Part shown: piece after piece, positions 1-64,000 of the stretch
Position numbering within the stretch: the first letter of the stretch is position 1
Layout: the number at the start of each line of letters is the position of its first letter
Source: Escherichia coli
Lineage (GTDB): Bacteria > Pseudomonadota > Gammaproteobacteria > Enterobacterales > Enterobacteriaceae
DNA length: 64,000 nt
Assembly: GCF_016026235.1 (NCBI RefSeq)
Contig: NZ_CP065613.1
Strand: one strand, 5' to 3'
The notes under the pieces: model-generated
The model's database searches: none
Seen by the model: the letters and a program-made list of their open reading frames with translations, nothing else
What the model was told of the DNA's origin: nothing
Position numbers and translations under genes: made by a program

Positions 1-342
1 TAACCGCCCACCGCCTGGCACTTCCCAGATAAATCGCAACGGTTCTGCTGCCGCTATACCGGAAAAGGCCACGGTGGTTCCGCTCTGCCCCTCTAATTCG
101 ACACAACGAGATTGCGAACACAAGCGAACCCGCAGTCCTGAAGGTGTCGGGCCGATAAGCTGATAACGCCACGCTACCAGCGTCATCAATCCTGAAGCAG
201 GTTGTCGCGTAGAAAGAGGCGCAGACGACATCGACTCACCGCGATGATTTAGCGTAATTCCTACACTACTTGCCTGCCACATCCCCTCCCCGGCGGCTTG
301 CACCAGCAGCGGAAACAATAATATTGCTAATAAGGTTCTCAT
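1..342 (-). CDS. flhE: FlhE flagellar protein, partial (C-terminal part runs off the window start)
   Basis: Minus-strand translation from ATG at 340-342 gives MRTLLAILLFPLLVQAAGEGMWQASSVGITLNHRGE..., matching FlhE; start overlaps flhA stop (ATGA-type overlap). Confidence 0.85.
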   Translation of the reverse strand, partial: MRTLLAILLFPLLVQAAGEGMWQASSVGITLNHRGESMSSAPLSTRQPASGLMTLVAWRYQLIGPTPSGLRVRLCSQSRCVELEGQSGTTVAFSGIAAAEPLRFIWEVPGGGRL

Positions 343-2420
343 TATTTGCCGCCAATTGTCGCCGTCATGCGGATATGTCGGTTATCAGACAGTTCCAGAT
401 TCGACAGGACCACTAACTGCGGCAAGCTGCGGCGCAGGAAGCGAGACAATAATGGTCGCAGCGCGTGGTTCACCAACAATACTGGCGGCGCACCCAGCAT
501 CTCCTGACGGGATAGCGCTTCCTGAGTTTGCGCCAGTAAACGATCCGCCAGCCCTGGCTCCAGTCCTCCCCCGCCCTGCAGCGCCTGTAGTAACAAACGT
601 TCCAGCGGTGTATCGAGGCCAATAACATGGACTTCATCTTTGCCAGGAAACCACTGCTGGGTAATCGCCCGTCCCAACGCCACGCGCACGACGGCGGTTA
701 ATTCATGTGGATCGCTTTGGATGGGCGCATGTTCCGCCAGCGTTTCGAGAATGGTGCGCATATCGCGAATCGGTACTTTTTCATCGAGGAGATTTTGCAG
801 CACTTTATGCAGTGTGGTGAGCGTGACGACGCCAGGAACGAGATCTTCCGTCAGCTTTGGCATCTCCTGGGCGACGCGATCCAACAGCTGTTGCGCCTCC
901 TGACGACCAAACAGCTCTGCGGCATGCTGGCTAATGAGGTGGTTAAGATGCGTTGCTACCACCGTGCTGGCCTCAACCACTGTGTACCCCTGAATCTGCG
1001 CCTGTTCTTTTAGCGCACTTTCAATCCAGATAGCATTCAGGCCAAATGCCGGATCGACGGTCGCCTCACCAGGTAACGTCCCGGCAGCGGTACCAGGGTT
1101 AATTGCCAGCCAGCGCCCCGGATAAGCATCACCACTGCCAATCTCTACGCCTTTCATCAAAATACGATAACGTGCCGGTTGCAGATCCATATTGTCGCGA
1201 ATGTGCACCACCGGCGGCAAGAAGCCCATTTCCTGAGCAAATTTCTTACGAATACTACGAATACGGCCCAGCAACTCGCCATCTTGTTGGAAATCAACCA
1301 TCGGGATCAGTCGATAACCCACTTCCATTCCCAGAGAATCTTCCAGTTGTACATCGTTCCACGTCGCTTCTACAACGGTATTATTCTCTGCCATTTTTAC
1401 CGGTTTGGGTTCGGCAGGCGCTTTTTGTTCGCGTCCGCGTATCCACCAGGCCAGCCCGAGCAATCCGGCAGTGAACAGCAAAAATACCAGGTTCGGCATT
1501 CCAGGCACCAGGCCGAGTAAACCGAGCACGGCGGCGCTTAACAACATAACGCTTGGGTTACTGAAAAGCTGATTCACCATCTGCTCGCCAACATCCTGAT
1601 CGGTGCTGACACGCGTAACGATGACCCCCGCGGCGGTAGAAATCACCAGCGCCGGAATTTGTGCCACCAGACCGTCGCCAATGGTCAATAGCGTATAACT
1701 TTCCGCCGCGTGTCCCATGCTCATGCCATGTTGCAGCACGCCGACCAGCAACCCGCCGACAACGTTAATGACCATGATGAGGATCCCGGCGATGGCATCG
1801 CCGCGAACAAACTTACTTGCCCCGTCCATTGAGCCGTAAAAATCGGCTTCCTGAGTGACTTCGGAGCGGCGTTTTTTCGCCTCATCTTCACCAATCAATC
1901 CGGCGTTAAGGTCGGCGTCAATCGCCATCTGCTTACCCGGCATACCATCGAGAACAAAGCGCGCACCCACTTCTGCGATACGCCCGGCACCTTTGGTAAT
2001 GACCATAAAGTTGATGATCACGAGAATGACAAACACCACGATACCGATAGCGAAATTGCCACCAACGAGGAAGTGACCGAACGCTTCGACCACCTTCCCT
2101 GCCGCCGCTGCGCCGGTATGCCCTTCCATCAAAATGATACGGGTTGAAGCCACGTTAAGTGCCAGACGCAACAGCGTGGTAAACAACAGAATGGTCGGAA
2201 ACGCAGCAAACTCGAGCGTGCGCTGGGTAAACATCGCCACCAGCAACACCATGATCGACAAGGCAATATTGAAGGTAAACAACAGGTCGAGTATGAATGC
2301 GGGCAGTGGCAGCACCATCATCGACAAGATCAACAGGATCAAAATCGGTCCGGCAAGGATCTGCCATTGTGTCGATTTCAGGTTTGCGGGCAGGCGCAGC
2401 ATCGCGGCCAGATTACTCAT
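342..2420 (-). CDS. flhA: Flagellar export apparatus protein FlhA (692 aa)
   Basis: ORF 342..2495 matches FlhA; the in-frame upstream extension is not used, start set at the conserved MSNLAAMLRLPANLKS (ATG at 2418-2420) overlapping the flhB 3' end. Confidence 0.95.
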   Translation of the reverse strand: MSNLAAMLRLPANLKSTQWQILAGPILILLILSMMVLPLPAFILDLLFTFNIALSIMVLLVAMFTQRTLEFAAFPTILLFTTLLRLALNVASTRIILMEGHTGAAAAGKVVEAFGHFLVGGNFAIGIVVFVILVIINFMVITKGAGRIAEVGARFVLDGMPGKQMAIDADLNAGLIGEDEAKKRRSEVTQEADFYGSMDGASKFVRGDAIAGILIMVINVVGGLLVGVLQHGMSMGHAAESYTLLTIGDGLVAQIPALVISTAAGVIVTRVSTDQDVGEQMVNQLFSNPSVMLLSAAVLGLLGLVPGMPNLVFLLFTAGLLGLAWWIRGREQKAPAEPKPVKMAENNTVVEATWNDVQLEDSLGMEVGYRLIPMVDFQQDGELLGRIRSIRKKFAQEMGFLPPVVHIRDNMDLQPARYRILMKGVEIGSGDAYPGRWLAINPGTAAGTLPGEATVDPAFGLNAIWIESALKEQAQIQGYTVVEASTVVATHLNHLISQHAAELFGRQEAQQLLDRVAQEMPKLTEDLVPGVVTLTTLHKVLQNLLDEKVPIRDMRTILETLAEHAPIQSDPHELTAVVRVALGRAITQQWFPGKDEVHVIGLDTPLERLLLQALQGGGGLEPGLADRLLAQTQEALSRQEMLGAPPVLLVNHALRPLLSRFLRRSLPQLVVLSNLELSDNRHIRMTATIGGK

Positions 2421-3561
2421 GGGTCGGTTTCTCGTTAATAAAATCCAGGGCTTCCGGCACCGGAAGATGAGTAGGTTGTACAGGGCGCTGTCCACCAGCC
2501 AGACGCCAGCGTTTCAGTTGCCAGACCTAGGCCAGCACTTCCGCCACCGCGGCGTACAGTTGACCCGGGATTTGTTGACCAATCTCCGCATGTCGATACA
2601 GCGCTCGCGCCAGCGGCGGCGCTTCAAGCGTCGGGACGTTATTTTCAGCGCCAATTTCACGAATGCGCAGCGCGACCAGCCCTGCACCTTTAGCGACCAC
2701 TTTCGGTGCGCTCATTTTGTTTTCGTCATACTGCAACGCTACCGAATAGTGGGTCGGGTTATTGACAATGACATCCGCTTTCGGCACATCGGCCATCATC
2801 CGACGCCGTGCAGCCGCTCGCTGCATCTGACGGATCCGCCCTTTAACATGGGGGTCGCCTTCGCTTTGTTTGAACTCATCACGAATATCCTGCCGCGACA
2901 TACGCAGCTTTTTCAGGTGGCTGAAGATTTGGAAAAAGACGTCAAATCCCACCATTGGAATGACACCAAGCACCACCAGCAGTGCGCATAGCCCTACCAG
3001 ATCCATCGCATTACCCATGGCGGTAATCGGAGACTCGGCCATTAAGCGCATCATCTGCGGCCAGTGATGCCAGAGAAAAAACCCCGTCACGCTGCCAACC
3101 AGGATGGTTTTCAAAATTGCTTTAAGTAACTCCGCGCCAGTCTGTGCCGAGAACATCCGTTTAATGCCCGGTAGCGGGTTGAGTTTGGAAAACTTCGGCT
3201 GCAAGGATTTGCCGCTAAATACCAGCCCTCCCAGCATGACCGGAGAAATGAGCGCCACCAGCACCACGCAGCTAATCAGCGGTAGCAGCGCCAGCATGGC
3301 TTCTCTGATCAGCAGAATAAACTGCCCGAGGATCAGATTCGGGTCATTGATAATACTGTGATCAAAATGCAGCCCAGCGGAGAGCATGCCCGACAATCGA
3401 CGGGCCAGGGACACACCGCCAAACCAGATAACACACACGCCCACCAGCAAAATCAGCAGTGAAGTCAGTTCACGGGAACGTGGGATTTGCCCCTCTTCCC
3501 GCGCTTTTTCTAGTCGGTGAGGTGTGGGGGCTTCTGTTTTGTCGTCGCTCTCGTCAGACAC
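2413..3561 (-). pseudogene. flhB: FlhB flagellar export switch protein with premature amber codon (TAG at 2527-2529); encodes 344 aa instead of ~382
   Basis: ORF 2527..3561 matches FlhB to ...AVAEVLA then TAG. The same frame continues after the stop (VWQLKRWRLAGGQRPVQPTHLPVPEALDFINEKPTHE*) to the expected stop overlapping the flhA start, so this is a point nonsense change, not the native end. Confidence 0.8.
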
Positions 3562-3796
3562 GTCGCCAATCCTGGAAAGAGTATTAAGCGTAAATGATGC
3601 CAGAGCGCAAAGCGTTCAATGGTTTGAGTAAGGGGCAAAACCGGCGGGATTTAGGACGTTTATGCAAAAATAGGTTCAGTTGCAGAACGTTTTGCGAACC
3701 ATTTTCCAGTTCTGATATTTAGCCATTTAGCCTATAGAATCGCCCACCGCCTCTCTGTTAGTTTGCTAATAATTAAATTATTACAAAGGTGATCAA

Positions 3797-5305
3797 ATGG
3801 AATGGCAACAATTGCTTAACTGCAACCGTCGGAAAGATAATCTAAAAAAAACCAACATAGCATTTTTACATCCCCTTGCTAGCGGAAGACAAGAGATCGA
3901 ACGGGATTACGACCGATTACTTTTTGCTGCGCCAACTCGTCGCCTTGCGGATAAAACACAAGTTTTCCCGTTAGATCAAAATGACAGCATACGGACGAGA
4001 CTGACTCATTCTCACGAAGTAGCAAACTTTGCTCGCGGAATAGGAATGAGACTCGCTTTCGAGATGAAGGAGCACATCTTTGGCGAAATACCCACGGGGA
4101 TTGTCGTTGAACGCGACGTTCCTGCTCTGTTAGCAGCGATCGGACTGGCACACGATCTCGGTAATCCACCATTTGGGCATCAAGGTGAAGCAGCGATGCG
4201 CGCATGGTTTAATAAAAATCTTCCAGGTCTTCTTGATAAAGAAGTAAACAGCGAAATATATAACGACTTTCTGCAATTTGATGGAAACTCACAAACCCTG
4301 CGCCTGGTTACCAAATTACAAATTATTAACGATAACTTTGGTCTGAATTTGACCTATGCCACGCTGGCTGCACTGATCAAATATCCCCGAGCTTCATATT
4401 CATCGGACAAACATTGGAAAAAGCACGGTTTTTTCTATTCTGAGCATGAGGTTGTCATGGATGTCTGGCAGCAAACGGGCCTTGGCGTACCAGGTAATGA
4501 TGCCGGTTGCCGCCACCCATTTACCTGGATAATGGAAGCTTGCGACGATATTGCCTACTCTGTGCTTGACGCAGAAGATACCATCAAGAAAGGATTTGCC
4601 TCATACCAGGATTTGCGTGATTTTTTGATGTCACAATCCGGGGCGAACGATGTAATTGAAAATGTTATTAAAGCTGTAGAGGCCAAAAATGACGCCTGGA
4701 AAGAGCAAAGAAATGCACTTTCACCGGCAGAAATTAATGAACTCAGTATGCAAATGTTCAGAGTGTATGCCACCAGTGCATTGATTAATGCCGTAGTAGA
4801 AGCCTTTCGCGAACAATTACCCACGCTGATGCAGCGTGACTGCCCGTTCAAAGATTTAATCTCGCAAAGCAAAGGTCACGCCCTCTGCACTGCCCTGAAA
4901 ATGTTCGACCGAACACGAGGCTACCTTCATCGTTCAGTCTTGCAACTGGAACTTAGGGGGTCTAATTACATTACTAACTTGATGGATATGCTCTGGATTG
5001 GCATCCATGGACACAAAACAAAGAAAGAACGAGACGGAGAACGCGAGTCCGCGTCTGCAGATAACCTTTTTGTTTCTCGTGAAGAATACCTGTCGGATAC
5101 TCCCTTTGGTCGCTATGCTTACGGGACAATATCTGAAAATTATCGCCGTGTGTTTGAAGATCCCGCCAATACACTCCCTGTTCTTTATAAAGAAGCGCAG
5201 TTGCTTACCGACGCAATCTCAGGCATGACGGATAGTTATTTAATGCGCCTTCACGATGAGCTAAAATCACTGTATGAATGTGGTCTCAAACACCCAACAG
5301 CTTGA
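3797..5305 (+). CDS. Dgt-family dGTP triphosphohydrolase-like HD-domain protein (502 aa)
   Basis: Motifs RTRLTHSHEVANF, LAHDLGNPPFGHQGE, FDGNSQTLRLV and FTWIMEACDDIAYSVLD align with conserved blocks of E. coli Dgt (recalled). RBS AAGGTGA 7 nt upstream of ATG. AT-rich relative to flanking che/flh genes. Confidence 0.8.
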   Translation: MEWQQLLNCNRRKDNLKKTNIAFLHPLASGRQEIERDYDRLLFAAPTRRLADKTQVFPLDQNDSIRTRLTHSHEVANFARGIGMRLAFEMKEHIFGEIPTGIVVERDVPALLAAIGLAHDLGNPPFGHQGEAAMRAWFNKNLPGLLDKEVNSEIYNDFLQFDGNSQTLRLVTKLQIINDNFGLNLTYATLAALIKYPRASYSSDKHWKKHGFFYSEHEVVMDVWQQTGLGVPGNDAGCRHPFTWIMEACDDIAYSVLDAEDTIKKGFASYQDLRDFLMSQSGANDVIENVIKAVEAKNDAWKEQRNALSPAEINELSMQMFRVYATSALINAVVEAFREQLPTLMQRDCPFKDLISQSKGHALCTALKMFDRTRGYLHRSVLQLELRGSNYITNLMDMLWIGIHGHKTKKERDGERESASADNLFVSREEYLSDTPFGRYAYGTISENYRRVFEDPANTLPVLYKEAQLLTDAISGMTDSYLMRLHDELKSLYECGLKHPTA

Positions 5306-6026
5306 ACAGCGTATCGCCGATTTTTTTACGCTTAGTGATGAGCATAAGAAAGCCAGAGTATTACTTGATACTCTGGCCTGTTCCTGTCCGGCCTGGATTT
5401 TTGGCGGGATGGTGCGTGACTTAGGCTTGTTTGGCGTCGAAGGATTCTCTTCAGACCTTGATATCGTCATCGGTCGCTCGCGTGAGGAACTCTTCCAGAC
5501 ATTGGCTGAACTGCCCGTCAAACAACTGCGTTTTAATAAGTTTGGTGGGATCCGTTTTCGTTATCACGACTTCGAATTTGATATCTGGAACCTCAATGAG
5601 ACATGGGCATTTCGGGAAAAACTTATATTTTGTGAGGATGAATCAAGTCTGTTAAACACTACGCTAATGAGTTGGGATGCCGTGCTCTATGATCTACGTA
5701 GTGAAAAAATTATCAGTAAAGATAATTATTTGACCGATTTAAATCGCAGACATCTTGAACTTGTTCTTCATACTAACCCCAATCCAAGCGGTTCGGTAAC
5801 GAAGATTTTACGCACTATTTTTACTAAGCAGGTAAAGAGTTTAGGGCCGGAACTCTGTCATTTCTTGCACCATGAACTGACGAAAAAACGTTATGAAGTA
5901 TGGCATCACTACGATGTACTGCACTACCAATCATCGTCATTTTCTCGTTCACAATTTAATGCATTGATAAATTTACTGGCGCAACAATCACGCTTCGCTG
6001 ATCTAAAATTATCAAACTACAAATAA
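5274..6026 (+). CDS. Minimal nucleotidyltransferase, CCA-adding enzyme / poly(A) polymerase head-domain type (250 aa)
   Basis: WIFGGMVRDLGLFGVEGFSSDLDIVIG matches the GGxVRDxLLG...DxD head motif of class II tRNA nucleotidyltransferases/PcnB. Start overlaps the upstream dGTPase-like ORF by 32 nt; exact start codon uncertain. Confidence 0.6.
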   Translation: MNVVSNTQQLEQRIADFFTLSDEHKKARVLLDTLACSCPAWIFGGMVRDLGLFGVEGFSSDLDIVIGRSREELFQTLAELPVKQLRFNKFGGIRFRYHDFEFDIWNLNETWAFREKLIFCEDESSLLNTTLMSWDAVLYDLRSEKIISKDNYLTDLNRRHLELVLHTNPNPSGSVTKILRTIFTKQVKSLGPELCHFLHHELTKKRYEVWHHYDVLHYQSSSFSRSQFNALINLLAQQSRFADLKLSNYK

Positions 6027-6113
6027 CCATCCTCCACGTACTCCCTGAACGAAACCCGCCACCCTGCTATCGGCCTGGCATCATCGCGCAGGCCGAAGTT
6101 CAGGCAATACAAA

Positions 6114-6758
6114 TCAAAATCCAAGACTATCCAACAAATCGTCCACCTGATCCTGACTGGCTACCACACCGGCTTTGCTGGTATCGACCTGAGGTCCATT
6201 AAGCAAACTCTGGTTTTCACGTTTTGGACGCGACTCCTGTTCCGGGATGTTTTCCAACAGCACCATCAGCAACTGGCGTTCGATCTCCTGAATGACATCC
6301 ATCATCCGCTTAATGACCTGCCCGGTGAGATCCTGAAAATCCTGCGCCATCATGATTTCCAGCAGTTGCGCGTTAGTAAAGCTGGTATGCGCGGGTACAT
6401 CTGCCAGAAATTGTCGTGTATCTGTTACCAGTTCACGGGCGTCGGCAAGGTCAATCGGATCGGCAAACCAGTCATCCCAACGTTGGGTTAACGCTTTTGC
6501 TGATTTCTCCATTTGATCCTGATGCGGTTGTGACGCCTCAACACTGTTCAGCGCCCGCTCCGCAGCCTGGGCGGTCATCTGCACAACATAGTACAAACGA
6601 TCGCGCGCATCGGGGATGGCTTCCGCCGCTTCGGCAATGGCCTGATCCAGCCCCAGTTCCCGCAAACTGTCGCGCAGCATACGCGTCAGGCTGCCGATGC
6701 GCGCAATGATATCGCCAGCTGAATGCTCGTCAGCAGGTTTGATTGATGGTTGCATCAT
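6114..6758 (-). CDS. cheZ: Chemotaxis phosphatase CheZ (214 aa)
   Basis: ORF matches CheZ from [18 protein letters not shown]; start placed at the ATGATG at 6753-6758 rather than the upstream in-frame ATG. Confidence 0.93.
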
Positions 6759-6768
6759 AGTCGCATCC

Positions 6769-8222
<1,454 letters not shown>

Positions 8223-8224
8223 CG

Positions 8225-9085
8225 TTAATCCTTACTTAGCGCATACACCGTCTGACCACGCAGCGTGAAGCGGCGCTCAAGGTGGCTAAAGTTTTCAGAG
8301 TGACCCGCAAACAGCAATCCGTCGGGTTTAAGGAGCGGAACAAAGCGGCGCAAAATCTCCTGCTGGGTATTTTGATCGAAGTAGATCATGACGTTACGAC
8401 AGAAGATCGCATCAAACGGCCCCGGCACGGTGTACTGTTTCGCCAGTAAATTCAGCGGGGCAAAATCAACATAGTTCGCCAGCTCCTGACGCACGCGTAC
8501 CAGCCCTTCATGCGGTCCCGTCCCTCGCATGAAATACCGTTGCAGTTGCTGCGGCGTCAGGTTTTTCAACTCTTCATGGCGATAAATACCGCTTCTGGCT
8601 TTTTCCAGCACTTCGGTGTCGATATCGCTGGCAAACACTTTCCAGCGTCCGGGCGCGGTGCCCAATGTGTCAGCCAGCGTCATCGCAATGCTGTATGGCT
8701 CTTCGCCGGTTGAAGCCGCCGCGCTCCATACGCGATACTCGCCAGAACGGCGACGTGCGTGATCCGCGAGCAGAGGGAAATGATGTGCCTCACGGAAAAA
8801 TGCCGTCAGATTCGTGGTCAGCGAATTGATAAACGCCTGCCACTCACCGCTGTGCTGATTAGATTCCAGCAAGTTCAGATAATGACCGAAATCCGTCAGT
8901 CCCAGCGAACGCAAACGACGAACCAGTCGGTTGTAAACCATGTCGCGTTTATGATCGGCCAGGACGATCCCGGCTCGTTGATAGATCAATTGACTTATCC
9001 GCCGAAAATGCGCGTCGGAAAGCGCCAGGCGCTCGGTCATCTGTAACAATAAAGACGTTTGCCCACAGGGCAGAGATGAAGTCAT
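8225..9085 (-). CDS. cheR: Chemotaxis methyltransferase CheR (286 aa)
   Basis: Full-length match [30 protein letters not shown]... Confidence 0.96.
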
Positions 9086-9103
9086 AGCGCCTTCTCAATC
9101 ACT

Positions 9104-10705
9104 TCAGGATACCACTGGCGCAATTTGTAACTGCGCCGACTCATGTCGTGCTACTTCATGTTCTTCAAGGGTAAATACCGCCACACGCGACGAAAGATGG
9201 TCGGCCTGATTCGCCAGTTGTTCCGTTGCCACCGCCGCTTCTTCTACCAGCGAGGCGTTCTGCTGAGTCACCTGATCCATCTGGCTGACAGCCTGTGCAA
9301 CCTGCTCAATCCCCCGCTGTTGTTCTTCCGACGCAGAGGCAATTTCTCCCATAATGTCGTTCACGCGGGTCACCGAACTGACAATATCGATCATGGTCGC
9401 GGCGGCGTTATTCACCAGTTTCGAACCCTGCTGGACACGATTGACTGACTCTTCGATCAGCCCTTTGATCTCTTTTGCTGCCTGCGCGCTACGGCTGGCA
9501 AGATTGCGCACTTCACCTGCCACTACCGCAAAACCACGCCCCTGCTCTCCGGCGCGAGCCGCTTCCACTGCCGCATTCAGGGCCAGAATATTGGTCTGGA
9601 AAGCAATTCCGTCGATAACGCTGATAATGTCGCCAATTTTTTGCGAGCTGGTGGCGATCTCCTGCATGGTGTGAGTCATGGTACTGACCTGAACACCGCC
9701 CGCCTGCGCCGTTGTCGCGGCATTTTTTGCCAGTTCCGACGCCTGTCGTGCGTTATCGGCGTTTTGCCCTACCGTGGCGGTTAATTGCTCCATACTGGCG
9801 GCCGTTTGTGCCAGCGATGCCGCCTGCTGTTCGGTACGACTTGAGAGATCGTTATTGCCTGCGACAATCTCCGCGATACCAATGTGCATCTCCTGGCTTC
9901 CCTTACGCACATCACTTACCGTCCCACGCAAAGCCTGCTGCATGGTCTTCAGACTGGCAAAAATGGCGGTGATCTCATTACGACCATATACCGCAATCGG
10001 ACGCGCCAGATTACCCGCAGCAATGCTGTCAAAATGGCTACCAATAATGGCCAGTGGTTGAACAATCATCTTGCGCGTCCACCACAGCGCACTGCTGATG
10101 TAGATTGCCGCAACAATAATCATGCTGATAAACACCAGCGCCGAAATCTGATAGTTACGCTGACTTTGCGCACTGGCGGCTTCCAGCACATGGTTGATCT
10201 CCAGCTGCCAGGCCTCAAAGTTAACGTCAAACGCATTCTGTGATCCCTGCACCGGCGCAGTGAGGAAATCCGAAAGTTGATTACTTTCAAGCCAGGTCGC
10301 CTGATGTTCGAGATCGTTGTGCCAGCGGGCAAAACTTTTCTCCGTCTCTTTTTGCAATGCCCTGACGTGCTCGTTGCCCGCAGTCATCGCCATAAAACTT
10401 TTAAACAGCGTGGTGGATTGCGTCAGACTGGCGCGCACCGTCGTCATCAACGTTTTAATGTCATCCGCCGGATAGCTAAGTGCCGTCAGAGTGCCCGCTT
10501 TGTTCAGCGCGGTACTGGCCTGTAACATTACCGCCCGAGTTTGCGCTAATGCCGCACGTTGCTGATTGCTCTGCTCGACCTGATTCAGTCGTTGCAAATC
10601 GTCGCGAAATGCCCAAAAAGACATGCCGTTACTGCCAATCTGCAAGATCCCGCAGAGAATCAAAATTAAAAACAGCGTGGTCGAAATTCGAATACGATTA
10701 AACAT
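9104..10705 (-). CDS. tap: Methyl-accepting chemotaxis protein IV Tap (dipeptide/pyrimidine chemoreceptor)
   Basis: Matches Tap from MFNRIRISTTLF (second Met of the ORF); HAMP and conserved MCP signalling domain present. Confidence 0.94.
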   Translation of the reverse strand: MFNRIRISTTLFLILILCGILQIGSNGMSFWAFRDDLQRLNQVEQSNQQRAALAQTRAVMLQASTALNKAGTLTALSYPADDIKTLMTTVRASLTQSTTLFKSFMAMTAGNEHVRALQKETEKSFARWHNDLEHQATWLESNQLSDFLTAPVQGSQNAFDVNFEAWQLEINHVLEAASAQSQRNYQISALVFISMIIVAAIYISSALWWTRKMIVQPLAIIGSHFDSIAAGNLARPIAVYGRNEITAIFASLKTMQQALRGTVSDVRKGSQEMHIGIAEIVAGNNDLSSRTEQQAASLAQTAASMEQLTATVGQNADNARQASELAKNAATTAQAGGVQVSTMTHTMQEIATSSQKIGDIISVIDGIAFQTNILALNAAVEAARAGEQGRGFAVVAGEVRNLASRSAQAAKEIKGLIEESVNRVQQGSKLVNNAAATMIDIVSSVTRVNDIMGEIASASEEQQRGIEQVAQAVSQMDQVTQQNASLVEEAAVATEQLANQADHLSSRVAVFTLEEHEVARHESAQLQIAPVVS

Positions 10706-10750
10706 CAACGCTCCCCATCAGGCGGCAATGACCGCGTTAGTAAATACTCG

Positions 10751-12412
10751 TCAAAATGTTTCCCAGTTTGGATCTTGTTCAGCAATTCGCAGTCGTGGCT
10801 GTGCCGGTGGTTGCTCACTGGCAGGACGGGATGGTGTTTGCGGTTTATTGGTGAGTGGGCTGGCTGCCAGACGGAACGCGGAAACCGCTTGCGTTAAACG
10901 ACTCGCCTGTTCTTCCAGCGCAGCGGCGGCGGCAGCTGATTCCTGCACCAGCGATGCGTTCTGTTGCGTGACGCGATCCATTTCCGAAACCGCCAATGCG
11001 ACTTGATCGATGCCACGGCTCTGTTCATCCGATGCCGATGCAATCTCGCCCATAATGTCAGTCACGCGAGTGACAGCATTGACGATATTGTTCATTGTTT
11101 CCCCGGCGCTTTCGACCAGCACCGAACCGGTATCAACGCGTGCGACGGAGTCTTCAATGAGGGCTTTGATCTCTTTTGCCGCTTGGGCGCTGCGACTGGC
11201 AAGATTACGCACTTCACCCGCCACCACGGCAAAACCACGGCCCTGTTCACCCGCACGCGCGGCTTCAACCGCGGCATTCAGCGCGAGGATATTAGTCTGG
11301 AAGGCAATACCGTCGATAACGCTGATAATGTCGGCAATTTTCTTCGAACTATCGGCGATCTCATGCATCGTTTTCACTACGCCATCCACCACTTTGCCGC
11401 CGTGCTGGGCGGTGTCGGAGGCACTTTGCGCCAGTTGCGAGGCCTGGCGGGCGTTATCGGCGTTTTGCTTCACTGTCGCGGTGAGCTGCTCCATGCTGGC
11501 GGCAGTTTCTTCCAGCGCGGATGCCTGCTGTTCAGTACGGGAGGAAAGATCGGTGTTGCCCGCCGCAATTTCACGGGTACCGGCATAGATGGCATCTGAA
11601 CCTTCGCGGACATGAGTGACGGTGTCAGTCAAAGAGCGTTGCATATGTGAAACGCTCTGCGCCAGGTCGCCCATTTCACTGCGCCCGTCAATGGTCAGGG
11701 TATTCGCCAGGTTACCACCGGCGATTTCGCGAATGTGAGCAATAATTTTTGCCAGCGGAGTAAGCAACATACGGCGAATGCCGTACCACGCCACCAGCAG
11801 AATCAATACCACCACCAGCGCGATAACCGCCAGTTGCCACTGGGCAAATCGGTAATCATCTGCGTTGTCAGTGACGATATCGCGATACAGTTTTTCACTG
11901 CTGAGGGCGTACTGAGCAAACGCTTCGCCCATTGCATTTTGCATTCCCTGGGTTGGCTGAGCGAAATAAGCTCCAGTATTGCCATAATCTAGATAATCAA
12001 TCAGTTCAGTTAACGCTGTGTAATAGTTTTTATATTTTTCATCAATATTACGACTGGTAGCGACCATTTCAGGTAACGGTGCCATGCTTTTGAATTTTTT
12101 ATAATGCGTCGCTGCCTGCGCCAATGTTTTCCTGGCGCTATCGAGCAATTCAACTTTGGCGTTACTTTGTTGATTGGAGGAATCCATCATCATCCGCACC
12201 GCTGAACGACTCAGGTTAATGCGCGTTTGCAGCATTAAATCCCAGGTTGACGTCAGCTCGCCCTGCTGTTCCCGTAATTGATTGGAAACCACAAAGCTCT
12301 TCTGGCTATGGTGAAGGGAAGAAAAAAACAGACTGCCGGAAATAAGCTGTAACAGTGCGAATACCCCCAGCACCATTACCAACAGCGTGACTACGCGGAT
12401 ACGGTTAATCAT
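10751..12412 (-). CDS. tar: Methyl-accepting chemotaxis protein II Tar (aspartate/maltose chemoreceptor), 553 aa
   Basis: Matches Tar from [23 protein letters not shown]-terminal NWETF pentapeptide present. Start ATG at 12410-12412. Confidence 0.94.
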
Positions 12413-12443
12413 AAGGCACCTTCCTGAAAACAAGTTGATCTCG

Positions 12444-12470
12444 TTATCGGCAAGAAGGGGGGAAACTTTA
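12444..12470 (-). promoter_or_regulatory. Sigma-28 (FliA) class III promoter of tar-tap-cheRBYZ
   Basis: Minus strand reads TAAAGTTT-N11-GCCGATAA, a perfect FliA consensus, about 30 nt upstream of the tar ATG. Confidence 0.85.
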
Positions 12471-12498
12471 TTGCTGATGCCACCCGCCGCGAAATTGA

Positions 12499-12530
12499 AA
12501 TAAAAAACCCGATGCGCAGATCATCGGGTT
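12499..12530 (-). terminator. Rho-independent terminator after cheW (end of motAB-cheAW operon)
   Basis: GC-rich hairpin AACCCGATG...CATCGGGTT followed on the minus strand by a T-run. Confidence 0.7.
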
Positions 12531-12556
12531 CATTTCAATTGAGGAAATCGGGAGAA

Positions 12557-13060
12557 TTACGCCACTTCTGACGCCGCGCTATCTAACAGCGCCATCTCTT
12601 CGCTGTTCAGCAGTTTTTCGATGTTCACCAGAATCAACATACGGTCGCCCAGTGCGCCCAGTCCAGTGAGATATTCTGTTGAAAGCGTCACGGCAAACTC
12701 TGGTGCCGGACGAATTTGCTCCGCCGTCAATGAAAGCACGTCTGAAACGCCGTCAACCACGATGCCGACCACCCGCTGTCCGAGATTCAGGACGATAACT
12801 ACCGTGTTGTCGTTATAGTCCACATCCACCTGGCTGAACTTAATTCGTAAGTCAACAATCGGCACAATAACGCCGCGCAGATTCGTGACGCCTTTGATAA
12901 ACGCTGGCGTGTTCGCAATCCGTGTTACCTGATCGTAGCCACGGATCTCCTGCACTTTCAGGATATCAATACCGTACTCTTCATCACCAAGGGTAAATAC
13001 CAGAAATTCCTGGCCTGACGGCTCGCTGGCCAGCTTTGTTACATTCGTCATACCGGTCAT
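12557..13060 (-). CDS. cheW: Chemotaxis coupling protein CheW (167 aa)
   Basis: Full-length match [42 protein letters not shown]... Confidence 0.96.
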
Positions 13061-13080
13061 ATTGTTACCTTTTTACTCAT

Positions 13081-15972
<2,892 letters not shown>

Positions 15973-16245
15973 GCTTCCTCGGTTGTCGTCTGTTGTTGCG
16001 GATTTTTCACCGCACGCACATGCTCTTCCAGTTCAATAAACGACGGACGTTCGCTGGAATAGAGCGTTTTGCGACCAAACTCAACGGCGATAGGCGGTGC
16101 GTAACCGTTCAGATTAGAAAGCAGAGTGACTTTGACGCACTGCATCATTTTGCTGGTTTCGGCGCTTTTCTGACGTAAAACACTCGCTAATGGGGAAATA
16201 AATCCGTAAGCCAATAAAATGCCGAGGAAAGTCCCCTGAGGAATC

Positions 16246-17528
16246 CCCAGAAAACAAGACAGGCATAGTGAGATGTGATCTAATTGATTGTGCTAACAAT
16301 TTCAAGGAGATCACCACTATGCCTGCACGTTCATTATGCCAAAATTTCCTTAACAACATACTGGCCCCTTTGCATCTTTACCGTCAAAAATCACTGATTG
16401 ACGCAACTAATGCTGTAATAAATGGCGCTTCCCTCACACTTACCAGTATCGGGCGTCATTTAACCGGTACGGCATCAGTTAAAAACAAAATAAAGCGGGT
16501 GGATCGACTGTTGGGGAATCGACATTTGCAAAATGAGGTTTCCACCATTTTTCAGCGAATTACCCAAAAGATTACGCGGGGAATGTCTCGTGTTGTGATA
16601 CTCATTGACTGGAGTGCTTATCATGCCTCTCGTTTTCAGCTTTTGCGGGCAAGCCTGGCATGTGACGGGCGTTCTTTACCGTTGATGAGTTGTGTCGTTC
16701 CATCATCACAGACAGCGAATGCAGATGTACATGAGCGTTTTCTGGAATCGCTTGCTGAGTGCTTTTCCCCCGGGACTGATGTCATTGTTATTACAGATGC
16801 CGGTTTTCAGGGGCGATGGTTCCAACAGCTCCGCTCCCGTGGCTGGACCTATATTTGCCGGGTACTGGGCAATCATTATTACAATGTTGGTAATGGCTGG
16901 GAAAAGGTGTCGGACTCAGGCACAAAAGCATCAACGACAGCAATTTATTTAGGTGAAGGCCTGCTGGGTCGAGATAAAAATGCACAACATGAAGGGCATT
17001 TTTATCTTTATAAAAGTAAGCCTAAAGGTCGTTGATTTAAACGCTCGAAGGAAAGAGCAACCAGACCATCGGTGACGGCTAAAGCTCGTACTGCCGGGAA
17101 ATCACCATGGTTTATTTTCACAAACAGTACTGAGTTCTCGCCAAAACAGGTAATGAAATTATACAGCCGTAGAATGCAAATTGAGCAAAATTTCAGGGAT
17201 GAAAAAATCCTCGCTGGGGATTTGGACTACGGTTTGGTGCCAGTCATTCATCCGGGCGGGTCACGGTATTGAGTCTGATCGCAACATTAGCCAGTATCAT
17301 TATGTGGTTAAGCGGTTTCAGCCTGGAAAACAAAGGGATACATCATAAATATCAGGCAAATACAGTGAAGCACAGGCGAGTCATCTCGTTATTAAAACTG
17401 GCGGAGAATGTGATTCGACATTCTCCACTCATACTAAACACACTGTCACTTGACGCAGGGCTGAAAGTTCTACAGCAACGGTATACCAATATGATAATGG
17501 TTTACTAAATTTTCTGGGGATCCCTCAG
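16246..17528 (+). mobile_element. IS4-family, IS10-like insertion sequence (~1.28 kb) inside motA
   Basis: Ends are inverted repeats CTGAGG(A/G)ATCCCCAGAAAA, resembling IS10 termini; flanked by a ~9 bp target duplication (GAAAGTCC core); internal ORFs homologous to IS10 transposase. Confidence 0.8.
16268..17508 (+). pseudogene. IS10-like transposase, degraded into three ORFs (16268..17035, 17072..17272, 17269..17508)
   Basis: Segments align in order with IS10 transposase blocks (KRVDRLLGNRHL, ILIDWS, ITDAGF, YSRRMQIEQNFRDEK, YQANTVKHRRV) but are separated by a stop and a frame change. Confidence 0.75.
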
Positions 17529-18285
17529 GGAAAGTCCCCACCATCGCATGTGCGATAAGCGCACCCAGCTCGGCGGCAGGACGATCGGCTGAACCTAACG
17601 CGTGAACGACCCCCATTACAGCCGCGACAATACCAAACGCCGGAAGTGAGTCCCCGACCAGCGCCAGACTGTTCGCCGGGACTTCTGCCTCGCTTTCGTG
17701 CGTCTCAATCTCTTCATCCATCAGGGCTTCGATTTCGAAGGTGTTCATATGACCGCTGATAATCAGACGCAGATAATCGACGATAAAATCAAGCATGACG
17801 CTATCCGCGAGGATGCGTGGGTAGCTGGCGAAGATCTCGCTCTCACGGGGATTTTCAATATCACGTTCCAGCGAAAACATCCCCATCTGCCGCGATTTCG
17901 CCATCAACCGATAAAGCAGAGCCAGCAGATCCATATACATTGCTTTGGTGTATTTGGAGCGACGAAACAGCAACGGCAGCGCTTTCAGCGTGCCTTTAAT
18001 CGCTTTGCCATTATTGCCGACGATAAACGACCCAATCCCTGCACCGGCAATAATCACCAGTTCAGCGGGTTGATAGAGTGCTCCAAGGCTTCCACCGGTC
18101 ATCAAATAACCGCCGAAAACTGTACCGAGAACAACCAGGTAACCTAATAAGATAAGCACGACATCATCCTTCCACTGTTGACCATGACAGGATGTTCAGT
18201 CGTCAGGCGTTAACGCGCGATTGGGGCAAAAAAAAGCAGCGGTACGTCGTTACCGCTGCTGGAATGTTGCGCCACACCGTATCAG

Positions 18286-18864
18286 TTAAACAGCCTGTAC
18301 TCTCTGTTCATCCAGCAGTTGTGGGATAATATCGGCAGGATTCTGGGAAAGTTTACGTCTTTTTACTGCCCGGGATGGCGGTTGACATAAGCTGCAGGCA
18401 AAGCTGCCAACAGGCTGGTGAGCGTGGGTAATAAAATTGCCGCCGCAGCAGTTGCAGCTGGAAAGTTGCAGTAATCCACTTTCAACAAACCGCACCAATG
18501 TCCAGGCACGGGTTAATGCCAGCAGTGGTCCTTCTTCTGCTTGTGGGCACTGTTCAAGGTATAAACGGTAGGCTTTGATCACCGCATCGACGCCATTACA
18601 CAAACCTGTTTTCAGTAAAAACTGCCATGCATTACAGAACATCGAAGCATGAACGTTTTGTTCCCAGGTCATAAACCAGTCGGTTGAGAATGGCAGCATG
18701 CCTTTCGGCGGTGGGCTTCCGCGCAGTTCTTTATAAAGTTTTATCAGGCGTCCGCGACTTAACTGTGTTTCGCTTTCCAGCATCTGCAAACGAGCGCCCA
18801 GGGTGATCAATTCCATTGCCAGCTGAATATCCCGCGCTTCCTGAACAATGCTTTTTTCACTCAT
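18286..18864 (-). CDS. flhC: Flagellar master regulator subunit FlhC (192 aa)
   Basis: Full-length match. Confidence 0.96.
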
Positions 18865-18866
18865 GA

Positions 18867-19217
18867 TCAGGCCCTTTTCTTGCGCAGCGCTTCTTCAGGC
18901 TGATTAACATCATTCAGCAAGCGTGTTGAGAGCATGATGCCGGTATGAATTTGCTGGAGATCGTCAACGCGGGAATCTTGCGTCAACTGAGTAATCGTCT
19001 GGTGGCTGTCAAAACGGAAGTGACAAACCAGTTGATTGGTTTCTGCCAGCTTAACCATTTGCGGAAGAGTCAGTGCCGCTAACGTTGTCGCCATTTCTTC
19101 ATTTATGCCGAGACGAAACATAGCGGACGCTTTGTCCTGAACAATCAAACGCTGTGCAAGTAGTAAATATGACAAGTTGATGTCATAAATGTGTTTCAGC
19201 AACTCGGAGGTATGCAT
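18867..19217 (-). CDS. flhD: Flagellar master regulator subunit FlhD
   Basis: Matches FlhD from [22 protein letters not shown]; the ORF has an in-frame upstream ATG at 19226 (MGIM...). Confidence 0.93.
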
Positions 19218-19996
19218 TATTCCCACCCAGAATAACCAACTTTATTTTTATGCGGTTTCACCGCACCCCGTGATGTCGCCGGGAAGCCCCAGTAAAAAAT
19301 AATTAGTATTAGAATAGTTGCGATAAGCTGCAATAAGCAGAACCACCTTTTTGGTTTAATATGTCCTTACAAATAGAAATGGGTCTTTACACTTATCTAA
19401 GATTTTTCCTAAATCGACGCAACTGTACTCGTCACTACACGCACATACAACGGAGGGGGGCTGCGATTTTCAATAATGTGTGATGCAGATCACACAAAAC
19501 ACTCAATTACTTAACATAAATGTATAAGTCATACTTTTGTTTTGGGTGTATTTCAATCTGTTAAAAAGTTTTTCGCTACGCTAGCAAGCAAAAATGAAAC
19601 AGGAATAATCGAAATGGGATGTTGCGCACAGTTAAAATAACTCACCGTAAATAATCATCTGCTATAAATAATCACTTTCATGCAATACCAGATAAGCTAT
19701 TTTTAAACAGACACTTACCGCACAACAAACTAATTAAATACAAAGAAAGGCAACAATCAACTTAATGTTAATGAAATGTTTTACATATATTAACCACTTG
19801 TTTAATGCGGAGAATCAGTACACTATTTTCTTATAATTACATTTGAAATTATATGATCACCGGGAGTGATTGATTAATTGTCTTTACTAATAATCAAACT
19901 AATATTTACCTGTTTGACCGAGTTGGGATTGCGTCGTTTCTCCATTAGGAGTAAAGCTTTAATGTCACCTGAAGTTCACAGAATAAGGAACAGGTT
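19218..19996. promoter_or_regulatory. flhDC upstream control region / uspC promoter region (AT-rich, long untranslated leader)
   Basis: ~780 bp AT-rich non-coding stretch between divergent flhD and uspC; no IS element present here. Individual binding sites not resolved by eye. Confidence 0.5.
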
Positions 19997-20425
19997 ATGA
20001 GCTATAGCAATATTCTTGTCGCTGTTGCGGTTACACCGGAAAGTCAGCAACTGCTGGCAAAAGCGGTATCTATCGCCAGGCCAGTAAAGGGACACATCAG
20101 TTTAATTACTCTCGCTTCCGACCCGGAAATGTACAATCAATTAGCCGCGCCGATGCTTGAAGATTTACGCAGCGTGATGCAAGAAGAAACGCAAAGCTTT
20201 CTTGATAAGTTAATTCAGGATGCGGGGTATCCCGTTGACAAGACGTTTATTGCCTACGGTGAGTTAAGCGAACATATTCTGGAAGTATGTCACAAACATC
20301 ATTTCGATTTGGTGATTTGCGGTAATCACAATCACAGTTTCTTTTCGCGAGCATCCTGCTCGGCGAAAAGAGTTATTGCCTCAAGTGAGGTCGATGTGCT
20401 GTTAGTTCCACTTACGGGAGATTAA
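19997..20425 (+). CDS. uspC: Universal stress protein C (142 aa)
   Basis: Full-length match MSYSNILVAVAVTPESQQLLAKAVSIARP... Confidence 0.93.
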   Translation: MSYSNILVAVAVTPESQQLLAKAVSIARPVKGHISLITLASDPEMYNQLAAPMLEDLRSVMQEETQSFLDKLIQDAGYPVDKTFIAYGELSEHILEVCHKHHFDLVICGNHNHSFFSRASCSAKRVIASSEVDVLLVPLTGD

Positions 20426-20431
20426 CCGCTC

Positions 20432-23787
<3,356 letters not shown>

Positions 23788-23798
23788 ACTCTCCTTAC

Positions 23799-25313
23799 TC
23801 AGGCAACAGCCTGGCTGACTTTAGGCATCGCAAGGCTCAGTGCCTGACGCTCATCTGCCTGCTCGTGTAACAATTCACCGGCGATTTCACCTTCCCGCAT
23901 CACCACAATCCGGTCGGCAACGCCGAGGACTTCAGGTAAGTCGCTGGAGGCAAACAGCACCGCCACACCCTGCGCCGCCAGCGCATAAATCACGTTGTAA
24001 ATTTCATGCTTAGCCCCAACATCAATGCCGCGCGTAGGTTCATCCAGCAAAATGACCTTCATCTCTTCCGATAACCAGCGGCCCAGAATGGCTTTTTGCT
24101 GATTTCCGCCTGAGAGATTCATGATCAGTTGCTCAGCGCCCGGCGTTTTGATGTTGAGCGAACGAATGTGCTGATCGGCATTGTTTTCTTCCCAACCGTT
24201 GTTGATTACACAACCGCCGAGCACATGTTTACGTCTGGCACTGATGTTGATATTGTCGCGAACGGAGTGCACGGGAATAATGCCTTCCGCTTTGCGATCT
24301 TCCGGGCAGAGCATCATGCCTGCGGCAATGGCGTGGCTCGGTTTACTAATATCGATCGGCTGTTGGTCGATATAAACCTGACCGGCGGTGATTTGCGTCC
24401 CGCCAAACAAGCCTTTCATTAATTCGCTACGCCCCGCCCCTACCAGACCAAACAGCCCAACAATTTCACCACTGCGAACCGCCAGACTTATTGGCGTACG
24501 CACGCCTGGTGCTTTCACAGCATCAAGACGCAGGCGCTCCTCGCCATAACTACGAGGTTGCCAGCCGTAGATATCGCCAATGTCGCGCCCGACCATCGCC
24601 TGCACCAGCGCGTCGTGGTCAACCTGCTGCATATCGGTAAAGGTTTTGACATAACGTCCATCTTTAAAGACAGTGATGGCATCGCTGAGGGCAAATATTT
24701 CTTCCATACGGTGAGAAACGTATAAGATCACCCGCCCCTCTTTTCGCAGTTCACGAATAACGCGGAAAAGATTGTCGATTTCGCGGGCAGAAAGGGAGCT
24801 GGTTGGCTCATCAAAGGCGATAATTTTAGCGTTACGCGCCAGCGCCTTGGCGATTTCAACCATCTGCCACTGACCAATGGAGAGATATTTCAGCGGCGTG
24901 TCCGGGTCAATATCCATACCAAGATGTTTAAGTTGTAAACCCGCCTCATAATTCAGCAATGAGCGATTCACAATGCCGCCTTTATGCGGCAGCTGGCCGA
25001 GATAGATGTTTTCCGCGACGGTCATTTCCGGCACGAGATGCAGTTCCTGGTAAATAATCGCCACACCCGCGTTAAGTGCTGCGGTCGTGTCGGAAAAGGA
25101 CATTTCCTGCCCATTAATCACTACAGAACCCGTGGTTGGCGCATAGTTGCCGCTGAGGATTTTTAAGAGAGTTGATTTTCCTGCGCCATTTTCACCCATC
25201 AACGCATGAACCTGACCGGCATAGCAGTCAAAACTAATATCCGTCAGCGCCTTAACGCAGGGAAACGTTTTACCGATGCCGCGAAATGAGAGATACGGGG
25301 TAGACTGTTGCAT
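23799..25313 (-). CDS. araG: L-arabinose ABC transporter ATP-binding protein AraG (504 aa)
   Basis: Matches AraG from [17 protein letters not shown]; two ABC cassettes (Walker [10 protein letters not shown] and GLVGAGRSE). Confidence 0.94.
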
Positions 25314-25382
25314 AACGTCTCCGTGAATCACTGGTCGTTCACACCCCCTCTGCATCATGCAGAGGGGAATTTTTCCGGCAAA

Positions 25383-26372
25383 TTACTTACCGCCTAAACC
25401 TTTTTTCTCCAGTTCTTCTTTAAAGTTGTCACGCGTGATCAGCACCACGTCGGTAACTTCGGTAAATTTTGGCGGTTCAACGTCTTTTGCTACCCAGTTG
25501 TAAAGCATTTCGCTGGATTTATAGCCATGTACGTCCGGGCTTGGCAGCAGGGAACCGTAGAAGCCGGTTGCCTGTGCTTTAGACAGTTCGCTCACCGCAT
25601 CCACACCGTTAATGCCAATGCCGATGATATCGGCAGCTTTAAAGCCCTGACCTTCCGTCGCGCGTACGCCGCCCAGCACGGTGCTGTCGTTCATACCGAC
25701 GATCAGCCAATGTTTAACTTCCGGATGTTGAACCAGCATTGAGTTGGCAGCGTCAAATGCCCCCGGGATGTCGTTAGATTTGGTAGGTACCTGATAAATT
25801 TGTTTTTCCGGGAATCCTGCAGCTTTCAGTGCGTCCATAGAACCCGTTGTACGGCGGCGGGCGGTATCCAGTTCGTTGGCGGTAATCGCCATCACCGCGC
25901 TTTCTTTGACATCCCAGCCACGTTTCTGCATCTCTTTATACAGTTCCTGGCCCTGACGTTCGCCAATTTTAGTCGCCGCCATCATCACCAGAGGAACGGT
26001 ATCCATTGGCTTACCTTTGGCGTTAACAAACTGGTCATCCACGGCAATGACTTTCATATCGTAGCCACGCGCTTTCGCGACGATGGCAGAGCCGAGTTTG
26101 GGGTCCGGAGTACAAATAACGAAACCTTTTGCGCCACTGGCAGCCAGGCTGTCGATCGCGTTCAATGTTTTTTCGCCATCCGGCACGGCAATCTTAATAA
26201 CCTCAAACCCTAAATCCTTCCCGGCTTTATCGGCAAACTTCCATTCGGTCTGGAACCACGGCTCTTCCGGTTGCTTCACCAGAAAACCGAGCTTCAGGTT
26301 CTCCGCCATAGCGGATTGTGACATAACGGCTGCCAGACCAATGGCTGCCAGGGCTTTAGTAAATTTGTGCAT
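25383..26372 (-). CDS. araF: L-arabinose-binding periplasmic protein AraF
   Basis: Matches AraF from MHKFTKALAAIGLAAVMSQSAMA (signal peptide). Confidence 0.94.
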   Translation of the reverse strand: MHKFTKALAAIGLAAVMSQSAMAENLKLGFLVKQPEEPWFQTEWKFADKAGKDLGFEVIKIAVPDGEKTLNAIDSLAASGAKGFVICTPDPKLGSAIVAKARGYDMKVIAVDDQFVNAKGKPMDTVPLVMMAATKIGERQGQELYKEMQKRGWDVKESAVMAITANELDTARRRTTGSMDALKAAGFPEKQIYQVPTKSNDIPGAFDAANSMLVQHPEVKHWLIVGMNDSTVLGGVRATEGQGFKAADIIGIGINGVDAVSELSKAQATGFYGSLLPSPDVHGYKSSEMLYNWVAKDVEPPKFTEVTDVVLITRDNFKEELEKKGLGGK

Positions 26373-27168
26373 GGTTCTCTCCAGCTTTAGTGTCGTTTTG
26401 TGTAGGGCAAAAACGAATGACATTCGTTAAATTAATCGGAAAACAAAGCATTACCTTTTAACTAAAAGATAAGTGACCGTGTTGACATAGTTTTAGCGAG
26501 AAATTAATTCTCCATAGGAGAGCAATATCACATCGCAGAATTACAGTGAGAACGTGCATAAATTTAGCGGGAAAAGACATAAGGGAAAGCCAATTTGTCA
26601 GACAAATTGTCGAATGCACAGCAGATTAATCCATAAGATTAGCCTGGAAATCCTTGTTGTCTTTGGTACCCATGCGGGATGTCTTCTTTTTAACCAGTCA
26701 ATAGGCCGCATTACCTGGCGTTGAGTTTTTGAAATGGTGTAATAACCGCAACTCAAAGATGTGGAAAATGCACGTCATTCATTTCGTCATTAATTATCAC
26801 TGTGCTCATTAATTAACATAACACGTATAATGAGAGCCATCTCGCAAAAATGAAAAAACGTTTTATAAAATCATCACTTCATCATGAATTCAAATTCATT
26901 GATTAATATCAACAAGATACAAAAAGCACTATCATTAAAATTCATTGCAGTTACATTGATTTCATCAATGAAATGTAAAAATATATAAACTTGATGATTT
27001 AAGCATTTTCTTATACCCGTTCAGACGTTATTCTTATTTCAGATCATCGTCAGAATTGACTCCACGATCACATTTCGGACCGGCAGAAAGGAATTATTCT
27101 GCAAACAGTAATTATGGTGTTTTGATTTATCTTGCACCTCTCCACTTCTGGATATAAGGATATTAGGT

Positions 27169-27672
27169 ATGGCAACCGCTGGAATGCTTCTCAAACTCAA
27201 CTCTCAAATGAACCGCGAGTTTTACGCATCCAATCTCTACCTTCACCTGAGTAACTGGTGTTCTGAACAGAGTCTGAACGGCACCGCCACTTTCCTTCGC
27301 GCCCAGGCACAGAGTAATGTGACCCAAATGATGCGCATGTTTAACTTTATGAAGAGTGTCGGCGCTACCCCCATCGTTAAAGCCATTGATGTTCCCAGTG
27401 AAAAACTGAACTCTCTGGAAGAACTGTTCCAAAAAACGATGGAAGAATACGAGCAACGTTCTAATACGTTGGCACAGTTAGCCGATGAAGCGAAAGAACT
27501 GAATGATGATTCAACCGTCAATTTCCTGCGCGATCTGGAAAAAGAACAGCAGCATGATGGTCTGTTGCTGCAAACCATTCTTGATGAAGTGCGCAGTGCG
27601 AAACTTGCGGGTATGTGCCCTGTGCAGACCGACCAACATGTTCTGAATGTCGTGTCACACCAGCTGCATTGA
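27169..27672 (+). CDS. ftnB: Ferritin-like protein FtnB (167 aa)
   Basis: Full-length match [40 protein letters not shown]... Confidence 0.92.
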
Positions 27673-27714
27673 TCATCATCGGCGCTAATGCATTGCGCCG
27701 ATGAAGGTTTTGAG

Positions 27715-27752
27715 AAACCGCTGCCTCATCTGTTTGAAGCAGCGGTTTTTTT
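27715..27752 (+). terminator. Rho-independent terminator downstream of ftnB
   Basis: Hairpin CCGCTGC...GCAGCGG followed by a run of 7 T. Confidence 0.7.
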
Positions 27753-28002
27753 AATGGGATTCACCCTGTGGGGTAAACTTGAGTTCAATAAGCGCGATGG
27801 CTTTTTGGATTGCCCGCATGGTGACCGGGTCTGCGGCGGCGGGATGGTTAGTAAAGTCGATATTCTTCAGCTGACTGGACATTTTTTCACGAACTTCAAC
27901 GGGCGCGATTACATCGAGAACATCCAGAATTTGTTTGATAACCAACTGGCAAGCAACCACATCAGAAACCAGTTCCTGATCGGCATTCAGCGGCTGGGAC
28001 AT
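27751..28002 (-). CDS. yecJ: DUF2766 family protein YecJ (83 aa)
   Basis: Full-length match [31 protein letters not shown]... Confidence 0.88.
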
Positions 28003-28088
28003 CGTAAACTCCTGATAGCATTTTGAAAGCCGTTATAGTAGCGGCTTCACATCTTCAGCGATAGTCACATCCACCGTCATCAGGACAC

Positions 28089-28116
28089 AAAAAAACCTGC
28101 CGGAGCAGGTTTTTTG
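28089..28116 (-). terminator. Rho-independent terminator downstream of azuC
   Basis: Hairpin CCTGC-CGGA-GCAGG flanked by A-run and T-run (bidirectional form). Confidence 0.65.
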
Positions 28117-28203
28117 TTATCGGAACATATTGCCTGGCGGTACGTCTTTGAACGTCTTGCAATAGTTATTGAACATACTTTTCAGGATTTTGCGCAGTTT
28201 CAT
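28117..28203 (-). CDS. azuC: Small membrane-associated protein AzuC (28 aa)
   Basis: Minus-strand translation ATG(28201-28203)...: MKLRKILKSMFNNYCKTFKDVPPGNMFR*. Not in the supplied ORF track (below its length cutoff). Confidence 0.85.
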   Translation of the reverse strand: MKLRKILKSMFNNYCKTFKDVPPGNMFR

Positions 28204-28465
28204 CGCGGCACTCCGACCATTTGTTATACAGGTGTTATTGTCTTTGCGCTTATAATATGACAACCATCACAAAAATCAATCTTTATGTGATACAAATCAC
28301 ATAAATACCCCTTTAATGTTATAAAAATGATAATCAAAAAACAGCCCCCCTATTTCTGACACCTACAGATGGCAAGAAATAGCGCCTGCCAGGCGTCTTT
28401 TCCGGCCATTGTCGCAGCGCTGTAACGCGTAAAATAGTGCTTTCTCTTACTCTTCTGGCTGGACC

Positions 28466-28789
28466 ATGAGACTTCTGATTCTGACTCTTTCATTAATAAC
28501 GCTGGCGGGGTGTACGGTTACTCGCCAAGCCCATGTGAGCGAAGTTGACGCGGCAACAGGTATTGTACGGTTGGTTTATGACCAGGCTTTTTTGCAGCAT
28601 GCCCATACCGATCGTTATGTCAGTCGCGGGATCGCCGATCGCGCATGCCAGCAGGAAGGCTATACCCACGCGATCCCCTTTGGTCAGCCAGTAGGCAACT
28701 GTAGCCTTTTTGCGGGTTCCTTATGTTTGAATACGGAATTCACTTTGTCATATCAGTGCCATCATTCCGCCTTCCCTGTCTTTCTCTAA
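28466..28789 (+). CDS. yecR: Lipoprotein YecR (107 aa)
   Basis: Match MRLLILTLSLITLAGCTVTRQAHVSEVDAATGIVRLVYDQAF...; lipobox LAGC. Confidence 0.9.
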   Translation: MRLLILTLSLITLAGCTVTRQAHVSEVDAATGIVRLVYDQAFLQHAHTDRYVSRGIADRACQQEGYTHAIPFGQPVGNCSLFAGSLCLNTEFTLSYQCHHSAFPVFL

Positions 28790-28959
28790 ATATTTTAATC
28801 AGCGAGGGGATCTTCGCTGATTAAATAAATAGCGGTAATGCGTTTTATTCCCATTCGTATTTTTAATAATTGAAGTTTATATTTTACCTTTTGCAAATAA
28901 TAAAATAACAAATTATAGTGACGCCACAGCAACAAATATAACCTTTGTGGAGCACTATC

Positions 28960-29457
28960 ATGCTGAAACCAGAAATGATTGAAAAACTTAATGAGCAGAT
29001 GAACCTGGAACTGTACTCTTCACTGCTTTATCAGCAAATGAGCGCCTGGTGCAGCTATCATACCTTCGAAGGTGCTGCCGCGTTCCTGCGCCGTCACGCC
29101 CAGGAAGAGATGACGCATATGCAGCGTCTGTTTGATTACCTGACTGATACCGGCAATTTACCGCGTATTAATACCGTTGAATCTCCGTTTGCTGAATATT
29201 CCTCACTTGATGAATTATTCCAGGAAACCTATAAACACGAACAATTAATCACCCAGAAAATTAACGAACTGGCTCATGCTGCAATGACCAATCAGGACTA
29301 CCCAACATTTAATTTCCTGCAATGGTATGTTTCTGAGCAGCATGAAGAAGAGAAACTGTTCAAATCGATTATTGATAAATTAAGCCTGGCAGGCAAAAGC
29401 GGCGAAGGTCTGTATTTTATCGACAAAGAACTCTCTACCCTCGACACACAAAACTAA
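28960..29457 (+). CDS. ftnA: Ferritin FtnA (165 aa)
   Basis: Matches FtnA from [55 protein letters not shown]. Confidence 0.94.
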
Positions 29458-29463
29458 TGCTCT

Positions 29464-29490
29464 CCGGCGGCAGGTTTACTGCCGCCGTTT
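29464..29490 (+). terminator. Rho-independent terminator downstream of ftnA
   Basis: Hairpin CGGCGGCAG-GTTTA-CTGCCGCCG followed by TTTC. Confidence 0.65.
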
Positions 29491-29494
29491 CAAA

Positions 29495-29734
29495 TCAGTG
29501 ACGGCAAATCTTACTCTGATCGGTCGAAAAACCGTCTTTCGAAGGTATAAATTTGCCTTTTGCTGCCAGAAACGCTACCAGCTCTCCCGCTGTCATCCCT
29601 TCTGCCGAGCAGGTGTGAAAACGTGCCTGTTCACCAAAACGCGCTTTAATCGCAGCTTCCAGACTGGCATGCGTATATTGCTCGCCTGATTCAATCATCA
29701 TATTTAACACTTCATGACCGTGAATAGAGTCCAT
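29495..29734 (-). CDS. yecH: DUF2492 family protein YecH (79 aa)
   Basis: Full-length match MDSIHGHEVLNMMIESGEQYTHASLEAAIKARFGEQARFHTCSAEGM... Confidence 0.88.
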   Translation of the reverse strand: MDSIHGHEVLNMMIESGEQYTHASLEAAIKARFGEQARFHTCSAEGMTAGELVAFLAAKGKFIPSKDGFSTDQSKICRH

Positions 29735-29924
29735 CGTCCCTCCTCAAAAAAAGCCTAGCGTAGCGATTGCCGCTTATGAAGACTTTGCGCCAGCGCAGGA
29801 CTGAATGCTTTTTATTGTACATTTATATTTACACCATATGTAACGTCGGTTTGACGAAGCAGCCGTTATGCCTTAACCTGCGCCGCAGATATCATTCATA
29901 AAGATCGTCAGGACAGAAGAAAGC

Positions 29925-31136
29925 GTGAAAAACAGAACCCTGGGAAGTGTTTTTATCGTGGCGGGAACCACAATTGGCGCAGGCATGCTGGCAATGCCGC
30001 TGGCTGCGGCCGGTGTTGGTTTTAGCGTTACGTTAATCTTGTTGATTGGGCTTTGGGCGTTGATGTGCTACACGGCGCTATTACTGCTGGAGGTGTACCA
30101 GCATGTTCCGGCAGATACCGGTCTGGGCACGCTGGCAAAACGCTATCTGGGACGCTACGGTCAATGGCTGACGGGCTTCAGTATGATGTTCTTAATGTAT
30201 GCTCTGACTGCGGCATACATCAGCGGTGCCGGTGAATTGTTGGCCTCCAGCATCAGCGACTGGACAGGTATTTCAATGTCGGCAACCGCTGGCGTGCTGT
30301 TGTTCACTTTTGTTGCCGGTGGCGTGGTTTGTGTTGGAACATCGCTGGTCGATTTATTTAACCGTTTTCTGTTCAGCGCCAAAATTATTTTTCTGGTGGT
30401 GATGCTGGTATTGCTGCTACCGCATATTCACAAAGTGAATCTTTTAACCCTGCCGTTGCAACAGGGGCTGGCTCTGTCAGCAATCCCGGTGATTTTTACC
30501 TCATTTGGTTTTCACGGTAGCGTGCCGAGTATTGTCAGCTATATGGATGGCAACGTTCGTAAGCTACGCTGGGTGTTTATAACCGGTAGTGCGATCCCCC
30601 TGGTGGCATATATTTTCTGGCAGGTGGCAACGCTTGGTAGCATTGATTCAACAACCTTTATGGGATTGCTGGCTAATCATGCTGGATTAAACGGGCTGTT
30701 ACAGGCGTTACGCGAAATGGTGGCCTCTCCGCATGTTGAGCTGGCAGTGCATTTATTTGCTGATTTAGCCCTCGCCACGTCATTTCTCGGCGTTGCGTTA
30801 GGCTTATTTGATTATCTGGCTGATTTATTTCAGCGTTCAAATACCGTTGGTGGACGGTTGCAAACTGGTGCAATTACCTTTCTGCCGCCGTTGGCGTTTG
30901 CACTGTTTTATCCACGAGGATTTGTGATGGCGCTGGGTTACGCCGGTGTGGCGCTGGCGGTACTGGCATTGATTATCCCTTCGCTGTTGACCTGGCAAAG
31001 CAGAAAGCACAATCCTCAGGCGGGTTACCGGGTGAAAGGTGGTCGTCCGGCGCTGGTGGTGGTGTTTCTCTGTGGTATTGCTGTGATTGGCGTGCAATTT
31101 TTGATTGCGGCAGAGTTGTTACCAGAAGTGGGGTGA
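29925..31136 (+). CDS. tyrP: Tyrosine-specific transport protein TyrP (403 aa)
   Basis: Full-length match; GTG start codon at 29925 ([30 protein letters not shown]). Confidence 0.94.
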
Positions 31137-31197
31137 TCAGATAGCCTCAAATTCCTTATTGGGTGCCAGAATTAACGCTGACACCCAATTTGACCTC

Positions 31198-31863
31198 TTA
31201 ATGCAGGCAGCACTGCTTAAATTTCTTACCACTACCGCACGGGCAAGGATCGTTACGCCCCGGTTTCTCTTCTGCTTTGATCGGTTGCTGAACAGCTTTT
31301 TCCTGCGGATGCGCCATCCAGTACGCATGTAGATCAAGCGCCGCCAGTCGAATGGCATCTACGCTCTCTTCAAACGCTTCTGGCGACATTTTCTCTACCC
31401 GCTCGAAGTTTTCCTCAGTACCGTGCAGCGCAATCGCCTCCAGCGCTGGTTTTAACGAATCGGGCAACGTTGACCAGTCAGAAAGTGCCACGCCCCGCAT
31501 ATAGCCAAAGCACCACTCCTCAACAATCGTCAGCTCGCTGCCATCAACTTCTCGCAAGCCGAATAACGGCTCAAACTGCTCCGGGAATTCGTTCAGACGC
31601 TCTGCGGTATCGGCCATATGTTGAAAAGCCAGGTTCATAAAGCGCGTCATCTCTTTCTCTGACGCCCAGCGCGGCACATAGTCAGCCCCACCCCACACGG
31701 CAACCAGCCACTGTGCCGGTTCAATCTCTTGCGGAGAACTCAACACCGCCGTCAATAAACCGTCCAGCTCCGCCACATCAAGGATGGCGTGGTCAGTGTT
31801 GTATTTGGTCAGAATATCGTCCAGCCATTCCAACTCACTTTCGTTTAACGGTCCCGTTTTCAT
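31198..31863 (-). CDS. yecA: UPF0149/SEC-C-motif protein YecA (221 aa)
   Basis: Full-length match; C-terminal metal-binding SEC-C motif [20 protein letters not shown]. Confidence 0.93.
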
Positions 31864-32002
31864 ACGCTTTTCCTTGTGGATCTCAACTCGCCAGCACCTA
31901 TCTTACATGCCGGTCCGTATCAGAGATACTTTTTGAGTGGCTTTGCCGGTGATTAAAAATTAAGGAGGGTGTAACGACAAGTTGCAGGCACAAAAAAACC
32001 AC

Positions 32003-32114
32003 CCGAAGGTGGTTTCACGACACTGCTTATTGCTTTGATTTTATTCTTATCTTTCCCATGGTACCCGGAGCGGGACTTGAACCCGCACAGCGCGAACGCC
32101 GAGGGATTTTAAAT
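32003..32114. repeat. Left direct repeat of the island: terminator-like hairpin plus 56 nt copy of the tRNA-Leu 3' end (32059..32114), att-like
   Basis: About 95% identical to 60482..60601 (the 3' part of intact leuZ and its downstream terminator); tRNA identity is lost after ...GAGGGATTTTAAAT at 32114. Confidence 0.85.
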
Positions 32115-32379
32115 TCTACGTAGGATCAATGAGTTACATAGCAGTGCATTGTGAAACTTTGCTGACGTTGAATGGTCGTCTTTGCAACCACTGGCAGAAA
32201 ATGGATAGCCGTAGATTGCGTTGAGCACAGAAACAGCACAGGGTAATCGTCTACCTGGTCCTGTAAAGGAGGTTGTTGCCACACAAGCTAAAGCGCTTGA
32301 CCTGCCCCCAGTATTCGGTACAACTGTCAGTTAGTAATGGACTGACCCCGTTACTTTATTCGTACCCCTTATAATGGGG

Positions 32380-32576
32380 TGTTAGCCAGCCAGACCCGGC
32401 ATGATTACTGCCCCCAGTCGTCCATGATCCGGGGGGTGATGTCACCGGGTCTGGTGGGGCGCTGGTAACCGCTAATAGGGGTCAGGTCAGGCACTTTTGC
32501 CGGGACCGTCTGTAACGTGGATGCCGGTACCTGCTCCCCGTGGTTATCTGGTTAACCCATATACAAGGGAGACAGA
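32380..32576 (+). ncRNA. Candidate structured non-coding RNA upstream of the IS110-family recombinase (possible bridge RNA)
   Basis: GC-rich non-coding stretch with a long inverted repeat (CCAGACCCGG ... CCGGGTCTGG) immediately 5' of the recombinase; bridge RNAs are encoded in the 5' non-coding end in the IS110 subgroup (established for IS621). Inference only. Confidence 0.25.
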
Positions 32577-33773
32577 ATGACCGAATCCAGCGATTACGAA
32601 TCCGTCCAGGTCTTTATCGGCGTTGATGTCGGTAAAGATACGCATCACGCTGTTGCCATTAATCGTTCAGGTAAACGCCTGTTCGATAAAGCATTACCCA
32701 ACGACGAAAACAAACTCAGGTCGCTAATATCTGACCTGAAACAACATGGTCAGATACTGCTGGTTGTTGATCAGCCAGCTACCATCGGTGCGTTACCTGT
32801 CGCCGTTGCCCGCTCAGAAGGAGTCCTTGTCGGATACCTCCCTGGACTGGCCATGCGCCGCATAGCCGACTTACACGCCGGTGAAGCTAAAACTGATGCT
32901 CGTGACGCTGCCATCATTGCCGAAGCTGCCCGTACCCTGCCTCACGCGCTACGCACGCTGAAACTGGCTGACGAGCAAATCGCCGAACTCTCCATGCTCT
33001 GCGGCTTCGATGATGATCTTGCCGCACAGACAACGCAGGCCAGCAACCGTATCCGCGGCCTTCTGACCCAGATACATCCGGCACTGGAGCGCGTTCTCGG
33101 TCCGAGACTTGAGCACCCGGCGGTACTCGATCTTCTCCAGCGATATCCCTCACCAGAAAAACTCGCTTCGCTGGGTGAGAAGAAGCTGGCAGCCCAGCTC
33201 TGCAAACTTGCGCCTCGTCTGGGTAAACGCCTTGCAGCAGACATAGCTCAGGCACTGGCCGAACAAACCGTCGTCGTTCCCGGCACGAATGCCGCTGCCG
33301 TAGTACTGCCACGTCTGGCACTCCAGCTCATCACGCTGCGTAAGCAAAGAGACGAGGTGGCGCTTGAGGTAGAACAGCGAGTTCTTGCTCACCCTCTTTA
33401 CCCGGTCCTGACCAGTATGCCCGGAGTCGGTGTCAGGACCGCAGCCAGACTCCTCACCGAGGTCGCCTGCCGCGCCTTCGCCTCTGCCGCACATCTCGCT
33501 GCTTATGCTGGCCTTGCGCCGGTAACTCGGCGATCCGGCTCGTCAATACGCGGTGAGCATCCCTCGCGACGGGGTAATAAAGCTCTCAAACGGGCGTTGT
33601 TCCTGTCGGCCTTCGCCGCGCTCAGGGATCCGCTCTCCAGGGCTTACTACACCCGCAAAATGAGTCAGGGAAAACGACACAATCAGGCGCTTATCGCCCT
33701 GGCGAGACGACGCTGCGACGTTCTGTTCGCCATGATGCGCGACGGGACTTTTTATACCCCGCAGGGGTCATAA
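32577..33773 (+). CDS. IS110-family transposase/recombinase (398 aa)
   Basis: N-terminal RuvC-like DEDD motif VFIGVDVGKDTHHAVAIN and C-terminal Transposase_20-type block PGVGVRTAARLL; RBS AAGGGAGA upstream of the ATG. Confidence 0.85.
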   Translation: MTESSDYESVQVFIGVDVGKDTHHAVAINRSGKRLFDKALPNDENKLRSLISDLKQHGQILLVVDQPATIGALPVAVARSEGVLVGYLPGLAMRRIADLHAGEAKTDARDAAIIAEAARTLPHALRTLKLADEQIAELSMLCGFDDDLAAQTTQASNRIRGLLTQIHPALERVLGPRLEHPAVLDLLQRYPSPEKLASLGEKKLAAQLCKLAPRLGKRLAADIAQALAEQTVVVPGTNAAAVVLPRLALQLITLRKQRDEVALEVEQRVLAHPLYPVLTSMPGVGVRTAARLLTEVACRAFASAAHLAAYAGLAPVTRRSGSSIRGEHPSRRGNKALKRALFLSAFAALRDPLSRAYYTRKMSQGKRHNQALIALARRRCDVLFAMMRDGTFYTPQGS

Positions 33774-33869
33774 CATGCTTGACAACTTAATAGGGGCACC
33801 CCCCGGTAGACGATCCTGCCCTATAGTTGGACTGACCCCACCCCGGTAGACGATCCTGCCCTATAGTTT

Positions 33870-34053
33870 GAGTATAGGGGGAGCATATGGGCACACCACG
33901 GTCAATCAACCAATGACTGAGCAAATCAGGCTCAACATTACGGTTGTTAGGACGCGTGTGCCAATCGCCTAGATAACGATAGCCCAATTCCTCAATAAAA
34001 AACCTGACTACGCGCTGTTGAGTTGCGCGTTCACGTTGTCCGACAGTTGTCAC
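33870..34053 (-). pseudogene. 5' remnant of a gene truncated by the IS110-family element (resembles an N-terminus of a restriction-enzyme or helicase subunit)
   Basis: ORF 33787..34053 begins MTTVGQRERATQQRVVRFFIEELGYRYLGDWHTRPNNRNVEPDLL and then reads into the repeat-containing end of the IS; it lies 23 nt downstream of the helicase gene stop, so it was the next gene in that operon. Homology assignment is weak. Confidence 0.3.
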
Positions 34054-36396
34054 TGTTCTTATTACCTTTAACTAATTATGCCAATTCAGACTCAAACGCT
34101 GCATCATTCGCTTCAGCCTCTGCGCCATCAATTAATGCCAAGACTCGGTCAAGAAAGCGTTGCGCTTCGTATACATCTGTTGCTTGCCGCAGATAATGAG
34201 GTATTCGTTCAACAAACTCGGAACGTGATAAAGGCTGATGTTCCAGCAAAGCCTCAAGCATTGCGGGCCGCAACAAACGACGATCAGCATCAACATTAGG
34301 AAGCTCAACCTCAATGACATGTGTGGCAAAATACTTAAGTTGCTCCTTAAGCCCCAAATTGGGCATAAGAGAATCAATTGAGTCAGACGCCACTTCAGCG
34401 CTTGACTCAATCGTTTCGACATATTCACAGGAAGGTACAACAACGTCTGGAGCCAATGTTTTAAGCTCATGGAGTTTACGGATAATCGGAGATAGAACCT
34501 CATCAGGATTACTGAACCAATCAGTGGACCAAATGCGGCTAATTCTCCAACCCAAACGCTCCAGAACCTCTTGACGCAAACGGTCACGATCACGAGCAGA
34601 TTTAGCTGAGTGATAAGCCGCACCATCACACTCTATGCCCATTAAGTAACGGCCAGGACAACCTGGATCTTTCACAGCTAGATCAATAAAGAATCCTGCA
34701 ACCCCTACCTGAGGTTCACACTCAAACCCAGCGTGATTGAGTGCTTCCATTACAGCAACCTCAAAGTCACTATCTGGAGCCCTGCCGGTATGCGTTGTGA
34801 GGGAATCTAGTTTGCCACTTTCGGCAAACTGTAAAAAACCTTTCAACGAAATAACACCAAGTTTACTGGTTTCACTCGTCAATACATCTTCAGAACGCAT
34901 TGAACTAAACACATGCATCCGTTTTTTTGATCGAGTGAAAAGCACATTCAAGCGACGCCAGCCAACATCGGAATTGATAGGTCCAAAGCGTTGATAAACC
35001 TTTCCACCATGCTCAGAAGGTCCATAGGTAAAGGAAATAAAGATTACATCACGCTCATCCCCTTGAACGTTCTCAAGGTTTTTCACAAAAAGTGGCTCTT
35101 CCATGGCATATAAGCCATCGATTGCATCGTTAAATTCAGGGCGATTTCGGCGCAATTCATCGATAGCGCGCTCAATTTGATCGCGTTGCTTGGAACTCAT
35201 GGCCACTACCCCGAGTGACTCACCCGGCCGGTGTTGCGCATGATGAAGTACGGCCTCAGCAACTGCTTGGGCTTCTTCAATATTGTGTTGATTGGAGAAC
35301 CGACCTTTTGACACATAGGTAAATTTAATCCCATACTCTGGAGACTCAGCATTTGGGGAAGGGAATATCACCAAATCACTGTTATAAAAATGGCGGTTAG
35401 AGTATGCAATCAACTTTTCATGTCGTGAACGATAGTGCCAACGCAAACGTCTCATAGGAAACAGTGGCAAAGCAGCATCCAAAATGCTGTCAGTATCACT
35501 TAAAGCCGCGGCATCATCGTCATCTTCTCCGTCGGCACTTCGATCAAAGAAACTGGTTGGTGGTAGCTGTTTCGGGTCACCAACGACCACTAGTTGCTTG
35601 CCCCTCGCGATGACACCCAATGCATCCTCTGGCTTCACCTGAGACGCTTCGTCCATCACCACCAGATCAAATTCCATTCGTCCAGGTTCTAGGTAATGAG
35701 CTGCTGACATTGGCCCCATCATGAAACAAGGTTTAATTGCAACCAGCGCATTACATGCACGGTTAACCAATTGCCTAATTGGAATATGTCTGGTTTTTTT
35801 ACCCAACTCATTTTTGATCAAAGCTAGTTCTGTATATTCACTTTTCTTACCACCAGAATTCCCTTCTGGTATATTTCGGTAAGCAATTTTTGCTGCAATC
35901 CGCTGACGTTGTAATTCAATCAGTTTTTTGTCGTAATCTTTAAATGACTTCTGCAAAGCATTGCGCTGTGAGCCGGAAACTCTCATCAATTCAGGGTGGA
36001 TGTGAATAACCTCCCGCGCCAGCTGGTCATGAATTGCTAATGCTAAACCCAATTCAACTTTTTCAATCGGGAGCGAGCCCGCAAGTACAGCACTCCAGAT
36101 TCGCTGCAATCCATTTTCATGCATCTGCTCGTAACAACGAATAAAGTTAACCCACCCGTTCAACCAACGGGGTTGCTGTATTGCTCTTTCGTTGCGCTCG
36201 ATTAATGTATTAAGAGAACCATCAGTCGACTTGAGCCACTGACTCCGCTCTAACTTTGTTTCTAGCGCATATAACTCAGCATTTTTAATCTGTTCATTCC
36301 ATTTCGAAACTATTTCCCCACCATCACGACATAGTAAATCGGGTGATGCTGCCAACTTACTGATTTAGTGTATGATGGTGTTTTTGAGGTGCTCCA

Positions 36397-36672
36397 GTGG
36401 CTTCTGTTTCTATCAGCTGTCCCTCCTGTTCAGCTACTGACGGGGTGGTGCGTAACGGCAAAAGCACCGCCGGACATCAGCGCTATCTCTGCTCTCACTG
36501 CCGTAAAACATGGCAACTGCAGTTCACTTACACCGCTTCTCAACCCGGTACGCACCAGAAAATCATTGATATGGCCATGAATGGCGTTGGATGCCGGGCA
36601 ACTGCCCGCATTATGGGCGTTGGCCTCAACACGATTTTACGTCACTTAAAAAACTCAGGCCGCAGTCGGTAA
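36397..36672 (+). CDS. insA: IS1 protein InsA
   Basis: [43 protein letters not shown]... matches InsA. Confidence 0.9.
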
Positions 36673-37094
36673 CCTCGCGCATACAGCCGGGCAGTGACGT
36701 CATCGTCTGCGCGGAAATGGACGAACAGTGGGGCTATGTCGGGGCTAAATCGCGCCAGCGCTGGCTGTTTTACGCGTATGACAGTCTCCGGAAGACGGTT
36801 GTTGCGCACGTATTCGGTGAACGCACTATGGCGACGCTGGGGCGTCTTATGAGCCTGCTGTCACCCTTTGACGTGGTGATATGGATGACGGATGGCTGGC
36901 CGCTGTATGAATCCCGCCTGAAGGGAAAGCTGCACGTAATCAGCAAGCGATATACGCAGCGAATTGAGCGGCATAACCTGAATCTGAGGCAGCACCTGGC
37001 ACGGCTGGGACGGAAGTCGCTGTCGTTCTCAAAATCGGTGGAGCTGCATGACAAAGTCATCGGGCATTATCTGAACATAAAACACTATCAATAA
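36591..37094 (+). CDS. insB: IS1 transposase InsB reading frame (expressed as InsAB by -1 frameshift)
   Basis: ORF matches InsB (...[21 protein letters not shown]...); overlaps insA in the -1 frame. Confidence 0.85.
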
Positions 37095-40000
37095 GTTGGA
37101 GTCATTACCAGTAAATCGTAATCACTACCACTAGCCAAATGTCTGATCTGGGTAGCCAAGGATACGCAATTTATCTTATCAACCAGTTGCTCGGCAAAAT
37201 TCAGCGTGTCGTTAATAGTGTCTAACGTCAGTTGATTATTTTTATACGCACCGCAAGCCAATGGGGTTAATTGTAAAAACGCCCCTAACTGTAACGAGTC
37301 ATTTTCAAGGGATATCTGAAGATCGTTTATGTTTTGCAAAATCTCGGAGGAATGAGTCATCTGCTCTAATGATATATCTGGATTGATAAACCATCCCTGC
37401 AAGGCAATGAGAGTATTCCGCACCTGTCGGTAAGATTGCATCAATACACCTTGCTCACCTAACCAAGATGCATGTTCTTCCAACAAGCTAGAAATACGCG
37501 GTAATAACTTAGCCTCGTGCTCGACCCGTTTAACCAAAGTCATTAATCTTGAGCTAATCTGCGATTTCTCGATTAAATGCACACCTTTGATAATCTCACC
37601 ATCTAGGTTAATTAATCCAGAGCCTATCGCAACTCGCTTTCCAAAACCTATCCCGTAACAAGCTCGGACCTTCTTGTACCAATCACGCAATAACATGAGT
37701 TGTTCACAGTCGGTGTCCAACCCTCGGAATGCATTACCAAGTTGATTACCAAAGTCACTTTGTTCAAACCGTTGTAACAGCTCCGAATACTTGAGCAAAT
37801 CAGCTGAGCAGCGTTTTAACTCAGCAAACTTAGTGTCAGGCTTACGAGATTGCGCCATGAGCAGTGCCTTGGCACTACGCCAATCACTCTTAAACCATGC
37901 AAATAATCCCCCTTGCTGGATAACAGCAACGGCATGCGCGAGCATCTCTTGGGAAGGCAACTGGTCCAATTGATACAAAGTAGATAGACCATCTCTTAAA
38001 GGACGCAATGTTTCGATTTGACACATTAAGTCGCGCAATACTGCATCGATATCATCATCATCAAAAAGAGGATCTCGAACTCTAATAAGCTCAGTCGGTA
38101 AAGCACCCAGAATCGACAACAACTCAGAGCAGAATAGCAATCCAGCTTGCGAATCATCGATATACGAAGCAATACCATCTGGCAAAGCATTTTTGAAATC
38201 GTTTAATTGCGCATAAATAGATGATAACTCATCATGAATTGATTGGATGGATTCAAGCCACCTGACCAAATCACGTAAAGTGAAATCCTCTGCTGCACCA
38301 TATTTTTCCAGCTCTTCACGAGGAAAGTCACACGATTGTCCTTGTTCTAAAAGTCGTAGCTTTTGAGGCTCGATAACCTGGCTCAAGGCCACATAATGAC
38401 CTTGTAGCAACTCGAACCTATCTAAATAGTGACGCACCCGTGCAATGGCATCGAGTGAATCTAGCTCACTAAGTGCTGGGAAATGCTCTGAACCACACAA
38501 CACTGGAAGATTCGACTGATCTTCTACCAATTGCTCAATATATTGAAGCGTATTAAGGCTTTCGCCTTCTAACGCCCACTTATCTACATATTCTTGATAG
38601 CTATGTTGAAAGTCGATAATTGATGTCTGCCAAGTTTGTAGCAAATCGACTATACGAGCGCTGTCAAACAATTGAATTTGTGTGTTATTCACACCGCTCC
38701 AAGGGTGCTCATATATTTCTGCATTAGCCCCCACCTGCTCACGAACCTCTTTGTAGATGCGGCTAAACTCTACTATTTGGTCACGCAGCCGTAATTGGGT
38801 CACTTTATCCAACTGCTTCCCGGAAAGGTTTTCGATATGAAGTGCTGTTGCATCAATATCTAATTTGTGACGATAACGTGTTGCACCACTCAAAATCTGA
38901 TGGATCGTTTTGCCTGTTTGCGCCCATTGGTTATTGATCAATGCGGCATATTCATTGAGCTGCTGCTTAAGATCTTCATAACGCAAAATCTGAGCATCAA
39001 TCTCTTCCATAGTAGGCATGGTCGCCTGACTCACCAAGCGAGCATTAATATCATCCAGCACCTTGCGCTTATGAGTTTTATGACTGTGCAACTCTAAGCA
39101 AAATTGACCTAGCCCCGCACGATCCAAGCGACGTTTGACGACCTCCAGTGCAGCCATCTTCTCTGCCACAAACAGGACTTTCTTACCGTTGAGCAGAGCT
39201 GCTGCAATCAAGTTGGTGATCGTTTGTGATTTGCCACTACCAGGAGGGCCCTCAATGACTAAGTTTTGACCACGGATAGCATCGATCAACGCACTGTGCT
39301 GCGAGCTATCCGCATCATCGATTAGTGGAACCTTGTCATGAATATCAGGGTAACTATCGATGCAGTACTCATGCTGACCGAAGCCACCAGGTAAGCCGGA
39401 ATTCTCTTGACCACAGCTCTGACTGGTGAAAAAGCGACGAATTACTTCATGAGACAATATATTGCGCTTGTCACAAGGCCAGCGGGCAGGATCGAGGTCA
39501 AGATACATCATCATCTTGCCAAAATTGAGCAAGCTAAGTGCACCATAACGTTTCACAGACCATTTAGGTTTGTGCTGCTCTACAACCTTCTTCACCGAAG
39601 CAAAATAAGACTCTGGAGTTTCCTCTTCATTGAACAAAGGAAGAGCGAGGCCAAAGTCAGCCTGAAGTTTTTCCTTCAAAGAGAGATTGGGCAAAATATC
39701 TTCACCCGTGTAATAAAGTTGAAACTTGTAAAGACCATCCTTCGGATCTAATTTTCCTCGTTCACATCTCACCGGAATTGTAAATAACGGTGCATAACGT
39801 GCCTTTTCAGAGGAATCGCTTTCATACCACTCAAGGAACCCTAACGCCAAATACAAGATGTTGGCGCCACTCTCCTCCAAAGCAGTTTGAGCCTTACCAT
39901 AGATGGCGCGCAAACAAGCTTCCAGTTCATTTGGATAAAGCAGAGCCTGTATCCGATTATCGTCATGAGAGGAATTGGAAGAAGATATACTAATCTCATT

Positions 40001-40774
40001 CCCAGCCTTTGCCTGTCGTTCAAAATCCTCAAGCCCTTCATAGCCTGCTAAGCAGCACGCCTCCTTCAACGCTGACAAAGCTATACCTTGATTAACGTAT
40101 TCAGAACGAATCCCTGTTAATTTTCCATTCTGGCCTTGGGCATATTGCAAGATAAACTGATGGGCTTTTTCCAGCAACTCTCTATCTGAATCAGAAACAA
40201 CCGTTTTATGGCTATCTGGTAAATCAAAATCTGTACGGATTCCTAAGACGTGCGCCCAATCCTTAGCGCTAGGATGAGCTCTTAACTGTATATCTTTACC
40301 ATCTGGCCCAACTTTGAGATAGCCATGCTCTAACAGCTGCGCTCTAGTTGGATCGGGCACAGGAGCAAATTCCATCGGGATTTCCGAGCAAAGGGTTTCA
40401 TAAAGCTGTTCTGGTAATTCATCAACAATACGTAGTGAAGACCCTTTTTGAGTGATAGGGAAATTCAAAAGTCGATTTCGAGACGTAAGGTCCAATAACT
40501 TCTTACGCATAGCCTCGAGGGAAGTCAGAATAAAATCTGAGCCTCCTTGATTGAGTTCCTCTGCTGTAGAGGTATCTACAGTCGACATAATGTTCTCCAT
40601 TTCTTAGGGTCCACAAGTAAAACGTTTTATGCTGATGCATCACAAAAAGACCGCAGTAAACTGCTGCAAAGAAGAGGAGATTTTTAGTCTCCCCTTCTTT
40701 ATCAATCAGATCATACAATCAACTTAACGCCCATTAGTTGATAGCAGCCAAATTTCATAAACAGATTCAATCCG

Positions 40775-42817
40775 TTATTGCTGAATTTGATTGGATAGTA
40801 AGACCTGCAACATATCTTGTTGATGCTCAGCTATCTCATCTTCCAGCCAACGACCTTTATCTTTCATCAGCCGAATCATAGCAAGCAATTTAAGACTATC
40901 AGTCTGGTTATTGGCAAGGCTTGCTTCAAAGTGCTCCTGCTTCTGTTGCGGCTGGAAGTTACTCAAGCGCGAGTTCTTGCTGTGGCTGATAAGGCAAAGG
41001 TTGCCAAACGAATGGAGTGCACTCTGCTCAACCGGTTTATAGCCATCCATCGGATGCTGGGGTGAGAAGTGCTCCACCGAGCTGCGGAAAGTGAACTCAA
41101 AGGAGCCAGCAACTTTGTCGCTATTCCGATCTCGTACCCACAGCAGATAGTCGAGGAAGTTGAAGACAAAGTTGTTCTCGATATGACCGAAGCGAAGTTT
41201 GGATGTAATCACCTTGTGCCAACTCTCATCCACATTGATGGCGGGCAACAGGGCGTTATCAAGGTAGAGCATCTGGTAATAGGAAGCCCCTTCACCAGGC
41301 GCCAAAAAGCGCTGGAAGACAAAGCGGCGAGCCTGACTCTCCAGATAGGACAGATAAGCCCCGGCATCCACCGGTTGATCAGGGTGACAATTGTCGAACA
41401 GATATCTCAGTGCACCATTCAGCCAATGTTTGTAAACCAGGGTCGGGGTCGACACATGAAACGCCGACAGCAACATCAGGACCCGCCGGTTAACACCAGA
41501 GAAACCATTCTCATTTTCATCCTTGTCAAAGGTATTGATGTAACTGACGCTCTTTTCCGAATACCAGTGCAGCCGCTTCAGACTCCAACTATCCTTGCCA
41601 TCGGCAAACTCGCGCTTGATGATGAACTGATCAAACAGATACTTGCTCTTTAACAGGCCATAGATAAAACGCTGAACTGCCGCTACTGGATCCGGTTGCC
41701 TTATCACTCGCAGCTCAAACTGATCGACCAGTTGTTTATCATCAAGCGGCACCCCCTCCGTATCACCCGGGTCGCGGCTCACGAGTCGCAGCACATGGAG
41801 CAAGAAGTTGGAGAAGTTGATGACGCTGTTAAAGCGCTCGGAGCCTGCGCTCTCCTCCTCCACCGTCTGCTCACCATCAAGCTTGTCATCCTGCAAAATG
41901 GCCAACAAGGTGCGCCCTTGGCTACCGGCAGCTGCACGGCTTTTATCGGCAGCGTCGGCCGTGTTTGGGGATCCTAGCAGTTCAAGCAGATGGGCAAAAT
42001 CACGGGGCACAAACTGACCCCAGTCGCTCTCACCAAACAGACGGTGGCGCTCTTGCGGGGTAAAGCCGTACTGGATATAGCGCTCCATATTGGCGCAGGC
42101 ATCCCATACCCGAGTCAGGATATGAATACTTTGGCGACGATGCTCTTCCTCGGGTATCTGGTTCAGCGTCTCCATCAGCCGCGCCTTGATCACTTCATGC
42201 TTTTCCAACTGCTCGCCGCGATTGTTCATCGCCTCGAAGAAGTGATTGAGATCGGTATCCTTGGGTACTTCGATACGAGAGATCTGCACATGCTTGAAGA
42301 GGTAGTCGCAAAAGGCCGTCAGTTTAGCCCCTACCAAACCAAGATCCGCCATTGCCTTGCCAATCAGCTCAAAACCGTTCACCAAACCTTCATTGAAGGT
42401 ACTCCCCCGCAAATCGTAGGGGGCAACACCCTGCCATAAGCGCTCGAAGGTATGGCTCGATATCGGGCGACTCTCAAAAGCGAGGTTGATGGTCTGATAC
42501 CAGCTCATATCCACCGAATCTATCGCGTGATGTTTGAGCCAATTGGCCAGCAGAGAGAGGGTAGTAAAGCGCTGCTGGCCATCGATTACCTCGAAACTGC
42601 CATCGTCCCGGGCAAACACCACCAGGGTGCCGATATAGTAGGTTTGCGGCCCCTTACCACTGACCAATTTTTGCTGATAATCCAGCACATCCTGCAGCAG
42701 CTGGGTGATCTCTCCCTCACCCCAGGCATAGTTGCGCTGGTACATGGGCACCAGATAGCGGGCGCGATCTTCAAGCAGTGCACGAATGGAAAAGGGGCGA
42801 ACGCCTGCATCATTCAT
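40775..42817 (-). CDS. DUF262 + DUF1524 (HNH-like) protein, GmrSD-family type IV restriction-like (680 aa)
   Basis: N-terminal DUF262 motifs ([26 protein letters not shown]) and C-terminal HNH-type block ([19 protein letters not shown]). GC-rich compared with the AT-rich island cargo. Confidence 0.75.
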
Positions 42818-44264
42818 AATATTTCATCTCCCGAAACAGCCCGACCAGCTCATCTTCGGCACCATTGCGATTGTTCTTGTTCTCTCGACTGCTCATGCTA
42901 GGCAAAGGGAAGCCGTGCAGATCTCCCGGCAGACGAGCATCACGAATGGCACGGATCAGATTGTGCTCCAGCACATAGTTATCCATGGTTGCCAACTGCA
43001 CTACCTGCTGGCGGATGCGGCAGCGATAGGCCCAGATAAAGCACTTCTCGATGGCCAGTGACAGCCCTTGGCTGCCGAACTTGTCGATATAGAAGATCAG
43101 TGCGCAGTCGAACATGGCCCGCACATAACGATCCCCGGTGCGGTGGCGACGCTCGTAGCTGCCCAGGGTCGATAGCACCTTGCTGGCCATCGGTGTCAGC
43201 GTTTCGCCGAGCAGGGTGGCAGATTGCGCCTTGCCGGAATCAGACTCCTCGGCCACGATGGCGGCCACCCGCGTCTGGTAGTACTCGGCCATCTCGAAAA
43301 AGCGCCGACCATTGATGATCATCTGGTCGAGATGAAAGGGAAACGTCATGTACTGGCCGTCAATCTTGCGCTGGTACTGGCGGTTGTACTCATCGACAAA
43401 GTGGTGGGCGATGCGCAGCGACTCCACGTAAGGATAATGCCCTACCCGATCTAGGTTGACCCCCTTGAAGAGATCCACCTCCCCCTTGCCAAAGTAGCGG
43501 GCCGACTTGCCCTCGGCCCACTGGCGTACCCGATAGAGATAGAGGGCGAACAGATTGGCCAGCTCGTCGCTTGGCAGGCGCTCCCAATGGGCGACCGCCT
43601 CGGCCTTGAGATTGGCCTCATGACCGGCAAACTCGCGCAGGTGAAATGCCTTGAGCAGATCGTGAGGAGCCAGATCGCGCCCCCGGGCATTTTGCGAATC
43701 GAAGAACTGGAACGCCTCCGAGATATCCTGCAGTACAAAGCAGACCACCTGACAGCGGTTGAGCAGAAAGTCAATTTGCTGCTCGTCAAACTCAGGGCGG
43801 GCCACCAGCCGACGCAACTCCAGATAGTTGCGTCTGAGGTTGAACTCCGAATCCCGGCTGGGGAAGCGCTGGCGCTGCATAAACGCATCGATAGGTCCAC
43901 GCAAGACCTGCAATTGCTCACGCAGATCCTGACGTTGAAACCGGATACTCTTCTCTTTGCCACTGCGATTTTCGTTATCCAGCACCTCGATCAGCGCCTT
44001 GACGGTCAACATCAGGGTCAGGGTGCGTTGCTGACCATCGACGATATCAAGCATCTCGCCCTGCTCACTATCGGTGTGCTGATGAAACACCACCGAGCCC
44101 AGCCGGTAGGCGCTCTTGTCCTGATGGGTTGCCAAATCGGTAAAGAGATCCGAGATATTCTTGGAGCCCCAGCGGTAAGGTCGCTGATAGCTTGGGATGG
44201 CCAGTTGGGGAATGGCCAGCAACTGGCGTACCGACTGCACTTGATTATTAATGCTCTCCATCAT
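42810..44264 (-). CDS. DUF262 (ParB-like nuclease/NTPase domain) protein (484 aa), partner of the downstream DUF262-DUF1524 gene
   Basis: Motifs [17 protein letters not shown] and [12 protein letters not shown]; 3' end overlaps the downstream gene start by 8 nt. Confidence 0.7.
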
Positions 44265-44276
44265 GCCTCCTGCGGT

Positions 44277-44887
<611 letters not shown>

Positions 44888-44918
44888 GACAAATGAGCCC
44901 ATTGGAATAAGTTAGAAA

Positions 44919-45674
44919 CTACATATCTGCCAACAACATCCCAGCCATACCATCCAGTCGCTTCTTAACCTTTTCCCAGCCCGGCATAACCTGCCCCATC
45001 AGACGGTAAAACTCCTCGCTGTGGTTGTGCTCAGCCACATGGCATAACTCATGTAGCAAAACATAATCGATACATTCTGAGGATGCCTTAACCAGCCATG
45101 GATTCAGGGTCAGACAGCCTTTTGCTGAACAGTTGCCCCATTGCGTTTGCATCGCCCGCAGACGTATCGGAGGACGCTCACTGACCCAAAGGGTCTGCGG
45201 AATCAGTAAATCAAGCCTGCGCTGAAAAACATCTCTGGCACGTTCCCGATACCATTCAGCCAGCAAGGCTTTAATCTTTTCTGCCGATTTGTGTCTGACA
45301 GTCACTTCCAGACGCCCACGCAACATTTTCACTCGTTGCGGCACAGTAGCGTCTTCTGTCACTTTCAACTGATATTGCTTACCGAGATAATAATGGCTTT
45401 CTCCGCTGACATACTGACGCGGAACAATGTGTATCTGTTGCTCCCTGAAATCACGCAGTTGCTGGTATATCCAGCGCCCACGTTTTTTCAGCGCAGACAA
45501 TACCTCGTGCTCCGGTGTTTCAGGCGGTACAGAGGCCACAACCCGGCAGTCCGGATAAACCTTAATGAGCACCCTGCCCTTTACGACCTGACGCGGAACA
45601 CACTGTACGACGATGACCTCATCACCATAGACAATGCGTAACGCTTTCATTGATGGCGATTCTTTTTCACTCAT
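44919..45674 (-). CDS. M48-family zinc metallopeptidase (YgjP/DUF45-like), type I R-M associated (251 aa)
   Basis: HExxH motif LLHELCHVAEHNHSEEF; start overlaps the hsdR stop; this family is commonly encoded next to type I hsd genes. Confidence 0.75.
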   Translation of the reverse strand: MSEKESPSMKALRIVYGDEVIVVQCVPRQVVKGRVLIKVYPDCRVVASVPPETPEHEVLSALKKRGRWIYQQLRDFREQQIHIVPRQYVSGESHYYLGKQYQLKVTEDATVPQRVKMLRGRLEVTVRHKSAEKIKALLAEWYRERARDVFQRRLDLLIPQTLWVSERPPIRLRAMQTQWGNCSAKGCLTLNPWLVKASSECIDYVLLHELCHVAEHNHSEEFYRLMGQVMPGWEKVKKRLDGMAGMLLADM

Positions 45675-48600
45675 GATTTCATCAAACCAACGCGCAGTAT
45701 CTGGATGATGGTTTCAACAATACGGTTAACCTGATTCATTCCGGCACCAATTTCCCGGCAGGCCGTAAACAGCAGTGGTAGCAGACTTGTCTTAACGACT
45801 TTCTCAATGTCCTGGGGGTTCAGGGAGTTTTCTGCCACCGCTTTGACGATAATGTTGTCCACTTCAAAAGCCAGCTTCGTCCACTTATCCTGCACCTGAA
45901 CGTCGTTTACCGCAAAAACCTCAGGTAGCTCTTTTTTAAATACACCGTAATACGCCTGAGCATGCTTGTTTACCGCCAGTGCATCCGGGATATCGCTGAG
46001 CTTACGGGCTTCAACCTGTTCTTCAAATTCACGGAACAAAAGGTACTGTTTCAGCGGATGGTCAAACAGTTTTTCAGCCTCTTCGATAGCCATACGCAGG
46101 AGTTTTGAAAATGCCTCCTGAGCATACGGGTCATCACGCAATTCCTGCTCAATCATCTTTGTCACACGGGTTTTAATGATGTCGGTTTCATTGCGGGTTT
46201 TATTGTTGTCCCACTCTTCGGGCTTTTCGCTCTTGCCCATTTTACCGACTTCATACACGCCATCCGGTTCACGAACTTCAACGCCGGTGACATGCTTATC
46301 CAGCAGTTTTTTCACCTGCTCAGCGTAGTCGTCATAATTGACCTGCTCTCCACTTACCTGCATCGCCCACTGGCGCAGGCTGGACATCTGTTTTACGGTT
46401 TCTTTATAGAGATTTCGGTCTTGTTCCGTAAAGCTCTTGTCGGTGAAGAAGGTAGCGGACTGCAGTGCCACTTTCAGGCATCCGGCAAAGGCCGTTAACG
46501 CCTCGAAGAAATCATCACGGGTTTTCTGATGGATATCGACCATCTCTCCGTCACGTTCTTCCATTTTAGGCACCAGTACCGCACGTAACTGCTCAGTATC
46601 ATTTTTGTTTTTAACACCGGCAAATATGGCCCACAGCTGGTTATACAGATGCGGCAGGCGCTTGTATTCAGAGCTCATGGCGCTGTACAGCCCGTCAATA
46701 TCTTTGATATCGTATCCGCCCTGAGTTCGGGAGGCGAGGTCCTGATATTTGCCGATAGTCGTGTCCAGCTCAGCCAGAATACCGCGATAATCAATCAGCA
46801 GACCGAACTTTTTTAGTGGATGCAGTCGGTTCACCCGCGCAATCGCCTGGATAAGGTTGTGGGACTTAAGCGGCTTGTCGATATACAGCACGGTATTCTT
46901 CGGCTCATCAAACCCGGTGAGCAGTTTATCAACGACTATCAGCAATTTGAGCTTCTCATCGGTATCGAAACGACTGATGACATTACGGGTATACACAGAC
47001 TCATCCTGCGTGCCGACATTATCCTTCCACCATTTCGTCACTTCCGGCAGTTTGCTTTCATCCACTTCGGTATTCCCTTCCCGGGTATCCGGCGGGCTGA
47101 TAACTACAGCTGACTCAAACAACCCGGCTTCATCAAGATACTTTTTATATTTGATGGCGGAAATCTTGCTGTCGCAGGCAAGCTGGCCTTTCAGTCCCTC
47201 ATCAATATTCTTCGAGAAGTGCGTGGCGATATCGAGTGCGATCAGACGGATGCGATCATCTGCACTATAAACCTCACCTTTACGGGCATATTTACGCTTC
47301 AGGTCGGCTTTTTGCGCTTCGCTTAACCCATCGGTAATACGATCAAACCAGGCATCTATTGCCCGATCGTTAACCTCAAGGTCGGGAATACGTTCTTCAT
47401 ACAGCAAAGGTGTAACGGCTTTATCTTCTACCGCTCGCTGCATGGTATAAGCGTGGACAATCGGCCCGAATTTATTAGTGGTCTTATCTTCTTTCAGCAA
47501 CGGCGTACCGGTAAATGCCACAAAGGCGGCGTTCGGCAGTGCCAGTTTCATTCGCACATGGTTCTCACCCCCCTGGCTCCGGTGTCCTTCATCAATCAGT
47601 ACGATGATGTCGGGGCTGGTATTGACGCATTCAGGAAGTTTTGTCGCTGAATTAAATTTCTGGATAAGGGTGAAGATAATGCGTTCTTTACCAGAGCCAA
47701 TCTGCTGTGCCAGTTTCTGGCCAGAGGTCGCCATTGCTTTGGCCTTATCATCCTTTCCGGCCAGTTCGCCACCAGAAGCGAAAGTGCCGCTGAGCTGCCC
47801 TTCAAGATCGACACGGTCCGTCACCACCACAATGCGACACTGCTTCAGGCTGTCATGAAGAATCAGCGCCTTACTGAGGAACACCATGGTGTACGATTTA
47901 CCGGAGCCCGTGGTATGCCAGATCACACCACCTTCTCTGCCCCCGTCCGGTCTGCGGGTGCTTATGCGTTCCAGCAGCCTTTTAATCCCGAACACCTGCT
48001 GATAGCGGGCGACAATTTTCCCGGTCTTTTTATCAAACAGGGTGAAAAAGCGGGTCATCTCCAGCAGACGTTCCGGTGAAAGCAGGCTGATGAGCAGCTT
48101 ATCCTGCCCGCTGACGGCCAGTTCACCGGCGGCGATTAACTGTTGGTACCAGTCGAGATCGGCTGAAGGACGATGATCAAACAACGCATGAATTTGTTCA
48201 GTCGATAACTTATGGTTGCGCAGCGCATACATCTGCGCGTAAGTAATATCTTCTTCGCGCCATGCCGCCCAGAATTTCATTGGTGTATGACAGGTACCGT
48301 AGCGCCCGTCATGCCCGTTAATCGACAGTAATATCTGGCTGTAAGCAAACAGCTGCGGGATTTCGTCGTTGAGCTGATTGCGGATACTCTGGGATATCCC
48401 TTCGTCAATGGTTGGCCCTTTCTTGCCGTGACCCGCCGGGCTTTTCGCTTCAATGACGGCCAGCGGGATACCATTCACAAAACACACAATATCCGGTCTG
48501 CGGGTTTCGACACCGCCTGACCGCAATACCGTAAATTCTTCGGTAAAATGGAACTGGTTATTTTCCGGATGTTCCCAGTCGATCAGCGCAATGGTGGGGT

Positions 48601-48958
48601 TCACCTTCTTGCCATCGACAAACTCCGTGACGGCGATACCGTAGAGCAGATGGTTATACATCCGTTCATTGGCTTTGAGCAGCCCTTCATTGAGCGCCGG
48701 AGAACAGACCTGTGATATCAGGTTATCCAGTGCTTTTTCCGATAACTGGCAGGTTTTGCCACCCGCCATAAAGGAACGCTTCGACAGCTCTTCACGCAGA
48801 ACCGGACGCAGCACCACCTCATCCTGTTTATAGCCCCGGTAATCCATAATCTGTTTCGGAGATAAAAACGTCCAGCCGAGGCTGGTCAGTAACGTCAGTG
48901 CCGGAATTTTGGCGCTGTATTCTTCCTGGAATTTTGGCGTGTACGTCTGGTTCATCAT
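45671..48958 (-). CDS. hsdR: Type I restriction enzyme R subunit HsdR (1,095 aa)
   Basis: Size and motor-domain motifs (TGSGKS Walker A, DEGHRSQ DEAD-box-like motif II) typical of HsdR. Confidence 0.9.
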   Translation of the reverse strand: MMNQTYTPKFQEEYSAKIPALTLLTSLGWTFLSPKQIMDYRGYKQDEVVLRPVLREELSKRSFMAGGKTCQLSEKALDNLISQVCSPALNEGLLKANERMYNHLLYGIAVTEFVDGKKVNPTIALIDWEHPENNQFHFTEEFTVLRSGGVETRRPDIVCFVNGIPLAVIEAKSPAGHGKKGPTIDEGISQSIRNQLNDEIPQLFAYSQILLSINGHDGRYGTCHTPMKFWAAWREEDITYAQMYALRNHKLSTEQIHALFDHRPSADLDWYQQLIAAGELAVSGQDKLLISLLSPERLLEMTRFFTLFDKKTGKIVARYQQVFGIKRLLERISTRRPDGGREGGVIWHTTGSGKSYTMVFLSKALILHDSLKQCRIVVVTDRVDLEGQLSGTFASGGELAGKDDKAKAMATSGQKLAQQIGSGKERIIFTLIQKFNSATKLPECVNTSPDIIVLIDEGHRSQGGENHVRMKLALPNAAFVAFTGTPLLKEDKTTNKFGPIVHAYTMQRAVEDKAVTPLLYEERIPDLEVNDRAIDAWFDRITDGLSEAQKADLKRKYARKGEVYSADDRIRLIALDIATHFSKNIDEGLKGQLACDSKISAIKYKKYLDEAGLFESAVVISPPDTREGNTEVDESKLPEVTKWWKDNVGTQDESVYTRNVISRFDTDEKLKLLIVVDKLLTGFDEPKNTVLYIDKPLKSHNLIQAIARVNRLHPLKKFGLLIDYRGILAELDTTIGKYQDLASRTQGGYDIKDIDGLYSAMSSEYKRLPHLYNQLWAIFAGVKNKNDTEQLRAVLVPKMEERDGEMVDIHQKTRDDFFEALTAFAGCLKVALQSATFFTDKSFTEQDRNLYKETVKQMSSLRQWAMQVSGEQVNYDDYAEQVKKLLDKHVTGVEVREPDGVYEVGKMGKSEKPEEWDNNKTRNETDIIKTRVTKMIEQELRDDPYAQEAFSKLLRMAIEEAEKLFDHPLKQYLLFREFEEQVEARKLSDIPDALAVNKHAQAYYGVFKKELPEVFAVNDVQVQDKWTKLAFEVDNIIVKAVAENSLNPQDIEKVVKTSLLPLLFTACREIGAGMNQVNRIVETIIQILRVGLMKS

Positions 48959-49007
48959 TAATCCTTTTCTTTCTGGCGCTACTCGCTACTGGTCACATGA
49001 AGATTCA

Positions 49008-49691
49008 TCAATGCAGACAGCACTTCTTAAATTTTTTACCGCTGCCACACGGACACGGGTCATTTCGCCCGGGCATGTTTTCTGCCCCCTTCACTGGAAC
49101 AGGCCGGGATGATGCCTCTGACATTCTCACCGACAACCAGTGCTGGTAAAGCGCCAGTGCCGCAGGCTGAATGAGAGTAATACTCTGTTCAAATTGAACA
49201 GGTGACATTTTCTCAACCACTGGGAAGTTCTTTTCGATACCATGAAGGGCTATCGCCTCCAGCGAGGGACGTAAGGCCTCTGGCAAGGCTGACCAGTCAT
49301 CCAGAGACCGGCCTTTCATATACCCGAAACACCACTCTTCGACGATTGTATATGTCTTCCCCTTCACCTCACGTCCATTGAAAATCGGTTCAAACTGTTC
49401 AGGGGCCTCATACAGGCAGCCAGCGATATCGTTCATATGCTGAAAACACAGCCCCACAAAACGCGTCATCTCTTTTTCAGTGGTCCAGTGAGGGTAGTAG
49501 TCACCTCGCCCCCAGATAGCACTAAGCCAGGTATTAGGGGGGATCATATTCGGGCCAGAGACAATCGCTGTCAGAAAGCCATCCAGCTCAGAGAAACAGA
49601 GCACAGAGTCATCATTGCCGTATTTCAGCAACACCTCTTCCAGCCAGTCGATTTCCCGGTCAATCAGCGGCCCGCTTTTCGTCAGTTTCAT
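49008..49691 (-). CDS. YecA-family (UPF0149) SEC-C-motif protein paralog embedded in the type I R-M operon (227 aa)
   Basis: Aligns along its length with chromosomal YecA (31198..31863), including the C-terminal [20 protein letters not shown]; start ATG overlaps the hsdS stop (ATGA). Confidence 0.85.
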
Positions 49692-50914
49692 TCGGCAACC
49701 GCCTCATCGACCTTAACACGACGTTTGCCAGTCAATAGCTGTTGCATCAGGGCTTTTTTCTCATCTCTCAGGCAGGCGAGTTTTTTCTCCAGCGTGGAGA
49801 TTTCGGTGTCAGCAGCGGACAGCACGGCGGCGATTTTTTGTTGCTCTTTAATAAATGGGCAAGAAAAGCTTAAAGTTTCAAAATCTTTCTTGGAAAGTTC
49901 TAAAAATGTTGAGCCAGATGATTTTTTGATCATCTCATTTGTGTTCATTTGCAACAAATAATAAATAAATTCGATATTAAACCCTTCATTCGGAATGATG
50001 TTTTTAAAACCTTGATTGGTACAAATTTCCGATGTCGAAATTGCTAAAGCACCAATGGTAGCTCTTGTACATACCATCAAACTACCTTTTGGCAAAAGAA
50101 CAGCTGAGCTATTTAGTAATCCCGCAGGAGTAATTTTTCTACTAGTATTGCTAACGAACCTACCCGTTAATGCAGTAACATCAGTTGGGGTAAGCCATAG
50201 AATATCGCCTTCCCAATACATGGCCATGTTTGTATCAGGTGTTCCACCGGATACAACTTTGCCCATTTGTATTAGTTTAGTAATTTTCCACTCCCCACTA
50301 AACCTCACCCCATTCTCATCCAACAACCGTTTATTCCCGGTAAGCAATTGCTGCATCAGGGCTTTTTTCTGCTGTTGACTGTTGGCGAGAAGGCTTTCCG
50401 TCACCGAAATTGCCTTATCCCAGGCGGTCAGAATTTGAGATATTTTATCTTGTTCACAAATAGCAGGAGTTTTTATGTTTAACGCTCTAATATCAGAAAG
50501 GTTAATTCTAGAAAAGGTAGAACCACCTGCACTTTTTGCTATCTGTCGCTGGACTAAATCTGATTGTAATGTGTAGTAAATAAACCGCCAATCTGCATGG
50601 ATTGCTTTAATTAAGACAGTGTCTTGCCCTAATACAAATGGCTTTTTGGAATCCACATAGCTAACAACACCGACAGACTGGTTACGACTCATAACCAAAT
50701 CACCTTGTTCAACAACACAGTGATCCATCAGAGAGCGATATTCTTCTTCTGTAACTCTTTTTACAGGTGAAATCAGATCTAAGGCTCCCCATTTTATCGT
50801 CCCCGGTGAGACAAGTGGTATTCCCGATTTAACGTACTCAGGAGTCCTGTGTTTGCAATCGATTATCGACGCAACCGATGAGAGTTTCTGAGATGACCAC
50901 CCCTTAGGAATCAT
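49688..50914 (-). CDS. hsdS: Type I restriction-modification specificity subunit HsdS (408 aa)
   Basis: Two variable target-recognition domains separated and followed by the conserved repeat [11 protein letters not shown]; start overlaps the hsdM stop. Confidence 0.88.
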
Positions 50915-52427
50915 AACCCAACTCCTTCAGATACCCCGCCATCTCCGTTTCCAGCTTCGCCAGTTCCGCCTTCAGTTGCTCGCGTTCGGCGCGTACGGCC
51001 AGCAAATCAATCTCGTCTTCTTCTTCAAAGGTATCGACATAGCGCGGAATATTGAGGTTGTAATCGTTGTCCTGAATTTCCTTCAGGCTGGCAAGATAGG
51101 CGTATTTCTCGACGTTATCGCCATCACGGTAGGTCTTGACGATTTTCTTAATGTTTTCTTCGCTAAGCTGGTTCTGGTTTTTACCTGCCTTGAATTCACG
51201 GCTGGCATCGATAAACAGCACCTTGTCATCAACTTTCTGCTTTTTGAAAATCAGAATCGCAGCCGGAATCCCCGTACCGTAGAACAGTTTTTCCGGCAGA
51301 CCAATTACCGCATCCAGCAAATTTTCGTCGATCAGTTTCTGGCGAATTTTACCTTCGCTGGAGCCACGGAAAAGCACACCGTGTGGCACAACTACGCCCA
51401 TACGGCCAGTTCCCGGTTTCAGGGTTTCGATCATATGCGAGATAAAAGCGTAATCTCCTTTAGTCTTCGGCGGTACACCGCGACGAAAACGGCCAAACTT
51501 ATCGTTCTCGGCCTCGTCATGGCCCCACTTATCGAGGCTGAACGGTGGGTTAGCGGTCACGATATCAAACAGCATCAGGTCGCCATTTTTATCGAGCAGC
51601 TTCGGGTTGCGAATGGTATCGCCCCACTCGATTTTATGGTTGTCTTCCCCGTGCAGGAACATATTCATTTTCGCCAGCGACCACGTAGAACCGATCGCTT
51701 CCTGACCGAACAATGCATAGTTACGACTATCATGCCCGGAGACAATTTTACGCCCACACTTCATCAATAATGAACCGGAACCACAGGCTGGATCGCAGAT
51801 GGTATCACCCGGTTGCGGATCGAGCAGTTCTGCAATCAGGTCCGAAACTTCCGGCGGGGTATAGAACTCCCCGGCTTTCTGCCCACCGCTGGCGGCAAAG
51901 TTTTTGATCAGGTATTCGTAAGCATTGCCGATAACGTCCAGCGTACCGACACGACTCGGCTTCAGGTTGAGATCTTCACCGGCGAAGTCTTCCAGTAGCT
52001 GACGAAGGATGGTGTTTTTCTGTTTTTCTTCGCCAAGACGATCGGTGTTAAACGAAATATCCTGGAACACGCTTTTCCCGGCATCTTTCAGTTTGGTTCC
52101 GTTGGCTTCTTCGATTGCATGCAGAGCCTGATCGATACGCTCACCGTTACCCGGCTCATGGCGGCGTTCGTACAGCGCATAAAAGCTGGCACTTTTTGGC
52201 AGTACAAAACGCTCGTTGGCCATCATCGCTTCAATCAGTTCCGGCACATCGCCATACTGTTCTTTGTATTCGTCATAGTGATCCTGCCAGACATCTGAAA
52301 TGTACTTGAGGAACAGCATGGTAAGGATAAAGTCTTTATAGGTATCAGCACTGATGGTGCCACGGAACGTATCACACGCGGCCCACAGGGCTTTGTTGAT
52401 CGTGTCCTGACTGATTTTGTCGTTCAT
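50904..52427 (-). CDS. hsdM: Type I restriction-modification N6-adenine DNA methyltransferase subunit HsdM (507 aa)
   Basis: AdoMet-binding and catalytic motifs (DPACGSGSLL, NPPF). Confidence 0.9.
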   Translation of the reverse strand: MNDKISQDTINKALWAACDTFRGTISADTYKDFILTMLFLKYISDVWQDHYDEYKEQYGDVPELIEAMMANERFVLPKSASFYALYERRHEPGNGERIDQALHAIEEANGTKLKDAGKSVFQDISFNTDRLGEEKQKNTILRQLLEDFAGEDLNLKPSRVGTLDVIGNAYEYLIKNFAASGGQKAGEFYTPPEVSDLIAELLDPQPGDTICDPACGSGSLLMKCGRKIVSGHDSRNYALFGQEAIGSTWSLAKMNMFLHGEDNHKIEWGDTIRNPKLLDKNGDLMLFDIVTANPPFSLDKWGHDEAENDKFGRFRRGVPPKTKGDYAFISHMIETLKPGTGRMGVVVPHGVLFRGSSEGKIRQKLIDENLLDAVIGLPEKLFYGTGIPAAILIFKKQKVDDKVLFIDASREFKAGKNQNQLSEENIKKIVKTYRDGDNVEKYAYLASLKEIQDNDYNLNIPRYVDTFEEEDEIDLLAVRAEREQLKAELAKLETEMAGYLKELGYDS

Positions 52428-52730
52428 GAATCATCCTGGTCTGAAGAAAAAGCTAGCGATGCAGGGCTTTGCATCTTAAAAATTTCGGTAAATGATACCG
52501 TAAGATGCCTCCCCTGACACGCCAATATCGCAGCATTCAGGTTTGCATCATCCCCGTAATATCGACATGAGACAGACTGACACAACCTGGCTCGTCACTC
52601 GCTAAAAACCAATTATCTTAGTAAGATAGCATCCATATTAGCCATGGTGTAAAACTGCCGTTGGGGTAATGATGATCCATATATCACCCGTTCTGGTGTG
52701 TGAAGCTGACATCATCCATAATCGGCAACG

Positions 52731-53966
52731 TTGATGCCCTTTGATAGTAATGATGACCGTCAATGTGATTCCCCTGCTGACTGGAGGTCTCCGGATAGTA
52801 TGAGTATTACCAACTGCGTTATCGGCCCACTTTACGATGAGCAAATAAAAAAAACACTTATGTATGCTGACCATAAATTCAAGCGGCTAATGAATACACG
52901 AATGTCGTTACTCGAACATTTATCACCCCACTATGACTTATCTTCCATGTTCAGCTATGAGTTGGAGGGAAGAGTTTTTCGGATTAAATTGATCAAGCCT
53001 GAGATTAAATTATCTCGCCAGCAGTTGATCTTCTCCTCACTCTTTTTAGAGCAAGATTTTCTAAAAGAATATAAAAAACACATCTCAAATACTCTACAAA
53101 AAACAATCAAACAGTGCATTAAAAAATACAAACAAAAAATCAAAATCGAGCCTTCTATTTTAGATTACATATCAGCGTCACCCCGCAATACGTCGAGTTA
53201 TGTATTACATGAGATAGTTTCTCAATGTGAACATTGCGATGAAATTCGCAATATTAAAAATGATATATTGCTTGATGAACTAACGTTGAATGGCCGGATC
53301 ACTAACATTTCAAAATACATTAAAAACAGTCAAGATAAAATCGTCGAACATATAGAGTTCTGCACTCATAAACTTGTCAATATAAGTCGTAAGAATCGTC
53401 ACATTTTCAACAGCACCACAATCTCTGGCAGAAAACCCAACATCACTGGTGTTTTACTTTGCCTTTCAGAATTGATAAGCAACCTGCATATTTACCCAAC
53501 TGAAATTAATAATATAAGCAATGCCATAATATTAAGCATTGTATACTCTGTACTTCAACATCTTCAATCCGGAAGAAAAACAGAAAAAACAAAAACCTCT
53601 CCAGCACTGGATTTCATCCCCACCATCATCGCACCTCATGTTTTCTACCTGGCGAAACGCGAAAAATCCTCTCAATATAAATACATTGAAAAAGAATATC
53701 TTCTCGGCCAGTTACTTATATTTTTGATGTATAAAACAGTTTACTACTCGATTCATAACATCAGGGTAAGCCGTAAGCATTTCTATAACGATATAAAACC
53801 AAAATTAATGATACTAAAAAAAGAAAGCTTATTAAGCACCAATTTCATGAAAAATCGAAGAGAGATTAGTGGTGAAGTCTTTGGTGATGTTGGTAGTATT
53901 GAGGCTGATTTTCGAGAAATCAGCACATTGATTCATCGGCGAAAGGCTCTGTTTATTTCCTTTTAA
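52731..53966 (+). CDS. AT-rich hypothetical protein (411 aa), no recognisable motif
   Basis: Long ORF in a strongly AT-rich segment; Lys/Ile/Asn-rich product; start codon uncertain (the first ~25 codons are GC-richer than the rest). Confidence 0.55.
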   Translation: MMPFDSNDDRQCDSPADWRSPDSMSITNCVIGPLYDEQIKKTLMYADHKFKRLMNTRMSLLEHLSPHYDLSSMFSYELEGRVFRIKLIKPEIKLSRQQLIFSSLFLEQDFLKEYKKHISNTLQKTIKQCIKKYKQKIKIEPSILDYISASPRNTSSYVLHEIVSQCEHCDEIRNIKNDILLDELTLNGRITNISKYIKNSQDKIVEHIEFCTHKLVNISRKNRHIFNSTTISGRKPNITGVLLCLSELISNLHIYPTEINNISNAIILSIVYSVLQHLQSGRKTEKTKTSPALDFIPTIIAPHVFYLAKREKSSQYKYIEKEYLLGQLLIFLMYKTVYYSIHNIRVSRKHFYNDIKPKLMILKKESLLSTNFMKNRREISGEVFGDVGSIEADFREISTLIHRRKALFISF

Positions 53967-54368
53967 TCTTTAGAGAACACTATATCATCGTGAAGCAGAG
54001 CTAATTTCAGCCTTGCATAGATCATTATCAATGCCATAGACAGTGTTAATCATATGACATCGTTCCGGTATTGATACTGATTATCAGGCCTTGGTTTTAT
54101 GTAATTTAAACACCACCATCTCTGAAACCTCACAGTGCTCATATTTTAACCATAAAAACTAACCGATTTACACCCGCCACACACCGTCATAACTTATTGT
54201 ATTTAAATAGCTATAAGCCTCTAACTCACTGATTACACCATTAAATTCAAGCCATATCCTTACGCAGATTCAAGCTTGCCCCTGCTGCCATTCACGTTTT
54301 AGGATTACCTCGCTAACACGACATGCTACTTTTTAAATCAGTGTAATAATTCAAACGAGGATAAAATT

Positions 54369-55499
54369 ATGTTCGAGAAAATGAAAAACAATGTAACCCG
54401 TATGCCGGGGAATTTAACAAAACTTAATCAATACCAAAAAGACATTGATCACCTGTCTAAACTATTTTCTGAACAGCAATTACTGGAACTAATGACGACT
54501 ACCGAATCCGATCAAATATTGCAAATGAAGCCTGCTGTAGATATTCTTCATGTACTATCTCCATCAGCATCTACTGCTAAGCATATCAATTTTTTTCAGC
54601 ACGTCCCAGTGCTCGAACAATGGTTAAAAAAGGAGTGCACTGCCTTTAATTTACTGGCAGTACATTTCTATTCACAGCAATCCCGTAAAAATGTAATTCC
54701 GAAAGAAATCTGTATGCTACTGGATGCATTTATTGAAACTGAACTTTCATCTGCGGTTAATGGTAATAATAATGCCGAACTCCTTTCTTGTTTTCAAAAC
54801 ACGCTGGATAAAATGTGCAATACACTAACATTTATAGACCACACAGTTACGGAACAATCAGGTCAAGTAGCAATGCTTGATTTCAGCGCAAAAATGCATG
54901 AATATACTGTTGAAATCAGGACCTTTTTGAAGTCTGAATACTGGCTAAACAAACTACCTAAGGATATTAACATTCCAGCCATTGACCTATCCTGGCTTGT
55001 GTTTTGTTACTTTTGCTCTGAATATCTTTTTGTATTTATTCAAACAACGCTCAATACAATGAAGGCAGGAAAAATCATTCGTGATAACTACCTTTATCAT
55101 CCTAAAATGATTGCATTGATCATTTTATCTATGCTGCCTTATGAAGTCATTCATAACGATGGATCACTGAATAAGTTTAAAACGCCTTTAACCAGCCCTG
55201 ATGAGTTCATAATCAAATCTATTTGCATTAAAGGTAAGCAAAACACTACAGGGCATAAAAAAGATATAGAACAATTGCTTCGTAAGACATATATCTATAT
55301 TGCATTACTCTTAAACCCTGAGTGGGCACCATCTTCCAAGGAGTTGATTTCCTTTTTATCAGGAAAGTCCTCAGTGATAAGTGGTTCACTCAACTTCCAG
55401 TCAACCTCCAGTGGTCTGGGTGTTCAAACAAACAATATAACTCTTCTTAAGAATGAGGTTTACTTCGAAAAAATAGCGAACAAGATCATGAAACTGTAG
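54369..55499 (+). CDS. AT-rich hypothetical protein (376 aa), no recognisable motif
   Basis: Long ORF in an AT-rich segment; RBS-like GAGGA upstream of the ATG. Confidence 0.55.
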   Translation: MFEKMKNNVTRMPGNLTKLNQYQKDIDHLSKLFSEQQLLELMTTTESDQILQMKPAVDILHVLSPSASTAKHINFFQHVPVLEQWLKKECTAFNLLAVHFYSQQSRKNVIPKEICMLLDAFIETELSSAVNGNNNAELLSCFQNTLDKMCNTLTFIDHTVTEQSGQVAMLDFSAKMHEYTVEIRTFLKSEYWLNKLPKDINIPAIDLSWLVFCYFCSEYLFVFIQTTLNTMKAGKIIRDNYLYHPKMIALIILSMLPYEVIHNDGSLNKFKTPLTSPDEFIIKSICIKGKQNTTGHKKDIEQLLRKTYIYIALLLNPEWAPSSKELISFLSGKSSVISGSLNFQSTSSGLGVQTNNITLLKNEVYFEKIANKIMKL

Positions 55500-55642
55500 T
55501 TTCTTAATATAATGGCGACATGGAATTGTGTTGCCATTATATCCGAATCTGCGTTTTTTCACCTGATGAACTGTGAAAGCTGTAACTGGCAGACTATAAC
55601 CTCACATCGTATTTTTCCAGTGTCATTTACAGGAGAAATACG

Positions 55643-56779
55643 ATGCCTATTCTGGATCTGCGTTTCAGCAACAAATCAATTCACCAACTTCCACATCCCC
55701 TCACGGGTTGTCAGGAATACCGTGATATTCACTGCCAAAACCTGCGTGCTCTGGTGTATCCCAATCGGATCACGCTGGCCTTTCGTGCCACTATAAACAA
55801 TCAGCGTATATATGAAACCCTGGGTCAGTTCCCTCAGCTCTGCGTTGAGGATGCCCGTCAGCATGTGATGAAACTGCTTGCTGATAAAAATCGTCTTGCG
55901 GTTCAGTCCCGTCGATTCACTGTGGAACAGGCCATCAATGACCTGTGGCTACCGGATTTGCAGTTGTATAAAAAGAGTCCTCAGTCAGAGTTGTCAAAAC
56001 TCAACCTCTACGTTCGCCCGTTCTGGGGCAAGCGGCAACTTCGCGACATCACGGCAGGAGAACTAGAACAATATGCTGCTGGCTTACGGGAAAAATTACG
56101 TCCGTCAACAGTAAACCGTATCCTCGCAATATTGTCCAAAATATGCTCTCTGGCAGTACGTGCTGGATGGATCACACATTCCCCGATGTCACATGTCCGC
56201 TATCTGAAAGAAAATAACATTCGCTATCGCACACTGTCAGCGACAGAAATCCCGCGCTTTATTGACGCGGCAACAGCGCTGCAAACACCGGCAGCTGATT
56301 CTATATTGCTTGCTCTTTATACGGGGATGCGTATTGGTGAGGTATGTACCCTGAAATGGGAGTACTGGCACCCGGATATGCATCAACTCATACTGCCTGA
56401 TACAAAGTCCGGACACCCTTTCACCTGCCCACTTGCACCTCCAGCCATTGCAGTTGTCCAGTGCCAGCAGGACCTGATGCTCAGCAAAACTTACATTTTT
56501 CCACAACTAACCGACAATGCCCGCCCTCTGGCATATCCGCGTGCAACCTTTGCCCGTATTTGCCGGGATGCCGACATTGATAACCTGCGGATGCATGACC
56601 TGCGCCGTACCTTTGCCACCCGGGTACTACAGGCGACCGGGGATATTGCAATCGCTTCCCATCTGCTAAATCACCATTCACTCACGGCGACCCGTCGCTA
56701 CGCTTTTCACAATGCAGCGACATCACACGCAGTGGTTTCTCAGGTCATAGAAAGTTATGACACAAAAATGAACCTATGA
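55643..56779 (+). CDS. int: Tyrosine recombinase / phage-type integrase (378 aa)
   Basis: C-terminal catalytic motifs (MRIGEVCTLKW, HDLRRTFATRVL, LNHHSLTATRRYAFH) and an N-terminal arm-type region (FSNKSIHQLP). Confidence 0.85.
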   Translation: MPILDLRFSNKSIHQLPHPLTGCQEYRDIHCQNLRALVYPNRITLAFRATINNQRIYETLGQFPQLCVEDARQHVMKLLADKNRLAVQSRRFTVEQAINDLWLPDLQLYKKSPQSELSKLNLYVRPFWGKRQLRDITAGELEQYAAGLREKLRPSTVNRILAILSKICSLAVRAGWITHSPMSHVRYLKENNIRYRTLSATEIPRFIDAATALQTPAADSILLALYTGMRIGEVCTLKWEYWHPDMHQLILPDTKSGHPFTCPLAPPAIAVVQCQQDLMLSKTYIFPQLTDNARPLAYPRATFARICRDADIDNLRMHDLRRTFATRVLQATGDIAIASHLLNHHSLTATRRYAFHNAATSHAVVSQVIESYDTKMNL

Positions 56780-56921
56780 TCTGTGATTCGTGATTGATGC
56801 AACACTCGTTTAAGGACGGTATTGTCATTGCATGCTTCTGCAGGGCCCTGCATTAAGTCATCACAGAATGTGGATTGATATTAAATCCGCGTGGCTTCTT
56901 ATTCTCTGAAACCGGAGGTTT

Positions 56922-57050
56922 ATGTATTTAACCATTAAGCAGTTCGCAGAAAGATTTAATCTTTCTGCATCCACGGTTGCGTCAGATATATCGCGCAACC
57001 CCGGAAAACTCCCGCCCTTCATCAGAATTGGGCGGGCTATACGATTCTCT
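56922..57050 (+). pseudogene. AlpA-family helix-turn-helix regulator/excisionase-like gene truncated by IS1
   Basis: MYLTIKQFAERFNLSASTVASDISRNPGKLPPFIRIGRAIRF resembles AlpA-type HTH proteins; the reading frame runs into the IS1 terminal repeat at 57051. Confidence 0.6.
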
Positions 57051-57818
57051 GGTAATGACTCCAACTTACTGATAGTGTTTTATGTTCAGATAATGCCCGA
57101 TGACCTTGTCATGCAGCTCCACCGATTTTGAGAACGACAGTGACTTCCGTCCCAGCCTTGCCAGATGTTGTCTCAGATTCAGATTATGTCGCTCAATGCG
57201 CTGAGTGTAACGCTTGCTGATAACGTGCAGCTTTCCCTTCAGGCGTGATTCATACAGCGGCCAGCCATCCGTCATCCATACCACGACCTCAAAGGCCGAC
57301 AGCAGGCTCAGAAGACGCTCCAGTGTGGCCAGAGTGCGTTCACCGAAGACGTGCGCCACAACCGTCCTCCGTATCCTGTCATACGCGTAAAACAGCCAGC
57401 GCTGACGTGATTTAGCACCGACGTAGCCCCACTGTTCGTCCATTTCAGCGCAGACAATCACATCACTGCCCGGTTGTATGCGCGAGGTTACCGACTGCGG
57501 CCTGAGTTTTTTAAGTGACGTAAAACCGTGTTGAGGCCAACGCCCATAATGCGTGCACTGGCGCGACATCCGACGCCATTCATGGCCATATCAATGATTT
57601 TCTGGTGCGTACCGGGCTGAGAGGCGGTGTAAGTGAACTGTAGTTGCCATGTTTTACGGCAATGAGAGCAGAGATAGCGCTGATGTCCGGCAGTGCTTTT
57701 GCCGTTACGCACCACGCCTTCAGTAGCGGAGCAGGAAGGACATCTGATGGAAATGGAAGCCACGCAAGCACCTTAAAATCACCATCATACACTAAATCAG
57801 TAAGTTGGCAGCATTACC
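57051..57818 (-). mobile_element. IS1 (768 bp), divergent isoform, no target site duplication
   Basis: Terminal repeats GGTAATGACTCCAACTTA (57051..) and GGTAATGCTGCCAACTTACTG (reverse complement at 57818); insA 57488..57763 and insB 57066..57569 differ at several residues from the IS1 copy at 36342. Flanking 9-mers differ (CGATTCTCT vs CATCTTCAA). Confidence 0.9.
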
Positions 57819-57935
57819 CATCTTCAAATGGGAGTACCAGCTCTGTTTTCAACAGACTCATTACTGACTCCGGAAGAAGGAGCGACGGCAGGTCTTGCCA
57901 GTTCGAGACAAATTTCATTGAATAATCCTCATAAA

Positions 57936-57972
57936 CAAAAAACCCGATACGATTAACGTATCGGGGTTTTTA
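57936..57972. terminator. Bidirectional rho-independent terminator
   Basis: Hairpin CCCGATACG-ATTAA-CGTATCGGG flanked by A-run and T-run. Confidence 0.6.
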
Positions 57973-58013
57973 TACATCCGCATAACTATTATTTACAGTT
58001 ATTGGTTTTCTAT

Positions 58014-58256
58014 TTAAATTCTTTCATAATACCCACAGTCCATACAGATAAGCACTGGCGCATTATTTCTTTCACACTGTTCAAGGAATCCAAATAGTTT
58101 TTTAATAGCCTTAATAATTTCTTTCAGTATTTCAGGTAAAAACTCCAGGCTAATATACCCAGAGCGTTTATTATCGGTTATCGATGGCAGTTTTCCTGCT
58201 GAACTTATCAATGTATTACAACTGCCACACTGTGGGCATTTTAAATGCATCCTCAT
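58014..58256 (-). CDS. Small zinc-ribbon protein (80 aa), AT-rich
   Basis: Two CxxC pairs (CPQCGSC ... CMDCGYY). Confidence 0.5.
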   Translation of the reverse strand: MRMHLKCPQCGSCNTLISSAGKLPSITDNKRSGYISLEFLPEILKEIIKAIKKLFGFLEQCERNNAPVLICMDCGYYERI

Positions 58257-58286
58257 TCTCCATATTTATAGTTTGCTAAAAAGTAG

Positions 58287-59516
58287 TCACATCTGCTTCG
58301 TAGCCGCAGTATTCAGAAGCAGGTCAGTCACTCCCTGCCCTGTCTGACGCATACGTTCCGGTGTTAATTTCGCGTAACGTTCTGTACTCTGAATACTGGC
58401 ATGCGCCAGTTGGGCTTTAACGTCATACAGGCTGAATTGACCACTCGAAACCAGTAAAGAGGCAACAGAATGACGTGTGGTGTGAAAACAGACTTCATTC
58501 TTGTCTATACCGCACTGTGCCAGTATTTTTTCATATGCCCATCGGGGTTCCGATATCGGTTTTCCATTATCCTTAATGGCGAACAGATACGGATTACTGC
58601 CAACTCGTGGGATAGCATCAATAATCGATAATGCGGCATCGCTTAGATATACCGTCCGACTGCGACCATTTTTTGTATAAGGAATGAACAGAGTACGATT
58701 GGCCCGGTCGATATGTTCATGCCTGACATTAAGCATTTCTGATTTGCGTGTACCGGTTAACAACAACATGGCTATCAATCCCCCGGCAGCTTTGTTGGGA
58801 TATTGGGTAGCAGCGTCAAGAATGCGCCTGATCTCATCAGCATCAAAAAAGCGCGTCCGCTGATTATTCTCTTTCAGTAAAGGGATCTTATCGGCTTCAT
58901 TCTTTTCCAGCACATCCTGTCGCAACGCATAACGCCCCATCGTTTTCAGAATAGCAAGGGCTCTGTTACAGGTAGACGGCGCATATTGCTGCCCGTGAAT
59001 ACGCCCCTCCAGCATGTCAAACAGCACCTGTTGTATCTCTCTGGCCCTGAGATCGCAGTAACGTATCTTTCCCAGACGAGGTTCAATGTATTGCGTGAAA
59101 CGCTGAACATCCTTATCCCAGGACTTTTTATGGCGTTTGATGAACGGAACATAGGTCTGGTGAAAAAACTCACTAAGTGTTGGCATCGCACGATAATTAT
59201 CGCGTTCTGCTTTAGGGTCATTTCCCAGTGCAATCGCCTCCTTATGACGGCGAGCTATCTGGCGAGCTGTCCCCACATCAATTTCAGGGAATCTGCCAAT
59301 ACTGATACTTTTTTTGGTACCGTGGAATGTGTAGCGCAGGAGGAAACGTTTGTTACCCGTTCGACCTGAGAGACATTTGAGGCCAATAACTTCGGTATCA
59401 GATACCTCAAGCTCTGTAGATCTGGTATCTGTGTTTGCCGGAAGGGCTTTGATGGATGAATTGGTGAATCGGAAGGATTTTTGCATATTTATCCTCATGT
59501 ATCTGATTGATATCAT
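58287..59516 (-). CDS. int: Tyrosine recombinase / P4-type integrase (about 400 aa; start may be a downstream Met)
   Basis: Arm-type N-terminus (FRFTNSSIKALP), catalytic motifs (LLLTGTRKSEMLNVRHEHI, HTTRHSVASLL, STERYAKL); located close to the tRNA-Leu end of the island. Confidence 0.85.
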   Translation of the reverse strand: MISIRYMRINMQKSFRFTNSSIKALPANTDTRSTELEVSDTEVIGLKCLSGRTGNKRFLLRYTFHGTKKSISIGRFPEIDVGTARQIARRHKEAIALGNDPKAERDNYRAMPTLSEFFHQTYVPFIKRHKKSWDKDVQRFTQYIEPRLGKIRYCDLRAREIQQVLFDMLEGRIHGQQYAPSTCNRALAILKTMGRYALRQDVLEKNEADKIPLLKENNQRTRFFDADEIRRILDAATQYPNKAAGGLIAMLLLTGTRKSEMLNVRHEHIDRANRTLFIPYTKNGRSRTVYLSDAALSIIDAIPRVGSNPYLFAIKDNGKPISEPRWAYEKILAQCGIDKNEVCFHTTRHSVASLLVSSGQFSLYDVKAQLAHASIQSTERYAKLTPERMRQTGQGVTDLLLNTAATKQM

Positions 59517-59566
59517 GGAGATAATATATATCTGAAGGTGTTTTTATTACGGGGCAGGATTGAAGA

Positions 59567-60307
59567 ATGGAAAAGCTATTAGACGCGTACAAACGGATAT
59601 TACAGGAAGTTGACGCCCAGTCATTTAACCTGAATGAGGATAAATACTCAGGCGTCTTTTTACCCGTGCCCTTTGAAGAATACTGGCACTCACCGGTAAA
59701 AATCATACTGGTTGGACGTGAAACCGCTGGCTGGAATACTCTGAATGGTAAGAACACGATATCACGGGTGCTGGGACTTATACCTGACGTCACCATCGGG
59801 CAGGTGGTTGGAGAGGCTGTAGATCGTTACAGGAATCATCTTCCGGTACAAAATGATGGCACCACGAACCTCAAATCACGTAGCCGCTTCACGCAGTATC
59901 ATTTCCGGCTGGCCCGGGAGCTTAATATTCCTCCTCAGGCTATCGTGTATGCCAATCTACTGGCGTGGGATTACGACGGACTGACCCCTCTCAATCGCCC
60001 TCAAAATGAAGTGCAGGAAGTTATATTAGCCTCGCTGAAGCTGCTGGCGGTACAAATTAAACACCTTGAGCCTGATTTCATCATCTTTGCATCCGGAGCC
60101 CGGAGAACAGACTACATCATAAAACAGGTGCTTACTGAGCTGGGCGGCTATGAGACTTCTGCAGTCATTCCGGGGAAGCTATGGGAGTTCAAAACAGGTA
60201 ATGCAATCTGTTTCAGAATTGCCCATCCACGGGCTATGCGCGGACACCAGAAGTACAGAGATGAGGTGATTGCACGAATTAAGCAACTTTGTACTCAGGG
60301 TGGCTAG
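59567..60307 (+). CDS. Hypothetical protein (246 aa) between integrase and leuZ
   Basis: Long ORF with RBS-like sequence; no confident family assignment from sequence alone. Confidence 0.55.
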   Translation: MEKLLDAYKRILQEVDAQSFNLNEDKYSGVFLPVPFEEYWHSPVKIILVGRETAGWNTLNGKNTISRVLGLIPDVTIGQVVGEAVDRYRNHLPVQNDGTTNLKSRSRFTQYHFRLARELNIPPQAIVYANLLAWDYDGLTPLNRPQNEVQEVILASLKLLAVQIKHLEPDFIIFASGARRTDYIIKQVLTELGGYETSAVIPGKLWEFKTGNAICFRIAHPRAMRGHQKYRDEVIARIKQLCTQGG

Positions 60308-60481
60308 AGCATTACAGCTTGCTCAGCGGCCCCCTTCCCGGAAGCGTACCGGAAAACAGGCAAAGCGGCCTGGTTCTCTATGCTGGAAGCGACACGTTCG
60401 ATTCGGCATTGCCAGGCTGAAGATTGCAGCTCATCGCACCCCGTGAGCACAGGATATGCACAGGACATGAATTTCAGGCAC

Positions 60482-60601
60482 AAAAAAACCACCCGGAGGT
60501 GGTTTCACGACACTGCTTATTGCTTTGATTATTCTTGTCTTTCCCATGGTACCCGGAGCGGGACTTGAACCCGCACAGCGCGAACGCCGAGGGATTTTAA
60601 A
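60482..60601. repeat. Right direct repeat of the island (leuZ 3' part plus downstream terminator hairpin)
   Basis: About 95% identical to 32003..32114. Confidence 0.85.
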
Positions 60602-60633
60602 TCCCTTGTGTCTACCGATTCCACCATCCGGGC
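60547..60633 (-). tRNA. leuZ: tRNA-Leu (anticodon UAA)
   Basis: Reverse complement reads GCCCGGATGGTGGAATCGGTAGACACAAGGGATTTAAAATCCCTCGGCGTTCGCGCTGTGCGGGTTCAAGTCCCGCTCCGGGTACCA. Confidence 0.95.
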
Positions 60634-60645
60634 TCGGGAAGAAAA

Positions 60646-60719
60646 TGGAGGCGCGTTCCGGAGTCGAACCGGACTAGACGGATTTGCAATCCGCTACATA
60701 ACCGCTTTGTTAACGCGCC
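60646..60719 (-). tRNA. cysT: tRNA-Cys (anticodon GCA)
   Basis: Reverse complement reads GGCGCGTTAACAAAGCGGTTATGTAGCGGATTGCAAATCCGTCTAGTCCGGTTCGACTCCGGAACGCGCCTCCA. Confidence 0.95.
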
Positions 60720-60773
60720 AAATTCTTCAGGCCTTTCAGCCAGACATCCGCTTGACGCCGATGTCTTTTAAAC

Positions 60774-60849
<76 letters not shown>

Positions 60850-61000
60850 ATTCATCAAGCAATCAGTTAATCACTTGATTTTATTATCGTCTGGCAATCA
60901 GTGCCGCCGTTCGATGCGTTGCATTCTACTTACCTGGCGCGATGAGTCAACGATATTTTTCACCACTTTTGATCGTTTGCTGAAAATTACGCCGAAACGA

Positions 61001-61549
61001 TCACTGATCAAGCAAATCTGCACGCGCAGCGCTCAAATATTGCAACATTGACCACAGAGTCAGTACCGCAGCCACAAAGAAAAGTGCAATACCGGCGTAC
61101 TCAACCCAAATGTTCGGACGCCACAGCAGCCAGGCCAACGCCACCATCTGGGCAGTGGTTTTCACTTTCCCAATCCAGGAGACAGCCACGCTACTGCGTT
61201 TACCCAACTCCGCCATCCATTCGCGTAGCGCAGAAATAATAATTTCACGGGCGATCATCGTTGCCGCCGGTAGGGTCACCCACCAGCTGTGATAATGCTC
61301 GGTTACCAGCACCATGGCGATAGCCACGAGAACTTTATCTGCTACAGGGTCAAGGAAAGCACCAAACCGGGTACTCTGGTTCCAGCGGCGTGCCAGAAAA
61401 CCATCGAACCAGTCAGTCACCGCCGCGACGCAGAAAATGAGCGCGGCGGCAAACGGCGACCAGGTGACAGGCAGATAAAAGACCAATACAAAGAATGGGA
61501 TAAGGATGACACGGAACAGTGTAAGCAACGTAGGGATATTAAATTGCAT
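61001..61549 (-). CDS. pgsA: CDP-diacylglycerol--glycerol-3-phosphate 3-phosphatidyltransferase PgsA (182 aa)
   Basis: Full-length match [27 protein letters not shown]...; CDP-alcohol phosphatidyltransferase motif [10 protein letters not shown]. Confidence 0.94.
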
Positions 61550-61605
61550 AATGACGGGTAACTATCTGTTGTCAGTAAGATTACCCCTATGTTGCTACAG
61601 AGACA

Positions 61606-63438
61606 TCAATGTTTCAACGACCAGAAGATCTTTTCTGCCAGACCTTGCGAAATACCCGGCACTTTTGCAATTTCCTCGACGCTGGCGTTACGTAAACCTT
61701 GCAAACCGCCCATATATTTCAACAACATTTGCCGACGTTTTGGCCCGACGCCTTCAATGGTTTCCAGGGAACTGGTATTTTTGACTTTCGCCCGTTTTTT
61801 ACGGTGCCCGCCAATCGCGTGATCATGTGATTCATCGCGAATATGCTGGATAACATGCAGCGCGGGTGAATCTGGCGGCAAACTAAATCCCTCACCTTCC
61901 GGCTCAAAGAACAGCGTTTCCAGTCCAGCCTTACGATCTGCTCCTTTGGCAACGCCAAGTAGCAGCGGATGATTTTTATCCCATGAGACATCCAGTTCGG
62001 CGAAGACATTTTTCGCCTGCGCAAGCTGGCCTTTGCCGCCGTCGATAAGGATCACATCCGGGATCTTACTGTCGTCAATGGCTTTACCATAACGCCGACG
62101 CAGCACCTGATTCATCGCCGCATAATCATCGCCCGGCGTAATGCCAGTAATGTTATAGCGCCGATACTCCGCACGCAGCGGGCCGTTAGCATCAAACACC
62201 ACACAGGAGGCGACGGTTTGTTCACCCATGGTATGGCTGATGTCAAAGCACTCCATCCGCTTCACTTCCGGCAATTTCAACACGCTGGCAAGCGCGGTCA
62301 GCCGCTGGTGAACGGTAGATTGCTGCGAAAGTTTGCTGGTTAAGGCCGTCGCCGCATTGGTACGCGCGAGTTTCAGATAACGCGCTCTATCGCCACGAGG
62401 TTTGGTTTGAACATTAATCTTGCGTCCCGCCAGTTCTGAAAGGGAATCGGCGAGCAGCGTTTTATCGCTAAGATTAAAATCGAGCAGGATCTCACCCGGT
62501 AAGGTGCGCATCTGGCTGCCTTGTAAATAGAACTGACCTACGAAGGTTTCCACCACCTCGCTCAGTTCCGTACCGCCAGGCACTTTCGGGAAATAGCTGC
62601 GGCTGCCGAGCACTTTGCCCTGACGAATGAACAATACGTGGACACAAGCCATGCCCGCATCGAACGCCACACCAATAACGTCAAGGTCGTCGCCGGTATT
62701 AGAAACAAACTGTTTTTCGGTGACGCGTCGCACCGCCTGAATTTGGTCGCGAATACGTGCCGCTTCTTCAAACTCCAGATTCTGGCTGGCAGTTTCCATA
62801 CGGCTAATCAGTTGCGTAAGCACCTGATCATCTTTGCCAGACAAAAACAGGCGCACATACTCGACCTGCTGAGCGTATTCTTCTTCACTCACCAGTCCTT
62901 CAACGCACGGTCCCAGACAGCGCCCTATCTGATATTGCAGACACGGACGCGAGCGATTGCGATAAACACTATTTTCGCACTGGCGAATGAGGAATATCTT
63001 TTGCAGTAGCGCCAGTGTTTCACGTACGGCATAGCCATTCGGGAACGGGCCGAAATATTCACCTTTGGCATGCTTCGCACCACGATGCATCGCCAGACGC
63101 GGGTGGGTATCGCCACTCAGGAAGATAAAAGGATAAGATTTATCATCGCGTAGCAAAACGTTGTAACGCGGCTGATAGAGTTTGATGTAGTTGTGTTCCA
63201 GCAACAGCGCTTCGGTTTCTGTGTGAGTAACCGTTACATCAATTTGCTGGATCTGGGCGACCAGCGCTTCGGTTTTGCGCGAAGCGAGGTTGCTACGGAA
63301 ATAGCTGGAAAGCCGTTTTTTCAGGTCTTTCGCTTTGCCGACATAGATAACCGTACCACCAGCATCGTACATGCGATAAACGCCTGGCTGGCTGGTTACG
63401 GTTTTTAAAAACGCTTTTGCGTCAAACTGATCACTCAC
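61606..63438 (-). CDS. uvrC: Excinuclease ABC subunit C UvrC (610 aa)
   Basis: Full-length match with GIY-YIG N-terminal domain ([24 protein letters not shown]). Confidence 0.95.
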
Positions 63439-64000
63439 TGACTTGATAATGTCTCCGCATTACACAGACCATGGCGAATTGCCAGGTGAGTCAGCTCAAC
63501 ATCGCCATGAATGTTTAGTTTACTGAACATACGATAGCGGTAGCTGTTCACCGTTTTCGGACTGAGATTGAGCTGTTCTGAGATCTCATTGACCTTCTGG
63601 CCCTTGGTGATCATCAGCATAATCTGCAATTCACGTTCAGACAAACTGGCAAATGGGCTTTCTGTTTTTTCTGGTTCGATCTGGCTTAACGCCATTTGTT
63701 GAGCGATATCAGAAGCAATGTAACGCTGCCCTGAATAGACAGAACGAATCGCACTCACGACTTCCTGCGGAGCCGCGCCTTTGCTGAGGTAGCCCGCAGC
63801 ACCGGCCTGCATGACTTTAGCTGGTAAAGGGTTTTCTGTATGGACGGTAAGCATGATGATTTTGACATCAGCTGTGGAACGCGCGATTTTACGCGTCGCC
63901 TCAAGACCGCCAATGCCCGGCATACTCATGTCCATTAGCACCACGTCAACGGCATTTGTCCGGCACCACTTAACGGCGTCTTCACCGCACGATGCCTCAC
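63435..64000 (-). CDS. uvrY: Response regulator UvrY, partial (N-terminus beyond the window end)
   Basis: ORF 63435..63944 matches UvrY from ...[22 protein letters not shown] to the C-terminus; the reading frame stays open to the window edge. Confidence 0.88.

What the first reader, a model, noticed from the sequence alone, without database searches (positions are those of the whole stretch)
32115..33870. IS110-family element at the island edge with a structured 5' non-coding region (possible bridge RNA) and tandem 27 bp repeats at its 3' side
The IS110-type DEDD recombinase is preceded by about 250-450 bp of GC-rich non-coding DNA with long inverted repeats, and followed by two tandem copies of CCCCGGTAGACGATCCTGCCCTATAGTT (about 33801..33868). 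In the IS110 subgroup the 5' non-coding end encodes the bridge RNA that programs target and donor recognition (established for IS621); whether this element has the same arrangement is untested. Its insertion appears to have truncated a neighbouring gene, and it sits directly against the island's att-like repeat.
Basis: partly seen in the sequence, partly recalled or inferred. Interest (0 to 1): 0.55.

Follow-up and report, generated by a model that had tools for sequence, protein, structure and literature searches.

The report
Known ISEc20 with bridge RNA
This is an intact copy of the catalogued E. coli insertion sequence ISEc20, whose 5' non-coding end does carry the conserved two-loop guide ("bridge") RNA typical of its family, while the repeats beside it belong to the leftover end of a different, older insertion sequence; it is an ordinary member of a known kind.

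Summary
The element is ISEc20 (IS110 family, IS110 group). Its body is 32350-33798, plus a duplicated 2-nt CC core. More than 1,100 complete E. coli genomes carry full copies.

The 227-nt left end has a 5' hairpin and two stem-loops with large internal loops. Across 41 orthologues from several phyla, 97% of cells pair and 17 pairs show compensatory changes. A covariance model built without this sequence hits 32383-32542 at 159 bits.

The loops hold segments that match the element's own ends and its poly-C insertion sites. The donor guide covaries with the right end in 58 of 60 copies.

This was already predicted: Durrant et al. 2024, Supplementary Table 5, lists ISEc20/ISSfl4 as "LE".

The surrounding claims are wrong:
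- Only 227 nt of the upstream DNA belongs to the IS.
- The "27-bp repeats" are 40-bp tandem copies of the left inverted repeat of an IS3-family element. They also occur in IS-free genomes.
- The neighbouring ORF is cut by that IS3 remnant, not by ISEc20.
- The att repeat lies 235 bp away.

One oddity remains. The occupied repeat unit lacks one A, which turns CCCCACCCC into an uninterrupted C-run.

The parts
32050..32114 (-). Context only: 65-bp direct repeat of the 3' part of tRNA-Leu(taa), which marks the distal island boundary. It is 235 bp from the IS body.
   Evidence: Exact 65-nt match to 60538-60602. The full tRNA lies at 60547-60633(-).
32338..32349 (+). Left part of IS3-family IRL unit 1 (TGGACTGACCCC). 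It serves as the left target flank, and its last CC (32348-32349) is the left copy of the core.
   Evidence: Same 12-mer at 33828-33839. It is the IRL of the complete IS3-family element in L089.
32350..33798 (+). ISEc20 body (GTTAC...AATAGGGGCA), 1449 bp. It has no terminal inverted repeats.
   Evidence: Ends defined from 5+10 other copies. PGAP names the gene 'IS110-like element ISEc20 family transposase'. There are 3 to 7 differences from other E. coli copies.
32350..32576 (+). Left end (LE), 227 nt non-coding. It includes the -10-like TACTTT at 32352-32357.
   Evidence: Sequence. LE/RE lengths of 227 versus 25 nt are typical of the IS110 group (PMC11208160).
32365..32379 (+). 5' hairpin CCCC-TTATAAT-GGGG.
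   Evidence: Orthologues keep a hairpin here with different stems, e.g. CCTCG/CGAGG and ACCTTGA/TCAAGGT.
32383..32542 (+). Predicted bridge RNA core (target-binding plus donor-binding stem-loops).
   Evidence: Model R1, built from 39 orthologues without this sequence, gives 158.8 bits, E=5.9e-33, full length. Pair counts: 97.1% paired, 17 compensatory pairs, 0/500 shuffles.
32389..32455 (+). Target-binding stem-loop: basal stem 32389-32405/32441-32455 and distal hairpin 32417-32428.
   Evidence: Helix 1 has 15 pairs, 7 with changes on both sides, 98.5% paired. Coordinates.
32407..32415 (+). Left target guide ACUGCCCCC, identical to the left target plus core.
   Evidence: Matches 9/9 at L002, 8/9 at L004 and 8/9 here (ACTGACCCC).
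32427..32438 (+). Right target guide AUCCGGGGGG plus UG (candidate handshake guide). It is the reverse complement of CC+CCCCGG(AT), and GGGGUG is the reverse complement of CACCCC at the RE junction.
   Evidence: The right flank here, CCCCCCGG, matches 8/8. The handshake analogy is drawn from IS621 (PMC11208158) and is an inference.
32457..32538 (+). Donor-binding stem-loop: basal stem 32457-32471/32525-32538 and distal stem 32485-32491/32500-32507.
   Evidence: Helices 3-6 have 10 pairs with changes on both sides. Coordinates.
32474..32481 (+). Left donor guide AAUAGGGG, identical to the RE end AATAGGGG(CA).
   Evidence: Guide and RE share the same variant in 58 of 60 copies: GGGG/GGGG 43, GGGA/GGGA 10, GAGG/GAGG 5.
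32512..32520 (+). Right donor guide GUAACG(U)GG, the reverse complement of CC+GTTAC at the LE start.
   Evidence: Invariant in 41 orthologues, together with the invariant LE start GTTAC.
32577..33773 (+). Recombinase gene, 398 aa: RuvC-like domain (D17, D65, D107, D110) and Tnp domain (S320).
   Evidence: Pfam. Alignment to the IS621 chain 8wt6_A, E=1.2e-14, with KTDARDA/KTDTVDA and RRSGSS/YESGSS aligned.
33774..33798 (+). Right end (RE), 25 nt, with a conserved -35-like TTGACA at 33779-33784 and the donor sequence AATAGGGGCA at 33789-33798.
   Evidence: CTTGAC[AG]...ATAGGGGCA is conserved in about 60 copies.
33799..33800 (+). Right copy of the CC core. Its position within the C-run 33799-33804 is ambiguous.
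   Evidence: Empty sites for two other copies match the joined flanks 500/500 with exactly two fewer C.
33801..33827 (+). Right part of IS3-family IRL unit 1 (CCCCGGTAGACGATCCTGCCCTATAGT). This is the first '27-bp repeat'.
33828..33867 (+). IS3-family IRL unit 2, unoccupied (TGGACTGACCCCACCCCGG...TATAGT). It contains the second '27-bp repeat'.
   Evidence: Both units are present without ISEc20 in L006. L007 and L088 have one unit and L089 has three.
33868..33900 (+). Remainder of the IS3-family left-end remnant, including the orfA start ATG at 33887. It ends in the 8-bp microhomology ACACCACG (33893-33900), where the IS3 body was deleted.
   Evidence: Comparison with the complete element in L089 and the partial copy in L088.

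Best explanation
The feature is an intact copy of ISEc20, an IS110-group insertion sequence.

Shown:
- The element consists of a 1449-bp body plus a duplicated CC core.
- It encodes a DEDD/Ser recombinase.
- Its 227-nt left end holds a conserved RNA made of a 5' hairpin, a target-binding stem-loop and a donor-binding stem-loop.
- The internal loops contain segments identical or complementary to the element's own ends (AAUAGGGG = right end; GUAACG = complement of the left end).
- They also contain segments matching its insertion sites (ACUGCCCCC = left flank plus core; CCGGGGGG = complement of core plus right flank).

Inferred by analogy with IS621:
- The excised circle joins the right-end TTGACA to the left-end TACTTT, 18 nt apart, and so forms a promoter that transcribes this RNA.
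- Two recombinase dimers bound to the two loops pair the circle junction with a (C)TG-C8-10 target and exchange strands at the CC core through a Holliday junction.

Here the target was the poly-C stretch inside the first of two tandem 40-bp copies of the left inverted repeat of a decayed IS3-family element at the edge of a tRNA-Leu island. The flanking 'tandem repeats' are that IS3 remnant and are not part of ISEc20.
For: - Identity and ends.
- 2-nt core: joined flanks of two other copies match uninterrupted alleles 500/500 with two fewer C.
- Domains and catalytic motifs.
- RNA structure: RNAalifold gives 17 compensatory pairs. The curated structure is 97.1% paired against 28-55% when slid, with 114 compensated cells against 36.7 expected and 0/500 shuffles.
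- Independent covariance model: 158.8 bits, E=6e-33, the only strong hit in 64 kb.
- Donor guide and right end: the three variants match in 58/60 copies.
- Target: 12 distinct ISEc20 sites all have C7-C10 runs, G precedes the run in 10/12 and TG in 7/12.
- Prior prediction: the cluster ISEc20;ISSfl4 is listed as 'LE', 'IS110' in Supplementary Table 5 of PMC11208160.
- Repeats are IS3 IRL copies that exist without ISEc20.
Against: - There are no expression data. No sigma-70 consensus promoter lies upstream of the RNA in the integrated copy, and the junction -10 is weak (TACTTT, 3/6).
- Rfam 15 gives no hit.
- Across the family, the four variable bases of the left target guide match the left flank only weakly: 79/192 against 67.8 +/- 5.0, p=0.016 when anchored on the C-run, and p=0.32 when anchored on the junction. 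The two bases after the C-run show no signal (p=0.55). Target recognition beyond the C/G runs is therefore not demonstrated.
- The C5 and G6 guide runs are invariant, so they give no covariation evidence, and they could pair with each other.
- The insertion is not a clean insertion into the known empty allele, because one A is missing.
Confidence: 0.88

Rival explanations
1. The structured left end is only a cis-regulatory leader of the recombinase mRNA, controlling translation or stability. It is conserved for that reason and does not guide DNA recognition.
For: The structure lies directly upstream of the start codon, with an RBS-like GGGAG at about 32567. The guide-target signal outside the C/G runs is weak. 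No expression or binding data exist.
Against: The loop segment ATAGGGG / ATAGGGA / ATAGAGG changes in step with the right end, about 1.3 kb away, in 58/60 copies. A leader function does not predict this. The loops also carry the complement of the left terminus and of the insertion-site C-run. The architecture equals that of IS621, where guiding is experimentally shown (PMC11208160, PMC11208158).
Confidence: 0.06
2. The tandem repeats on the 3' side were made by or for ISEc20, as a target duplication, an excision footprint, or a 3' guide RNA of the IS1111 kind.
For: The first repeat starts exactly at the IS end. The spacer GGACTGACCCC repeats the left flank. CCCCACCCC superficially resembles a joined LE/RE scar.
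Against: One, two or three identical units occur at the same locus in genomes without ISEc20, and one unit occurs at another locus as the end of an IS3-family element. Clean ISEc20 insertions duplicate only CC. The right end is only 25 nt long, and the covariance-model hit is in the left end.
Confidence: 0.03
3. The copy is a dead relic. The RNA and protein are recognisable but the element no longer moves.
For: A single copy in this window. There are three substitutions relative to the common E. coli copy, one of them non-synonymous (G397 vs A near the C-terminus).
Against: The ORF is intact, all catalytic motifs are present, and the left end is identical to copies found at many different sites in other genomes. 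This insertion site is not seen in any of 5,426 complete genomes, which suggests a recent event.
Confidence: 0.1

Closest known systems
ISEc20 / ISSfl4 (ISfinder IS110 family, IS110 group; PGAP 'IS110-like element ISEc20 family transposase')
   Same: The body is 99.5-99.8% identical to copies in more than 1,100 complete E. coli genomes, with the same ends, the same left-end RNA and the same CC core.
   Different: The insertion site is unique, inside the left inverted repeat of an IS3-family remnant. There are three substitutions in the CDS.
IS621 and its bridge RNA (Durrant et al. 2024, PMC11208160; Hiraizumi et al. 2024, PMC11208158; PDB 8wt6)
   Same: Same recombinase domain pair and catalytic motifs. 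The RNA is in the left end, with a 5' hairpin plus target- and donor-binding stem-loops. There is a 2-nt core, the left guides equal the top strand and the right guides are its complement. A candidate handshake dinucleotide follows the right guides, and a -35 box in the right end faces the junction.
   Different: The proteins align significantly only over the Tnp domain (E=1e-14; 398 vs 326-328 aa). The core is CC, not CT. The target is a poly-C run rather than a REP sequence. The two target guides are complementary to each other. There is no experimental evidence for ISEc20.
ISBma3 (Burkholderia) and IS110 of Streptomyces (same recombinase cluster in Supplementary Table 1 of PMC11208160)
   Same: 79-82% protein identity. 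The left-end RNA aligns, with invariant guide cores, the same GTTAC...ATAGGGGCA ends and poly-C targets.
   Different: The stems carry compensatory changes, the four variable bases of the left target guide differ, and the host phyla differ.
[quoted passage not shown]
   Same: An IS110-family element sitting inside the terminal inverted repeat of another mobile element.
   Different: In those elements the guide RNA lies in a long right end and there are subterminal inverted repeats. Here the right end is 25 nt. The IS3 repeat is only one of many poly-C sites used.

Membership tests
IS110 family, IS110 group | Recombinase with an N-terminal RuvC-like DEDD domain and a C-terminal Tnp domain carrying a conserved serine | tested here: met
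   PF01548 E=1.4e-48 (full-length 1-155/155) and PF02371 E=3.7e-21. NF033542 scores 239 bits against a cut-off of 140. D17, D65 (E60 in IS621), D107, D110 and S320 align with the IS621 motifs.
IS110 family, IS110 group | No terminal inverted repeats, and insertion duplicates only a short core | tested here: met
   The ends are GTTAC... and ...GGGGCA. The empty-site comparison for two copies shows exactly CC added.
IS110 family, IS110 group | Long left end and short right end | tested here: met
   LE is 227 nt and RE is 25 nt. The criterion comes from PMC11208160.
Bridge RNA (IS621 type) | Conserved secondary structure with two stem-loops that each carry a large internal loop, supported by covariation | tested here: met
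   35 pairs, 97.1% paired, 17 with compensatory change, 0/500 shuffles, slid controls at most 55%. An independent model scores 158.8 bits.
Bridge RNA (IS621 type) | Donor loop segments match the element's right end (same strand) and left end (complement) | tested here: met
   AAUAGGGG = RE AATAGGGG, and the variants co-vary in 58/60 copies. GUAACG = the reverse complement of CGTTAC at the LE start.
Bridge RNA (IS621 type) | Target loop segments match the left flank plus core (same strand) and core plus right flank (complement), and change with the target | tested here: inconclusive
   The C5 and G6 runs match every site but never vary. (C)TG before the C-run is enriched at 12 ISEc20 sites. Family-wide, the variable bases match weakly (p=0.016 or 0.32 depending on the anchor).
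Bridge RNA (IS621 type) | Transcribed as a discrete RNA from a promoter rebuilt at the circle junction, and bound by the recombinase | not testable with these tools
   Only sequence is available. TTGACA is conserved in the RE and TACTTT/TACTAT lies 18 nt downstream across the junction. No promoter is found in the integrated copy.
Bridge RNA (IS621 type) | Match to a curated RNA family model | tested here: not met
   No Rfam 15 family reaches E<=1 in 31000-35000 apart from an unrelated terminator-like STnc130 fragment. This probably reflects missing or divergent models rather than absence of the RNA.
IS1111 group | Guide RNA in a long right end, with subterminal inverted repeats of 7-17 bp | tested here: not met
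   The RE is 25 nt. The structure and the covariance-model hit lie in the LE.
IS3 family (for the flanking repeats) | Terminal inverted repeats starting with TG, and an orfA/orfB transposase with a programmed frameshift | tested here: met
   In L089 the IRL TGGACTGACCCC and the IRR GGGGTCAGTCCA flank a gene annotated 'IS3 family transposase, programmed frameshift'. The window keeps only the first 73 bp (33828-33900) plus one extra 40-bp unit.

The most novel reading that the evidence does not exclude
ISEc20 may have inserted into a target that carried a one-base interruption of the C-run (CCCCACCCC) and removed that base during or after RNA-guided recombination. That would mean bridge recombination can tolerate and erase a bulged target base. 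Related to this, the C5 and G6 target guides are mutually complementary and could close the target loop and gate activity.
Probability: 0.12. Interest if true: 0.45.

Novelty: already known. Interest (0 to 1): 0.15.

Why it matters
It matters little beyond annotation. ISEc20 is catalogued, NCBI already names its family 'RNA-guided transposase', and the 2024 bridge-RNA paper lists this IS cluster with a left-end RNA.

This analysis adds four things:
- Explicit coordinates for the RNA and its four guide segments.
- The 2-nt CC core.
- The poly-C target rule, (C)TG-C8-10.
- A correction of the neighbourhood: the repeats and the broken ORF belong to an IS3-family remnant.

This clade could be a convenient natural test of how a bridge RNA handles homopolymer targets and self-complementary guides.

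Tried and rejected
- Rfam scan of 31000-35000 at E<=1: no bridge-RNA family.
- Single-sequence folding of the left end gives z=-2.3 and pairs the two target guides with each other, so it is uninformative alone. The 230 nt of island DNA upstream shows no signal (z=+0.57).
- Promoter scan of the integrated copy: none found.
- Literature search for 'ISEc20': no paper about its RNA.
- I tested whether the repeats are an ISEc20 footprint or duplication. This is rejected because IS-free genomes carry 1-3 units.
- I tried to explain the missing A by offset cleavage frames of the left and right target guides. Strand bookkeeping gives GGGGCACCACCCCGG or GGGGCACACCCCGG, not the observed GGGGCACCCCCCGG.
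- I looked for a pre-existing C8 allele among complete E. coli genomes. None was found; the best hit is 99.7%.
- Junction-anchored test of the left-guide variable bases against flanks: no signal (p=0.32). Only the C-run-anchored test gives p=0.016.
- NCBIfam scan of the truncated 88-aa ORF: nothing significant.

Full report
**What is there**

The ORF at 32577-33773(+) encodes a 398-aa protein. It matches Pfam DEDD_Tnp_IS110 (E=1.4e-48, full length) and Transposase_20 (E=3.7e-21). It also matches NCBIfam NF033542, 'IS110 family RNA-guided transposase', at 239 bits against a cut-off of 140.

A megablast of 32116-33900 against 5,426 complete E. coli genomes finds full copies in 1,119 genomes. They are annotated 'IS110-like element ISEc20 family transposase'. 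None covers more than 83% of the query, so this particular insertion site is not present in that collection.

**Boundaries**

Five other copies were aligned (L001-L005) and ten more later. They show that the shared sequence runs from GTTACTTTATTCG... to ...CTTAATAGGGGCA, which is window 32350-33798, 1449 bp. C-runs lie on both sides.

For two copies I joined the flanks and searched for uninterrupted alleles. The copies were in rtcB and in the penicillin acylase gene. Both joined queries match empty sites 500/500 and hold exactly two fewer C than the two junctions together. So insertion adds the body plus a CC core, as for the 2-nt core of IS621.

The left end is therefore 227 nt (32350-32576) and the right end is 25 nt (33774-33798). 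The 235 nt between the tRNA-Leu repeat and the IS is island DNA. It is also present in IS-free genomes and has no folding signal.

**The RNA**

A scan of one genome per species returned 80 related loci. They come from Burkholderiales (ISBma3-like), other Proteobacteria, and Microbacteriaceae/Micrococcaceae, at 72-82% protein identity.

Their left ends align (A1, 41 sequences). Blocks of invariant sequence are separated by stems that vary. RNAalifold predicts two stem-loops with 17 compensated pairs.

I curated a structure of 35 pairs and left out the pairing between the two target guides. On that structure:
- 97.1% of cells pair, against 28-55% when the 3' partners are slid.
- 114 cells show changes on both sides, against 36.7 expected.
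- No shuffle out of 500 reaches any of the five measures.

A covariance model built from 39 orthologues, without the window or its close relative L022, finds window 32383-32542(+) at 158.8 bits, E=5.9e-33, full length. The only other match is a weak reverse-strand echo of the same region.

The layout is as described for IS621:
- a 5' hairpin at 32365-32379;
- a target-binding stem-loop at 32389-32455;
- a donor-binding stem-loop at 32457-32538.

**Guides**

In the donor loop, AAUAGGGG (32474-81) equals the right end AATAGGGG(CA). Across the family the loop and the right end share the same variant (GGGG, GGGA or GAGG) in 58 of 60 copies. GUAACG(U)GG (32512-20) is the complement of CC+GTTAC at the left end.

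In the target loop, ACUGCCCCC (32407-15) equals the left flank plus core. It matches 9/9 at rtcB and 8/9 here. CCGGGGGG (32429-36) is the complement of core plus right flank, and matches 8/8 here.

The UG after the G-run is complementary to the CA that precedes the core in the right end. The GG after GUAACGU is complementary to the CC before the core in targets. Both are at the positions of the IS621 handshake guides. This last point is inference.

Twelve distinct ISEc20 sites all hold C7-C10 runs. G precedes the run in 10 of 12 and TG in 7 of 12.

Family-wide, the four variable bases of the left guide match the flank only weakly (p=0.016 when anchored on the C-run, p=0.32 when anchored on the junction). 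So the C-run is the main demonstrated determinant of the target.

**Expression**

No sigma-70 consensus promoter precedes the RNA in the integrated copy. The right end carries a family-wide TTGACA (33779-84). In a circle it would lie 18 nt upstream of TACTTT (TACTAT in ISBma3-like elements). This fits the junction promoter described for IS110 elements. It is inferred, not shown.

**The repeats and the neighbourhood**

IS-free alleles of this locus exist with one 40-bp unit (L007) or two (L006).

The unit TGGACTGACCCCACCCCGGTAGACGATCCTGCCCTATAGT is the start of the left inverted repeat of an IS3-family element. That element is complete at this same locus in L089, where it is preceded by three units and ends in GGGGTCAGTCCA. 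One unit is present at another locus in L088.

In the window, and in L006 and L007, the IS3 body is deleted between the 8-bp repeats ACACCACG. This leaves 33828-33900.

ISEc20 sits in unit 1 (32338-49 and 33801-27), and unit 2 (33828-67) is empty.

The ORF 33787-34053(-) is a chimera that runs from island DNA into this remnant. It is identical in IS-free genomes, so ISEc20 did not truncate it.

The island repeat is 65 bp (32050-32114 = 60538-60602) and lies 235 bp from the IS.

**Unexplained**

Every empty unit reads CCCCACCCC. The occupied unit, after removing the body and one core, reads C8.

No C8 allele was found among complete genomes. Strand-exchange bookkeeping does not produce the observed junction.

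The simplest reading is a rare one-base deletion that created the uninterrupted C-run the guides require. That would also explain why unit 2 stayed empty. Loss of the base during or after recombination cannot be excluded.

**Comparison and novelty**

The protein aligns to the IS621 and ISCro4 recombinase structures only over the Tnp domain (E=1e-14 and 3e-12). This is a distant branch of the IS110 group, the branch of the prototype IS110 itself (Supplementary Table 1 of PMC11208160).

Supplementary Table 5 of that paper lists 'ISSfl4 | LE | IS110 | ISEc20;ISSfl4'. According to the main text, that table records the predicted location of the bridge RNA. I did not read the column headers.

The presence of a left-end bridge RNA in ISEc20 is therefore already predicted. 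I found no experimental work on it.

**Verdict**

The claims about the repeats, the gene truncation and the att repeat are wrong.

Noticed in passing
window 32338-32349 + 33801-33900; L006, L007, L088, L089: The first 40 bp of the left inverted repeat of an IS3-family element occur as 1, 2 or 3 perfect tandem copies at the same locus in different E. coli. The complete IS is present only in L089. In the window its body is deleted between the 8-bp repeats ACACCACG. The mechanism that makes tandem copies of an IS end is unknown.
   Followed up: partly
window 33799-33806 versus 33836-33846: The repeat unit occupied by ISEc20 lacks the single A that interrupts the C-run in every empty unit seen (C8 versus CCCCACCCC). 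No C8 allele was found in 5,426 complete E. coli genomes.
   Followed up: partly
L008-L087: ISEc20/ISBma3-like elements occur in Burkholderiales, Gammaproteobacteria MAGs, and Microbacteriaceae/Micrococcaceae. They share 72-82% protein identity, the same ends, the same left-end RNA and poly-C targets. This indicates spread across phyla.
   Followed up: no
window 32411-32415 and 32431-32436: The C-run of the left target guide and the G-run of the right target guide are complementary. Energy-based folds therefore close the target loop. This may be a by-product of homopolymer targeting, or it may act as a gate.
   Followed up: no
window 32302-32312 and 32408-32418: CTGCCCCCAGT occurs both in island DNA 38 bp upstream of the IS and inside the target loop of the RNA (D19). 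It is either an unused target-like site or chance.
   Followed up: no
window 32115-60537: An island of about 28 kb is bounded by a 65-bp direct repeat of the 3' part of tRNA-Leu(taa). Its first gene after the IS remnants is hhe (a DUF4011 anti-phage protein, from the annotation of L006/L007), starting at 34076 on the minus strand. A 409-aa ORF at 58287-59516(-) lies near the intact tRNA and is a possible integrase, but I did not check it.
   Followed up: no
L032 (Cupriavidus laharis), right junction: The right end ...ATAGGGGCA is followed by C+GTTACTAC..., which looks like a left-end start. This may be a tandem or junction-like arrangement.
   Followed up: no
window 31987-32015: A terminator-like hairpin downstream of yecA gives a sub-threshold partial match to the Rfam family STnc130 (26 bits against a gathering score of 55). 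It is probably just an intrinsic terminator.
   Followed up: no

What the first reader, a model, noticed from the sequence alone, without database searches (positions are those of the whole stretch)
33870..34053. Orphan 5' gene fragment truncated by the IS110-family element
Immediately downstream of the helicase gene, an ORF starts with a plausible protein N-terminus (MTTVGQRERATQQRVVRFFIEELGYRYLGDWHTRPNNRNVEPDLL) and then runs into the repeat-bearing end of the IS110-family element; no continuation is found on the other side of the IS. The original partner gene of the DUF4011 helicase is therefore lost, which limits reconstruction of that system.
Basis: seen in the sequence. Interest (0 to 1): 0.3.

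Follow-up and report, generated by a model that had tools for sequence, protein, structure and literature searches.

The report
Leftover stub of an hsdR gene
The short ORF behind the helicase gene is the dead first 54 codons of a type I restriction-enzyme gene (hsdR), cut off long ago at an IS3-family element rather than by the IS110 element next to it, so it is an ordinary pseudogene remnant.

Summary
The ORF is real: minus strand 33787-34053, GTG start, 22 nt after the Hhe (DUF4011) stop. Only 33893-34053 is gene-derived. That stretch is 54/54 identical to the N-terminus of a type I restriction subunit HsdR. An hsdR open for at least 349 codons follows a 99%-identical hhe in a Shewanella MAG contig.

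The IS110-family element (ISEc20, about 32350-33800) did not truncate it. IS-free E. coli alleles carry the identical stub. The 40-nt "repeats" are the left inverted repeat of an IS3-family element, into which ISEc20 later inserted. A Klebsiella plasmid keeps the older state: hsdR codon 54 joined to an intact 1.2-kb IS3-family element. The E. coli allele is that state minus the IS body, deleted between two 8-bp direct repeats (CGTGGTGT).

The lost gene is not a dedicated Hhe partner. Hhe is a published single-gene system. Related operons read hsdM-hsdS-DUF262-DUF262-hsdR, the published TgvAB-type embedded arrangement. Hhe was probably a further passenger in front of hsdR.

The remnant lacks the nuclease and motor motifs, ends at different points in different species and is frameshifted in Aeromonas diversa. 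It is non-functional. Hhe itself is broken by IS1 in this window. Low interest.

The parts
33893..34053 (-). hsdR' remnant: GTG start plus codons 1-53 and 2 nt of a type I restriction R-subunit gene. 33893-33900 (ACACCACG on the + strand) is an 8-nt microhomology shared with the IS3-family orfA.
   Evidence: 54/54 identity to the P0165 N-terminus. The window matches L072 at 99.8% down to 33893 and then diverges. Weak Pfam HSDR_N hit to positions 2-41 of 198. Profile hits carry HSDR_N+SWI2_SNF2+T1R_D3 and TIGR00348.
33787..34053 (-). Mechanical ORF of 88 codons. The last 34 codons read through IS3-family DNA and 14 nt of ISEc20 and are junk.
   Evidence: The C-terminal tails differ between alleles according to whatever DNA abuts the stub.
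34054..34075 (-). 22-nt hhe-hsdR spacer with a weak AAAGG ribosome-binding motif. No promoter- or terminator-like site on this strand.
   Evidence: The spacing is the same (22 nt from stop to GTG) in L072, 6228 to 6251; the A. caviae contig L073 has 18 nt (7216 to 7235).
33801..33892 (+). IS3-family element remnant: inner part of IRL copy 1, a complete IRL copy 2 (40-nt tandem duplication), the leader, and ATGGGC of orfA (orfA ATG at 33887-33889).
   Evidence: repeat family D1. Alignment A4 with the intact IS3-family copy L070. 100% match to L076 4164-4236. 1495 plasmids carry this IS end.
32338..32349 (+). Outer 12 nt (TGGACTGACCCC) of the IS3-family IRL, separated from the rest by the ISEc20 insertion.
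32350..33800 (+). IS110-family element ISEc20 (transposase 32577-33773), inserted inside the IS3-family IRL. Boundaries are good to +/- 4 nt because of flanking C runs.
   Evidence: 100% identical to ISEc20 copies on Shigella sonnei plasmids. Pfam DEDD_Tnp_IS110 + Transposase_20. Absent from alleles L001 and L002. Junction absent from 5,426 E. coli genomes.
32298..32337 (+). About 40-nt right-end remnant (IRR plus the last codons of the transposase) of a second IS3-family element, into which the first IS3-family element had inserted.
   Evidence: Compared by eye with the IS3-family transposase 3' end and IRR in L069. Identical flank in L071 and L076.
32059..32114 (-). 56-nt copy of the 3' end of tRNA-Leu(UAA) leuZ. 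This is the distal att repeat of a 28.4-kb island (32115-60546).
   Evidence: exact 56-nt match to leuZ at 60547-60633. Full tRNAs. yecA and tyrP flank it.
34076..40588 (-). hhe (DUF4011 helicase-nuclease, single-gene anti-phage system), split here by IS1 into 1170-aa and 759-aa ORFs.
   Evidence: PADLOC Hhe model matched end to end by the intact allele. IS1 mapped.
36342..37109 (+). IS1 (768 bp) inside hhe, with a 9-bp target duplication (36333-36341 and 37110-37118).
   Evidence: L001 5360-5368 is duplicated. DDE_Tnp_IS1.
40775..44264 (-). Two DUF262 genes resembling tgvA (42810-44264) and tgvB (40775-42817). In relatives this pair sits between hsdS and hsdR.
   Evidence: Pfam GmrSD_N/DUF7834 and GmrSD_N/GmrSD_C. 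52% and 46% identical, collinear, to the embedded pair of plasmid operon L074. TgvAB paper PMC11411939.

Best explanation
The feature is a non-functional pseudogene remnant: the start codon and first 53-54 codons of hsdR, the restriction (nuclease/translocase) subunit gene of a type I restriction-modification operon.

Inferred ancestral operon: hsdM-hsdS-DUF262(tgvA-like)-DUF262(tgvB-like)-hhe-hsdR(-SprT/YgjP-like protease). The GmrSD-like pair and Hhe would be defence passengers embedded ahead of hsdR.

History:
1. Shown: an IS3-family element came to abut hsdR after codon 54, with its right inverted repeat next to the stub. The rest of hsdR was lost. How it was lost is inferred: the IS has no target duplication, so an IS-mediated deletion or recombination between two IS copies is likely.
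2. Shown: in the lineage now in the E. coli-type leuZ island, the IS body was deleted between two 8-bp direct repeats CGTGGTGT. One repeat is in hsdR codons 51-54 and the other in orfA codons 3-5. This left only IRL, the leader and 14 nt of orfA.
3. Shown: 40 nt of the IRL were tandemly duplicated in some strains.
4. Shown: in this strain only, ISEc20 (IS110 family) inserted into the outer IRL copy.

The stub has no promoter-like site of its own. If it is expressed at all, it is expressed by read-through from hhe. It contains neither the PD-(D/E)XK nuclease motif nor the SF2 motor, and its own hsdM/hsdS are gone, so it cannot restrict DNA (inferred from sequence).
For: Identity of the gene:
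- 54/54 residues match P0165.
- Contig L072 is 99.3-99.8% identical in DNA to the window across hhe, down to position 33893, and then continues as an open hsdR of at least 349 codons with HSDR_N, ResIII and SWI2_SNF2.
- A. caviae contig L073 has the same layout.
- The profile search gives 2019 hits. Most of the longer ones tested carry HSDR_N with SWI2_SNF2, and those scanned are TIGR00348 HsdR.

Decay series:
- A. diversa keeps about 245 codons with two frameshifts, ending where an IS30-like transposase C-terminus begins, as judged by eye.
- E. tarda keeps 73 codons.
- E. coli and Klebsiella keep 54 codons.

Not caused by IS110: IS-free alleles L001 and L002 have the same stub. The ISEc20 junction is in 0 of 5,426 E. 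coli genomes, against at least 279 with the stub.

IS3 history:
- L076 has hsdR' joined to the IRR of an intact 1232-bp IS3-family element, followed by the same right flank as E. coli.
- L076 1092-3004 equals L001 5896-7808, and L076 4164-4372 equals L001 7801-8009. The two matches overlap by exactly the 8-nt repeat found at L076 2997 and 4164.

Operon context: L074 and L075 read hsdM-hsdS-DUF262-DUF262-hsdR-SprT. Their HsdR is 71-74% identical to P0165, and the L074 DUF262 pair is 52% and 46% identical to the window's pair. This is the published TgvAB-embedded arrangement (PMC11411939).

Missing motifs: in P0165 the PD...EIK motif is at residues 135-152 and GSGKS at 279, both beyond residue 54.
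Against: - No single complete locus was recovered that shows hsdM-hsdS-tgvAB-hhe-hsdR with a full-length hsdR. L072 and L073 both end inside hsdR and start inside the DUF262 gene, so the full ancestral operon is a synthesis of two kinds of locus.
- The mechanism that removed the hsdR 3' part at the IS3 junction is inferred, not seen.
- Absence of function of the 54-residue peptide is inferred from sequence only.
- The DNA of the stub is nearly identical in E. coli, Klebsiella and Edwardsiella, so selection cannot be measured there.
Confidence: 0.9

Rival explanations
1. One reading: the gene was intact until the IS110-family element inserted into it, and the missing part was lost with that insertion.
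For: The IS110-family element lies only 92 nt from the end of the stub, and nothing resembling the gene follows on its other side.
Against: IS-free alleles end at the same nucleotide. The DNA between the stub and ISEc20 is an IS3-family end that exists independently in more than 1,000 plasmids. ISEc20 sits inside that inverted repeat. Its junction is unique to this strain among 5,426 E. coli genomes. Klebsiella, Edwardsiella and Aeromonas copies are truncated without any IS110.
Confidence: 0.01
2. The ORF is a genuine small gene: a 54-90-aa protein, for example a regulator or adaptor co-expressed with Hhe, that merely resembles the HsdR N-terminus.
For: It keeps a start codon 22 nt after hhe and travels with hhe in several genera. 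The first protein search returned only short homologues.
Against: The short-only result is a tool artefact: both searches listed nothing longer than about 1.75 times the query length. The peptide is identical to the first 54 residues of a longer HsdR. The ORF ends differ with whatever DNA abuts the stub. Truncation points differ (54, 73 and about 245 codons), and the A. diversa copy has a stop at codon 41 and substitutions at otherwise invariant residues. A. australiensis and E. anguillarum Hhe loci lack it altogether.
Confidence: 0.04
3. HsdR is a true functional partner of Hhe in a two-component system, so Hhe next to the stub is crippled by the loss.
For: hhe and hsdR are 22 nt apart in L072 and 18 nt in L073, consistent with co-transcription. 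In 8 more distant Hhe loci a type I hsdM-hsdS lies downstream, directly after hhe in six of them.
Against: Hhe is described as a single-gene defence system. The E. coli Hhe that matches the PADLOC model end to end is the version followed by the stub. Most of the 63 Hhe loci have unrelated downstream genes. HsdR is known to act with HsdM2HsdS (stated in PMC11411939).
Confidence: 0.05

Closest known systems
HsdR of type I R-M operons with embedded TgvAB (V. cholerae VPI-2 VC1765-69 type; E. coli IncY plasmid pZ1323CEC0011-3, Pseudoalteromonas pjat527)
   Same: The same HsdR lineage: the intact relative P0165 is 71-74% identical over 349 aa. The gene is preceded by the same pair of DUF262 genes (52% and 46% identity). 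It starts with the same MTTVGQ.E..TQ.RV...F...LGY.YLG.W motif.
   Different: Only 54 codons survive here. Its hsdM and hsdS are gone. An hhe gene sits between the tgvB-like gene and hsdR, which is not part of the published five-gene operon.
Hhe (DUF4011 helicase + MTES_1575/Vsr-like nuclease), single-gene anti-phage system
   Same: The upstream gene is this system; the intact E. coli allele matches the PADLOC Hhe model over 1-1911.
   Different: The finding itself is not part of Hhe. In this window hhe is also interrupted by IS1.
IS-generated gene remnants in Shigella/E. coli genomic islands (IS3-family junctions, IS1 insertions, IS110-family elements inserting into inverted repeats of other mobile elements)
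   Same: The break is at an IS terminus, with later microhomology deletion and nested IS insertion. ISEc20 sits inside another element's terminal repeat.
   Different: Nothing unusual. The only particular point is that the deletion end points (an 8-bp direct repeat) can be reconstructed exactly from a Klebsiella plasmid.

Membership tests
HsdR, type I restriction enzyme R subunit (Pfam HSDR_N PF04313 + SWI2_SNF2 PF18766; NCBIfam TIGR00348) | Sequence descent from an hsdR gene (N-terminal region) | tested here: met
   54/54 identity to P0165, which carries HSDR_N, ResIII and SWI2_SNF2. DNA collinear with L072 up to 33893. Weak direct HSDR_N hit to positions 2-41 (E 0.0099, below the gathering score).
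HsdR, type I restriction enzyme R subunit (Pfam HSDR_N PF04313 + SWI2_SNF2 PF18766; NCBIfam TIGR00348) | PD-(D/E)XK nuclease motif in the N-terminal domain | tested here: not met
   The motif lies at residues 135-152 of P0165. The stub ends at residue 54.
HsdR, type I restriction enzyme R subunit (Pfam HSDR_N PF04313 + SWI2_SNF2 PF18766; NCBIfam TIGR00348) | SF2 ATP-dependent translocase domains | tested here: not met
   No continuation anywhere in the window. Walker A GSGKS is at residue 279 of P0165.
HsdR, type I restriction enzyme R subunit (Pfam HSDR_N PF04313 + SWI2_SNF2 PF18766; NCBIfam TIGR00348) | Cognate hsdM and hsdS in the same operon | tested here: not met
   Upstream of the DUF262 pair is a partial IS1 (44512-44887). 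Beyond it lies a different, complete type I system with its own, only 35%-identical HsdR.
Gene truncated by the adjacent IS110-family element | The break coincides with the IS110 terminus, and IS-free alleles carry the intact gene | tested here: not met
   The break is at 33893 and the IS end at about 33800. IS-free alleles L001 and L002 have the same stub.
Dedicated partner gene of Hhe (multi-gene Hhe system) | Conserved neighbour across diverse Hhe loci | tested here: not met
   Among 63 Hhe loci this hsdR N-terminus lies directly downstream only in close relatives (3 of the 63: L007, L008, L009). The other direct-downstream cases (L001-L004, L069, L072, L073, L076) were fetched separately. 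Downstream genes are otherwise heterogeneous, and the largest class is hsdM in 8 loci. The literature describes a single gene.
Decaying pseudogene remnant | Variable truncation points, frameshifts, and tails dictated by flanking DNA | tested here: met
   54, 73 and about 245 codons, plus an open version of at least 349 codons. Stop at codon 41 and two frameshifts in A. diversa. Variable tails.
TgvAB-type embedded type I R-M operon (PMC11411939) | Order hsdM-hsdS-DUF262-DUF262/DUF1524-hsdR | tested here: inconclusive
   The order is seen in homologous loci L074 and L075, and DUF262-hhe-hsdR in L072 and L073. In the window only DUF262-DUF262-hhe-hsdR' survives. No single locus with all genes plus hhe was recovered.

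The most novel reading that the evidence does not exclude
hhe is a third passenger embedded in a TgvAB-type type I R-M operon (hsdM-hsdS-tgvA-tgvB-hhe-hsdR). The tgvAB-hhe block has since spread among Enterobacterales, Aeromonas and plasmids, always dragging an hsdR stub along. Retention of the stub, or of the tgvAB-hhe linkage, might reflect a functional dependence. Examples would be 3'-end mRNA stabilisation or translational coupling for hhe, or cooperation between the modification-dependent TgvAB nuclease and Hhe.
Probability: 0.08. Interest if true: 0.35.

Novelty: already known. Interest (0 to 1): 0.15.

Why it matters
It matters mainly for annotation. The ORF should be labelled as an hsdR pseudogene remnant, not as a hypothetical protein or a lost Hhe partner. 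The Hhe system here needs no missing partner to be understood, although in this strain it is inactivated by IS1.

A minor point of interest is that the stub records where the tgvAB-hhe block came from, namely a type I R-M operon with embedded defence genes. The step-by-step IS history can be reconstructed exactly: the IS3 junction, the 8-bp-repeat deletion, the 40-nt duplication and the ISEc20 insertion.

Tried and rejected
- The first protein search with the 56-aa peptide returned only proteins of 33-96 aa. I first read this as "always a fragment". The second search (235-aa query, all hits <=412 aa) showed that the tool lists nothing longer than about 1.75 times the query, so that reading was dropped.
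- The NCBIfam hits to ICE_VC0181 and Cap3 (E about 1e-4 to 1e-3, 20 bits against cut-offs of 128-200) and the PDB hit to a peptidase (E 0.12) were rejected as chance.
- Comparison with the window's own complete HsdR found no similarity at the N-terminus, so the stub is not a duplicate of that gene.
- Rfam found nothing in 31900-34200. The promoter/terminator scan found nothing on the minus strand near the stub.
- An exact-pattern scan of metagenome contigs for the sequence across the break point found nothing.
- A search of E. coli genomes for the part of hsdR beyond the break found nothing.
- I considered that the E. coli and Klebsiella junctions at the same nucleotides were independent events, or an inversion. 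Both were rejected in favour of one IS3 junction plus a later deletion, once L076 was found.

Full report
**1. What is at the coordinates**

On the minus strand an ORF runs from 34053 to 33787 (88 codons, GTG start). It begins 22 nt after the TAA stop (34076-34078) of a 759-aa ORF that carries AAA_11/AAA_12 and the MTES_1575 nuclease domain. Upstream of that ORF lies a 1170-aa ORF with DUF4011.

**2. Surroundings**

- The two helicase ORFs are one gene, hhe, split by a 768-bp IS1 (36342-37109, 9-bp target duplication).
- The intact E. coli allele (1911 aa) is annotated as the anti-phage protein Hhe and matches the PADLOC Hhe model end to end.
- Upstream of hhe are two DUF262/GmrSD-like genes (40775-44264) and a partial IS1 (44512-44887). 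Beyond these lies a separate, complete type I R-M system: ygjP-like, hsdR 45671-48958, an embedded UPF0149/SEC-C gene, hsdS and hsdM.
- The whole region is a 28.4-kb island in tRNA-Leu leuZ. The full tRNA is at 60547-60633, next to a P4-type integrase. A 56-nt copy of its 3' end is at 32059-32114, followed by yecA and tyrP.
- The stub therefore lies at the far end of the island.

**3. What gene the stub comes from**

- Pfam gives only a weak HSDR_N match (positions 2-41 of 198, E 0.0099).
- A profile of the peptide and its diverged relatives, searched against 1.84 billion representatives, finds 2019 proteins (1007 at E<=1e-10). Most of the longer ones tested carry HSDR_N with SWI2_SNF2, some also T1R_D3-like, and the three scanned against NCBIfam match TIGR00348.
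- A composite query then recovered P0165 (Shewanella sp. MAG) and P0166 (Aeromonas caviae). Their contigs read DUF262 - hhe (1911 aa) - hsdR. The hsdR starts at the same GTG, 22 nt after hhe in the Shewanella contig (18 nt in the A. caviae contig), and is open for at least 349 and at least 318 codons until the contig ends.
- The stub is 54/54 identical to P0165.
- The Shewanella contig is 99.3-99.8% identical in DNA to the window through hhe and down to window position 33893, where the window departs.
- The nuclease motif (PD...EIK, residues 135-152) and Walker A (residue 279) of P0165 lie beyond the stub.
- tblastn finds no continuation in the window.

**4. What cut it**

It was not the IS110-family element. 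Megablast places ISEc20 at about 32350-33800. E. coli FDAARGOS_943 and CP8-3 have no IS there, yet carry the same stub followed by the same sequence. At least 279 complete E. coli genomes have the stub. None of 5,426 has the ISEc20 junction.

The 92 nt between the stub and ISEc20 match the left end of an IS3-family element: IRL, leader and the first 14 nt of orfA. This end is found in about 1,500 plasmids. FDAARGOS_943 has one copy, while CP8-3 and the window have two. ISEc20 sits inside the outer copy.

The K. pneumoniae plasmid NZ_CP092398.1 (L076) preserves the older state:
- hhe, then hsdR' ending ...GACCGTGGTGTTG;
- the IRR of an intact 1232-bp IS3-family element in the opposite orientation;
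- its IRL, followed by exactly the flank seen in E. coli.

The octamer CGTGGTGT occurs at the end of hsdR' (L076 2997) and at orfA codons 3-5 (L076 4164). The E. coli allele equals L076 with everything between the two octamers removed. The two BLAST segments overlap by exactly those 8 nt.

This also explains why a second Klebsiella plasmid (pNJST258N3-62b, L069) breaks at the same nucleotides but shows the IS end in the other orientation. The IS has no target duplication, and its right flank is a remnant of another IS3-family element. The 3' part of hsdR was therefore probably removed by an IS-mediated deletion or by recombination between IS copies. That step is an inference.

**5. Independent decay elsewhere**

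- Edwardsiella tarda keeps 73 codons after hhe, at a different chromosomal site.
- Aeromonas diversa keeps about 245 codons with a stop at codon 41 and two frameshifts. The remnant ends where an IS30-like transposase C-terminus begins, as judged by eye.
- A. australiensis and E. anguillarum have none.
- The ORF tails differ with the abutting DNA.

This is the pattern of a dispensable remnant.

**6. Is it Hhe's partner?**

[quoted passage not shown] In 63 Hhe loci from different species, this hsdR N-terminus lies directly downstream only in close relatives. Elsewhere the downstream genes are heterogeneous. The commonest class is an hsdM-hsdS pair, found in 8 loci and directly after hhe in six of them.

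Homologous HsdR genes (71-74% identical to P0165) on an E. coli IncY plasmid and a Pseudoalteromonas plasmid sit in operons reading hsdM-hsdS-DUF262-DUF262-hsdR-SprT. The IncY plasmid's DUF262 pair is 52% and 46% identical, full length, to the window's pair. This is the published "type I-embedded GmrSD-like" TgvAB arrangement (PMC11411939).

The simplest reading is that hhe was a further passenger between tgvB and hsdR. The tgvAB-hhe block later moved without its hsdM/hsdS. The useless hsdR then eroded, since HsdR acts only in a complex with HsdM and HsdS (as stated in PMC11411939).

**7. Mechanism and function**

The stub has no promoter-like or terminator-like site of its own. It could only be read through from hhe, which is itself broken by IS1 here. 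With 54 residues, no catalytic motif and no methylase/specificity partners, it should have no restriction function (inference).

**8. Verdict**

The label "orphan 5' fragment" is right. The cause (IS110) and the consequence (unknown partner lost) are wrong. This is an ordinary, fully explainable hsdR pseudogene remnant, of low interest and already-known kind.

Noticed in passing
window 36342-37109 (TSD 36333-36341 / 37110-37118): IS1 is inserted in hhe at about codon 1157, so the Hhe defence gene is inactivated in this strain.
   Followed up: yes
window 44512-44887: A partial IS1 (376 bp) lies between the ygjP-like gene and the tgvA-like DUF262 gene. This is probably where the original hsdM-hsdS of the tgvAB-hhe-hsdR module was lost.
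   Followed up: partly
window 40775-44264 (-): A pair of DUF262 genes (484 aa DUF262+DUF7834; 680 aa GmrSD_N+GmrSD_C) is homologous to pairs embedded between hsdS and hsdR on plasmids L074 and L075. This is the TgvAB-type two-protein type IV restriction system (PMC11411939).
   Followed up: partly
window 45671-52427 (-): A complete type I R-M system (hsdM 50904-52427, hsdS 49688-50914, hsdR 45671-48958, ygjP-like 44919-45674) has an embedded 227-aa UPF0149/SEC-C gene (49008-49691; PADLOC candidate PDC-S12). That gene has the same domain make-up as chromosomal yecA (31198-31863), which flanks the island.
   Followed up: no
window 32059-32114 and 60547-60602; island 32115-60546: A 28.4-kb genomic island in leuZ is bounded by a 56-bp direct repeat of the tRNA 3' end. 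It has a P4-type integrase at 58287-59516, a second integrase-like gene at 55643-56779 and another IS1 transposase at 57066-57569.
   Followed up: partly
window 32338-32349 / 32350-33800 / 33801-33840: ISEc20 (IS110 family) is inserted inside the terminal inverted repeat of an IS3-family element (TGGACTGACCCC^ACCCCGGTAGACG). Identical ISEc20 copies on Shigella sonnei plasmids lie next to an IS21-family istA. This insertion is absent from all 5,426 complete E. coli genomes searched, which may mean the window is from Shigella.
   Followed up: partly
window 33801-33880; L001 7833-7873; L002 7833-7913: There is a 40-nt tandem duplication of the IS3-family IRL. Alleles with one copy (FDAARGOS_943) and two copies (CP8-3, the window) coexist in E. 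coli. Its origin is unexplained.
   Followed up: partly
L069 (pNJST258N3-62b), L076 (NZ_CP092398.1), L071 (Raoultella pJSWP042_GES): The DUF262-hhe-hsdR' block, or its IS3-flanked end, is widespread on Klebsiella and Raoultella plasmids (about 200 records). There it is further cut by Tn5403, ISKpn26 or a group II intron.
   Followed up: partly
L003 8370-8450 (Edwardsiella tarda): In E. tarda the hhe-hsdR' block ends about 130 nt from what looks by eye like a tRNA gene on the opposite strand (possibly selC). This suggests another tRNA-associated island. It was not checked with the tRNA tool.
   Followed up: no
tool behaviour: the search for homologous proteins listed no protein longer than about 1.75 times the query (96 aa for a 56-aa query; 412 aa for a 235-aa query). 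Short queries therefore cannot reveal full-length parents.
   Followed up: yes

Follow-up and report, generated by a model that had tools for sequence, protein, structure and literature searches.

The window analysed here, a stretch of 64,000 nucleotides from Escherichia coli, contains hhe, the gene of an anti-phage defence that has already been named and tested, and nothing was found against this identification. The locus belongs to Hhe by descent, yet in this mobile defence island it has become an ordinary pseudogene. All findings taken together, there is little doubt about how it arose: hhe, situated between yecA and the tRNA-Leu gene in an island that is putatively of the pipolin type, was made a pseudogene by transposition of IS1. 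A fitting annotation is therefore "hhe, disrupted by IS1 (pseudogene)" and not two hypothetical helicase and nuclease genes.

A reading frame divided by IS1

When IS1 and one copy of the flanking repeat are deleted in silico, an unbroken ORF of 1915 aa is obtained on the minus strand, running from 40600 to 34076, in which 40600..37119 is joined to 36341..34076. The start annotated by NCBI for intact orthologues is the second ATG of this frame, at 40588, which gives a protein of 1911 aa. Table 1 lists the features of the locus.

Table 1. Features of the disrupted hhe locus and its island, in window coordinates.
Feature	Position	Strand	Remark
hhe 5' fragment	37110..40600	-	codons 1 to ~1160 of the 1915-codon frame
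DUF4011 (in hhe 5' fragment)	39665..40501	-	Pfam
Walker A GPPGSGKS (hhe 5' fragment)	39227..39250	-	before IS1
Target-site duplication, right copy	37110..37118		9 bp, AGTAAATCG
IS1	36342..37109	+	768 bp; antisense to hhe
insB' (IS1)	36591..37094	+	
insA (IS1)	36397..36672	+	
Target-site duplication, left copy	36333..36341		9 bp, AGTAAATCG
hhe 3' fragment	34076..36341	-	stop codon 34076..34078
Helicase motif II DEASQ (hhe 3' fragment)	35639..35653	-	after IS1
Vsr-like MTES_1575/DUF559 nuclease (hhe 3' fragment)	34472..34765	-	Pfam
Catalytic Glu codon, E1731 (nuclease of hhe 3' fragment)	34631..34633	-	
Tyrosine recombinase	55643..56779		same island
Tyrosine recombinase	58287..59516		same island
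tRNA-Leu	60547..60633		same island

An IS1 insertion is recognised by a length of 768 bp, the IS1 inverted repeats, the insA and insB' frames, and a target duplication of 9 bp (occasionally 8 bp). The element in hhe shows all of these. Its terminal inverted repeats are GGTGATGCTGCCAACTTACTGAT and GGTAATGACTCCAACTTATTGAT, and an IS1A copy annotated by NCBI in E. coli FDAARGOS_943 matches it at 100% identity over 769 bp. The probability of finding a perfect 9-bp repeat precisely at the two ends by chance is about 4e-6, and the intact hhe allele holds a single copy of AGTAAATCG, which settles that the repeat is a target duplication. As found, the 5' ORF extends into IS1 and stops at 37088, adding a tail of six residues (VMTPTY).

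The restored protein combines in one polypeptide, from N- to C-terminus, DUF4011, a Upf1-like SF1 helicase and a Vsr-like nuclease, as seen with Pfam and, for the C-terminal half, with AlphaFold. The Pfam matches are DUF4011 (3.5e-37), AAA_11 and AAA_12, MTES_1575 (5.7e-37) and DUF559 (2.6e-5). A helical insert of roughly 800 aa interrupts the first RecA-like domain, and it is within this insert, at codon 1157 (NCBI numbering), that IS1 sits. The 5' fragment also codes for most of the insert; its end, the second RecA-like domain and a C-terminal helical tail are encoded by the 3' fragment. In residues, Walker A lies at 447-454, the IS1 junction at 1156/1157 and DEASQ at 1387-1391, and the E of GIECDG is residue 1731, counted in the restored frame of 1915 aa. 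The motifs GPPGSGKS, DEASQ and GIE(1731)CDG are all kept, in alignment columns that are invariant or nearly so. The initial annotation had described a single gene of about 1,900 aa with this domain layout, cut between Walker A and motif II by IS1 with a clean duplication and with both frames undamaged; the restoration, the Pfam and structure matches and the coordinates bear it out on each point.

Identity as Hhe

Profile models identify the restored protein as Hhe. Against the PADLOC model PDLC02194 it scores 4293 bits, with residues 5-1915 covering positions 1-1911 of the 1911 in the profile, and against the NCBIfam equivalog NF042953 (Hhe_antiphage) it scores 2736 bits, the cut-off being 2000. 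A functional Hhe requires a single ORF that is intact and expressible; here the ORF is divided by IS1, and neither part reaches the NF042953 cut-off: the 5' fragment scores 1370 bits and the 682-aa product of an internal ATG in the 3' fragment 1268 bits.

Hhe (also HheA, and "Gao_Hhe" in DefenseFinder) is a single-gene E. coli anti-phage system, and NCBI names the protein "DUF4011 domain-containing anti-phage protein Hhe". The restored protein differs from the annotated hhe product of FDAARGOS_943 by one residue (P917L) and from that of strain CP8-3 by three, and at the nucleotide level a single substitution in 5748 nt separates the window gene from the nearest intact allele. The window locus is thus the same gene: it shares the length, the E1731 numbering and the island context of annotated hhe, and once restored (99.9% identical) it is a near-reference allele. 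Unlike the reference alleles, it is a pseudogene with IS1 at codon 1157. The initial annotation could not assign the gene to a named system; Hhe, with its own PADLOC model and NCBIfam equivalog, now provides that name. "Poorly characterised", as the gene was also called, remains apt for the molecular mechanism but not for the system, which has been named and tested.

Two adjoining DUF262/GmrSD-like genes were considered as parts of Hhe and rejected. They match the HEC-06, Orf5 and SspE models only partially, and they were set aside because Hhe counts as a single-gene system in both PADLOC and NCBIfam.

A later paper credits Hhe to its reference 25, presumably Gao et al. 2020 (Science). Vassallo et al. 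(2022) do not mention Hhe.

Pipolin-type islands are defined by integration at the tRNA-Leu site between pgsA and yecA and by genes for tyrosine recombinases and piPolB. Of these features, the window shows the site and the recombinases, and the hhe island is putatively of this type; the defence-island setting that had been proposed holds. The closest complete genome, FDAARGOS_943, is ~99.97% identical across the island. A segment of that genome with DUF2787 and an 866-aa hypothetical protein is absent from the window, the gap lying beside an IS1.

Probable loss of function, spread and age of the insertion

Since IS1 sits at codon 1157, Walker A and motif II are encoded on two separate polypeptides; the helicase cannot form, and the gene is almost certainly dead. 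From the split ATPase we infer that Hhe defence is off in this strain. The nuclease-bearing 3' fragment is left without the hhe promoter and start. No sigma-70-like promoter directed outward from the IS1 end toward this fragment was detected; the scan picked up just the insA promoter, which points inward. Transcripts that begin inside IS1 and read through could still express the fragment.

Intact orthologues, which the initial annotation proposed to look for, were found. Among 5426 complete E. coli genomes, the two halves of hhe are present at >=99% identity in 287 and 301, nearly always within one CDS annotated hhe, which in most of them is 5736 nt long. Neither hhe/IS1 junction of the window was found in these genomes. 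Two strains considered as junction matches, E54 and E1316, were rejected, as they carry a separate IS1 event 361 bp away in which the 5' part of the gene is deleted. An exact-pattern scan for the left junction in one genome per species gave no match, nor did an exact-protein look-up of the 1170-aa 5' ORF. The same look-up from the NCBI start (1166 aa) found the truncated product on 9 contigs. In at least six draft assemblies hhe::IS1 is the same base for base (99.9-100% identity): of the six loci compared, IS1 included, five are 100% identical and the sixth is 99.9% identical, with 6 mismatches. The isolate behind assembly GCA_900449985.1 is an example of a strain with hhe::IS1.

On this sequence evidence the insertion is young in evolutionary terms, since the duplication is perfect, the frames are undamaged and neither half has decayed; it marks a clonal lineage of small size. 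"Recent", the earlier wording, therefore holds on an evolutionary scale, although more than one isolate shares the insertion.

Other hhe alleles have been broken independently. In CH10982 an IS1B lies 55 bp from the window insertion point, in 2014EL-1343-2 the element is IS100, and E54 and E1316 have IS1 with the deletion noted above; counting the window, there are four independent events. It is very unlikely that such repeated disruptions reflect selection against a costly, self-toxic Hhe in IS-rich E. coli, or that a fragment keeps activity. The retained function could be that of a DUF4011 sensor, or of a Vsr-like nuclease set free together with the second RecA-like domain; under selected loss, an active Hhe would be costly to an IS-rich lineage or would restrict incoming mobile DNA. 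Both fragments are open and undecayed, the insertion persists in the draft assemblies, and Hhe is toxic when trigger genes are expressed, all of which would fit. The youth of the insertion, however, is enough to explain the undecayed frames, and a 5.7-kb gene is a large neutral target among dozens of IS copies (the median number of IS1-matching places per genome is 10). Neither fragment can supply a complete ATPase site, and an outward promoter for the 3' fragment was not detected. For the window allele itself, retained function or selected loss is accordingly very improbable; if true, hhe::IS would not be just a neutral pseudogene.

That the locus is a natural two-gene system, a DUF4011/Walker-A protein and a helicase-nuclease protein with IS1 merely in the spacer, is hardly credible and is already refuted by the intact alleles: gene callers do give two products here, and NCBI labels split alleles elsewhere "DUF4011 domain-containing protein" and "AAA domain-containing protein", but the frame is continuous without IS1 and one duplication copy, most gene-bearing complete genomes have the single CDS, all 60 diverse homologues aligned are single proteins across both halves (mostly 1700-1900 aa), every split allele seen elsewhere contains an IS, and the split would part Walker A from Walker B inside one RecA-like domain.

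Disruption by IS1 transposition thus stands, with little importance beyond annotation. Defence inventories should not score Hhe as functional in the hhe::IS1 lineage, and a comparison of its strains with the intact relative FDAARGOS_943 could provide a near-isogenic test of the cost and benefit of Hhe.

Function of Hhe and comparison with known systems

Reference Hhe is reported to defend E. coli against lambda, T3, T7 and PhiV-1, a defence that the nuclease mutation E1731A abolishes (bioRxiv 10.1101/2022.06.16.496414). Among T7 genes of DNA metabolism, g1.4-g2 and g2.8 are candidate triggers; the toxicity of Bas63 g40 depends on hhe, and Bas63 gp79, gp80 and gp130 counter Hhe (bioRxiv 10.1101/2024.10.10.617714). 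DruSM1 ORF65 is a further counter. No biochemical or structural study of Hhe was found in the literature.

In a possible mechanism, the ATP-driven helicase, together with DUF4011 and the helical regions, would sense an effect of phage DNA metabolism, upon which the Vsr-like nuclease would cleave DNA; this cutting would halt the phage and could harm the cell. Because phage NAD+-synthesis genes partly counter Hhe, the PhageMaP authors proposed that depletion of NAD+ or adenine might play a part, an effect that a pure model of a nuclease cutting phage DNA would leave unpredicted.

AlphaFold models both fragments confidently (pLDDT 84.5 for the 5' fragment and 84 for the 3' fragment). With Foldseek, the C-terminal half as modelled resembles senataxin, Dna2, Sen1, Upf1 and IGHMBP2 at E-values of 4e-11 to 1e-9, whereas the modelled N-terminal half has no significant match among solved structures. 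A sequence search of solved structures with Hhe returned Upf1-like helicase cores only and no Hhe structure. The first 425 residues are matched by 5845 cluster representatives. The proposed sensing half of a widespread defence protein is thus structurally unexplained: DUF4011 and the insert are modelled confidently but resemble no solved structure.

Another large helicase-nuclease of DUF4011 type, the ProA anti-phage protein (NCBIfam NF058533), is related to Hhe; its model aligns to residues 192-1791 of the restored protein. Restored Hhe scores 1136 bits on it, below the ProA cut-off of 1500 and yet above its own cut-off on the Hhe model, so ProA is a sister family and not the same one.

Upf1, senataxin/Sen1, IGHMBP2 and Dna2 (SF1B) share the helicase-core fold and motifs of Hhe (Foldseek E ~1e-10), and a Hachiman preprint assigns Hhe to SF1_Upf1. 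Dna2 is likewise a helicase-nuclease fusion, and the PADLOC models of the Mokosh helicases MkoA and MkoC hit Hhe in its second RecA-like region. Unlike the Upf1-like and Mokosh helicases, Hhe carries DUF4011 at its N-terminus, a Vsr-like nuclease at its C-terminus and the ~800-aa insert within its first RecA-like domain.

Hachiman (HamAB) and Gabija (GajAB) also couple a helicase to a nuclease effector. They sense altered DNA and, as is proposed for Hhe, are activated by phage DNA metabolism or damage rather than by one specific phage protein. Their helicases, however, are Ski2-like (HamB) and UvrD-like (GajB), their nucleases are different, and they form two-protein complexes whereas Hhe consists of one chain. 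The likeness is one of functional analogy only.

Identity of the disrupted gene

The gene split by IS1 at 34076-40600 on the minus strand is Hhe, an already named and tested anti-phage system. A complete IS1, with the terminal inverted repeats typical of this element, is flanked on both sides by a perfect target duplication. When the element and one copy of the repeat are removed, 1915 codons form one unbroken frame (1911 from the NCBI start), and neither half contains a frameshift or a stop. The initial annotation had described the IS1, the nine-base duplication and the rejoined frame exactly to the base. Its layout of DUF4011, helicase and nuclease is borne out by Pfam domains in both halves. 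The 5' half carries DUF4011 at residues 34-312 (E 3.5e-37), followed by the leading part of an SF1 ATPase (AAA_11, UvrD-helicase), and the 3' half carries the remainder of AAA_11, AAA_12, MTES_1575 (E 5.7e-37) and DUF559.

The restored protein matches the PADLOC Hhe model over its full length (profile 1-1911, residues 5-1915 of the protein; 4293 bits) and scores 2736 bits against the NCBIfam equivalog NF042953, "DUF4011 domain-containing anti-phage protein Hhe". The curated cut-off of this family is 2000 bits, and the separate fragments each fall below it (1370 and 1268 bits). The 5' part can be found in 287 and the 3' part in 301 of 5426 complete E. coli genomes, nearly all matches being chromosomal and at least 99% identical. 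The halves had been claimed to be one gene, as opposed to genes that are separate elsewhere. In almost all carrier genomes the region is a single 5736-nt CDS named hhe by NCBI, which favours the one-gene reading. The restored protein differs by one residue (P917L) from the intact allele of FDAARGOS_943, the closest complete genome, and by three from that of CP8-3.

Features of the disrupted hhe gene and its upstream neighbours (window positions)
Feature	Position	Strand	Remark
759-codon ORF	36355..34076	-	leaves IS1 by left end
AGTAAATCG (nine bases)	36333..36341 and 37110..37118		immediately outside both IS1 ends
IS1 in hhe	36342..37109		768 bp
insA	36397..36672	+	inside IS1 in hhe
insB'	36591..37094	+	inside IS1 in hhe
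1170-codon ORF	40600..37088	-	extends into right end of IS1
DUF262 gene, GmrSD_N+GmrSD_C, 680 aa	40775..42817	-	immediately upstream of hhe
DUF262 gene, GmrSD_N+DUF7834, 484 aa	42810..44264	-	overlaps other DUF262 gene
Partial IS1 (remnant)	44512..44893
M48 metallopeptidase gene	44919..45674	-	follows hsdR immediately
hsdR	45671..48958	-	type I restriction-modification operon
YecA-family/SEC-C-motif gene	49008..49691	-	embedded in this operon
hsdS	49688..50914	-	type I restriction-modification operon
hsdM	50904..52427	-	type I restriction-modification operon

Age and recurrence of IS insertions

The restored gene differs from its closest intact allele at 1 of 5748 nt. Together with the perfect duplication and the undamaged halves, this agrees with the earlier view that the insertion is recent. 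Neither hhe/IS1 junction occurs in any of the 5426 complete E. coli genomes. The exact truncated product of 1166 aa is recorded on nine contigs. Of six draft loci fetched, five match the window at 100% identity and the other reaches 99.9% (6 mismatches); the locus from GCA_900449985.1 covers IS1 and both junctions in 9.5 kb. The insertion is young, and it is a marker of a small lineage, not of a single isolate.

The IS1 in hhe is identical to the copy that splits ftnB in FDAARGOS_943. When window 26659..32349 is compared with 43434..49901 of L010, the FDAARGOS_943 locus, ftnB proves intact in the window (IS1 copies 100% identical). The same IS1 variant thus occupies different, mutually exclusive sites in two close relatives, which suggests that IS1 is still active in the lineage.

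Independent disruptions can be found elsewhere. CH10982 carries IS1B 55 bp from the window insertion site, 2014EL-1343-2 carries IS100 about 950 bp further 5' in hhe, and in E54 and E1316 the 5' part of hhe is deleted at an IS1 (3.1 kb in E54). Three IS1-type events lie inside about 400 bp. With its 5.7 kb, hhe offers a large target in genomes rich in IS elements, and repeated hits can be explained by neutral decay; selection against a costly defence is also possible.

The surrounding island

The hhe gene comes first in an island that measures about 27 kb and lies between yecA and the tRNA-Leu(taa)-Cys-Gly cluster beside pgsA; two tyrosine recombinases are among the neighbours of hhe. The yecA/tRNA-Leu site is the integration site of E. 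coli pipolins, whose exchangeable cargo includes hhe (PMC11551731). The island resembles the remains of a pipolin that has apparently lost its hallmark gene.

The two DUF262 genes match no NCBIfam family and give only partial, N-terminal-domain matches in PADLOC (HEC-06, Orf5, SspE). They may form a nameless paired module resembling type IV restriction.

Between yecA and the hhe 3' end lies an insertion of about 1.5 kb (32350..33827), absent from that site in FDAARGOS_943; its ORF at 32577..33773 (+) encodes a transposase of the IS110 family, 398 aa long, which scores 239 bits with NCBIfam "IS110 family RNA-guided transposase". A second IS1 (57045..57820), a variant about 91% identical to that in hhe, adjoins a deletion of about 10.5 kb relative to FDAARGOS_943 (L010 11207..21679). 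The missing segment holds DUF2787, DUF726, an HTH regulator, two IS600 copies and a hypothetical protein of 866 aa, which is possibly the pipolin polymerase, piPolB.

Structure, activity and effect of the insertion

No solved Hhe structure was found by sequence search of solved structures, and no biochemical or structural work on Hhe was found in the literature. A search with the first 425 residues gave 5845 homologous cluster representatives at an E-value of at most 1e-3; full-length homologues among the best 150 mostly measure about 1700-1900 aa. Sixty homologues were aligned, and the protein was modelled as two pieces split at IS1. The 3' piece (pLDDT 84, pTM 0.60) resembles senataxin, Dna2, Sen1, Upf1, IGHMBP2 and Aquarius in Foldseek (E 4e-11 to 1e-8); the Hachiman preprint groups Hhe with Upf1-like SF1 helicases. 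In NCBI numbering, Walker A lies at residues 447-454 and motif II at residues 1387-1391, which means that a helical insert of about 800 residues interrupts the first RecA-like domain. IS1 lies within this insert, at codon 1156/1157.

The split gene therefore places its ATP-binding loop on one polypeptide and its catalytic DEASQ motif on another. The nuclease-bearing 3' fragment is cut off from the promoter and start codon of the gene (682 aa from the first in-frame ATG), and no outward-pointing sigma-70-like promoter was found at the IS1 end. From these features we infer that the split gene is non-functional.

The phage range of hhe reportedly goes back to Gao et al. 2020, in Science, as reference 25 of a later preprint. 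In the relevant passage of that preprint, activity against lambda, T3, T7 and PhiV-1 is credited to reference 25 (10.1101/2022.06.16.496414). The preprint's own tests gave weak protection against T7 and none against T4; it describes a Vsr endonuclease domain, and E1731A abolished activity (10.1101/2022.06.16.496414). Residue 1731 of the 1915-residue frame is the Glu of GIECDG (codon 34631..34633); therefore, the studied Hhe and the window protein share length and numbering. PhageMaP names seven T7 DNA-metabolism genes (g1.4-g2, g2.8) as candidate triggers, limits Bas63 g40 toxicity to hhe-carrying cells, and finds Hhe countered by Bas63 gp79 and gp80 (NAD+ synthesis) and by gp130 (10.1101/2024.10.10.617714). 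In the DruSM1 knockout library, ORF65 is an anti-hhe gene.

The present analysis or the papers cited establish which domains the protein contains, that its ATPase and nuclease residues are conserved, and that E1731 is required. The helicase, with DUF4011 and the helical regions, may monitor nucleic acid; a by-product of phage DNA metabolism would trigger it, and it would then license the Vsr-like nuclease, with a result that could be toxic to the host. Such a helicase-licensed nuclease does not account for the ability of phage NAD+-synthesis genes to counter Hhe in part. The hhe gene of the window is an IS1-disrupted pseudogene of an already known system.

Follow-up and report, generated by a model that had tools for sequence, protein, structure and literature searches.

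A two-gene locus of Escherichia coli is very probably an allele of the type IV restriction enzyme GmrS1/GmrSD2, of the same family as Vibrio cholerae TgvAB

Two described systems lie closest to the gene pair analysed here. The first is the type IV (modification-dependent) restriction enzyme of E. coli ECOR17, GmrSD_ECOR17, whose proteins GmrS1 and GmrSD2 correspond to clusters CLS_004 and CLS_003 respectively (Nat Commun 2025, PMC12373910). Neither gene is dispensable, nor is the nuclease site E582/H583: overexpression of GmrSD2 by itself did not protect, and truncation of GmrS1 ended defence (PMC12373910). The enzyme restricts T2, T6 and T4 lacking ip3, and is active only on T4 DNA carrying glucosylated hydroxymethylcytosine (hmC), while hmC-only and unmodified T4 are unrestricted (PMC12373910). 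The injected T4 protein Ip3 specifically neutralises it, and transposon insertions in GmrSD2 made wild ECOR17 sensitive to T4 lacking ip2 and ip3 (PMC12373910).

The second system is TgvAB (VC1767/VC1766), from VPI-2 of V. cholerae. Again both proteins are required, and the DGQQR motifs of both, together with the His-Me motif, are essential; the targets are T-even phages with glucosylated, and also arabinosylated, hydroxymethylcytosine (PMC11411939, PMC11014532). Mutants of T2 and T4 that lack glucosyltransferase escape (PMC11014532). The two-gene system, as published for proteins near-identical or homologous to those described below, is toxic at high expression and protects directly, not by abortive infection. 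The ECOR17 paper does not refer to TgvAB in its main text (PMC12373910).

More distantly, the single-chain enzymes EcoCT596 GmrSD, Eco94GmrSD, BrxU and HEC-06 also combine a DUF262 NTPase carrying DGQQR with a DUF1524/HNH nuclease, and like the two-gene systems they carry out modification-dependent restriction of T-even phages. Different T4 internal proteins block different members: Ip1 acts on CT596, Ip2 on BrxU/ECOR21, and Ip3 on the E. coli subtype of the pair, this last sensitivity being known for that subtype only and not for TgvAB.

The window, by which we mean the whole 64,000-nucleotide stretch of E. coli DNA that was analysed, contains two adjacent, co-oriented and overlapping open reading frames on the minus strand, as seen in the ORF list and the sequence. 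Gene A (gmrS1/tgvA-type) occupies 42810..44261 and encodes 483 residues, or 484 if translation begins at the ATG at 44264 (ORF 42810..44264). The second ATG, at 44261, is the more likely start, because it is the one used by PGAP, by the ECOR17 paper and by the Vogesella orthologue. Gene B (gmrSD2/tgvB-type), which was assigned from its ORF, Pfam domains, motifs and identity to ECOR17 GmrSD2, occupies 40775..42817 and encodes 680 residues. The end of A overlaps the beginning of B by 8 nt (42810..42817, minus strand, ATGAATGA), which implies translational coupling. This overlap is kept in all the loci that were fetched, namely those of V. vulnificus, Vogesella, Shewanella, Enterobacter and other E. 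coli.

Both proteins begin with a DUF262 domain (GmrSD_N in Pfam), at residues 21–208 of A (4e-28) and 12–215 of B (5e-29), and a motif scan located DGQQR at residue 75–76 of A and residue 79 of B, with the QR and FxxxN motifs in both. The C-terminus of B matches GmrSD_C/DUF1524 (residues 555–671, 5e-12), so that B reads as DUF262, a helical linker and a DUF1524 His-Me finger nuclease; its nuclease motif E582-H583...N606...N615 is invariant across a 27-sequence alignment. The domain searches proposed in the initial annotation thus bear out its statements that both genes carry a DGQQR-containing DUF262 domain and that the second adds an HNH-like DUF1524. Its description of the first gene as DUF262 alone has to be corrected: beyond the DUF262 domain, which is a ParB-like NTPase, A has a second Pfam domain, DUF7834 (residues 220–465, 2e-76), a conserved all-helical domain of 245 residues, and it has no nuclease motif. 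The initial annotation had also seen a GmrSD-like enzyme split into an overlapping pair. The overlap is real, but the two genes are not the S and D halves of GmrSD, since the pair consists of a nuclease-less DUF262 paralogue and a complete DUF262-DUF1524 protein.

Other resources add little. NCBIfam has no match for A or for B, and a literature search with "DUF7834" gave no match. PADLOC matched only part of the N-terminus, with models of HEC-06, Orf5 and SspE, and yielded no model specific to the two-gene system. A sequence search of the PDB gave no match for A, and for B matches to the DUF262 N-terminus only.

In comparison with ECOR17, A is identical to GmrS1 at 482 of 483 positions (99.8%), and B to GmrSD2 (APT18_07335) at 677 of 680 (99.6%). 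The four substitutions (R294 for S in A; E279 for D, R348 for C and E664 for V in B) all lie outside the motifs, and the two nucleases share the active-site numbering E582/H583. The ECOR17 paper describes two antisense ORFs with ends 84 and 244 bp before GmrSD2 begins, and these are matched exactly here, by plus-strand ORF ends at 42901 and 43061 relative to the start of B at 42817. The RefSeq accessions of A and B are found in the CLS_003/CLS_004 clusters of PMC12373910, B being WP_000995974.1 in the CLS_003 listing. It is concluded with high confidence that A and B represent an allele of GmrS1/GmrSD2, the type IV enzyme made of two proteins, and are members of one two-gene family with TgvAB. 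The pair and its biology are already known, and the earlier suggestion of a GmrSD/BrxU-like modification-dependent restriction module agrees both with the domains and with the 99.6–99.8% identity to the ECOR17 enzyme. From ECOR17 and TgvAB, the window allele is predicted to restrict phages with glycosylated hmC and to require both proteins for this.

The relationship with TgvAB is a distant one, and was analysed with residues 1–399 of TgvA and of TgvB, taken from Table S5 of PMC11411939. A is approximately 31% identical to TgvA in the DUF262 region, and B approximately 24% identical to TgvB over the 399 residues available; A with TgvA, and B with TgvB, form reciprocal-best BLAST pairs. V. cholerae TgvA is not among the best 120 matches of A, nor of the V. 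vulnificus protein. The layouts match nonetheless: in Pfam TgvA(1–399) consists of DUF262 and DUF7834, as A does, and in both systems this protein is followed by one with DUF262 and DUF1524. The same Table S5, published in 2024, quotes an E. coli homologue of VC1767 (TgvA) whose N-terminal ~90 residues match A. E. coli GmrS1/GmrSD2 and V. cholerae TgvAB are therefore placed in one two-gene family, in which a DUF262+DUF7834 protein is the common partner. The V. vulnificus pair is of the E. coli subtype (63% and 55% identity), and outside E. coli the nearest relatives come from Vogesella in the case of A (90% identity) and from Aeromonas in that of B (90–91%).

The single-chain enzymes are less similar. 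The resemblance to CT596 GmrSD is confined to ~85 residues around DGQQR, and GmrSD and BrxU are single polypeptides, whereas the pair cannot do without its second DUF262 protein, which lacks a nuclease. Two established classes were considered and set aside. B has the architecture of a canonical single-chain GmrSD (Machnicka et al. 2015), but GmrSD2 alone is not protective. The BrxU class is characterised by a BREX locus, close similarity to BrxU and restriction of unglucosylated hmC and 5mC, and the pair does not show these features.

The mark that is recognised might also be a different one, either phosphorothioate, as for SspE and DndI, or methylated or unglucosylated hmC, as for BrxU. In a fold comparison, SspE and DndI, both of them phosphorothioate sensors, were the solved structures nearest to modelled A, whether the full chain or DUF7834 by itself was compared, and SspE models are among the PADLOC matches. 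However, in sequence the similarity to SspE and DndI is restricted to the DUF262 N-terminus, and the matches as a whole are limited to generic DUF262 and scaffold features. SspE and DndI act alongside ssp or dnd modification genes, and there are none such at the pair: the annotation of 43.8 kb surrounding a 100%-identical locus has none, and none of the ORFs of at least 150 aa at 30–56 kb of the window was identified as ssp or dnd. The ECOR17 enzyme does not restrict hmC-only or unmodified T4, and T2 and T4 without glucosyltransferase evade TgvAB, and we regard a different mark as very improbable.

The order of genes leading to the pair is hsdM-hsdS-yecA-like-hsdR-M48-[IS1 and ISEc52 remnants]-A-B. 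The pair is flanked upstream by a type I restriction-modification (R-M)/M48 block and downstream by the helicase-nuclease Hhe. The Hhe gene of the window is broken by an IS1. As noted initially, the pair is richer in GC than its neighbours (A 56.7% and B 51.9%, compared to 45.3% for Hhe, 48.6% for the type I R-M block and 48.8% for the window), and GC3 follows the same pattern (A 72% and B 62%; Hhe 41%; hsdR/hsdM 57–58%). The proposed origin from a different, GC-rich donor is supported, with the closest relatives outside E. coli being from Vogesella for A and Aeromonas for B.

This position, between the R-M/M48 block and Hhe, raises the question of whether the pair works only in support of the type I R-M operon or of Hhe and is inactive alone. 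The homologous pairs of V. cholerae and V. vulnificus lie between hsdS and hsdR, and TgvAB alone gives 10–100-fold less protection than the whole five-gene cluster. However, given only the ECOR17 pair, or only tgvAB, a laboratory strain is protected, and a nuclease mutant of HsdR does not reduce protection; Hhe, moreover, is interrupted in the window. The pair is not embedded in the type I R-M operon here, as it lies 3' of hsdR-M48, behind the IS remnants. TgvAB owes its name to such embedding, but the authors of the TgvAB work found the two-gene pair 17 times more often outside type I R-M clusters than inside, and therefore embedding in such a cluster does not define the family. Homologous pairs without R-M genes or Hhe occur in Vogesella (adjoining a type I-E CRISPR-Cas locus), in Enterobacter (within an integrative element) and at a second E. 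coli site (between two IS1 copies). We consider it highly unlikely that the pair depends on either neighbour. The initial annotation had named, as an outcome that would speak against it, a larger known system whose other genes are missing; this is not what is found, as published assays show the two genes to suffice by themselves, and the neighbours of the pair vary.

The initial annotation placed the end of an IS3-family remnant 13 bp upstream of the first start codon, and this is correct. An ISEc52-like (IS3 family) right-end remnant occupies 44278..44524 (minus strand), comprising the C-terminus of orfB and an IRR ending ...CACTTCA, and in megablast it is approximately 97% identical to full copies. 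Alignments to full ISEc52 copies stop at window positions 44274–44282, and the end was set at 44278, on the terminal ...CA, which is 13 nt before the ATG at 44264 and 16 before that at 44261. All that remains of the native 5' leader is 44262..44277 (minus strand, taccgcAGGAGGcatg), which includes a Shine-Dalgarno sequence. When the upstream region is aligned with that of Vogesella, only the final bases ahead of the start codon are similar. Together with the distance of the IS end, this supports the earlier suggestion that the native promoter may have been replaced.

Beyond the ISEc52 remnant is a left-end fragment of IS1 (44525..44887, minus strand), containing the IRL with a promoter-like site and an intact 91-aa insA (ORF at 44557..44832, labelled by PGAP as IS1-like element transposase). 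The fragment points toward the pair, and its promoter-like site, found by consensus scan, is at 44880–44853 on the minus strand. It is a candidate source of low-level transcription into the pair. Between the IS end and the ATG, the consensus scan gave no convincing promoter. A second promoter-like site, at 44289–44260 with its −35 element in the ISEc52 inverted repeat and its −10 element over the start codon, was rejected as the promoter of A, because its transcript would begin at or past the ATG.

A pair with an IS end 13–16 nt from its start codon, its leader reduced to a Shine-Dalgarno sequence and no convincing promoter from there to the ATG could be a silent relic in the window, intact but unexpressed since ISEc52 removed the promoter. 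Several observations make this unlikely. The pair is present in 253 of 5426 complete E. coli genomes (~5%), and all 253 carry the same IS junction at an identity of at least 99%. The E. coli lineage has a fixed ISEc52/IS1 scar in the presumed place of the native promoter. From this count ECOR17 itself probably carries the scar; the ECOR17 genes were assayed without their native promoters, and the upstream scar is not described (PMC12373910). The chromosomal copy in ECOR17 must be expressed, since insertions in GmrSD2 sensitise the strain to T4 lacking ip2 and ip3. The A and B ORFs are intact in thousands of assemblies, which argues for selection. Read-through is possible from the co-oriented IS1 insA and from hsdR-M48, and leaky expression is enough, high expression being toxic. 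Our preferred reading is that of a functional, clinically widespread restriction system against T-even phages, one that bears on host range in phage therapy.

A model of how the two proteins work together can be proposed. Sequence comparison with hhalign aligns the families of A and B in DUF262 only (probability 99.2%), and the idea that DUF7834 is detectably homologous in sequence to the linker of B is unsupported. The fold comparison weakly suggests that DUF7834 resembles the helical scaffold of GmrSD-like enzymes. In the model A would be a nuclease-less GmrSD-like paralogue, made up of DUF262 and a helical DUF7834 scaffold. BrxU and SspE structures are homodimers; A and B would be produced in coupled amounts via the conserved 8-nt overlap and would work as a hetero-oligomer, in which A replaces one protomer of the homodimer and provides sensing or NTP-gated regulation, while B would be the nuclease that cuts incoming modified DNA. 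A search of the PDB and the literature found no structure or pull-down of an A/B heteromer. In E. coli the ISEc52 insertion 13–16 nt upstream would have taken out the native promoter, the pair probably being transcribed from the IS1 fragment and/or by read-through from hsdR-M48. A more far-reaching reading, possible but doubtful, is that GmrS1/TgvA is a degenerate GmrSD paralogue whose DUF7834 is the GmrSD helical scaffold minus the His-Me finger, that it forms with GmrSD2 an asymmetric heterodimer in place of the BrxU/SspE-type homodimer, and that the IS scar, having replaced the promoter, holds expression of the E. coli copy at a low, safe level. If this is true, it would explain why two proteins are needed, and one subunit would be free to evolve both as the sensor of the modification and as the target surface of Ip3.

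Two smaller features of the locus may be added. One of the loci compared (L013) has an intact IS copy at the position of ISEc52. At the other end of the pair, in the 174-bp gap 3' of the B stop, the consensus scan picked out a putative terminator-like hairpin followed by a T-run (40651..40669, minus strand), which may mark where the two-gene operon ends.

The feature at 40775-44264 consists of two minus-strand ORFs, 42810..44264 for the upstream gene A (484 aa from the first ATG) and 40775..42817 for its partner B (680 aa), which do overlap by 8 nt (ATGAATGA) as the initial annotation had it. HMM annotation with Pfam supports the domains that had been proposed, with GmrSD_N/DUF262 in both proteins (A residues 21-208, 4e-28; B residues 12-215, 5e-29) and GmrSD_C/DUF1524 in B (555-671, 5e-12), where the nuclease residues are E582-H583...N606...N615. 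The QR, DGQQR and FxxxN motifs are found in A and B alike. The description of A as DUF262 alone was wrong, as A also contains a DUF7834 domain (220-465, 2e-76).

By sequence, the pair is already characterised, under the names GmrS1 and GmrSD2 of E. coli ECOR17, described as "a distinct Type IV RE [that] requires two GmrS-like genes" (Nat Commun 2025, PMC12373910). Both ECOR17 protein sequences are printed in Supplementary Data 5 of that paper and were used for comparison: GmrS1 is identical to A at 482/483 positions (counted from the ATG at 44261) and GmrSD2 to B at 677/680. The residues changed in the nuclease-dead ECOR17 mutant, E582A/H583A (PMC12373910), are also found in B. In the ECOR17 locus two antisense ORFs run to points 84 and 244 bp upstream from the start of GmrSD2 (PMC12373910), and the window has plus-strand ORFs ending at 42901 and 43061, at exactly these distances upstream of the B start at 42817. 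The RefSeq proteins annotated at the pair in a 100%-identical genome, WP_000443937.1 and WP_000995974.1, are both listed in clusters CLS_004 and CLS_003 of the same paper. The feature is real and was rightly read as a GmrSD-like restriction module, though it was already published.

The published experiments (PMC12373910) indicate that neither gmrS1 nor gmrSD2 protects singly, while leaky expression of both restricts T2, T6 and T4 lacking ip2 and ip3. Induced expression is toxic, and defence is lost on truncation of GmrS1 or mutation of E582/H583. Among T4 variants, restriction is limited to phage with glucosyl-hmC; hmC-only and unmodified T4 escape. The specific blocker is T4 Ip3, Ip1 and Ip2 being without effect. 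Wild ECOR17 becomes sensitive when transposons insert in GmrSD2, which shows that its chromosomal copy is active. Sensing of phosphorothioates in the manner of SspE is contradicted by these substrate tests, and by the absence of annotated ssp and dnd genes from the 43.8 kb around a 100%-identical locus.

A related two-gene system, TgvAB, lies inside a type I R-M operon on VPI-2 of V. cholerae, and comprises TgvA (VC1767, DUF262) and TgvB (VC1766, DUF262 plus DUF1524). Both proteins are required, DGQQR is essential in each, and H571 and N602 of TgvB are essential too; protection is direct and covers Tevenvirinae whose hmC is glucosylated or arabinosylated, and T2 and T4 glucosyltransferase mutants evade it (PMC11411939, PMC11014532). 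We compared the first 399 residues of each protein (Table S5, PMC11411939). The best partner of A is TgvA, with 31% identity over DUF262 and a second segment in the C-terminal domain, and that of B is TgvB, with 24% identity over about 400 residues. TgvA(1-399) contains both GmrSD_N and DUF7834 (7e-38). The same table already listed an E. coli homologue among its VC1767 hits, AOT32537.1, whose quoted N-terminal ~90 residues match A. The E. coli pair therefore belongs to the TgvAB family as a distant member, and shares its architecture. TgvAB is not mentioned in the main text of the ECOR17 paper (PMC12373910), yet GmrS1/GmrSD2 and TgvAB are two names for one family. Joining these names is part of what the locus still has to offer; the rest lies in its fixed IS scar and in DUF7834, a domain so far unexplored.

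Our literature search found no mention of DUF7834, and a sequence search of A against solved structures gave no match. In a profile-profile comparison, the homology of A and B is confined to DUF262 (A 9-207 to B 9-214, probability 99.2%). AlphaFold2 predicts for A an alpha/beta DUF262 domain followed by an all-helical C-terminal domain (mean pLDDT 80.7, residues 269-307 disordered). The evidence for A as a GmrSD-like protein without the His-Me finger is consistent, though weak. Published work shows that the system is an NTPase-gated His-Me nuclease of two components, which destroys phage DNA bearing glycosylated hmC and is countered in T4 by Ip3 (PMC12373910, PMC11411939, PMC11014532). A and B would be translationally coupled and act as a hetero-oligomer, in which A would sense or regulate and B would cleave.

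The sequence 5′ of A reads ...TTGTTGACCACTTCA followed by TACCGCAGGAGGCATGATGGAG. By megablast against complete E. coli genomes, 44262-44530 matches full copies of ISEc52 (IS3 family) at ~97% identity. These alignments end at 44274-44282, and the IS end was placed at 44278, on the terminal ...CA. The distance from there to the first ATG (44264) is thus 13 nt, as had been noted, and to the second (44261) 16 nt. Translation more probably begins at the second ATG, which PGAP uses and which corresponds to the start of the Vogesella orthologue; this start also agrees with the 483-aa length of the ECOR17 protein. Upstream of A, the alignment with Vogesella shows similarity in only the final bases ahead of the start codon (TACC..AGGAGGC.TGATGGA), which suggests that the native promoter region was replaced, in line with the earlier suspicion. 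The ISEc52 remnant (44278-44524, 247 bp) is preceded upstream by an IS1 left-end fragment (44525-44887, 363 bp) with intact insA and a promoter-like site pointing toward the pair. Further upstream are genes for an M48/YgjP-like peptidase, hsdR, a YecA-like protein, hsdS and hsdM, all co-oriented. Because ISEc52 would have removed the native promoter, expression in E. coli would depend on IS1-derived or read-through transcription, and a low level would suit an enzyme that is toxic on induction. That the scar silences the pair is unlikely, given the native activity in ECOR17 and the intact ORFs in thousands of assemblies.

In another locus (L013, AP027637.1, 8250-9976), an intact ISEc52-like element with a 389-aa fused transposase lies immediately 5′ of gmrS1, within an IS1 copy that it interrupts. 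The two remnants in the window therefore look like a later deletion derivative of such an arrangement.

The full pair is present in 253 of 5426 complete E. coli genomes, all 253 sharing the IS junction at at least 99% identity, and the ECOR17 GmrS1 allele occurs in 19,711 indexed blocks of the assembly collection. The E. coli site is an island flanked by yecA and the leuZ-cysT-glyW tRNA genes. Elsewhere the setting varies: inside hsdM-hsdS-[A-B]-hsdR-M48 in V. vulnificus (63% and 55% identity), adjoining a type I-E CRISPR-Cas locus in Vogesella (A 90% identical), adjoining a type I R-M system in Shewanella, and within an integrative element in Enterobacter. The 8-nt overlap is kept in every homologous pair fetched from these settings and from another E. 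coli site. At that site (CP101210.1, 5046-14255), near lactate-utilisation genes, gmrS1-gmrSD2 lies between two co-oriented IS1 copies, with neither a type I R-M system nor the helicase-nuclease gene hhe beside it, a layout that hints at mobilisation as an IS1 composite-transposon-like unit. Judged from these settings, the pair is an autonomous cassette, which favours type I R-M neighbourhoods but does not need them, in agreement with the published sufficiency of the pair alone. Three observations contradict a dependence on the adjacent type I R-M system or on Hhe: that sufficiency, the differences in neighbouring genes among loci, and the disruption of Hhe in the window by IS1. The first two also speak against the pair being part of a larger system with missing genes, as the initial annotation had allowed.

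The pair is richer in GC (A 56.7%, B 51.9%) than the window (48.8%), the type I R-M block (48.6%) or the downstream hhe (45.3%), and GC3 is 72% and 62% vs 41% for hhe. Among named matches, the closest relatives outside E. coli are Vogesella for A (90%) and Aeromonas for B (90-91%), while A is only 73% identical to Aeromonas veronii and B 86% to Vogesella. This difference may reflect recombination between pair variants, or only uneven sampling of unnamed matches. Vogesella and Aeromonas are GC-richer than E. coli and the Vogesella pair has 55% GC, which fits the earlier proposal of a different donor.

The adjoining hhe (34076-40600, minus strand) encodes an anti-phage DUF4011 helicase-nuclease, 1911 aa when intact. 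It is split by IS1 at ~36360-37100 into fragments of 1170 aa (Hhe profile positions 1-1161) and 759 aa (1157-1911), and is unbroken in strain FDAARGOS_943 and in loci L010, L011 and L013. Within the type I R-M operon, between hsdS and hsdR, is a YecA-family gene (UPF0149 + SEC-C; 49008-49691, minus strand), which matches the PADLOC candidate defence family PDC-S12 (1e-97) and whose sequence resembles that of the chromosomal yecA (31198-31863) flanking the island. Two low-GC (34-40%) ORFs of 411 and 376 aa (52731-53966 and 54369-55499, plus strand), between hsdM and the island integrase (55643-56779), have no PADLOC match and could be further defence-island cargo. Between yecA and the 3′ end of hhe is a 398-aa transposase ORF (32577-33773, plus strand), which from its sequence looks to be of the IS110 family, and which is absent from the otherwise collinear FDAARGOS_943 locus.

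Follow-up and report, generated by a model that had tools for sequence, protein, structure and literature searches.

Why a gene of the YecA family should lie between hsdS and hsdR of a type I restriction-modification (R-M) operon is the question raised by the 64,000-nucleotide stretch of Escherichia coli DNA analyzed here (the window). A sequence-only reading had described the minus-strand order hsdM-hsdS-yecA-like-hsdR-M48 with overlapping stop and start codons, and this was borne out. All five open reading frames were found, co-oriented on that strand (Table 1), with hsdM, hsdS and hsdR intact; read from the sequence, the overlaps measured 11 nt between the hsdM stop and the hsdS start (ATGATTCCTAA) and 4 nt (ATGA) at both hsdS/yecA-like and hsdR/M48. 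In the profile scan, HsdS matched the PADLOC model Specificity_I (PDLC03118) with 712 bits across residues 1-407, that is, its full length, and the GC content of hsdS was 40.8%, against ~50% in the adjoining genes. An intact, co-oriented set of HsdM, HsdS with two target-recognition domains (TRDs) and HsdR thus makes this, judged by sequence, a type I R-M gene set. As for type IC (EcoR124I/EcoprrI), only residues 297-517 of HsdR (the motor domain) matched EcoR124I HsdR, and remotely (E 3.5e-32), and the EcoR124_C domain was absent from the Pfam matches listed for the HsdR orthologues; the operon shows no close relationship to EcoR124I and is not placed in type IC. Orthologues of the M48-type peptidase in related loci matched the YgjP-like family (PF01863) and are named M48 or SprT by PGAP, and the peptidase resembled the proabylysin structure 4jiu weakly. 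The finished E. coli chromosome NZ_CP065615 carries an operon 100% identical to that of the window, which excludes a mis-assembled duplicate.

Table 1. Positions of the operon genes and of the features of the surrounding island in the window
Feature	Position	Strand	Description
M48/SprT/YgjP-like zinc metallopeptidase	44919-45674	minus	251 aa; ATGA-coupled to hsdR
hsdR	45671-48958	minus	restriction/translocase subunit, 1095 aa; TIGR00348 463 bits (cut-off for HsdR 285 bits), PADLOC REase_I PDLC03041 1365 bits
yecA-like/hsdR spacer	48959-49007	minus	49 nt; holds the hsdR Shine-Dalgarno AAGGA
yecA-like	49008-49691	minus	227 aa; UPF0149 helical domain and C-terminal SecA-like SEC-C metal-binding domain
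hsdS	49688-50914	minus	specificity subunit, 408 aa; two target-recognition domains
hsdM	50904-52427	minus	type I methyltransferase subunit, 507 aa; TIGR00497 284 bits (cut-off for HsdM 243 bits), PADLOC MTase_I 444 bits
Core yecA/ascA	31198-31863	minus	221 aa; PRK10396 437 bits; PGAP 'UPF0149 family protein YecA'
Integrase	55643-56779
Integrase	58287-59516
tRNA-Leu(UAA) leuZ	60547-60633	minus	ARAGORN; attachment site and one boundary of the operon-bearing island

The protein between HsdS and HsdR matched Pfam UPF0149 (PF03695, E 5e-30, residues 15-185), TIGR02292 (133 bits) and SEC-C (PF02810, E 4e-10), and scored 349 bits on the NCBIfam YecA model PRK10396, for which the cut-off is 149. It keeps 71 family-invariant positions, including the complete metal-binding domain, whose CxC...C(C/H) ligand set is conserved in both the island and the core clades and which matched the metal-binding-domain structures of SecA and YchJ. 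The AF2 model (pLDDT 90, pTM 0.80) matched the UPF0149 structures 4gyt (TM-score 0.67, target-normalised) and 1izm (0.62), with no structural match besides these two. By its UPF0149 domain, SEC-C ligand set and predicted fold, YecA-like is therefore a member of the YecA/AscA family. Family scans gave only UPF0149 and SEC-C, with no catalytic, effector or ATPase/nuclease domain; both the ABC-ATPase-like N-domain and the anticodon-nuclease C-domain of a PrrC-type nuclease are absent. With a net charge of -6 and a pI of 5.4, YecA-like is only mildly acidic and hence not a DNA mimic of the Ocr or ArdA type, nor does its fold match those anti-restriction proteins. No phage-encoded homologues of YecA-like were found.

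The core yecA gene, next to tyrP, yecH and ftnA, lies 17.1 kb from yecA-like in the same window, and the two proteins are 58% identical (129/223, E 2e-100), in agreement with the earlier view of a diverged paralog. Being a second copy inside the hsd operon, yecA-like is not an orthologue of core yecA. Core AscA/YecA and YecA-like share the two-domain architecture, the predicted fold, the 71 invariant positions and the metal ligands; however, the core protein is far more acidic (net -21, pI 4.55), and its gene sits by tyrP, whereas yecA-like is a recombining mosaic in an hsd operon on mobile elements. The metal-binding domain of AscA/YecA mediates its binding to SecB and ribosomes, and AscA/YecA keeps other proteins from aggregating (bioRxiv 10.1101/2020.07.21.215244). 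It is from this enterobacterial housekeeping chaperone gene that yecA-like derives. The closest relative outside an hsd operon, 67-73% identical, was found on a metagenomic enterobacterial contig without hsd genes, between leuZ and core yecA. Given that this relative lies in the leuZ-yecA hotspot, capture next to core yecA is a plausible origin; the GC and GC3 of yecA-like match those of the adjoining genes and of E. coli. The composite island carrying the operon (~28 kb) is itself bounded by leuZ and core yecA. A study of pipolins counted the 'tRNA-Leu between pgsA and yecA' among E. coli hotspots and listed 'Type 1 RM, PDC-S12' jointly as frequent cargo. The embedding in the hsd operon seems to go back to one event in one operon lineage, and its conserved position may therefore reflect inheritance, not repeated selection.

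Across complete E. coli genomes, yecA-like was present in 417 of 5426, always directly 3' of hsdS. It was likewise found on ~347 plasmids, always directly after hsdS, compared with ~375 plasmids bearing the backbone HsdR, and it is common both on Klebsiella plasmids and in E. coli. Its absence from all related hsd loci, for which the sequence-only reading had allowed, can thus be set aside. The island-type clade was seen only next to hsdS, one metagenomic locus excepted. The ATGA overlap with hsdS recurs in six related full operons (L001, L008, L009, L018, L019 and L020); in Providencia, where the locus (L005-L007) is decayed, the two genes overlap by 1 nt. The gene has not become fixed within the operon, a possibility that the sequence-only reading had raised: the backbone hsdR was present in 540 E. 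coli genomes, and in 49 E. coli genomes the same backbone has hsdS joined to hsdR by 21 nt and lacks yecA-like. Two such operons (L012 and L013) encode HsdR 98.5-99.2% and HsdM ~98% identical to those of the window. Among E. coli operons whose junction is intact, ~89% retain yecA-like, as do ~93% of plasmid copies.

The place between hsdS and hsdR is also open to other genes. It holds PDC-M07A/B in a Photobacterium relative and PDC-S02 (NucS-like) with AbiD in an Acinetobacter relative, and it is empty in an Acetobacter relative. Further cargo lies between yecA-like and hsdR in L001, L020, L008 and L005, either a 594-aa cold-shock-domain protein or GmrSD, the latter following yecA-like in Providencia. 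The M48-type peptidase follows hsdR in the Acinetobacter, Photobacterium and Acetobacter relatives and is a constant partner of hsdR across the operon family. Because 49 E. coli backbones do without the gene and its slot is either empty or filled by other cargo in remote relatives, yecA-like is optional embedded cargo of a mobile hsdM-hsdS-(slot)-hsdR-M48 operon family, not an operon component. Any contribution that it makes must therefore be dispensable.

Optional presence does not go together with decay. Across alleles 76-96% identical, the dN/dS of yecA-like was 0.05-0.2, and no pseudogene features were found. The gene is intact, under purifying selection and translationally coupled to hsdS, and is neither an artefact nor a pseudogene. 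The idea that it is a relic of a yecA-adjacent integration is accordingly only partly upheld: an intact, widespread gene under purifying selection is no relic, although the capture near core yecA that the idea implies remains plausible. YecA-like has diverged 5-20 times more rapidly than HsdM and HsdR (dN 0.05-0.16 versus 0.008-0.027) and its gene is an internal mosaic, whereas HsdM and HsdR are almost invariant; the yecA-like/hsdR spacer is identical in L018 and L009 despite diverged yecA-like coding sequences. A variable or external partner, or relaxed constraint, would explain this contrast more readily than close contact with conserved subunits.

The embedding is already on record. The gene is annotated by PGAP, and PADLOC-DB v2 lists its product as the phage-defence candidate PDC-S12, a case of guilt by embedding. 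PDC models of this kind derive from genes nested inside BREX, DISARM or type I R-M systems (Payne et al. 2024, bioRxiv 10.1101/2024.01.29.577857); PDC-S12 is not mentioned in the text of that preprint. The PDC-S12 model matched YecA-like over its full length with 324 bits. It gave housekeeping YecA 366 bits, so the label is not very informative and fails to distinguish the embedded clade from core yecA. In the literature searched, we found no reports of anti-phage activity for YecA-like or PDC-S12, and, consistent with the earlier statement that no YecA-family role in R-M is known, no paper tying UPF0149 or SEC-C to hsd genes.

Nesting on the same strand between hsd genes, variable presence and a slot shared with other cargo are all found for yecA-like, as expected of an embedded accessory gene. 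The EcoprrI prr locus has the gene order hsdM-hsdS-prrC-hsdR. PrrC, embedded in a type IC locus and optional for R-M activity (PMC12707154), resembles yecA-like as an accessory gene placed among the hsd genes of an operon that begins with hsdM; however, it is an ABC-ATPase-like anticodon nuclease, whereas YecA-like has no nuclease or ATPase domain and is encoded in an operon that its sequence does not place in type IC. TgvAB of the Vibrio cholerae island VPI-2, embedded in a type I R-M locus on the same strand, has proven anti-phage activity (PMC11411939). Like yecA-like, TgvAB, RloF, PDC-M07 and PDC-S02/AbiD are nested in type I R-M, but these have an obvious effector, being nucleases, ATPases or Abi proteins, whereas YecA-like is a small helical predicted binding protein with a zinc/iron knuckle. 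A nearer parallel in fold is YgfB of Pseudomonas aeruginosa and Haemophilus influenzae (1izm), a UPF0149 protein that acts solely by binding a partner protein, AlpA (PMC9998450), and thus sets a precedent for action by sequestration. It differs from YecA-like in lacking SEC-C, in being ~18% identical and in being encoded by a chromosomal housekeeping gene.

Our tentative proposal is that YecA-like acts as a ribosome-tethered holdase or adaptor on R-M subunits, carried as optional accessory cargo. Its SecA-type metal-binding domain would dock on ribosomes (and SecB), as in the parent AscA/YecA, while the UPF0149 domain would hold client proteins. The likeliest clients would be the R-M subunits themselves, because YecA-like is made from the same mRNA, right after HsdS and before HsdR. 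It would then be a non-essential factor in co-translational assembly or quality control, which might, for instance, maintain HsdS in soluble form, or slow or regulate how HsdR joins the M2S core, and might pass excess HsdR to the M48 peptidase encoded in the same operon. An operon moving between hosts on plasmids and islands could thereby be helped to establish itself without self-restriction. Counting against the proposal are the far greater divergence of YecA-like than of HsdM and HsdR, the persistence of operons lacking the gene, and the apparently single origin of the embedding. That AscA/YecA has been recruited into anti-phage immunity, whether as a co-translational R-M assembly or timing factor for safe establishment in new hosts or as a fast-evolving guard binding phage anti-restriction proteins, strikes us as rather unlikely; if true, the recruited protein would link the translation/secretion machinery to restriction-modification.

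The main rival to the holdase or adaptor proposal is a defence or guard module with a PrrC-like logic, in which YecA-like monitors or protects the R-M complex. It might serve as a decoy or shield to which phage anti-restriction proteins bind, or inhibition of the R-M complex might set it free to engage ribosomes or SecB, stalling the infected cell. This is possible, although we would not expect it. The gene occupies the operon position of PrrC, and proven anti-phage activity of other embedded genes such as TgvAB, the recognised defence cargo in the slot of relatives and the PADLOC listing all point the same way, as does a fast-evolving mosaic amid conserved flanks, which is expected of a host-phage interface. 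However, overall dN/dS is well below 1, YecA-like lacks any effector or enzymatic domain and any likeness in fold to known toxins or anti-restriction proteins, its charge is unlike that of Ocr or ArdA, and PDC-S12 is only a candidate whose model prefers housekeeping YecA. An improbable reading, in our view, is that yecA-like encodes a second AscA-type chaperone of general proteostasis, captured near leuZ and kept by linkage with no role in R-M. It would account for the hsd-free relative in the leuZ-yecA hotspot, for the integration of the island at the same place, for the unremarkable GC and GC3, and for operons that are structurally fine without the gene. But yecA-like is internal to the operon, where its ATGA coupling to hsdS is conserved, rather than at the edge of the island; its retention is high although every host already has core yecA, and compact defence operons usually lose neutral passengers.

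We give little chance to a two-gene cassette, in which yecA-like works with the downstream 594-aa cold-shock-domain/zinc-ribbon protein and the window copy is without its partner, whether through loss or because it never acquired one. Wherever the 594-aa protein was seen, it came directly after yecA-like, on 132 plasmids, all ~90% identical, and it had no further plasmid homologues; both genes occur in ~17 of 60 evenly sampled E. coli records, and the pairing is kept even with a yecA-like allele only 76% identical (L008). Yet yecA-like without the 594-aa gene is commoner (~22 of the 60 sampled records and 215 of ~347 plasmids) and stays under purifying selection, and in Providencia a different gene, GmrSD, takes the following place. 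Moreover, the two architectures have intergenic sequences that show no relationship to each other, indicating that the form in the window did not arise by a simple recent deletion.

All five genes of the operon were recovered as co-oriented minus-strand ORFs at 44919-52427, in the order hsdM-hsdS-yecA-like-hsdR-M48 given by the sequence-only reading. The overlaps that it had listed were also found when the junctions were read: 11 nt between hsdM and hsdS, and an ATGA at both hsdS/yecA-like and hsdR/M48. Between yecA-like and hsdR there is a 49-nt spacer, which includes a Shine-Dalgarno sequence ahead of hsdR. HsdM (507 aa), HsdS (408 aa) and HsdR (1095 aa) passed curated or strong family thresholds, and the 227-aa YecA-like protein, which has a UPF0149 domain together with a SEC-C motif, matched the NCBIfam YecA model with 349 bits (cut-off 149). 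Consensus scans for a promoter or terminator between hsdM-hsdS-yecA and hsdR-M48 scored no better than shuffled sequence. Judged by its sequence, the operon does not appear to be of type IC, and this assignment was rejected.

The YecA-like protein is 58% identical (E 2e-100) to the product of core yecA, the housekeeping gene 17.1 kb away, in agreement with the proposed diverged paralogy. The whole 7.5-kb segment (44919-52427) was 100% identical to a chromosomal part of E. coli strain FDAARGOS_943. A mis-assembly or duplicate of core yecA was ruled out by the identity of only 58% and by this identical operon in a finished genome. A literature search returned no paper joining the YecA family with hsd genes, as had been supposed.

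Coordinates of features in the window and in related loci
Feature	Sequence	Position	Strand	Remark
core yecA	window	31198-31863	-	
IS110-family element	window	32577-33773		adjoins core yecA
hhe	window	34076-40600		DUF4011 helicase
IS1 transposase ORF	window	36591-37094		within hhe
DUF262/GmrSD-like gene pair	window	40775-44264		
M48/SprT/YgjP-like zinc peptidase gene	window	44919-45674	-	last gene of operon
yecA-like	window	49008-49691	-	
tyrosine integrase	window	55643-56779		
AlpA/excisionase-like ORF	window	56922-57131		truncated by IS1 copy at 57066-57763
tyrosine integrase	window	58287-59516		
tRNA-Leu leuZ	window	60547-60633		
594-aa protein gene	L001	9707-11491		
594-aa protein gene	L020	7107-8888	-	
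594-aa protein gene	L008	3801-5585		
YecA-family gene	L002	6001-6699		distant homologue
YecA-family gene	L003	5974-6687		distant homologue
YecA-family gene	L004	5995-6708		distant homologue
segment with island-type and core yecA	L023	653-6649		metagenomic contig

Strains 19KM1766N (CP151005) and EC187792 carry the same operon in a similar island setting, with integrase or DUF262 neighbours, and their HsdR and HsdM are 98.5-99.2% and about 98% identical to those of the window. In both, 21 nt separate the hsdS stop from the hsdR start, and yecA-like is absent without trace. More distant members of the operon family differ in this hsdS-hsdR interval only: it is empty in Acetobacter, and holds PDC-M07A/B in Photobacterium pAQU1, a NucS-like PDC-S02 gene with AbiD in Acinetobacter, and yecA-like followed by a GmrSD gene in the decayed operon of Providencia. 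The variable content thus indicates a cargo site of the 'genetic embedding' kind, and yecA-like is an optional cargo of the operon. The prr locus has the order hsdM-hsdS-prrC-hsdR. In EcoprrI, PrrC holds the position that yecA-like has here (PMC12707154). The feature is real and its anatomy correct, and such nesting of accessory genes within type I R-M operons is already known from other cases. The M48/SprT/YgjP-like gene is stop/start-coupled or close to hsdR in all family members from gamma- to alpha-proteobacteria (including L015, L016 and L017), so that, compared with yecA-like, it has the better claim to be a constant 'fourth subunit'; the peptidase might degrade HsdR.

The backbone hsdR was present in 540 of 5426 complete E. 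coli genomes, and the island-type yecA-like gene in 417 (about 8%), counted at a nucleotide identity of at least 80%, core yecA matching at 64-67% only; in 49, hsdS was joined straight to hsdR. PGAP names the embedded gene 'YecA family protein'. It also occurred on about 347 plasmid records (at least 80% protein identity), mostly large conjugative plasmids of Klebsiella with some of Serratia, Salmonella and E. coli, and was annotated beside 'restriction endonuclease subunit S' in every case; the backbone HsdR (at least 90% identity) was found on about 375 plasmids. At this frequency in E. coli, and with several hundred copies on large Klebsiella plasmids that are mostly conjugative, YecA-like is unusually common. 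Alleles down to 72-76% identity, from Klebsiella aerogenes and metagenomic contigs, hold the same operon position, and no YecA-family gene embedded independently in another R-M lineage was seen on plasmids. Distant homologues are found behind Tn3-family transposases or next to IS66 elements. Those of Xanthomonas/Pseudomonas plasmids (25-33% identical) are directly downstream of Tn3-family transposase genes, themselves after a toxin-antitoxin pair, and one of Variovorax adjoins an IS66 element; this suggests that the YecA family is a recurrent transposon cargo. No phage-encoded homologue was found: 'phage' matches of 55-58% identity turned out to be core yecA located at the termini of prophage records, and the remaining matches covered short segments only, mostly the metal-binding domain.

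The proposal that yecA-like might be a relic was not borne out. Hundreds of records hold an intact copy, and the pairwise dN/dS of 0.05-0.2 indicates that the gene is functional. Decayed copies do exist, namely a fragmentary one in L021 and those of the Providencia locus (L005-L007), whose operon is interrupted by IS elements. Between the same pairs of loci, the dN of yecA-like was 0.05-0.16 against 0.008-0.027 for hsdM/hsdR, i.e. 5-20 times higher, and its dS was often higher as well. For example, HsdM and HsdR of the related operon L009 are each 98.4% identical to those of the window, whereas YecA-like is only 76% identical. Sliding-window comparisons of the window with L009, L018 and L019 revealed an intragenic mosaic, in which alleles otherwise 93-100% identical fall to 63-70% at the nucleotide level in blocks around codons 20-76 and 134-171. 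The conserved backbone takes in the 3' end of yecA-like, which encodes the metal-binding domain, together with the spacer and hsdR. The GC and GC3 of yecA-like match those of the adjoining hsd genes.

Core YecA proteins sampled from Enterobacterales were all 53-59% identical to the embedded clade. The nearest non-embedded relative (P0017/P0121, 67-73% identical) came from a metagenomic enterobacterial contig (L023, ENA ERZ24828809 k141_3939) with the order glyW-cysT-leuZ, IS, ABM, yecA-like, 141-aa gene, transporter, core yecA without SEC-C, ftn, yecR, yecJ and flhDC. It is again the leuZ-yecA hotspot that is occupied, here without hsd genes in the vicinity. The syntenic core yecA encodes a product of 191 aa, and the full-length island-type yecA lies 2 kb upstream of it on the leuZ side. 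Of the suggested yecA-adjacent integration, capture beside core yecA is thus compatible with the L023 copy, which could equally be an island remnant.

Across the embedded and core clades, 71 positions are invariant, the whole metal-binding motif among them, and only two are clade-diagnostic. The net charge is -6 for the embedded protein versus -21 for core YecA, and gives no support to a role as DNA mimic. The AF2 model was confident (pLDDT 90, pTM 0.80), and Foldseek against PDB matched it to the UPF0149 structures 4gyt and 1izm only, so that a hidden enzymatic or anti-restriction fold appears unlikely from the model. Family scans and Foldseek alike gave no hit to a catalytic, nuclease or ATPase domain, nor to a known anti-restriction domain. 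YecA of E. coli, now called AscA, is a holdase whose metal-binding domain binds SecB and ribosomes (bioRxiv 10.1101/2020.07.21.215244), and the UPF0149 protein YgfB works via AlpA binding (PMC9998450).

YecA-like is an intact, selected, translationally coupled, optional and non-catalytic binding protein that has kept the ribosome/SecB-type metal-binding domain. Together with these properties, we tentatively prefer, at somewhat less than even probability, that it acts as a co-translational holdase or adaptor for R-M subunits. Its clients would be the subunits translated from the same mRNA, and it would favour the solubility of HsdS or pace the entry of HsdR, perhaps together with the M48 peptidase, to the benefit of an operon that repeatedly enters new hosts. 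Restriction is already controlled through ClpXP-dependent alleviation; if YecA-like tunes R-M assembly or establishment, it would be a new, operon-encoded control beside that route. Immune functions of their own have repeatedly come to light for genes nested in type I R-M operons, such as PrrC (PMC12707154) and TgvAB (PMC11411939). The main rival, a PrrC-like guard or a decoy against phage anti-restriction proteins, would fit the fast mosaic evolution beside near-invariant HsdM and HsdR; however, YecA-like has no effector, and we regard this role as rather unlikely. If it did guard the system against anti-restriction proteins, it would represent counter-counter-defence of a new type. YecA-like is unusual among R-M-nested genes in having no effector domain and in originating from a housekeeping chaperone, and its family is an odd fit as a defence gene.

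That YecA-like is a hitchhiker without an R-M role, as its optional presence might allow, is improbable for a gene coupled to hsdS. Slightly less probable still is that it serves as the partner of a 594-aa protein, whose gene lies between yecA-like and hsdR in many E. coli and in 132 plasmid copies, the latter all about 90% identical; it was found only directly 3' of yecA-like within this hsd operon, whose window copy has the short spacer there. The 594-aa protein shows a weak cold-shock domain at its N terminus and Cys-rich, zinc-ribbon-like motifs at its C terminus. It matched no PADLOC or NCBIfam family and is thus an embedded candidate missing from the catalogues, which may be a partner of YecA-like. 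A protein cluster that grouped the 227-aa protein and 620-aa 'cold-shock' proteins hinted at a fusion, which was dismissed: BLASTP found no similarity, indicating a clustering artefact.

The embedded gene is already catalogued computationally, as the PADLOC-DB v2 model PDC-S12 (PDLC04917) matches YecA-like over its full length. By the preprint's account, PDC models are candidates drawn from genes that BREX, DISARM or type I R-M systems harbour as embedded cargo (Payne et al. 2024, bioRxiv 10.1101/2024.01.29.577857); its text makes no mention of YecA. From the model name and the preprint's methods, PDC-S12 presumably derives from the R-M-embedded paralog. Core YecA scored 366 bits with this model versus 324 bits for the embedded paralog, and therefore the label does not separate the two. 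This lack of separation probably explains why PDC-S12 was reported as a 'frequent' system (pipolin paper). In E. coli at least, most hits to PDC-S12 in genome surveys probably represent housekeeping yecA, and the model is likely to pick up the ordinary gene in the majority of enterobacterial genomes.

The operon lies inside a composite island of ~28 kb bounded by core yecA and leuZ, an interval known as an E. coli integration hotspot and pipolin attachment site (pipolin paper). From core yecA to leuZ, the island contains the IS110 element, the IS1-split hhe, the overlapping DUF262/GmrSD-like gene pair, an IS1 fragment, the hsd operon, two hypotheticals, a tyrosine integrase, the IS1-cut AlpA-like remnant and a second integrase. 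The two integrases and the truncated AlpA/excisionase-like ORF indicate that the island is composite and probably immobilised. Several deposited 'phage' records (ON470596, NC_049344 and others) start with core yecA, and are probably prophage predictions at this hotspot including flanking host DNA. The anti-phage gene hhe is left as 1170-aa and 759-aa parts by the IS1 insertion, and is uninterrupted in FDAARGOS_943. The DUF262/GmrSD-like genes (484 and 680 aa, overlapping by 8 nt) match the PADLOC HEC-06, Orf5 and SspE N-terminal models, and their arrangement resembles the TgvAB type IV restriction pair. This gene pair also flanks the operon in further E. coli strains (L013, L014).

What the first reader, a model, noticed from the sequence alone, without database searches (positions are those of the whole stretch)
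52428..55499. Two strongly AT-rich orphan genes (411 and 376 aa) between hsdM and an integrase
Both ORFs are long, co-directional, markedly AT-rich (about one third GC by eye) and encode Lys/Asn/Ile-rich proteins with no catalytic or structural motif I can recognise. Their position between an R-M system and an integrase in a defence-loaded island makes them candidates for unknown defence, abortive-infection or effector genes, probably H-NS silenced. They are the least explainable coding sequences in the window.
Basis: seen in the sequence. Interest (0 to 1): 0.65.

Follow-up and report, generated by a model that had tools for sequence, protein, structure and literature searches.

The report
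Two orphan genes inside a pipolin
The two AT-rich genes are real, conserved genes with no known relatives, sitting in a fixed slot beside the inner recombinase of a known E. coli mobile defence island (a pipolin), so they look like element-specific genes rather than part of the neighbouring restriction system, and their function is still unknown.

Summary
Two co-directional ORFs lie at 52731/52800-53966 (A) and 54369-55499 (B). They are 34-36% GC against about 50% in the flanks. The region is a tRNA-Leu-integrated E. coli pipolin bounded by 130-bp direct repeats at 31985 and 60475. In this strain IS1 has deleted the piPolB polymerase.

Both genes are under purifying selection (dN/dS 0.11-0.29). 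Neither matches Pfam, NCBIfam, PADLOC, PHROGs or PDB sequences. B's AlphaFold model (pLDDT 71, all-alpha) has no fold relative.

B sits directly upstream of the IntP2 recombinase, followed by the excisionase, p212 and piPolB wherever the locus extends that far, in 26 of 26 places across 11 enterobacterial genera, whatever the cargo. It diverges about four times faster than its neighbours. Deeply different alleles (A+B1, or B2 alone) are swapped between conserved flanks.

A is optional, exchanged separately and sometimes frameshifted. An A-like gene fills the same slot in a related DUF927-primase island. Neither gene occurs in phages or, intact, on plasmids.

Best reading, at low confidence: these are element-specific slot genes, with B a sensor or controller of the recombinase-replication module. 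A novel defence role is not excluded. The context is known; the function is not.

The parts
31985..32114 (.). Distal direct repeat (att-like) of the pipolin.
   Evidence: It is 96.9% identical over 130 bp to 60475-60602.
50904..52427 (-). hsdM, the last gene of the type I R-M cargo and the left neighbour of the cassette.
   Evidence: The protein is 97-99% identical in other genera.
52428..52687 (.). The hsdM-proximal part of the spacer. It is shared between the A+B1 and B2 versions of the element and probably holds divergent promoters.
   Evidence: Homology with the B2-type E. coli pipolin L023 runs up to 52687 at 91% identity.
52688..55554 (+). The exchangeable AT-rich cassette (A + B1). In other E. 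coli it is replaced by a 1.25-kb B2-only cassette.
   Evidence: The AT-rich block coincides with it.
52800..53966 (+). Gene A, 388 aa from the conserved start (the mechanical ORF starts at 52731). It is basic, predicted all-alpha, and an orphan.
   Evidence: dN/dS is 0.11-0.29.
53967..54368 (.). The A-B spacer (402 bp). It contains a recombination junction at about 53972-54005 and presumably B's promoter.
   Evidence: In C. amalonaticus the A segment is 95% and the B segment 86% identical to the window, with the switch here. A Shine-Dalgarno GAGGA sits 7 nt before B's ATG.
54369..55499 (+). Gene B (B1 allele), 376 aa. It is all-alpha, an orphan, and fixed in position upstream of IntP2.
55507..55542 (+). 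A hairpin just after B's stop codon, which looks like a terminator.
   Evidence: The arms are 14 nt and 93% complementary. Phytobacter and Edwardsiella have a hairpin of different sequence at the same place.
55555..55642 (+). The conserved IntP2 leader. It holds an invariant box ATGAACTGTGAAA (55566-55578) and an inverted repeat (55605-55645) that overlaps the IntP2 RBS and ATG.
55643..56779 (+). The inner tyrosine recombinase (IntP2 type).
   Evidence: and PMC11551731.
56922..57059 (+). A remnant of the excisionase gene (HTH_17), cut by IS1.
57051..57819 (-). IS1. It replaces about 7.0 kb of pipolin core: the excisionase 3' end, p212, piPolB, DUF2787 and orphan genes.
   Evidence: by comparison with the intact locus L001.
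58287..59516 (-). The outer tyrosine recombinase (IntSXT type) next to the tRNA.
   Evidence: plus precomputed Arm-DNA-bind_3 and Phage_integrase hits on orthologues.
60475..60602 (.). The proximal direct repeat, overlapping the 3' half of tRNA-Leu(taa) at 60547-60633.

Best explanation
What it is (high confidence, about 0.9). A and B are real protein-coding genes. Together they form a discrete, independently transcribed, AT-rich cassette in a fixed slot immediately 5' of the inner IntP2-type recombinase of an E. coli pipolin. The pipolin is integrated at tRNA-Leu, and in this strain IS1 has deleted its piPolB polymerase.

B behaves as a backbone-linked gene specific to enterobacterial pipolins. 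It is at that position in every locus examined, whatever the cargo. It evolves about four times faster than IntP2 and piPolB, and it circulates as deeply divergent alleles exchanged between conserved flanks. A is an optional second occupant of the slot, linked to the B1 allele lineage.

How it most likely works (inferred, about 0.35-0.4). B is a trans-acting protein that serves the element itself rather than acting as portable defence cargo. The most likely role is a sensor or controller of the IntP2-excisionase-p212-piPolB excision/replication module. In this model the conserved N-terminal (about 1-60) and C-terminal (about 200-330) parts do the constant job. One possibility is that they act on the invariant leader box upstream of IntP2. 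The variable middle (about 126-200) would give allele-specific recognition of a signal or partner. A would modulate or add to this function. The AT-rich cassette is probably kept at low expression, with H-NS as the obvious candidate. In this window the module B would serve is already destroyed, so A and B persist here as leftovers of a crippled element.
For: Element identity:
- The neighbour in the near-identical locus L001 has the piPolB hallmarks K613/H614 and KTRG623.
- The gene order matches PMC11551731.

The genes are real:
- dN/dS is 0.11-0.29.
- Alignments show conserved blocks.

B is fixed in position:
- It is directly upstream of IntP2 in the window plus 25 of 25 loci from 11 genera.
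- The cargo on the other side is type I R-M, type III R-M plus UvrD, or dynamins.
- About 95% of IntP2-positive complete E. coli genomes carry B1 or B2.

B evolves fast and is swapped as alleles:
- B is 36-43% identical where IntP2 is 77% and piPolB 71%. dN is 0.53 against 0.14.
- The swap has sharp breakpoints at 52687 and 55555, with 97.5%-identical core beyond.

A and B are element-restricted:
- Neither is in 50,697 phage records. A is not on 72,556 plasmids. B appears there only as an IS1-cut stub.
- Only 32 cluster representatives among 1.84 billion match the B profile.
- An A-like gene fills the equivalent slot between backbone genes in a DUF927-primase island.

B is its own transcription unit:
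- It has its own Shine-Dalgarno sequence, a downstream hairpin, and a separately conserved IntP2 leader.
- The invariant box occurs once per locus in 22 of 22 IntP2 loci.

Conservation along B: residues 126-200 vary most and 301-325 least.
Against: - No DNA-binding or any other domain is detected in A or B.
- The N-terminal helix-helix-hairpin in the B model is only moderately confident, and its second helix is acidic.
- B1 and B2 are exchanged without any change in IntP2 or piPolB, so there is no sign that B co-evolves with a core partner.
- The invariant box could equally be a promoter element or a site for IntP2, the excisionase, the WYL protein or a host factor.
- The B family is confined to Enterobacterales, while IntP2-piPolB modules also exist in Vibrionales and Aeromonadales (PMC11551731). 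B is therefore not indispensable to that module.
- Fast evolution, AT-richness and a position at the cargo edge of a defence island fit a defence gene equally well.
- A is frameshifted in C. koseri, and truncated forms of both proteins exist in databases.
Confidence: 0.4

Rival explanations
1. A and/or B are novel stand-alone anti-phage genes: defence, abortive infection or superinfection exclusion. They would be kept silent by H-NS, be triggered by infection, and possibly act at the membrane through B's hydrophobic helical pair.
For: - They lie in a defence island next to type I R-M, PDC-S12, HEC-06-like genes and Hhe.
- They are AT-rich with twice the A/T-tract density of the window.
- They evolve fast, with allelic replacement between conserved flanks.
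- A is patchy and exchanged separately.
- B-family segments 205-230 and 245-265 reach Kyte-Doolittle values of 1.6-2.08 in several members.
- The sub-threshold fold hits are mostly membrane helical bundles.
Against: - No PADLOC model matches any member.
- B is never replaced by an unrelated gene in 26 places, whereas all other cargo varies.
- Neither gene is seen in phages or intact on plasmids, unlike the pipolin defence cargo that PMC11551731 reports as exchanged with other mobile elements.
- In the window copy no 19-residue window reaches 1.6, and the loop between the two helices is positively charged, which does not fit a simple transmembrane hairpin.
Confidence: 0.25
2. B (with or without A) is a counter-defence or establishment factor that protects the incoming pipolin from host restriction or other defences.
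For: Fast evolution and alleles independent of the core fit an arms race with host systems. The genes are element-specific.
Against: - There is no similarity to any anti-restriction family.
- The proteins are large and not acidic. B is neutral and A is basic, unlike DNA mimics.
- There is no evidence of early or leading-region expression.
- How pipolins transfer is itself unknown.
Confidence: 0.08
3. The proteins have little or no present function. The AT-rich block would matter mainly as DNA, for example as an H-NS-bound insulator between cargo and core, or the genes are slowly decaying passengers.
For: - AT-richness is conserved in every genus, including at third codon positions.
- A is frameshifted in C. 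koseri.
- Truncated variants exist.
- The consensus scan finds no strong sigma-70 promoter upstream of either gene.
Against: - dN/dS is 0.11-0.29 over saturated synonymous divergence.
- Full-length ORFs are kept at 36-43% identity across genera, with invariant motifs.
- Long ORFs are especially unlikely to persist by chance in AT-rich DNA.
Confidence: 0.1
4. A and B are integron-like cassettes captured site-specifically by IntP2 at a site just upstream of its own gene.
For: - The cassette boundaries are sharp, and the right one lies 88 bp before the IntP2 start.
- A and B are separately exchangeable.
- Hairpins follow the genes.
Against: - No repeated attC-like site flanks the cassettes.
- B is homologous in all lineages, so it is inherited and not repeatedly captured.
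- IntP2 scores far below the integron-integrase cutoff, 23.5 against 265 bits.
- Homologous recombination in the conserved flanks is enough to explain the swaps.
Confidence: 0.04

Closest known systems
Enterobacterial pipolins (piPolB-encoding integrative elements; Redrejo-Rodriguez 2017, PMC5695915; Mateo-Caceres and Redrejo-Rodriguez 2024, PMC11551731)
   Same: - Integration at tRNA-Leu, with flanking direct repeats.
- IntSXT next to the tRNA.
- An inner IntP2 plus excisionase next to piPolB.
- Distal defence cargo (type I R-M, PDC-S12, Hhe, HEC-06).
- Frequent IS-linked deletions between IntSXT and piPolB.
- Many orphan genes.
   Different: The window copy has lost piPolB, p212, DUF2787 and part of the excisionase gene to IS1. 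The main text of the paper does not single out the gene 5' of IntP2. Its near-universal presence, fast evolution and allele swapping are described here.
SaPI Stl master repressors, and the P2 C / 186 CI immunity repressors encoded next to the integrase (from my own knowledge, not tested here)
   Same: A gene fixed in position beside the integrase of an integrative element. It is homologous across elements but very divergent, consistent with allele-specific recognition.
   Different: - No helix-turn-helix or other DNA-binding domain is detected in A or B.
- B is 376 aa and all-alpha with no fold match.
- The gene arrangement is co-directional, with B as its own transcription unit, not a divergent repressor/operator layout.
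- No helper phage is known for pipolins.
Single-gene abortive-infection proteins of the AbiD/AbiF/AbiJ kind (AT-rich, about 350 aa, helical)
   Same: Size, helical prediction, AT-richness and a mobile-element setting. There is one weak AbiJ_NTD4 hit for the window copy of A (i-E 0.036-0.038).
   Different: The hit appears in only 1 of 8 family members and is far from significant. I found no conserved HEPN Rx4-6H motif by eye in the alignments. No PADLOC model matches.
piPolB-less, pipolin-like islands with a DUF927 primase (Enterobacter, Citrobacter, E. coli; loci L010, L027-L030)
   Same: They share backbone genes (DUF2787, small orphans, an IntSXT-like recombinase) and have an inner integrase with a large AT-rich orphan directly upstream. 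That orphan is 46% identical to A.
   Different: The replicase is a DUF927 primase, not piPolB. The inner integrase is only about 26% identical to IntP2. B and the IntP2 leader box are absent.

Membership tests
Pipolin (the element that contains A and B) | Encodes a primer-independent PolB (piPolB). | tested here: not met
   The window has no piPolB. IS1 at 57051-57819 replaces about 7.0 kb that includes it. The near-identical locus L001 has an 866-aa protein with K613/H614, KTRG623 and a weak DNA_pol_B_2 hit. The window therefore holds a piPolB-deleted derivative.
Pipolin (the element that contains A and B) | Integrated at the 3' end of a tRNA gene and flanked by att-like direct repeats. | tested here: met
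   A 130-bp repeat lies at 31985-32114 and 60475-60602. The latter overlaps tRNA-Leu(taa).
Pipolin (the element that contains A and B) | The enterobacterial core: IntSXT near the tRNA, and IntP2 plus an excisionase near piPolB. | tested here: met
   IntSXT is at 58287-59516, IntP2 at 55643-56779 and the excisionase remnant at 56922-57059. The order matches PMC11551731.
Known anti-phage defence systems (PADLOC-DB 2.0) | A significant match to a defence-protein HMM. | tested here: not met
   There are 0 families at E<=1 for A and B. For nine distant family members the only hit is noise, PDC-M36B at E 0.039.
AbiJ-like abortive infection proteins | AbiJ N-terminal domains plus a C-terminal HEPN domain with the Rx4-6H motif. 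| tested here: not met
   AbiJ_NTD4 scores i-E 0.036-0.038 in the window copy only, 1 of 8 members. No HEPN domain is found. I saw no conserved Rx4-6H in alignments A3 and A4 by inspection.
Stl/CI-type master repressors | An N-terminal helix-turn-helix DNA-binding domain. | tested here: not met
   No HTH family appears in Pfam or NCBIfam for any member. The B model has a helix-helix-beta-hairpin at residues 15-53, of uncertain meaning.
Stl/CI-type master repressors | Binds operators that control the excision/replication operon. | not testable with these tools
   A candidate site exists: the invariant ATGAACTGTGAAA box in the IntP2 leader. Binding needs EMSA or ChIP.
Integron gene cassettes | attC recombination sites flanking each cassette, and an IntI-type integrase. 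| tested here: not met
   No repeated attC-like element is found. IntP2 scores 23.5 bits against the 265-bit cutoff for integron integrase.
H-NS-silenced xenogeneic genes | AT-rich relative to the host genome. | tested here: met
   GC is 0.34-0.36 against 0.49 for the window. 24% of 100-bp windows are at least 68% AT, against 3% window-wide.
H-NS-silenced xenogeneic genes | Bound and repressed by H-NS. | not testable with these tools
   This needs ChIP-seq, or RNA-seq in an hns mutant of a pipolin-bearing strain.
Integral membrane proteins | At least one transmembrane helix. | tested here: inconclusive
   The highest Kyte-Doolittle 19-residue value is 1.51 in the window's B and 1.23 in A. Some B homologues reach 1.7-2.08 at 205-230 and 245-265. 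The loop charge disfavours a hairpin. No dedicated predictor was available.

The most novel reading that the evidence does not exclude
B, alone or with A, founds a new protein family with a new all-alpha fold. It is either a previously unrecognised single-gene anti-phage or exclusion system carried constitutively by every enterobacterial pipolin, or the missing switch that senses a trigger and turns on pipolin excision and piPolB-driven replication. The second option would give the first experimental handle on how pipolins are regulated and move.
Probability: 0.3. Interest if true: 0.65.

Novelty: new variant of a known kind. Interest (0 to 1): 0.4.

Why it matters
Pipolins are widespread defence islands, yet their regulation, mobility and benefit to the host are still unexplained, and piPolB is the only hallmark gene with a tested activity. 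B is specific to these elements, nearly always present, fixed beside the inner recombinase, and evolving fast through allele replacement. That makes it a concrete candidate for the interface between the element and whatever it responds to: phage, host or a rival element. If B controls excision and replication, it makes pipolin biology experimentally testable. If it is a defence gene, it adds a new fold to the defence repertoire. If neither, the finding reduces to two hypothetical proteins in a known island.

Tried and rejected
- **Sequence families.** PADLOC, NCBIfam, PHROGs and Pfam gave nothing consistent, for the window copies and for every member of both families. The AbiJ_NTD4, HAM1_C, TagK and NBAS hits are noise.
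- **A and B as paralogues.** Rejected by BLASTP and by hhalign (probability 0.2%). A shared short motif G[KR]x(1,2)NxTG, noticed by eye, is unsupported.
- **Wider homology.** A profile search for A added no new proteins. An exhaustive profile search for B found only 32 cluster representatives. A scan of 100,044 species genomes found 6 loci, all in Enterobacterales.
- **Phage or plasmid origin.** Rejected.
- **Known RNA in the spacers.** No Rfam hit.
- **Iterons, a replication origin or attC sites in the cassette.** No convincing repeats.
- **Riboregulator in the IntP2 leader.** The hairpin is conserved but has only one covarying pair, so it stays a side note.
- **Transmembrane protein.** Inconclusive.
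- **Consensus promoter scan.** Uninformative, with fewer sites than in shuffled sequence.
- **Supplementary tables of PMC11551731.** Not held, so I could not check whether B is one of the paper's two core orphan clusters.
Full report
**Observation.** RefSeq annotates both as hypothetical proteins in near-identical E. coli chromosomes, starting the first at ATG 52734. All homologues outside E. coli begin at the residue corresponding to M23, and a GGAGG lies upstream of that ATG (52800). The real product of the first gene, here called A, is therefore probably 388 aa. GC is 0.344 for A and 0.358 for B, against 0.50 for hsdM on the left and the integrase on the right. This is the longest AT-rich block in the window, with twice the A/T-tract density.

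**The genes are real.** A has homologues at 46-69% identity, in E. coli, Citrobacter, Phytobacter, Salmonella and Edwardsiella, plus an Enterobacter-group variant. B has homologues at 36-70% identity in eleven enterobacterial genera. Pairwise dN/dS is 0.11-0.29 for A and 0.16-0.28 for B at informative divergence, against 0.07-0.17 for the adjacent integrase. Alignments show invariant blocks.

**They are true orphans.**
- PADLOC, NCBIfam, PHROGs and Pfam give nothing significant or consistent, for the window copies or for each family member.
- The weak AbiJ_NTD4 hit of A is seen in only 1 of 8 members.
- A and B are not detectably related to each other.
- Profile searches against PDB sequences return nothing at E<=10.
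- AlphaFold gave an unusable model for A (pLDDT 41.5, helical).

**Context: a pipolin.**
- A 130-bp direct repeat (31985-32114 and 60475-60602) overlaps the 3' half of tRNA-Leu(taa) and bounds a 28.6-kb element.
- In intact relatives such as L001 the order is tRNA, IntSXT-type recombinase, small orphans, DUF2787, (WYL), an 866-aa protein, p212, excisionase, IntP2-type recombinase, B, A, then cargo.
- The 866-aa protein carries K613/H614 and KTRG623, exactly as published for the E. coli primer-independent PolB, and has a weak DNA_pol_B_2 hit.
- This is the enterobacterial pipolin architecture described in PMC11551731, including the typical cargo found here: Hhe, a HEC-06-like pair, type I R-M and PDC-S12.
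- In the window itself, IS1 (57051-57819) replaces about 7.0 kb, from inside the excisionase gene to inside an orphan next to IntSXT. This removes p212, piPolB and DUF2787. The paper reports such IS-linked deletions as common.

**Where A and B belong.** B is directly upstream of IntP2, on the same strand and 140-300 bp away, in the window and in all 25 other IntP2 loci recovered. This holds whether the cargo on the other side is type I R-M, type III R-M plus a UvrD-nuclease (Serratia), or dynamin-like GTPases (Plesiomonas). In complete E. coli genomes IntP2 is found in 286, B1 in 250, a second allele B2 in 22, A in 261 and piPolB in 296. About 95% of IntP2 carriers therefore have a recognisable B.

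B is much more diverged than its neighbours. It is 36-43% identical where IntP2 is 77% and piPolB 71%, and dN is 0.53 against 0.14. The adjacent hsdM is 97-99% identical.

Within E. coli two fillings of the slot exist: A+B1 (2.87 kb) or B2 alone (1.25 kb; B2 is 43% identical to B1). Homology stops at 52687 and resumes at 55555, then continues at 97.5% through piPolB.

A and B have separable histories. In C. amalonaticus the A segment is 95% identical to the window and the B segment 86%, with the switch in the spacer. In C. koseri A is frameshifted while B is intact.

An A-like gene (46% identical) sits alone in the equivalent slot of a related island. It lies upstream of a different inner integrase, between backbone genes, and the island has a DUF927 primase in place of piPolB.

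Neither protein is encoded in 50,697 phage records. A is absent from 72,556 plasmids. B appears there only as an IS1-truncated stub dragged along with the type I R-M.

**Transcription units.** B has its own Shine-Dalgarno sequence and a hairpin right after its stop. The 88 bp upstream of IntP2 are conserved across genera. They hold an invariant ATGAACTGTGAAA box, found once per locus in 22 of 22 IntP2 loci and twice in Plesiomonas. They also hold an inverted repeat that overlaps the IntP2 RBS and ATG. Covariation support for that hairpin is weak. No Rfam family matches the region.

**Interpretation.** The anatomy is well supported: A and B form a discrete, exchangeable, AT-rich cassette in a fixed slot at the boundary between pipolin core and cargo.

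For function only inference is possible. I favour an element-specific role for B, at about 0.35-0.4, for three reasons:
- It is never replaced by an unrelated gene.
- It is not found on other mobile elements, unlike the exchangeable defence cargo.
- The A family occupies the same slot inside the backbone of a sister island.

B has conserved ends and a variable middle (residues 126-200), and its alleles are swapped independently of the core. That fits a protein with a constant output and an allele-specific input. A sensor or controller of the IntP2-excisionase-p212-piPolB module is the most economical such role, and the invariant leader box is a testable target.

Fast evolution, AT-richness, the island setting and the hydrophobic helical pair in some B homologues all fit it. 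Counter-defence, loss of function, and integron-like capture are less likely, for the reasons listed under rivals.

**Novelty and score.** The element type and the existence of orphan genes in it are known. The specific behaviour of the gene 5' of IntP2 does not appear in the main text of the pipolin papers I could read: near-universal, pipolin-restricted, fast-evolving, allele-swapped, with no known fold. Their supplementary tables were not available. This is a modest but concrete lead into an open question, namely what regulates and moves pipolins. It is not a surprising new system. Interest is 0.4.

Noticed in passing
window 57051-57819 (IS1), with junctions at 57058 and 57819: IS1 replaces about 7.0 kb of the pipolin core relative to the intact locus L001: the excisionase 3' end, p212, piPolB, DUF2787, and the 176-aa and most of the 123-aa orphan genes. 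The element has therefore probably lost self-replication and IntP2-directed excision.
   Followed up: yes
window 34076-36355 and 37088-40600, with an inverted IS1 copy at 36341-37100: The anti-phage helicase gene hhe is split in two by a second IS1 copy. PADLOC Hhe profile positions 1-1161 and 1158-1911 fall in separate ORFs. A third, partial IS1 lies at 44512-44887.
   Followed up: partly
window 55555-55645: The IntP2 leader is conserved across 11 genera. It has an invariant 13-mer, ATGAACTGTGAAA, and an inverted repeat that would occlude the IntP2 RBS and start codon. This is a possible operator or translational control element. Only one base pair covaries.
   Followed up: partly
window 49008-49691: A YecA-like (UPF0149/SEC-C) gene is embedded between hsdS and hsdR and matches the PADLOC candidate PDC-S12 (E 1e-97). 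It is present in the lineages that also carry A (E. coli, Phytobacter, Edwardsiella) and absent from the B2/B3-type loci examined. This may be simple linkage.
   Followed up: no
window 58014-58256 (-): An 80-aa ORF with CxxC...CxxC (zinc-ribbon-like) lies between IS1 and IntSXT. It is unannotated in RefSeq locus L001 but called as an 83-aa gene at the same place in other genera (L006, L011).
   Followed up: no
L031 (Klebsiella quasipneumoniae plasmid pKqu-1, NZ_CP097647.1) 1-9002: A pipolin-type type I R-M operon (with YecA and a cold-shock-domain gene) sits on an IncFIB plasmid. It still carries a 97-aa 5' stub of a B-like gene cut by IS1. This is direct evidence that pipolin cargo moves to plasmids and where the break occurred.
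   Followed up: partly
L010, L027-L030 (Enterobacter ludwigii and relatives): A pipolin-like island carries a DUF927 primase in place of piPolB. It shares DUF2787 and small backbone orphans, and has an A-like gene directly upstream of its inner integrase.
   Followed up: partly
L003 (Serratia marcescens) 1-1659 and 19923-21143: IntSXT plus the 246-aa gene appear at the left end of the locus, and backbone genes appear again at the right end. This suggests tandem or adjacent pipolin-type elements at one tRNA, as the 2024 paper reports for some Vibrio.
   Followed up: no
window 32577-33773 (+): A 398-aa ORF lies just inside the distal direct repeat. It has no PADLOC match, and its function was not examined.
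   Followed up: no
window about 19001-20500 and 26251-27500: Two other blocks have GC below 0.40, outside the pipolin. They were not examined.
   Followed up: no
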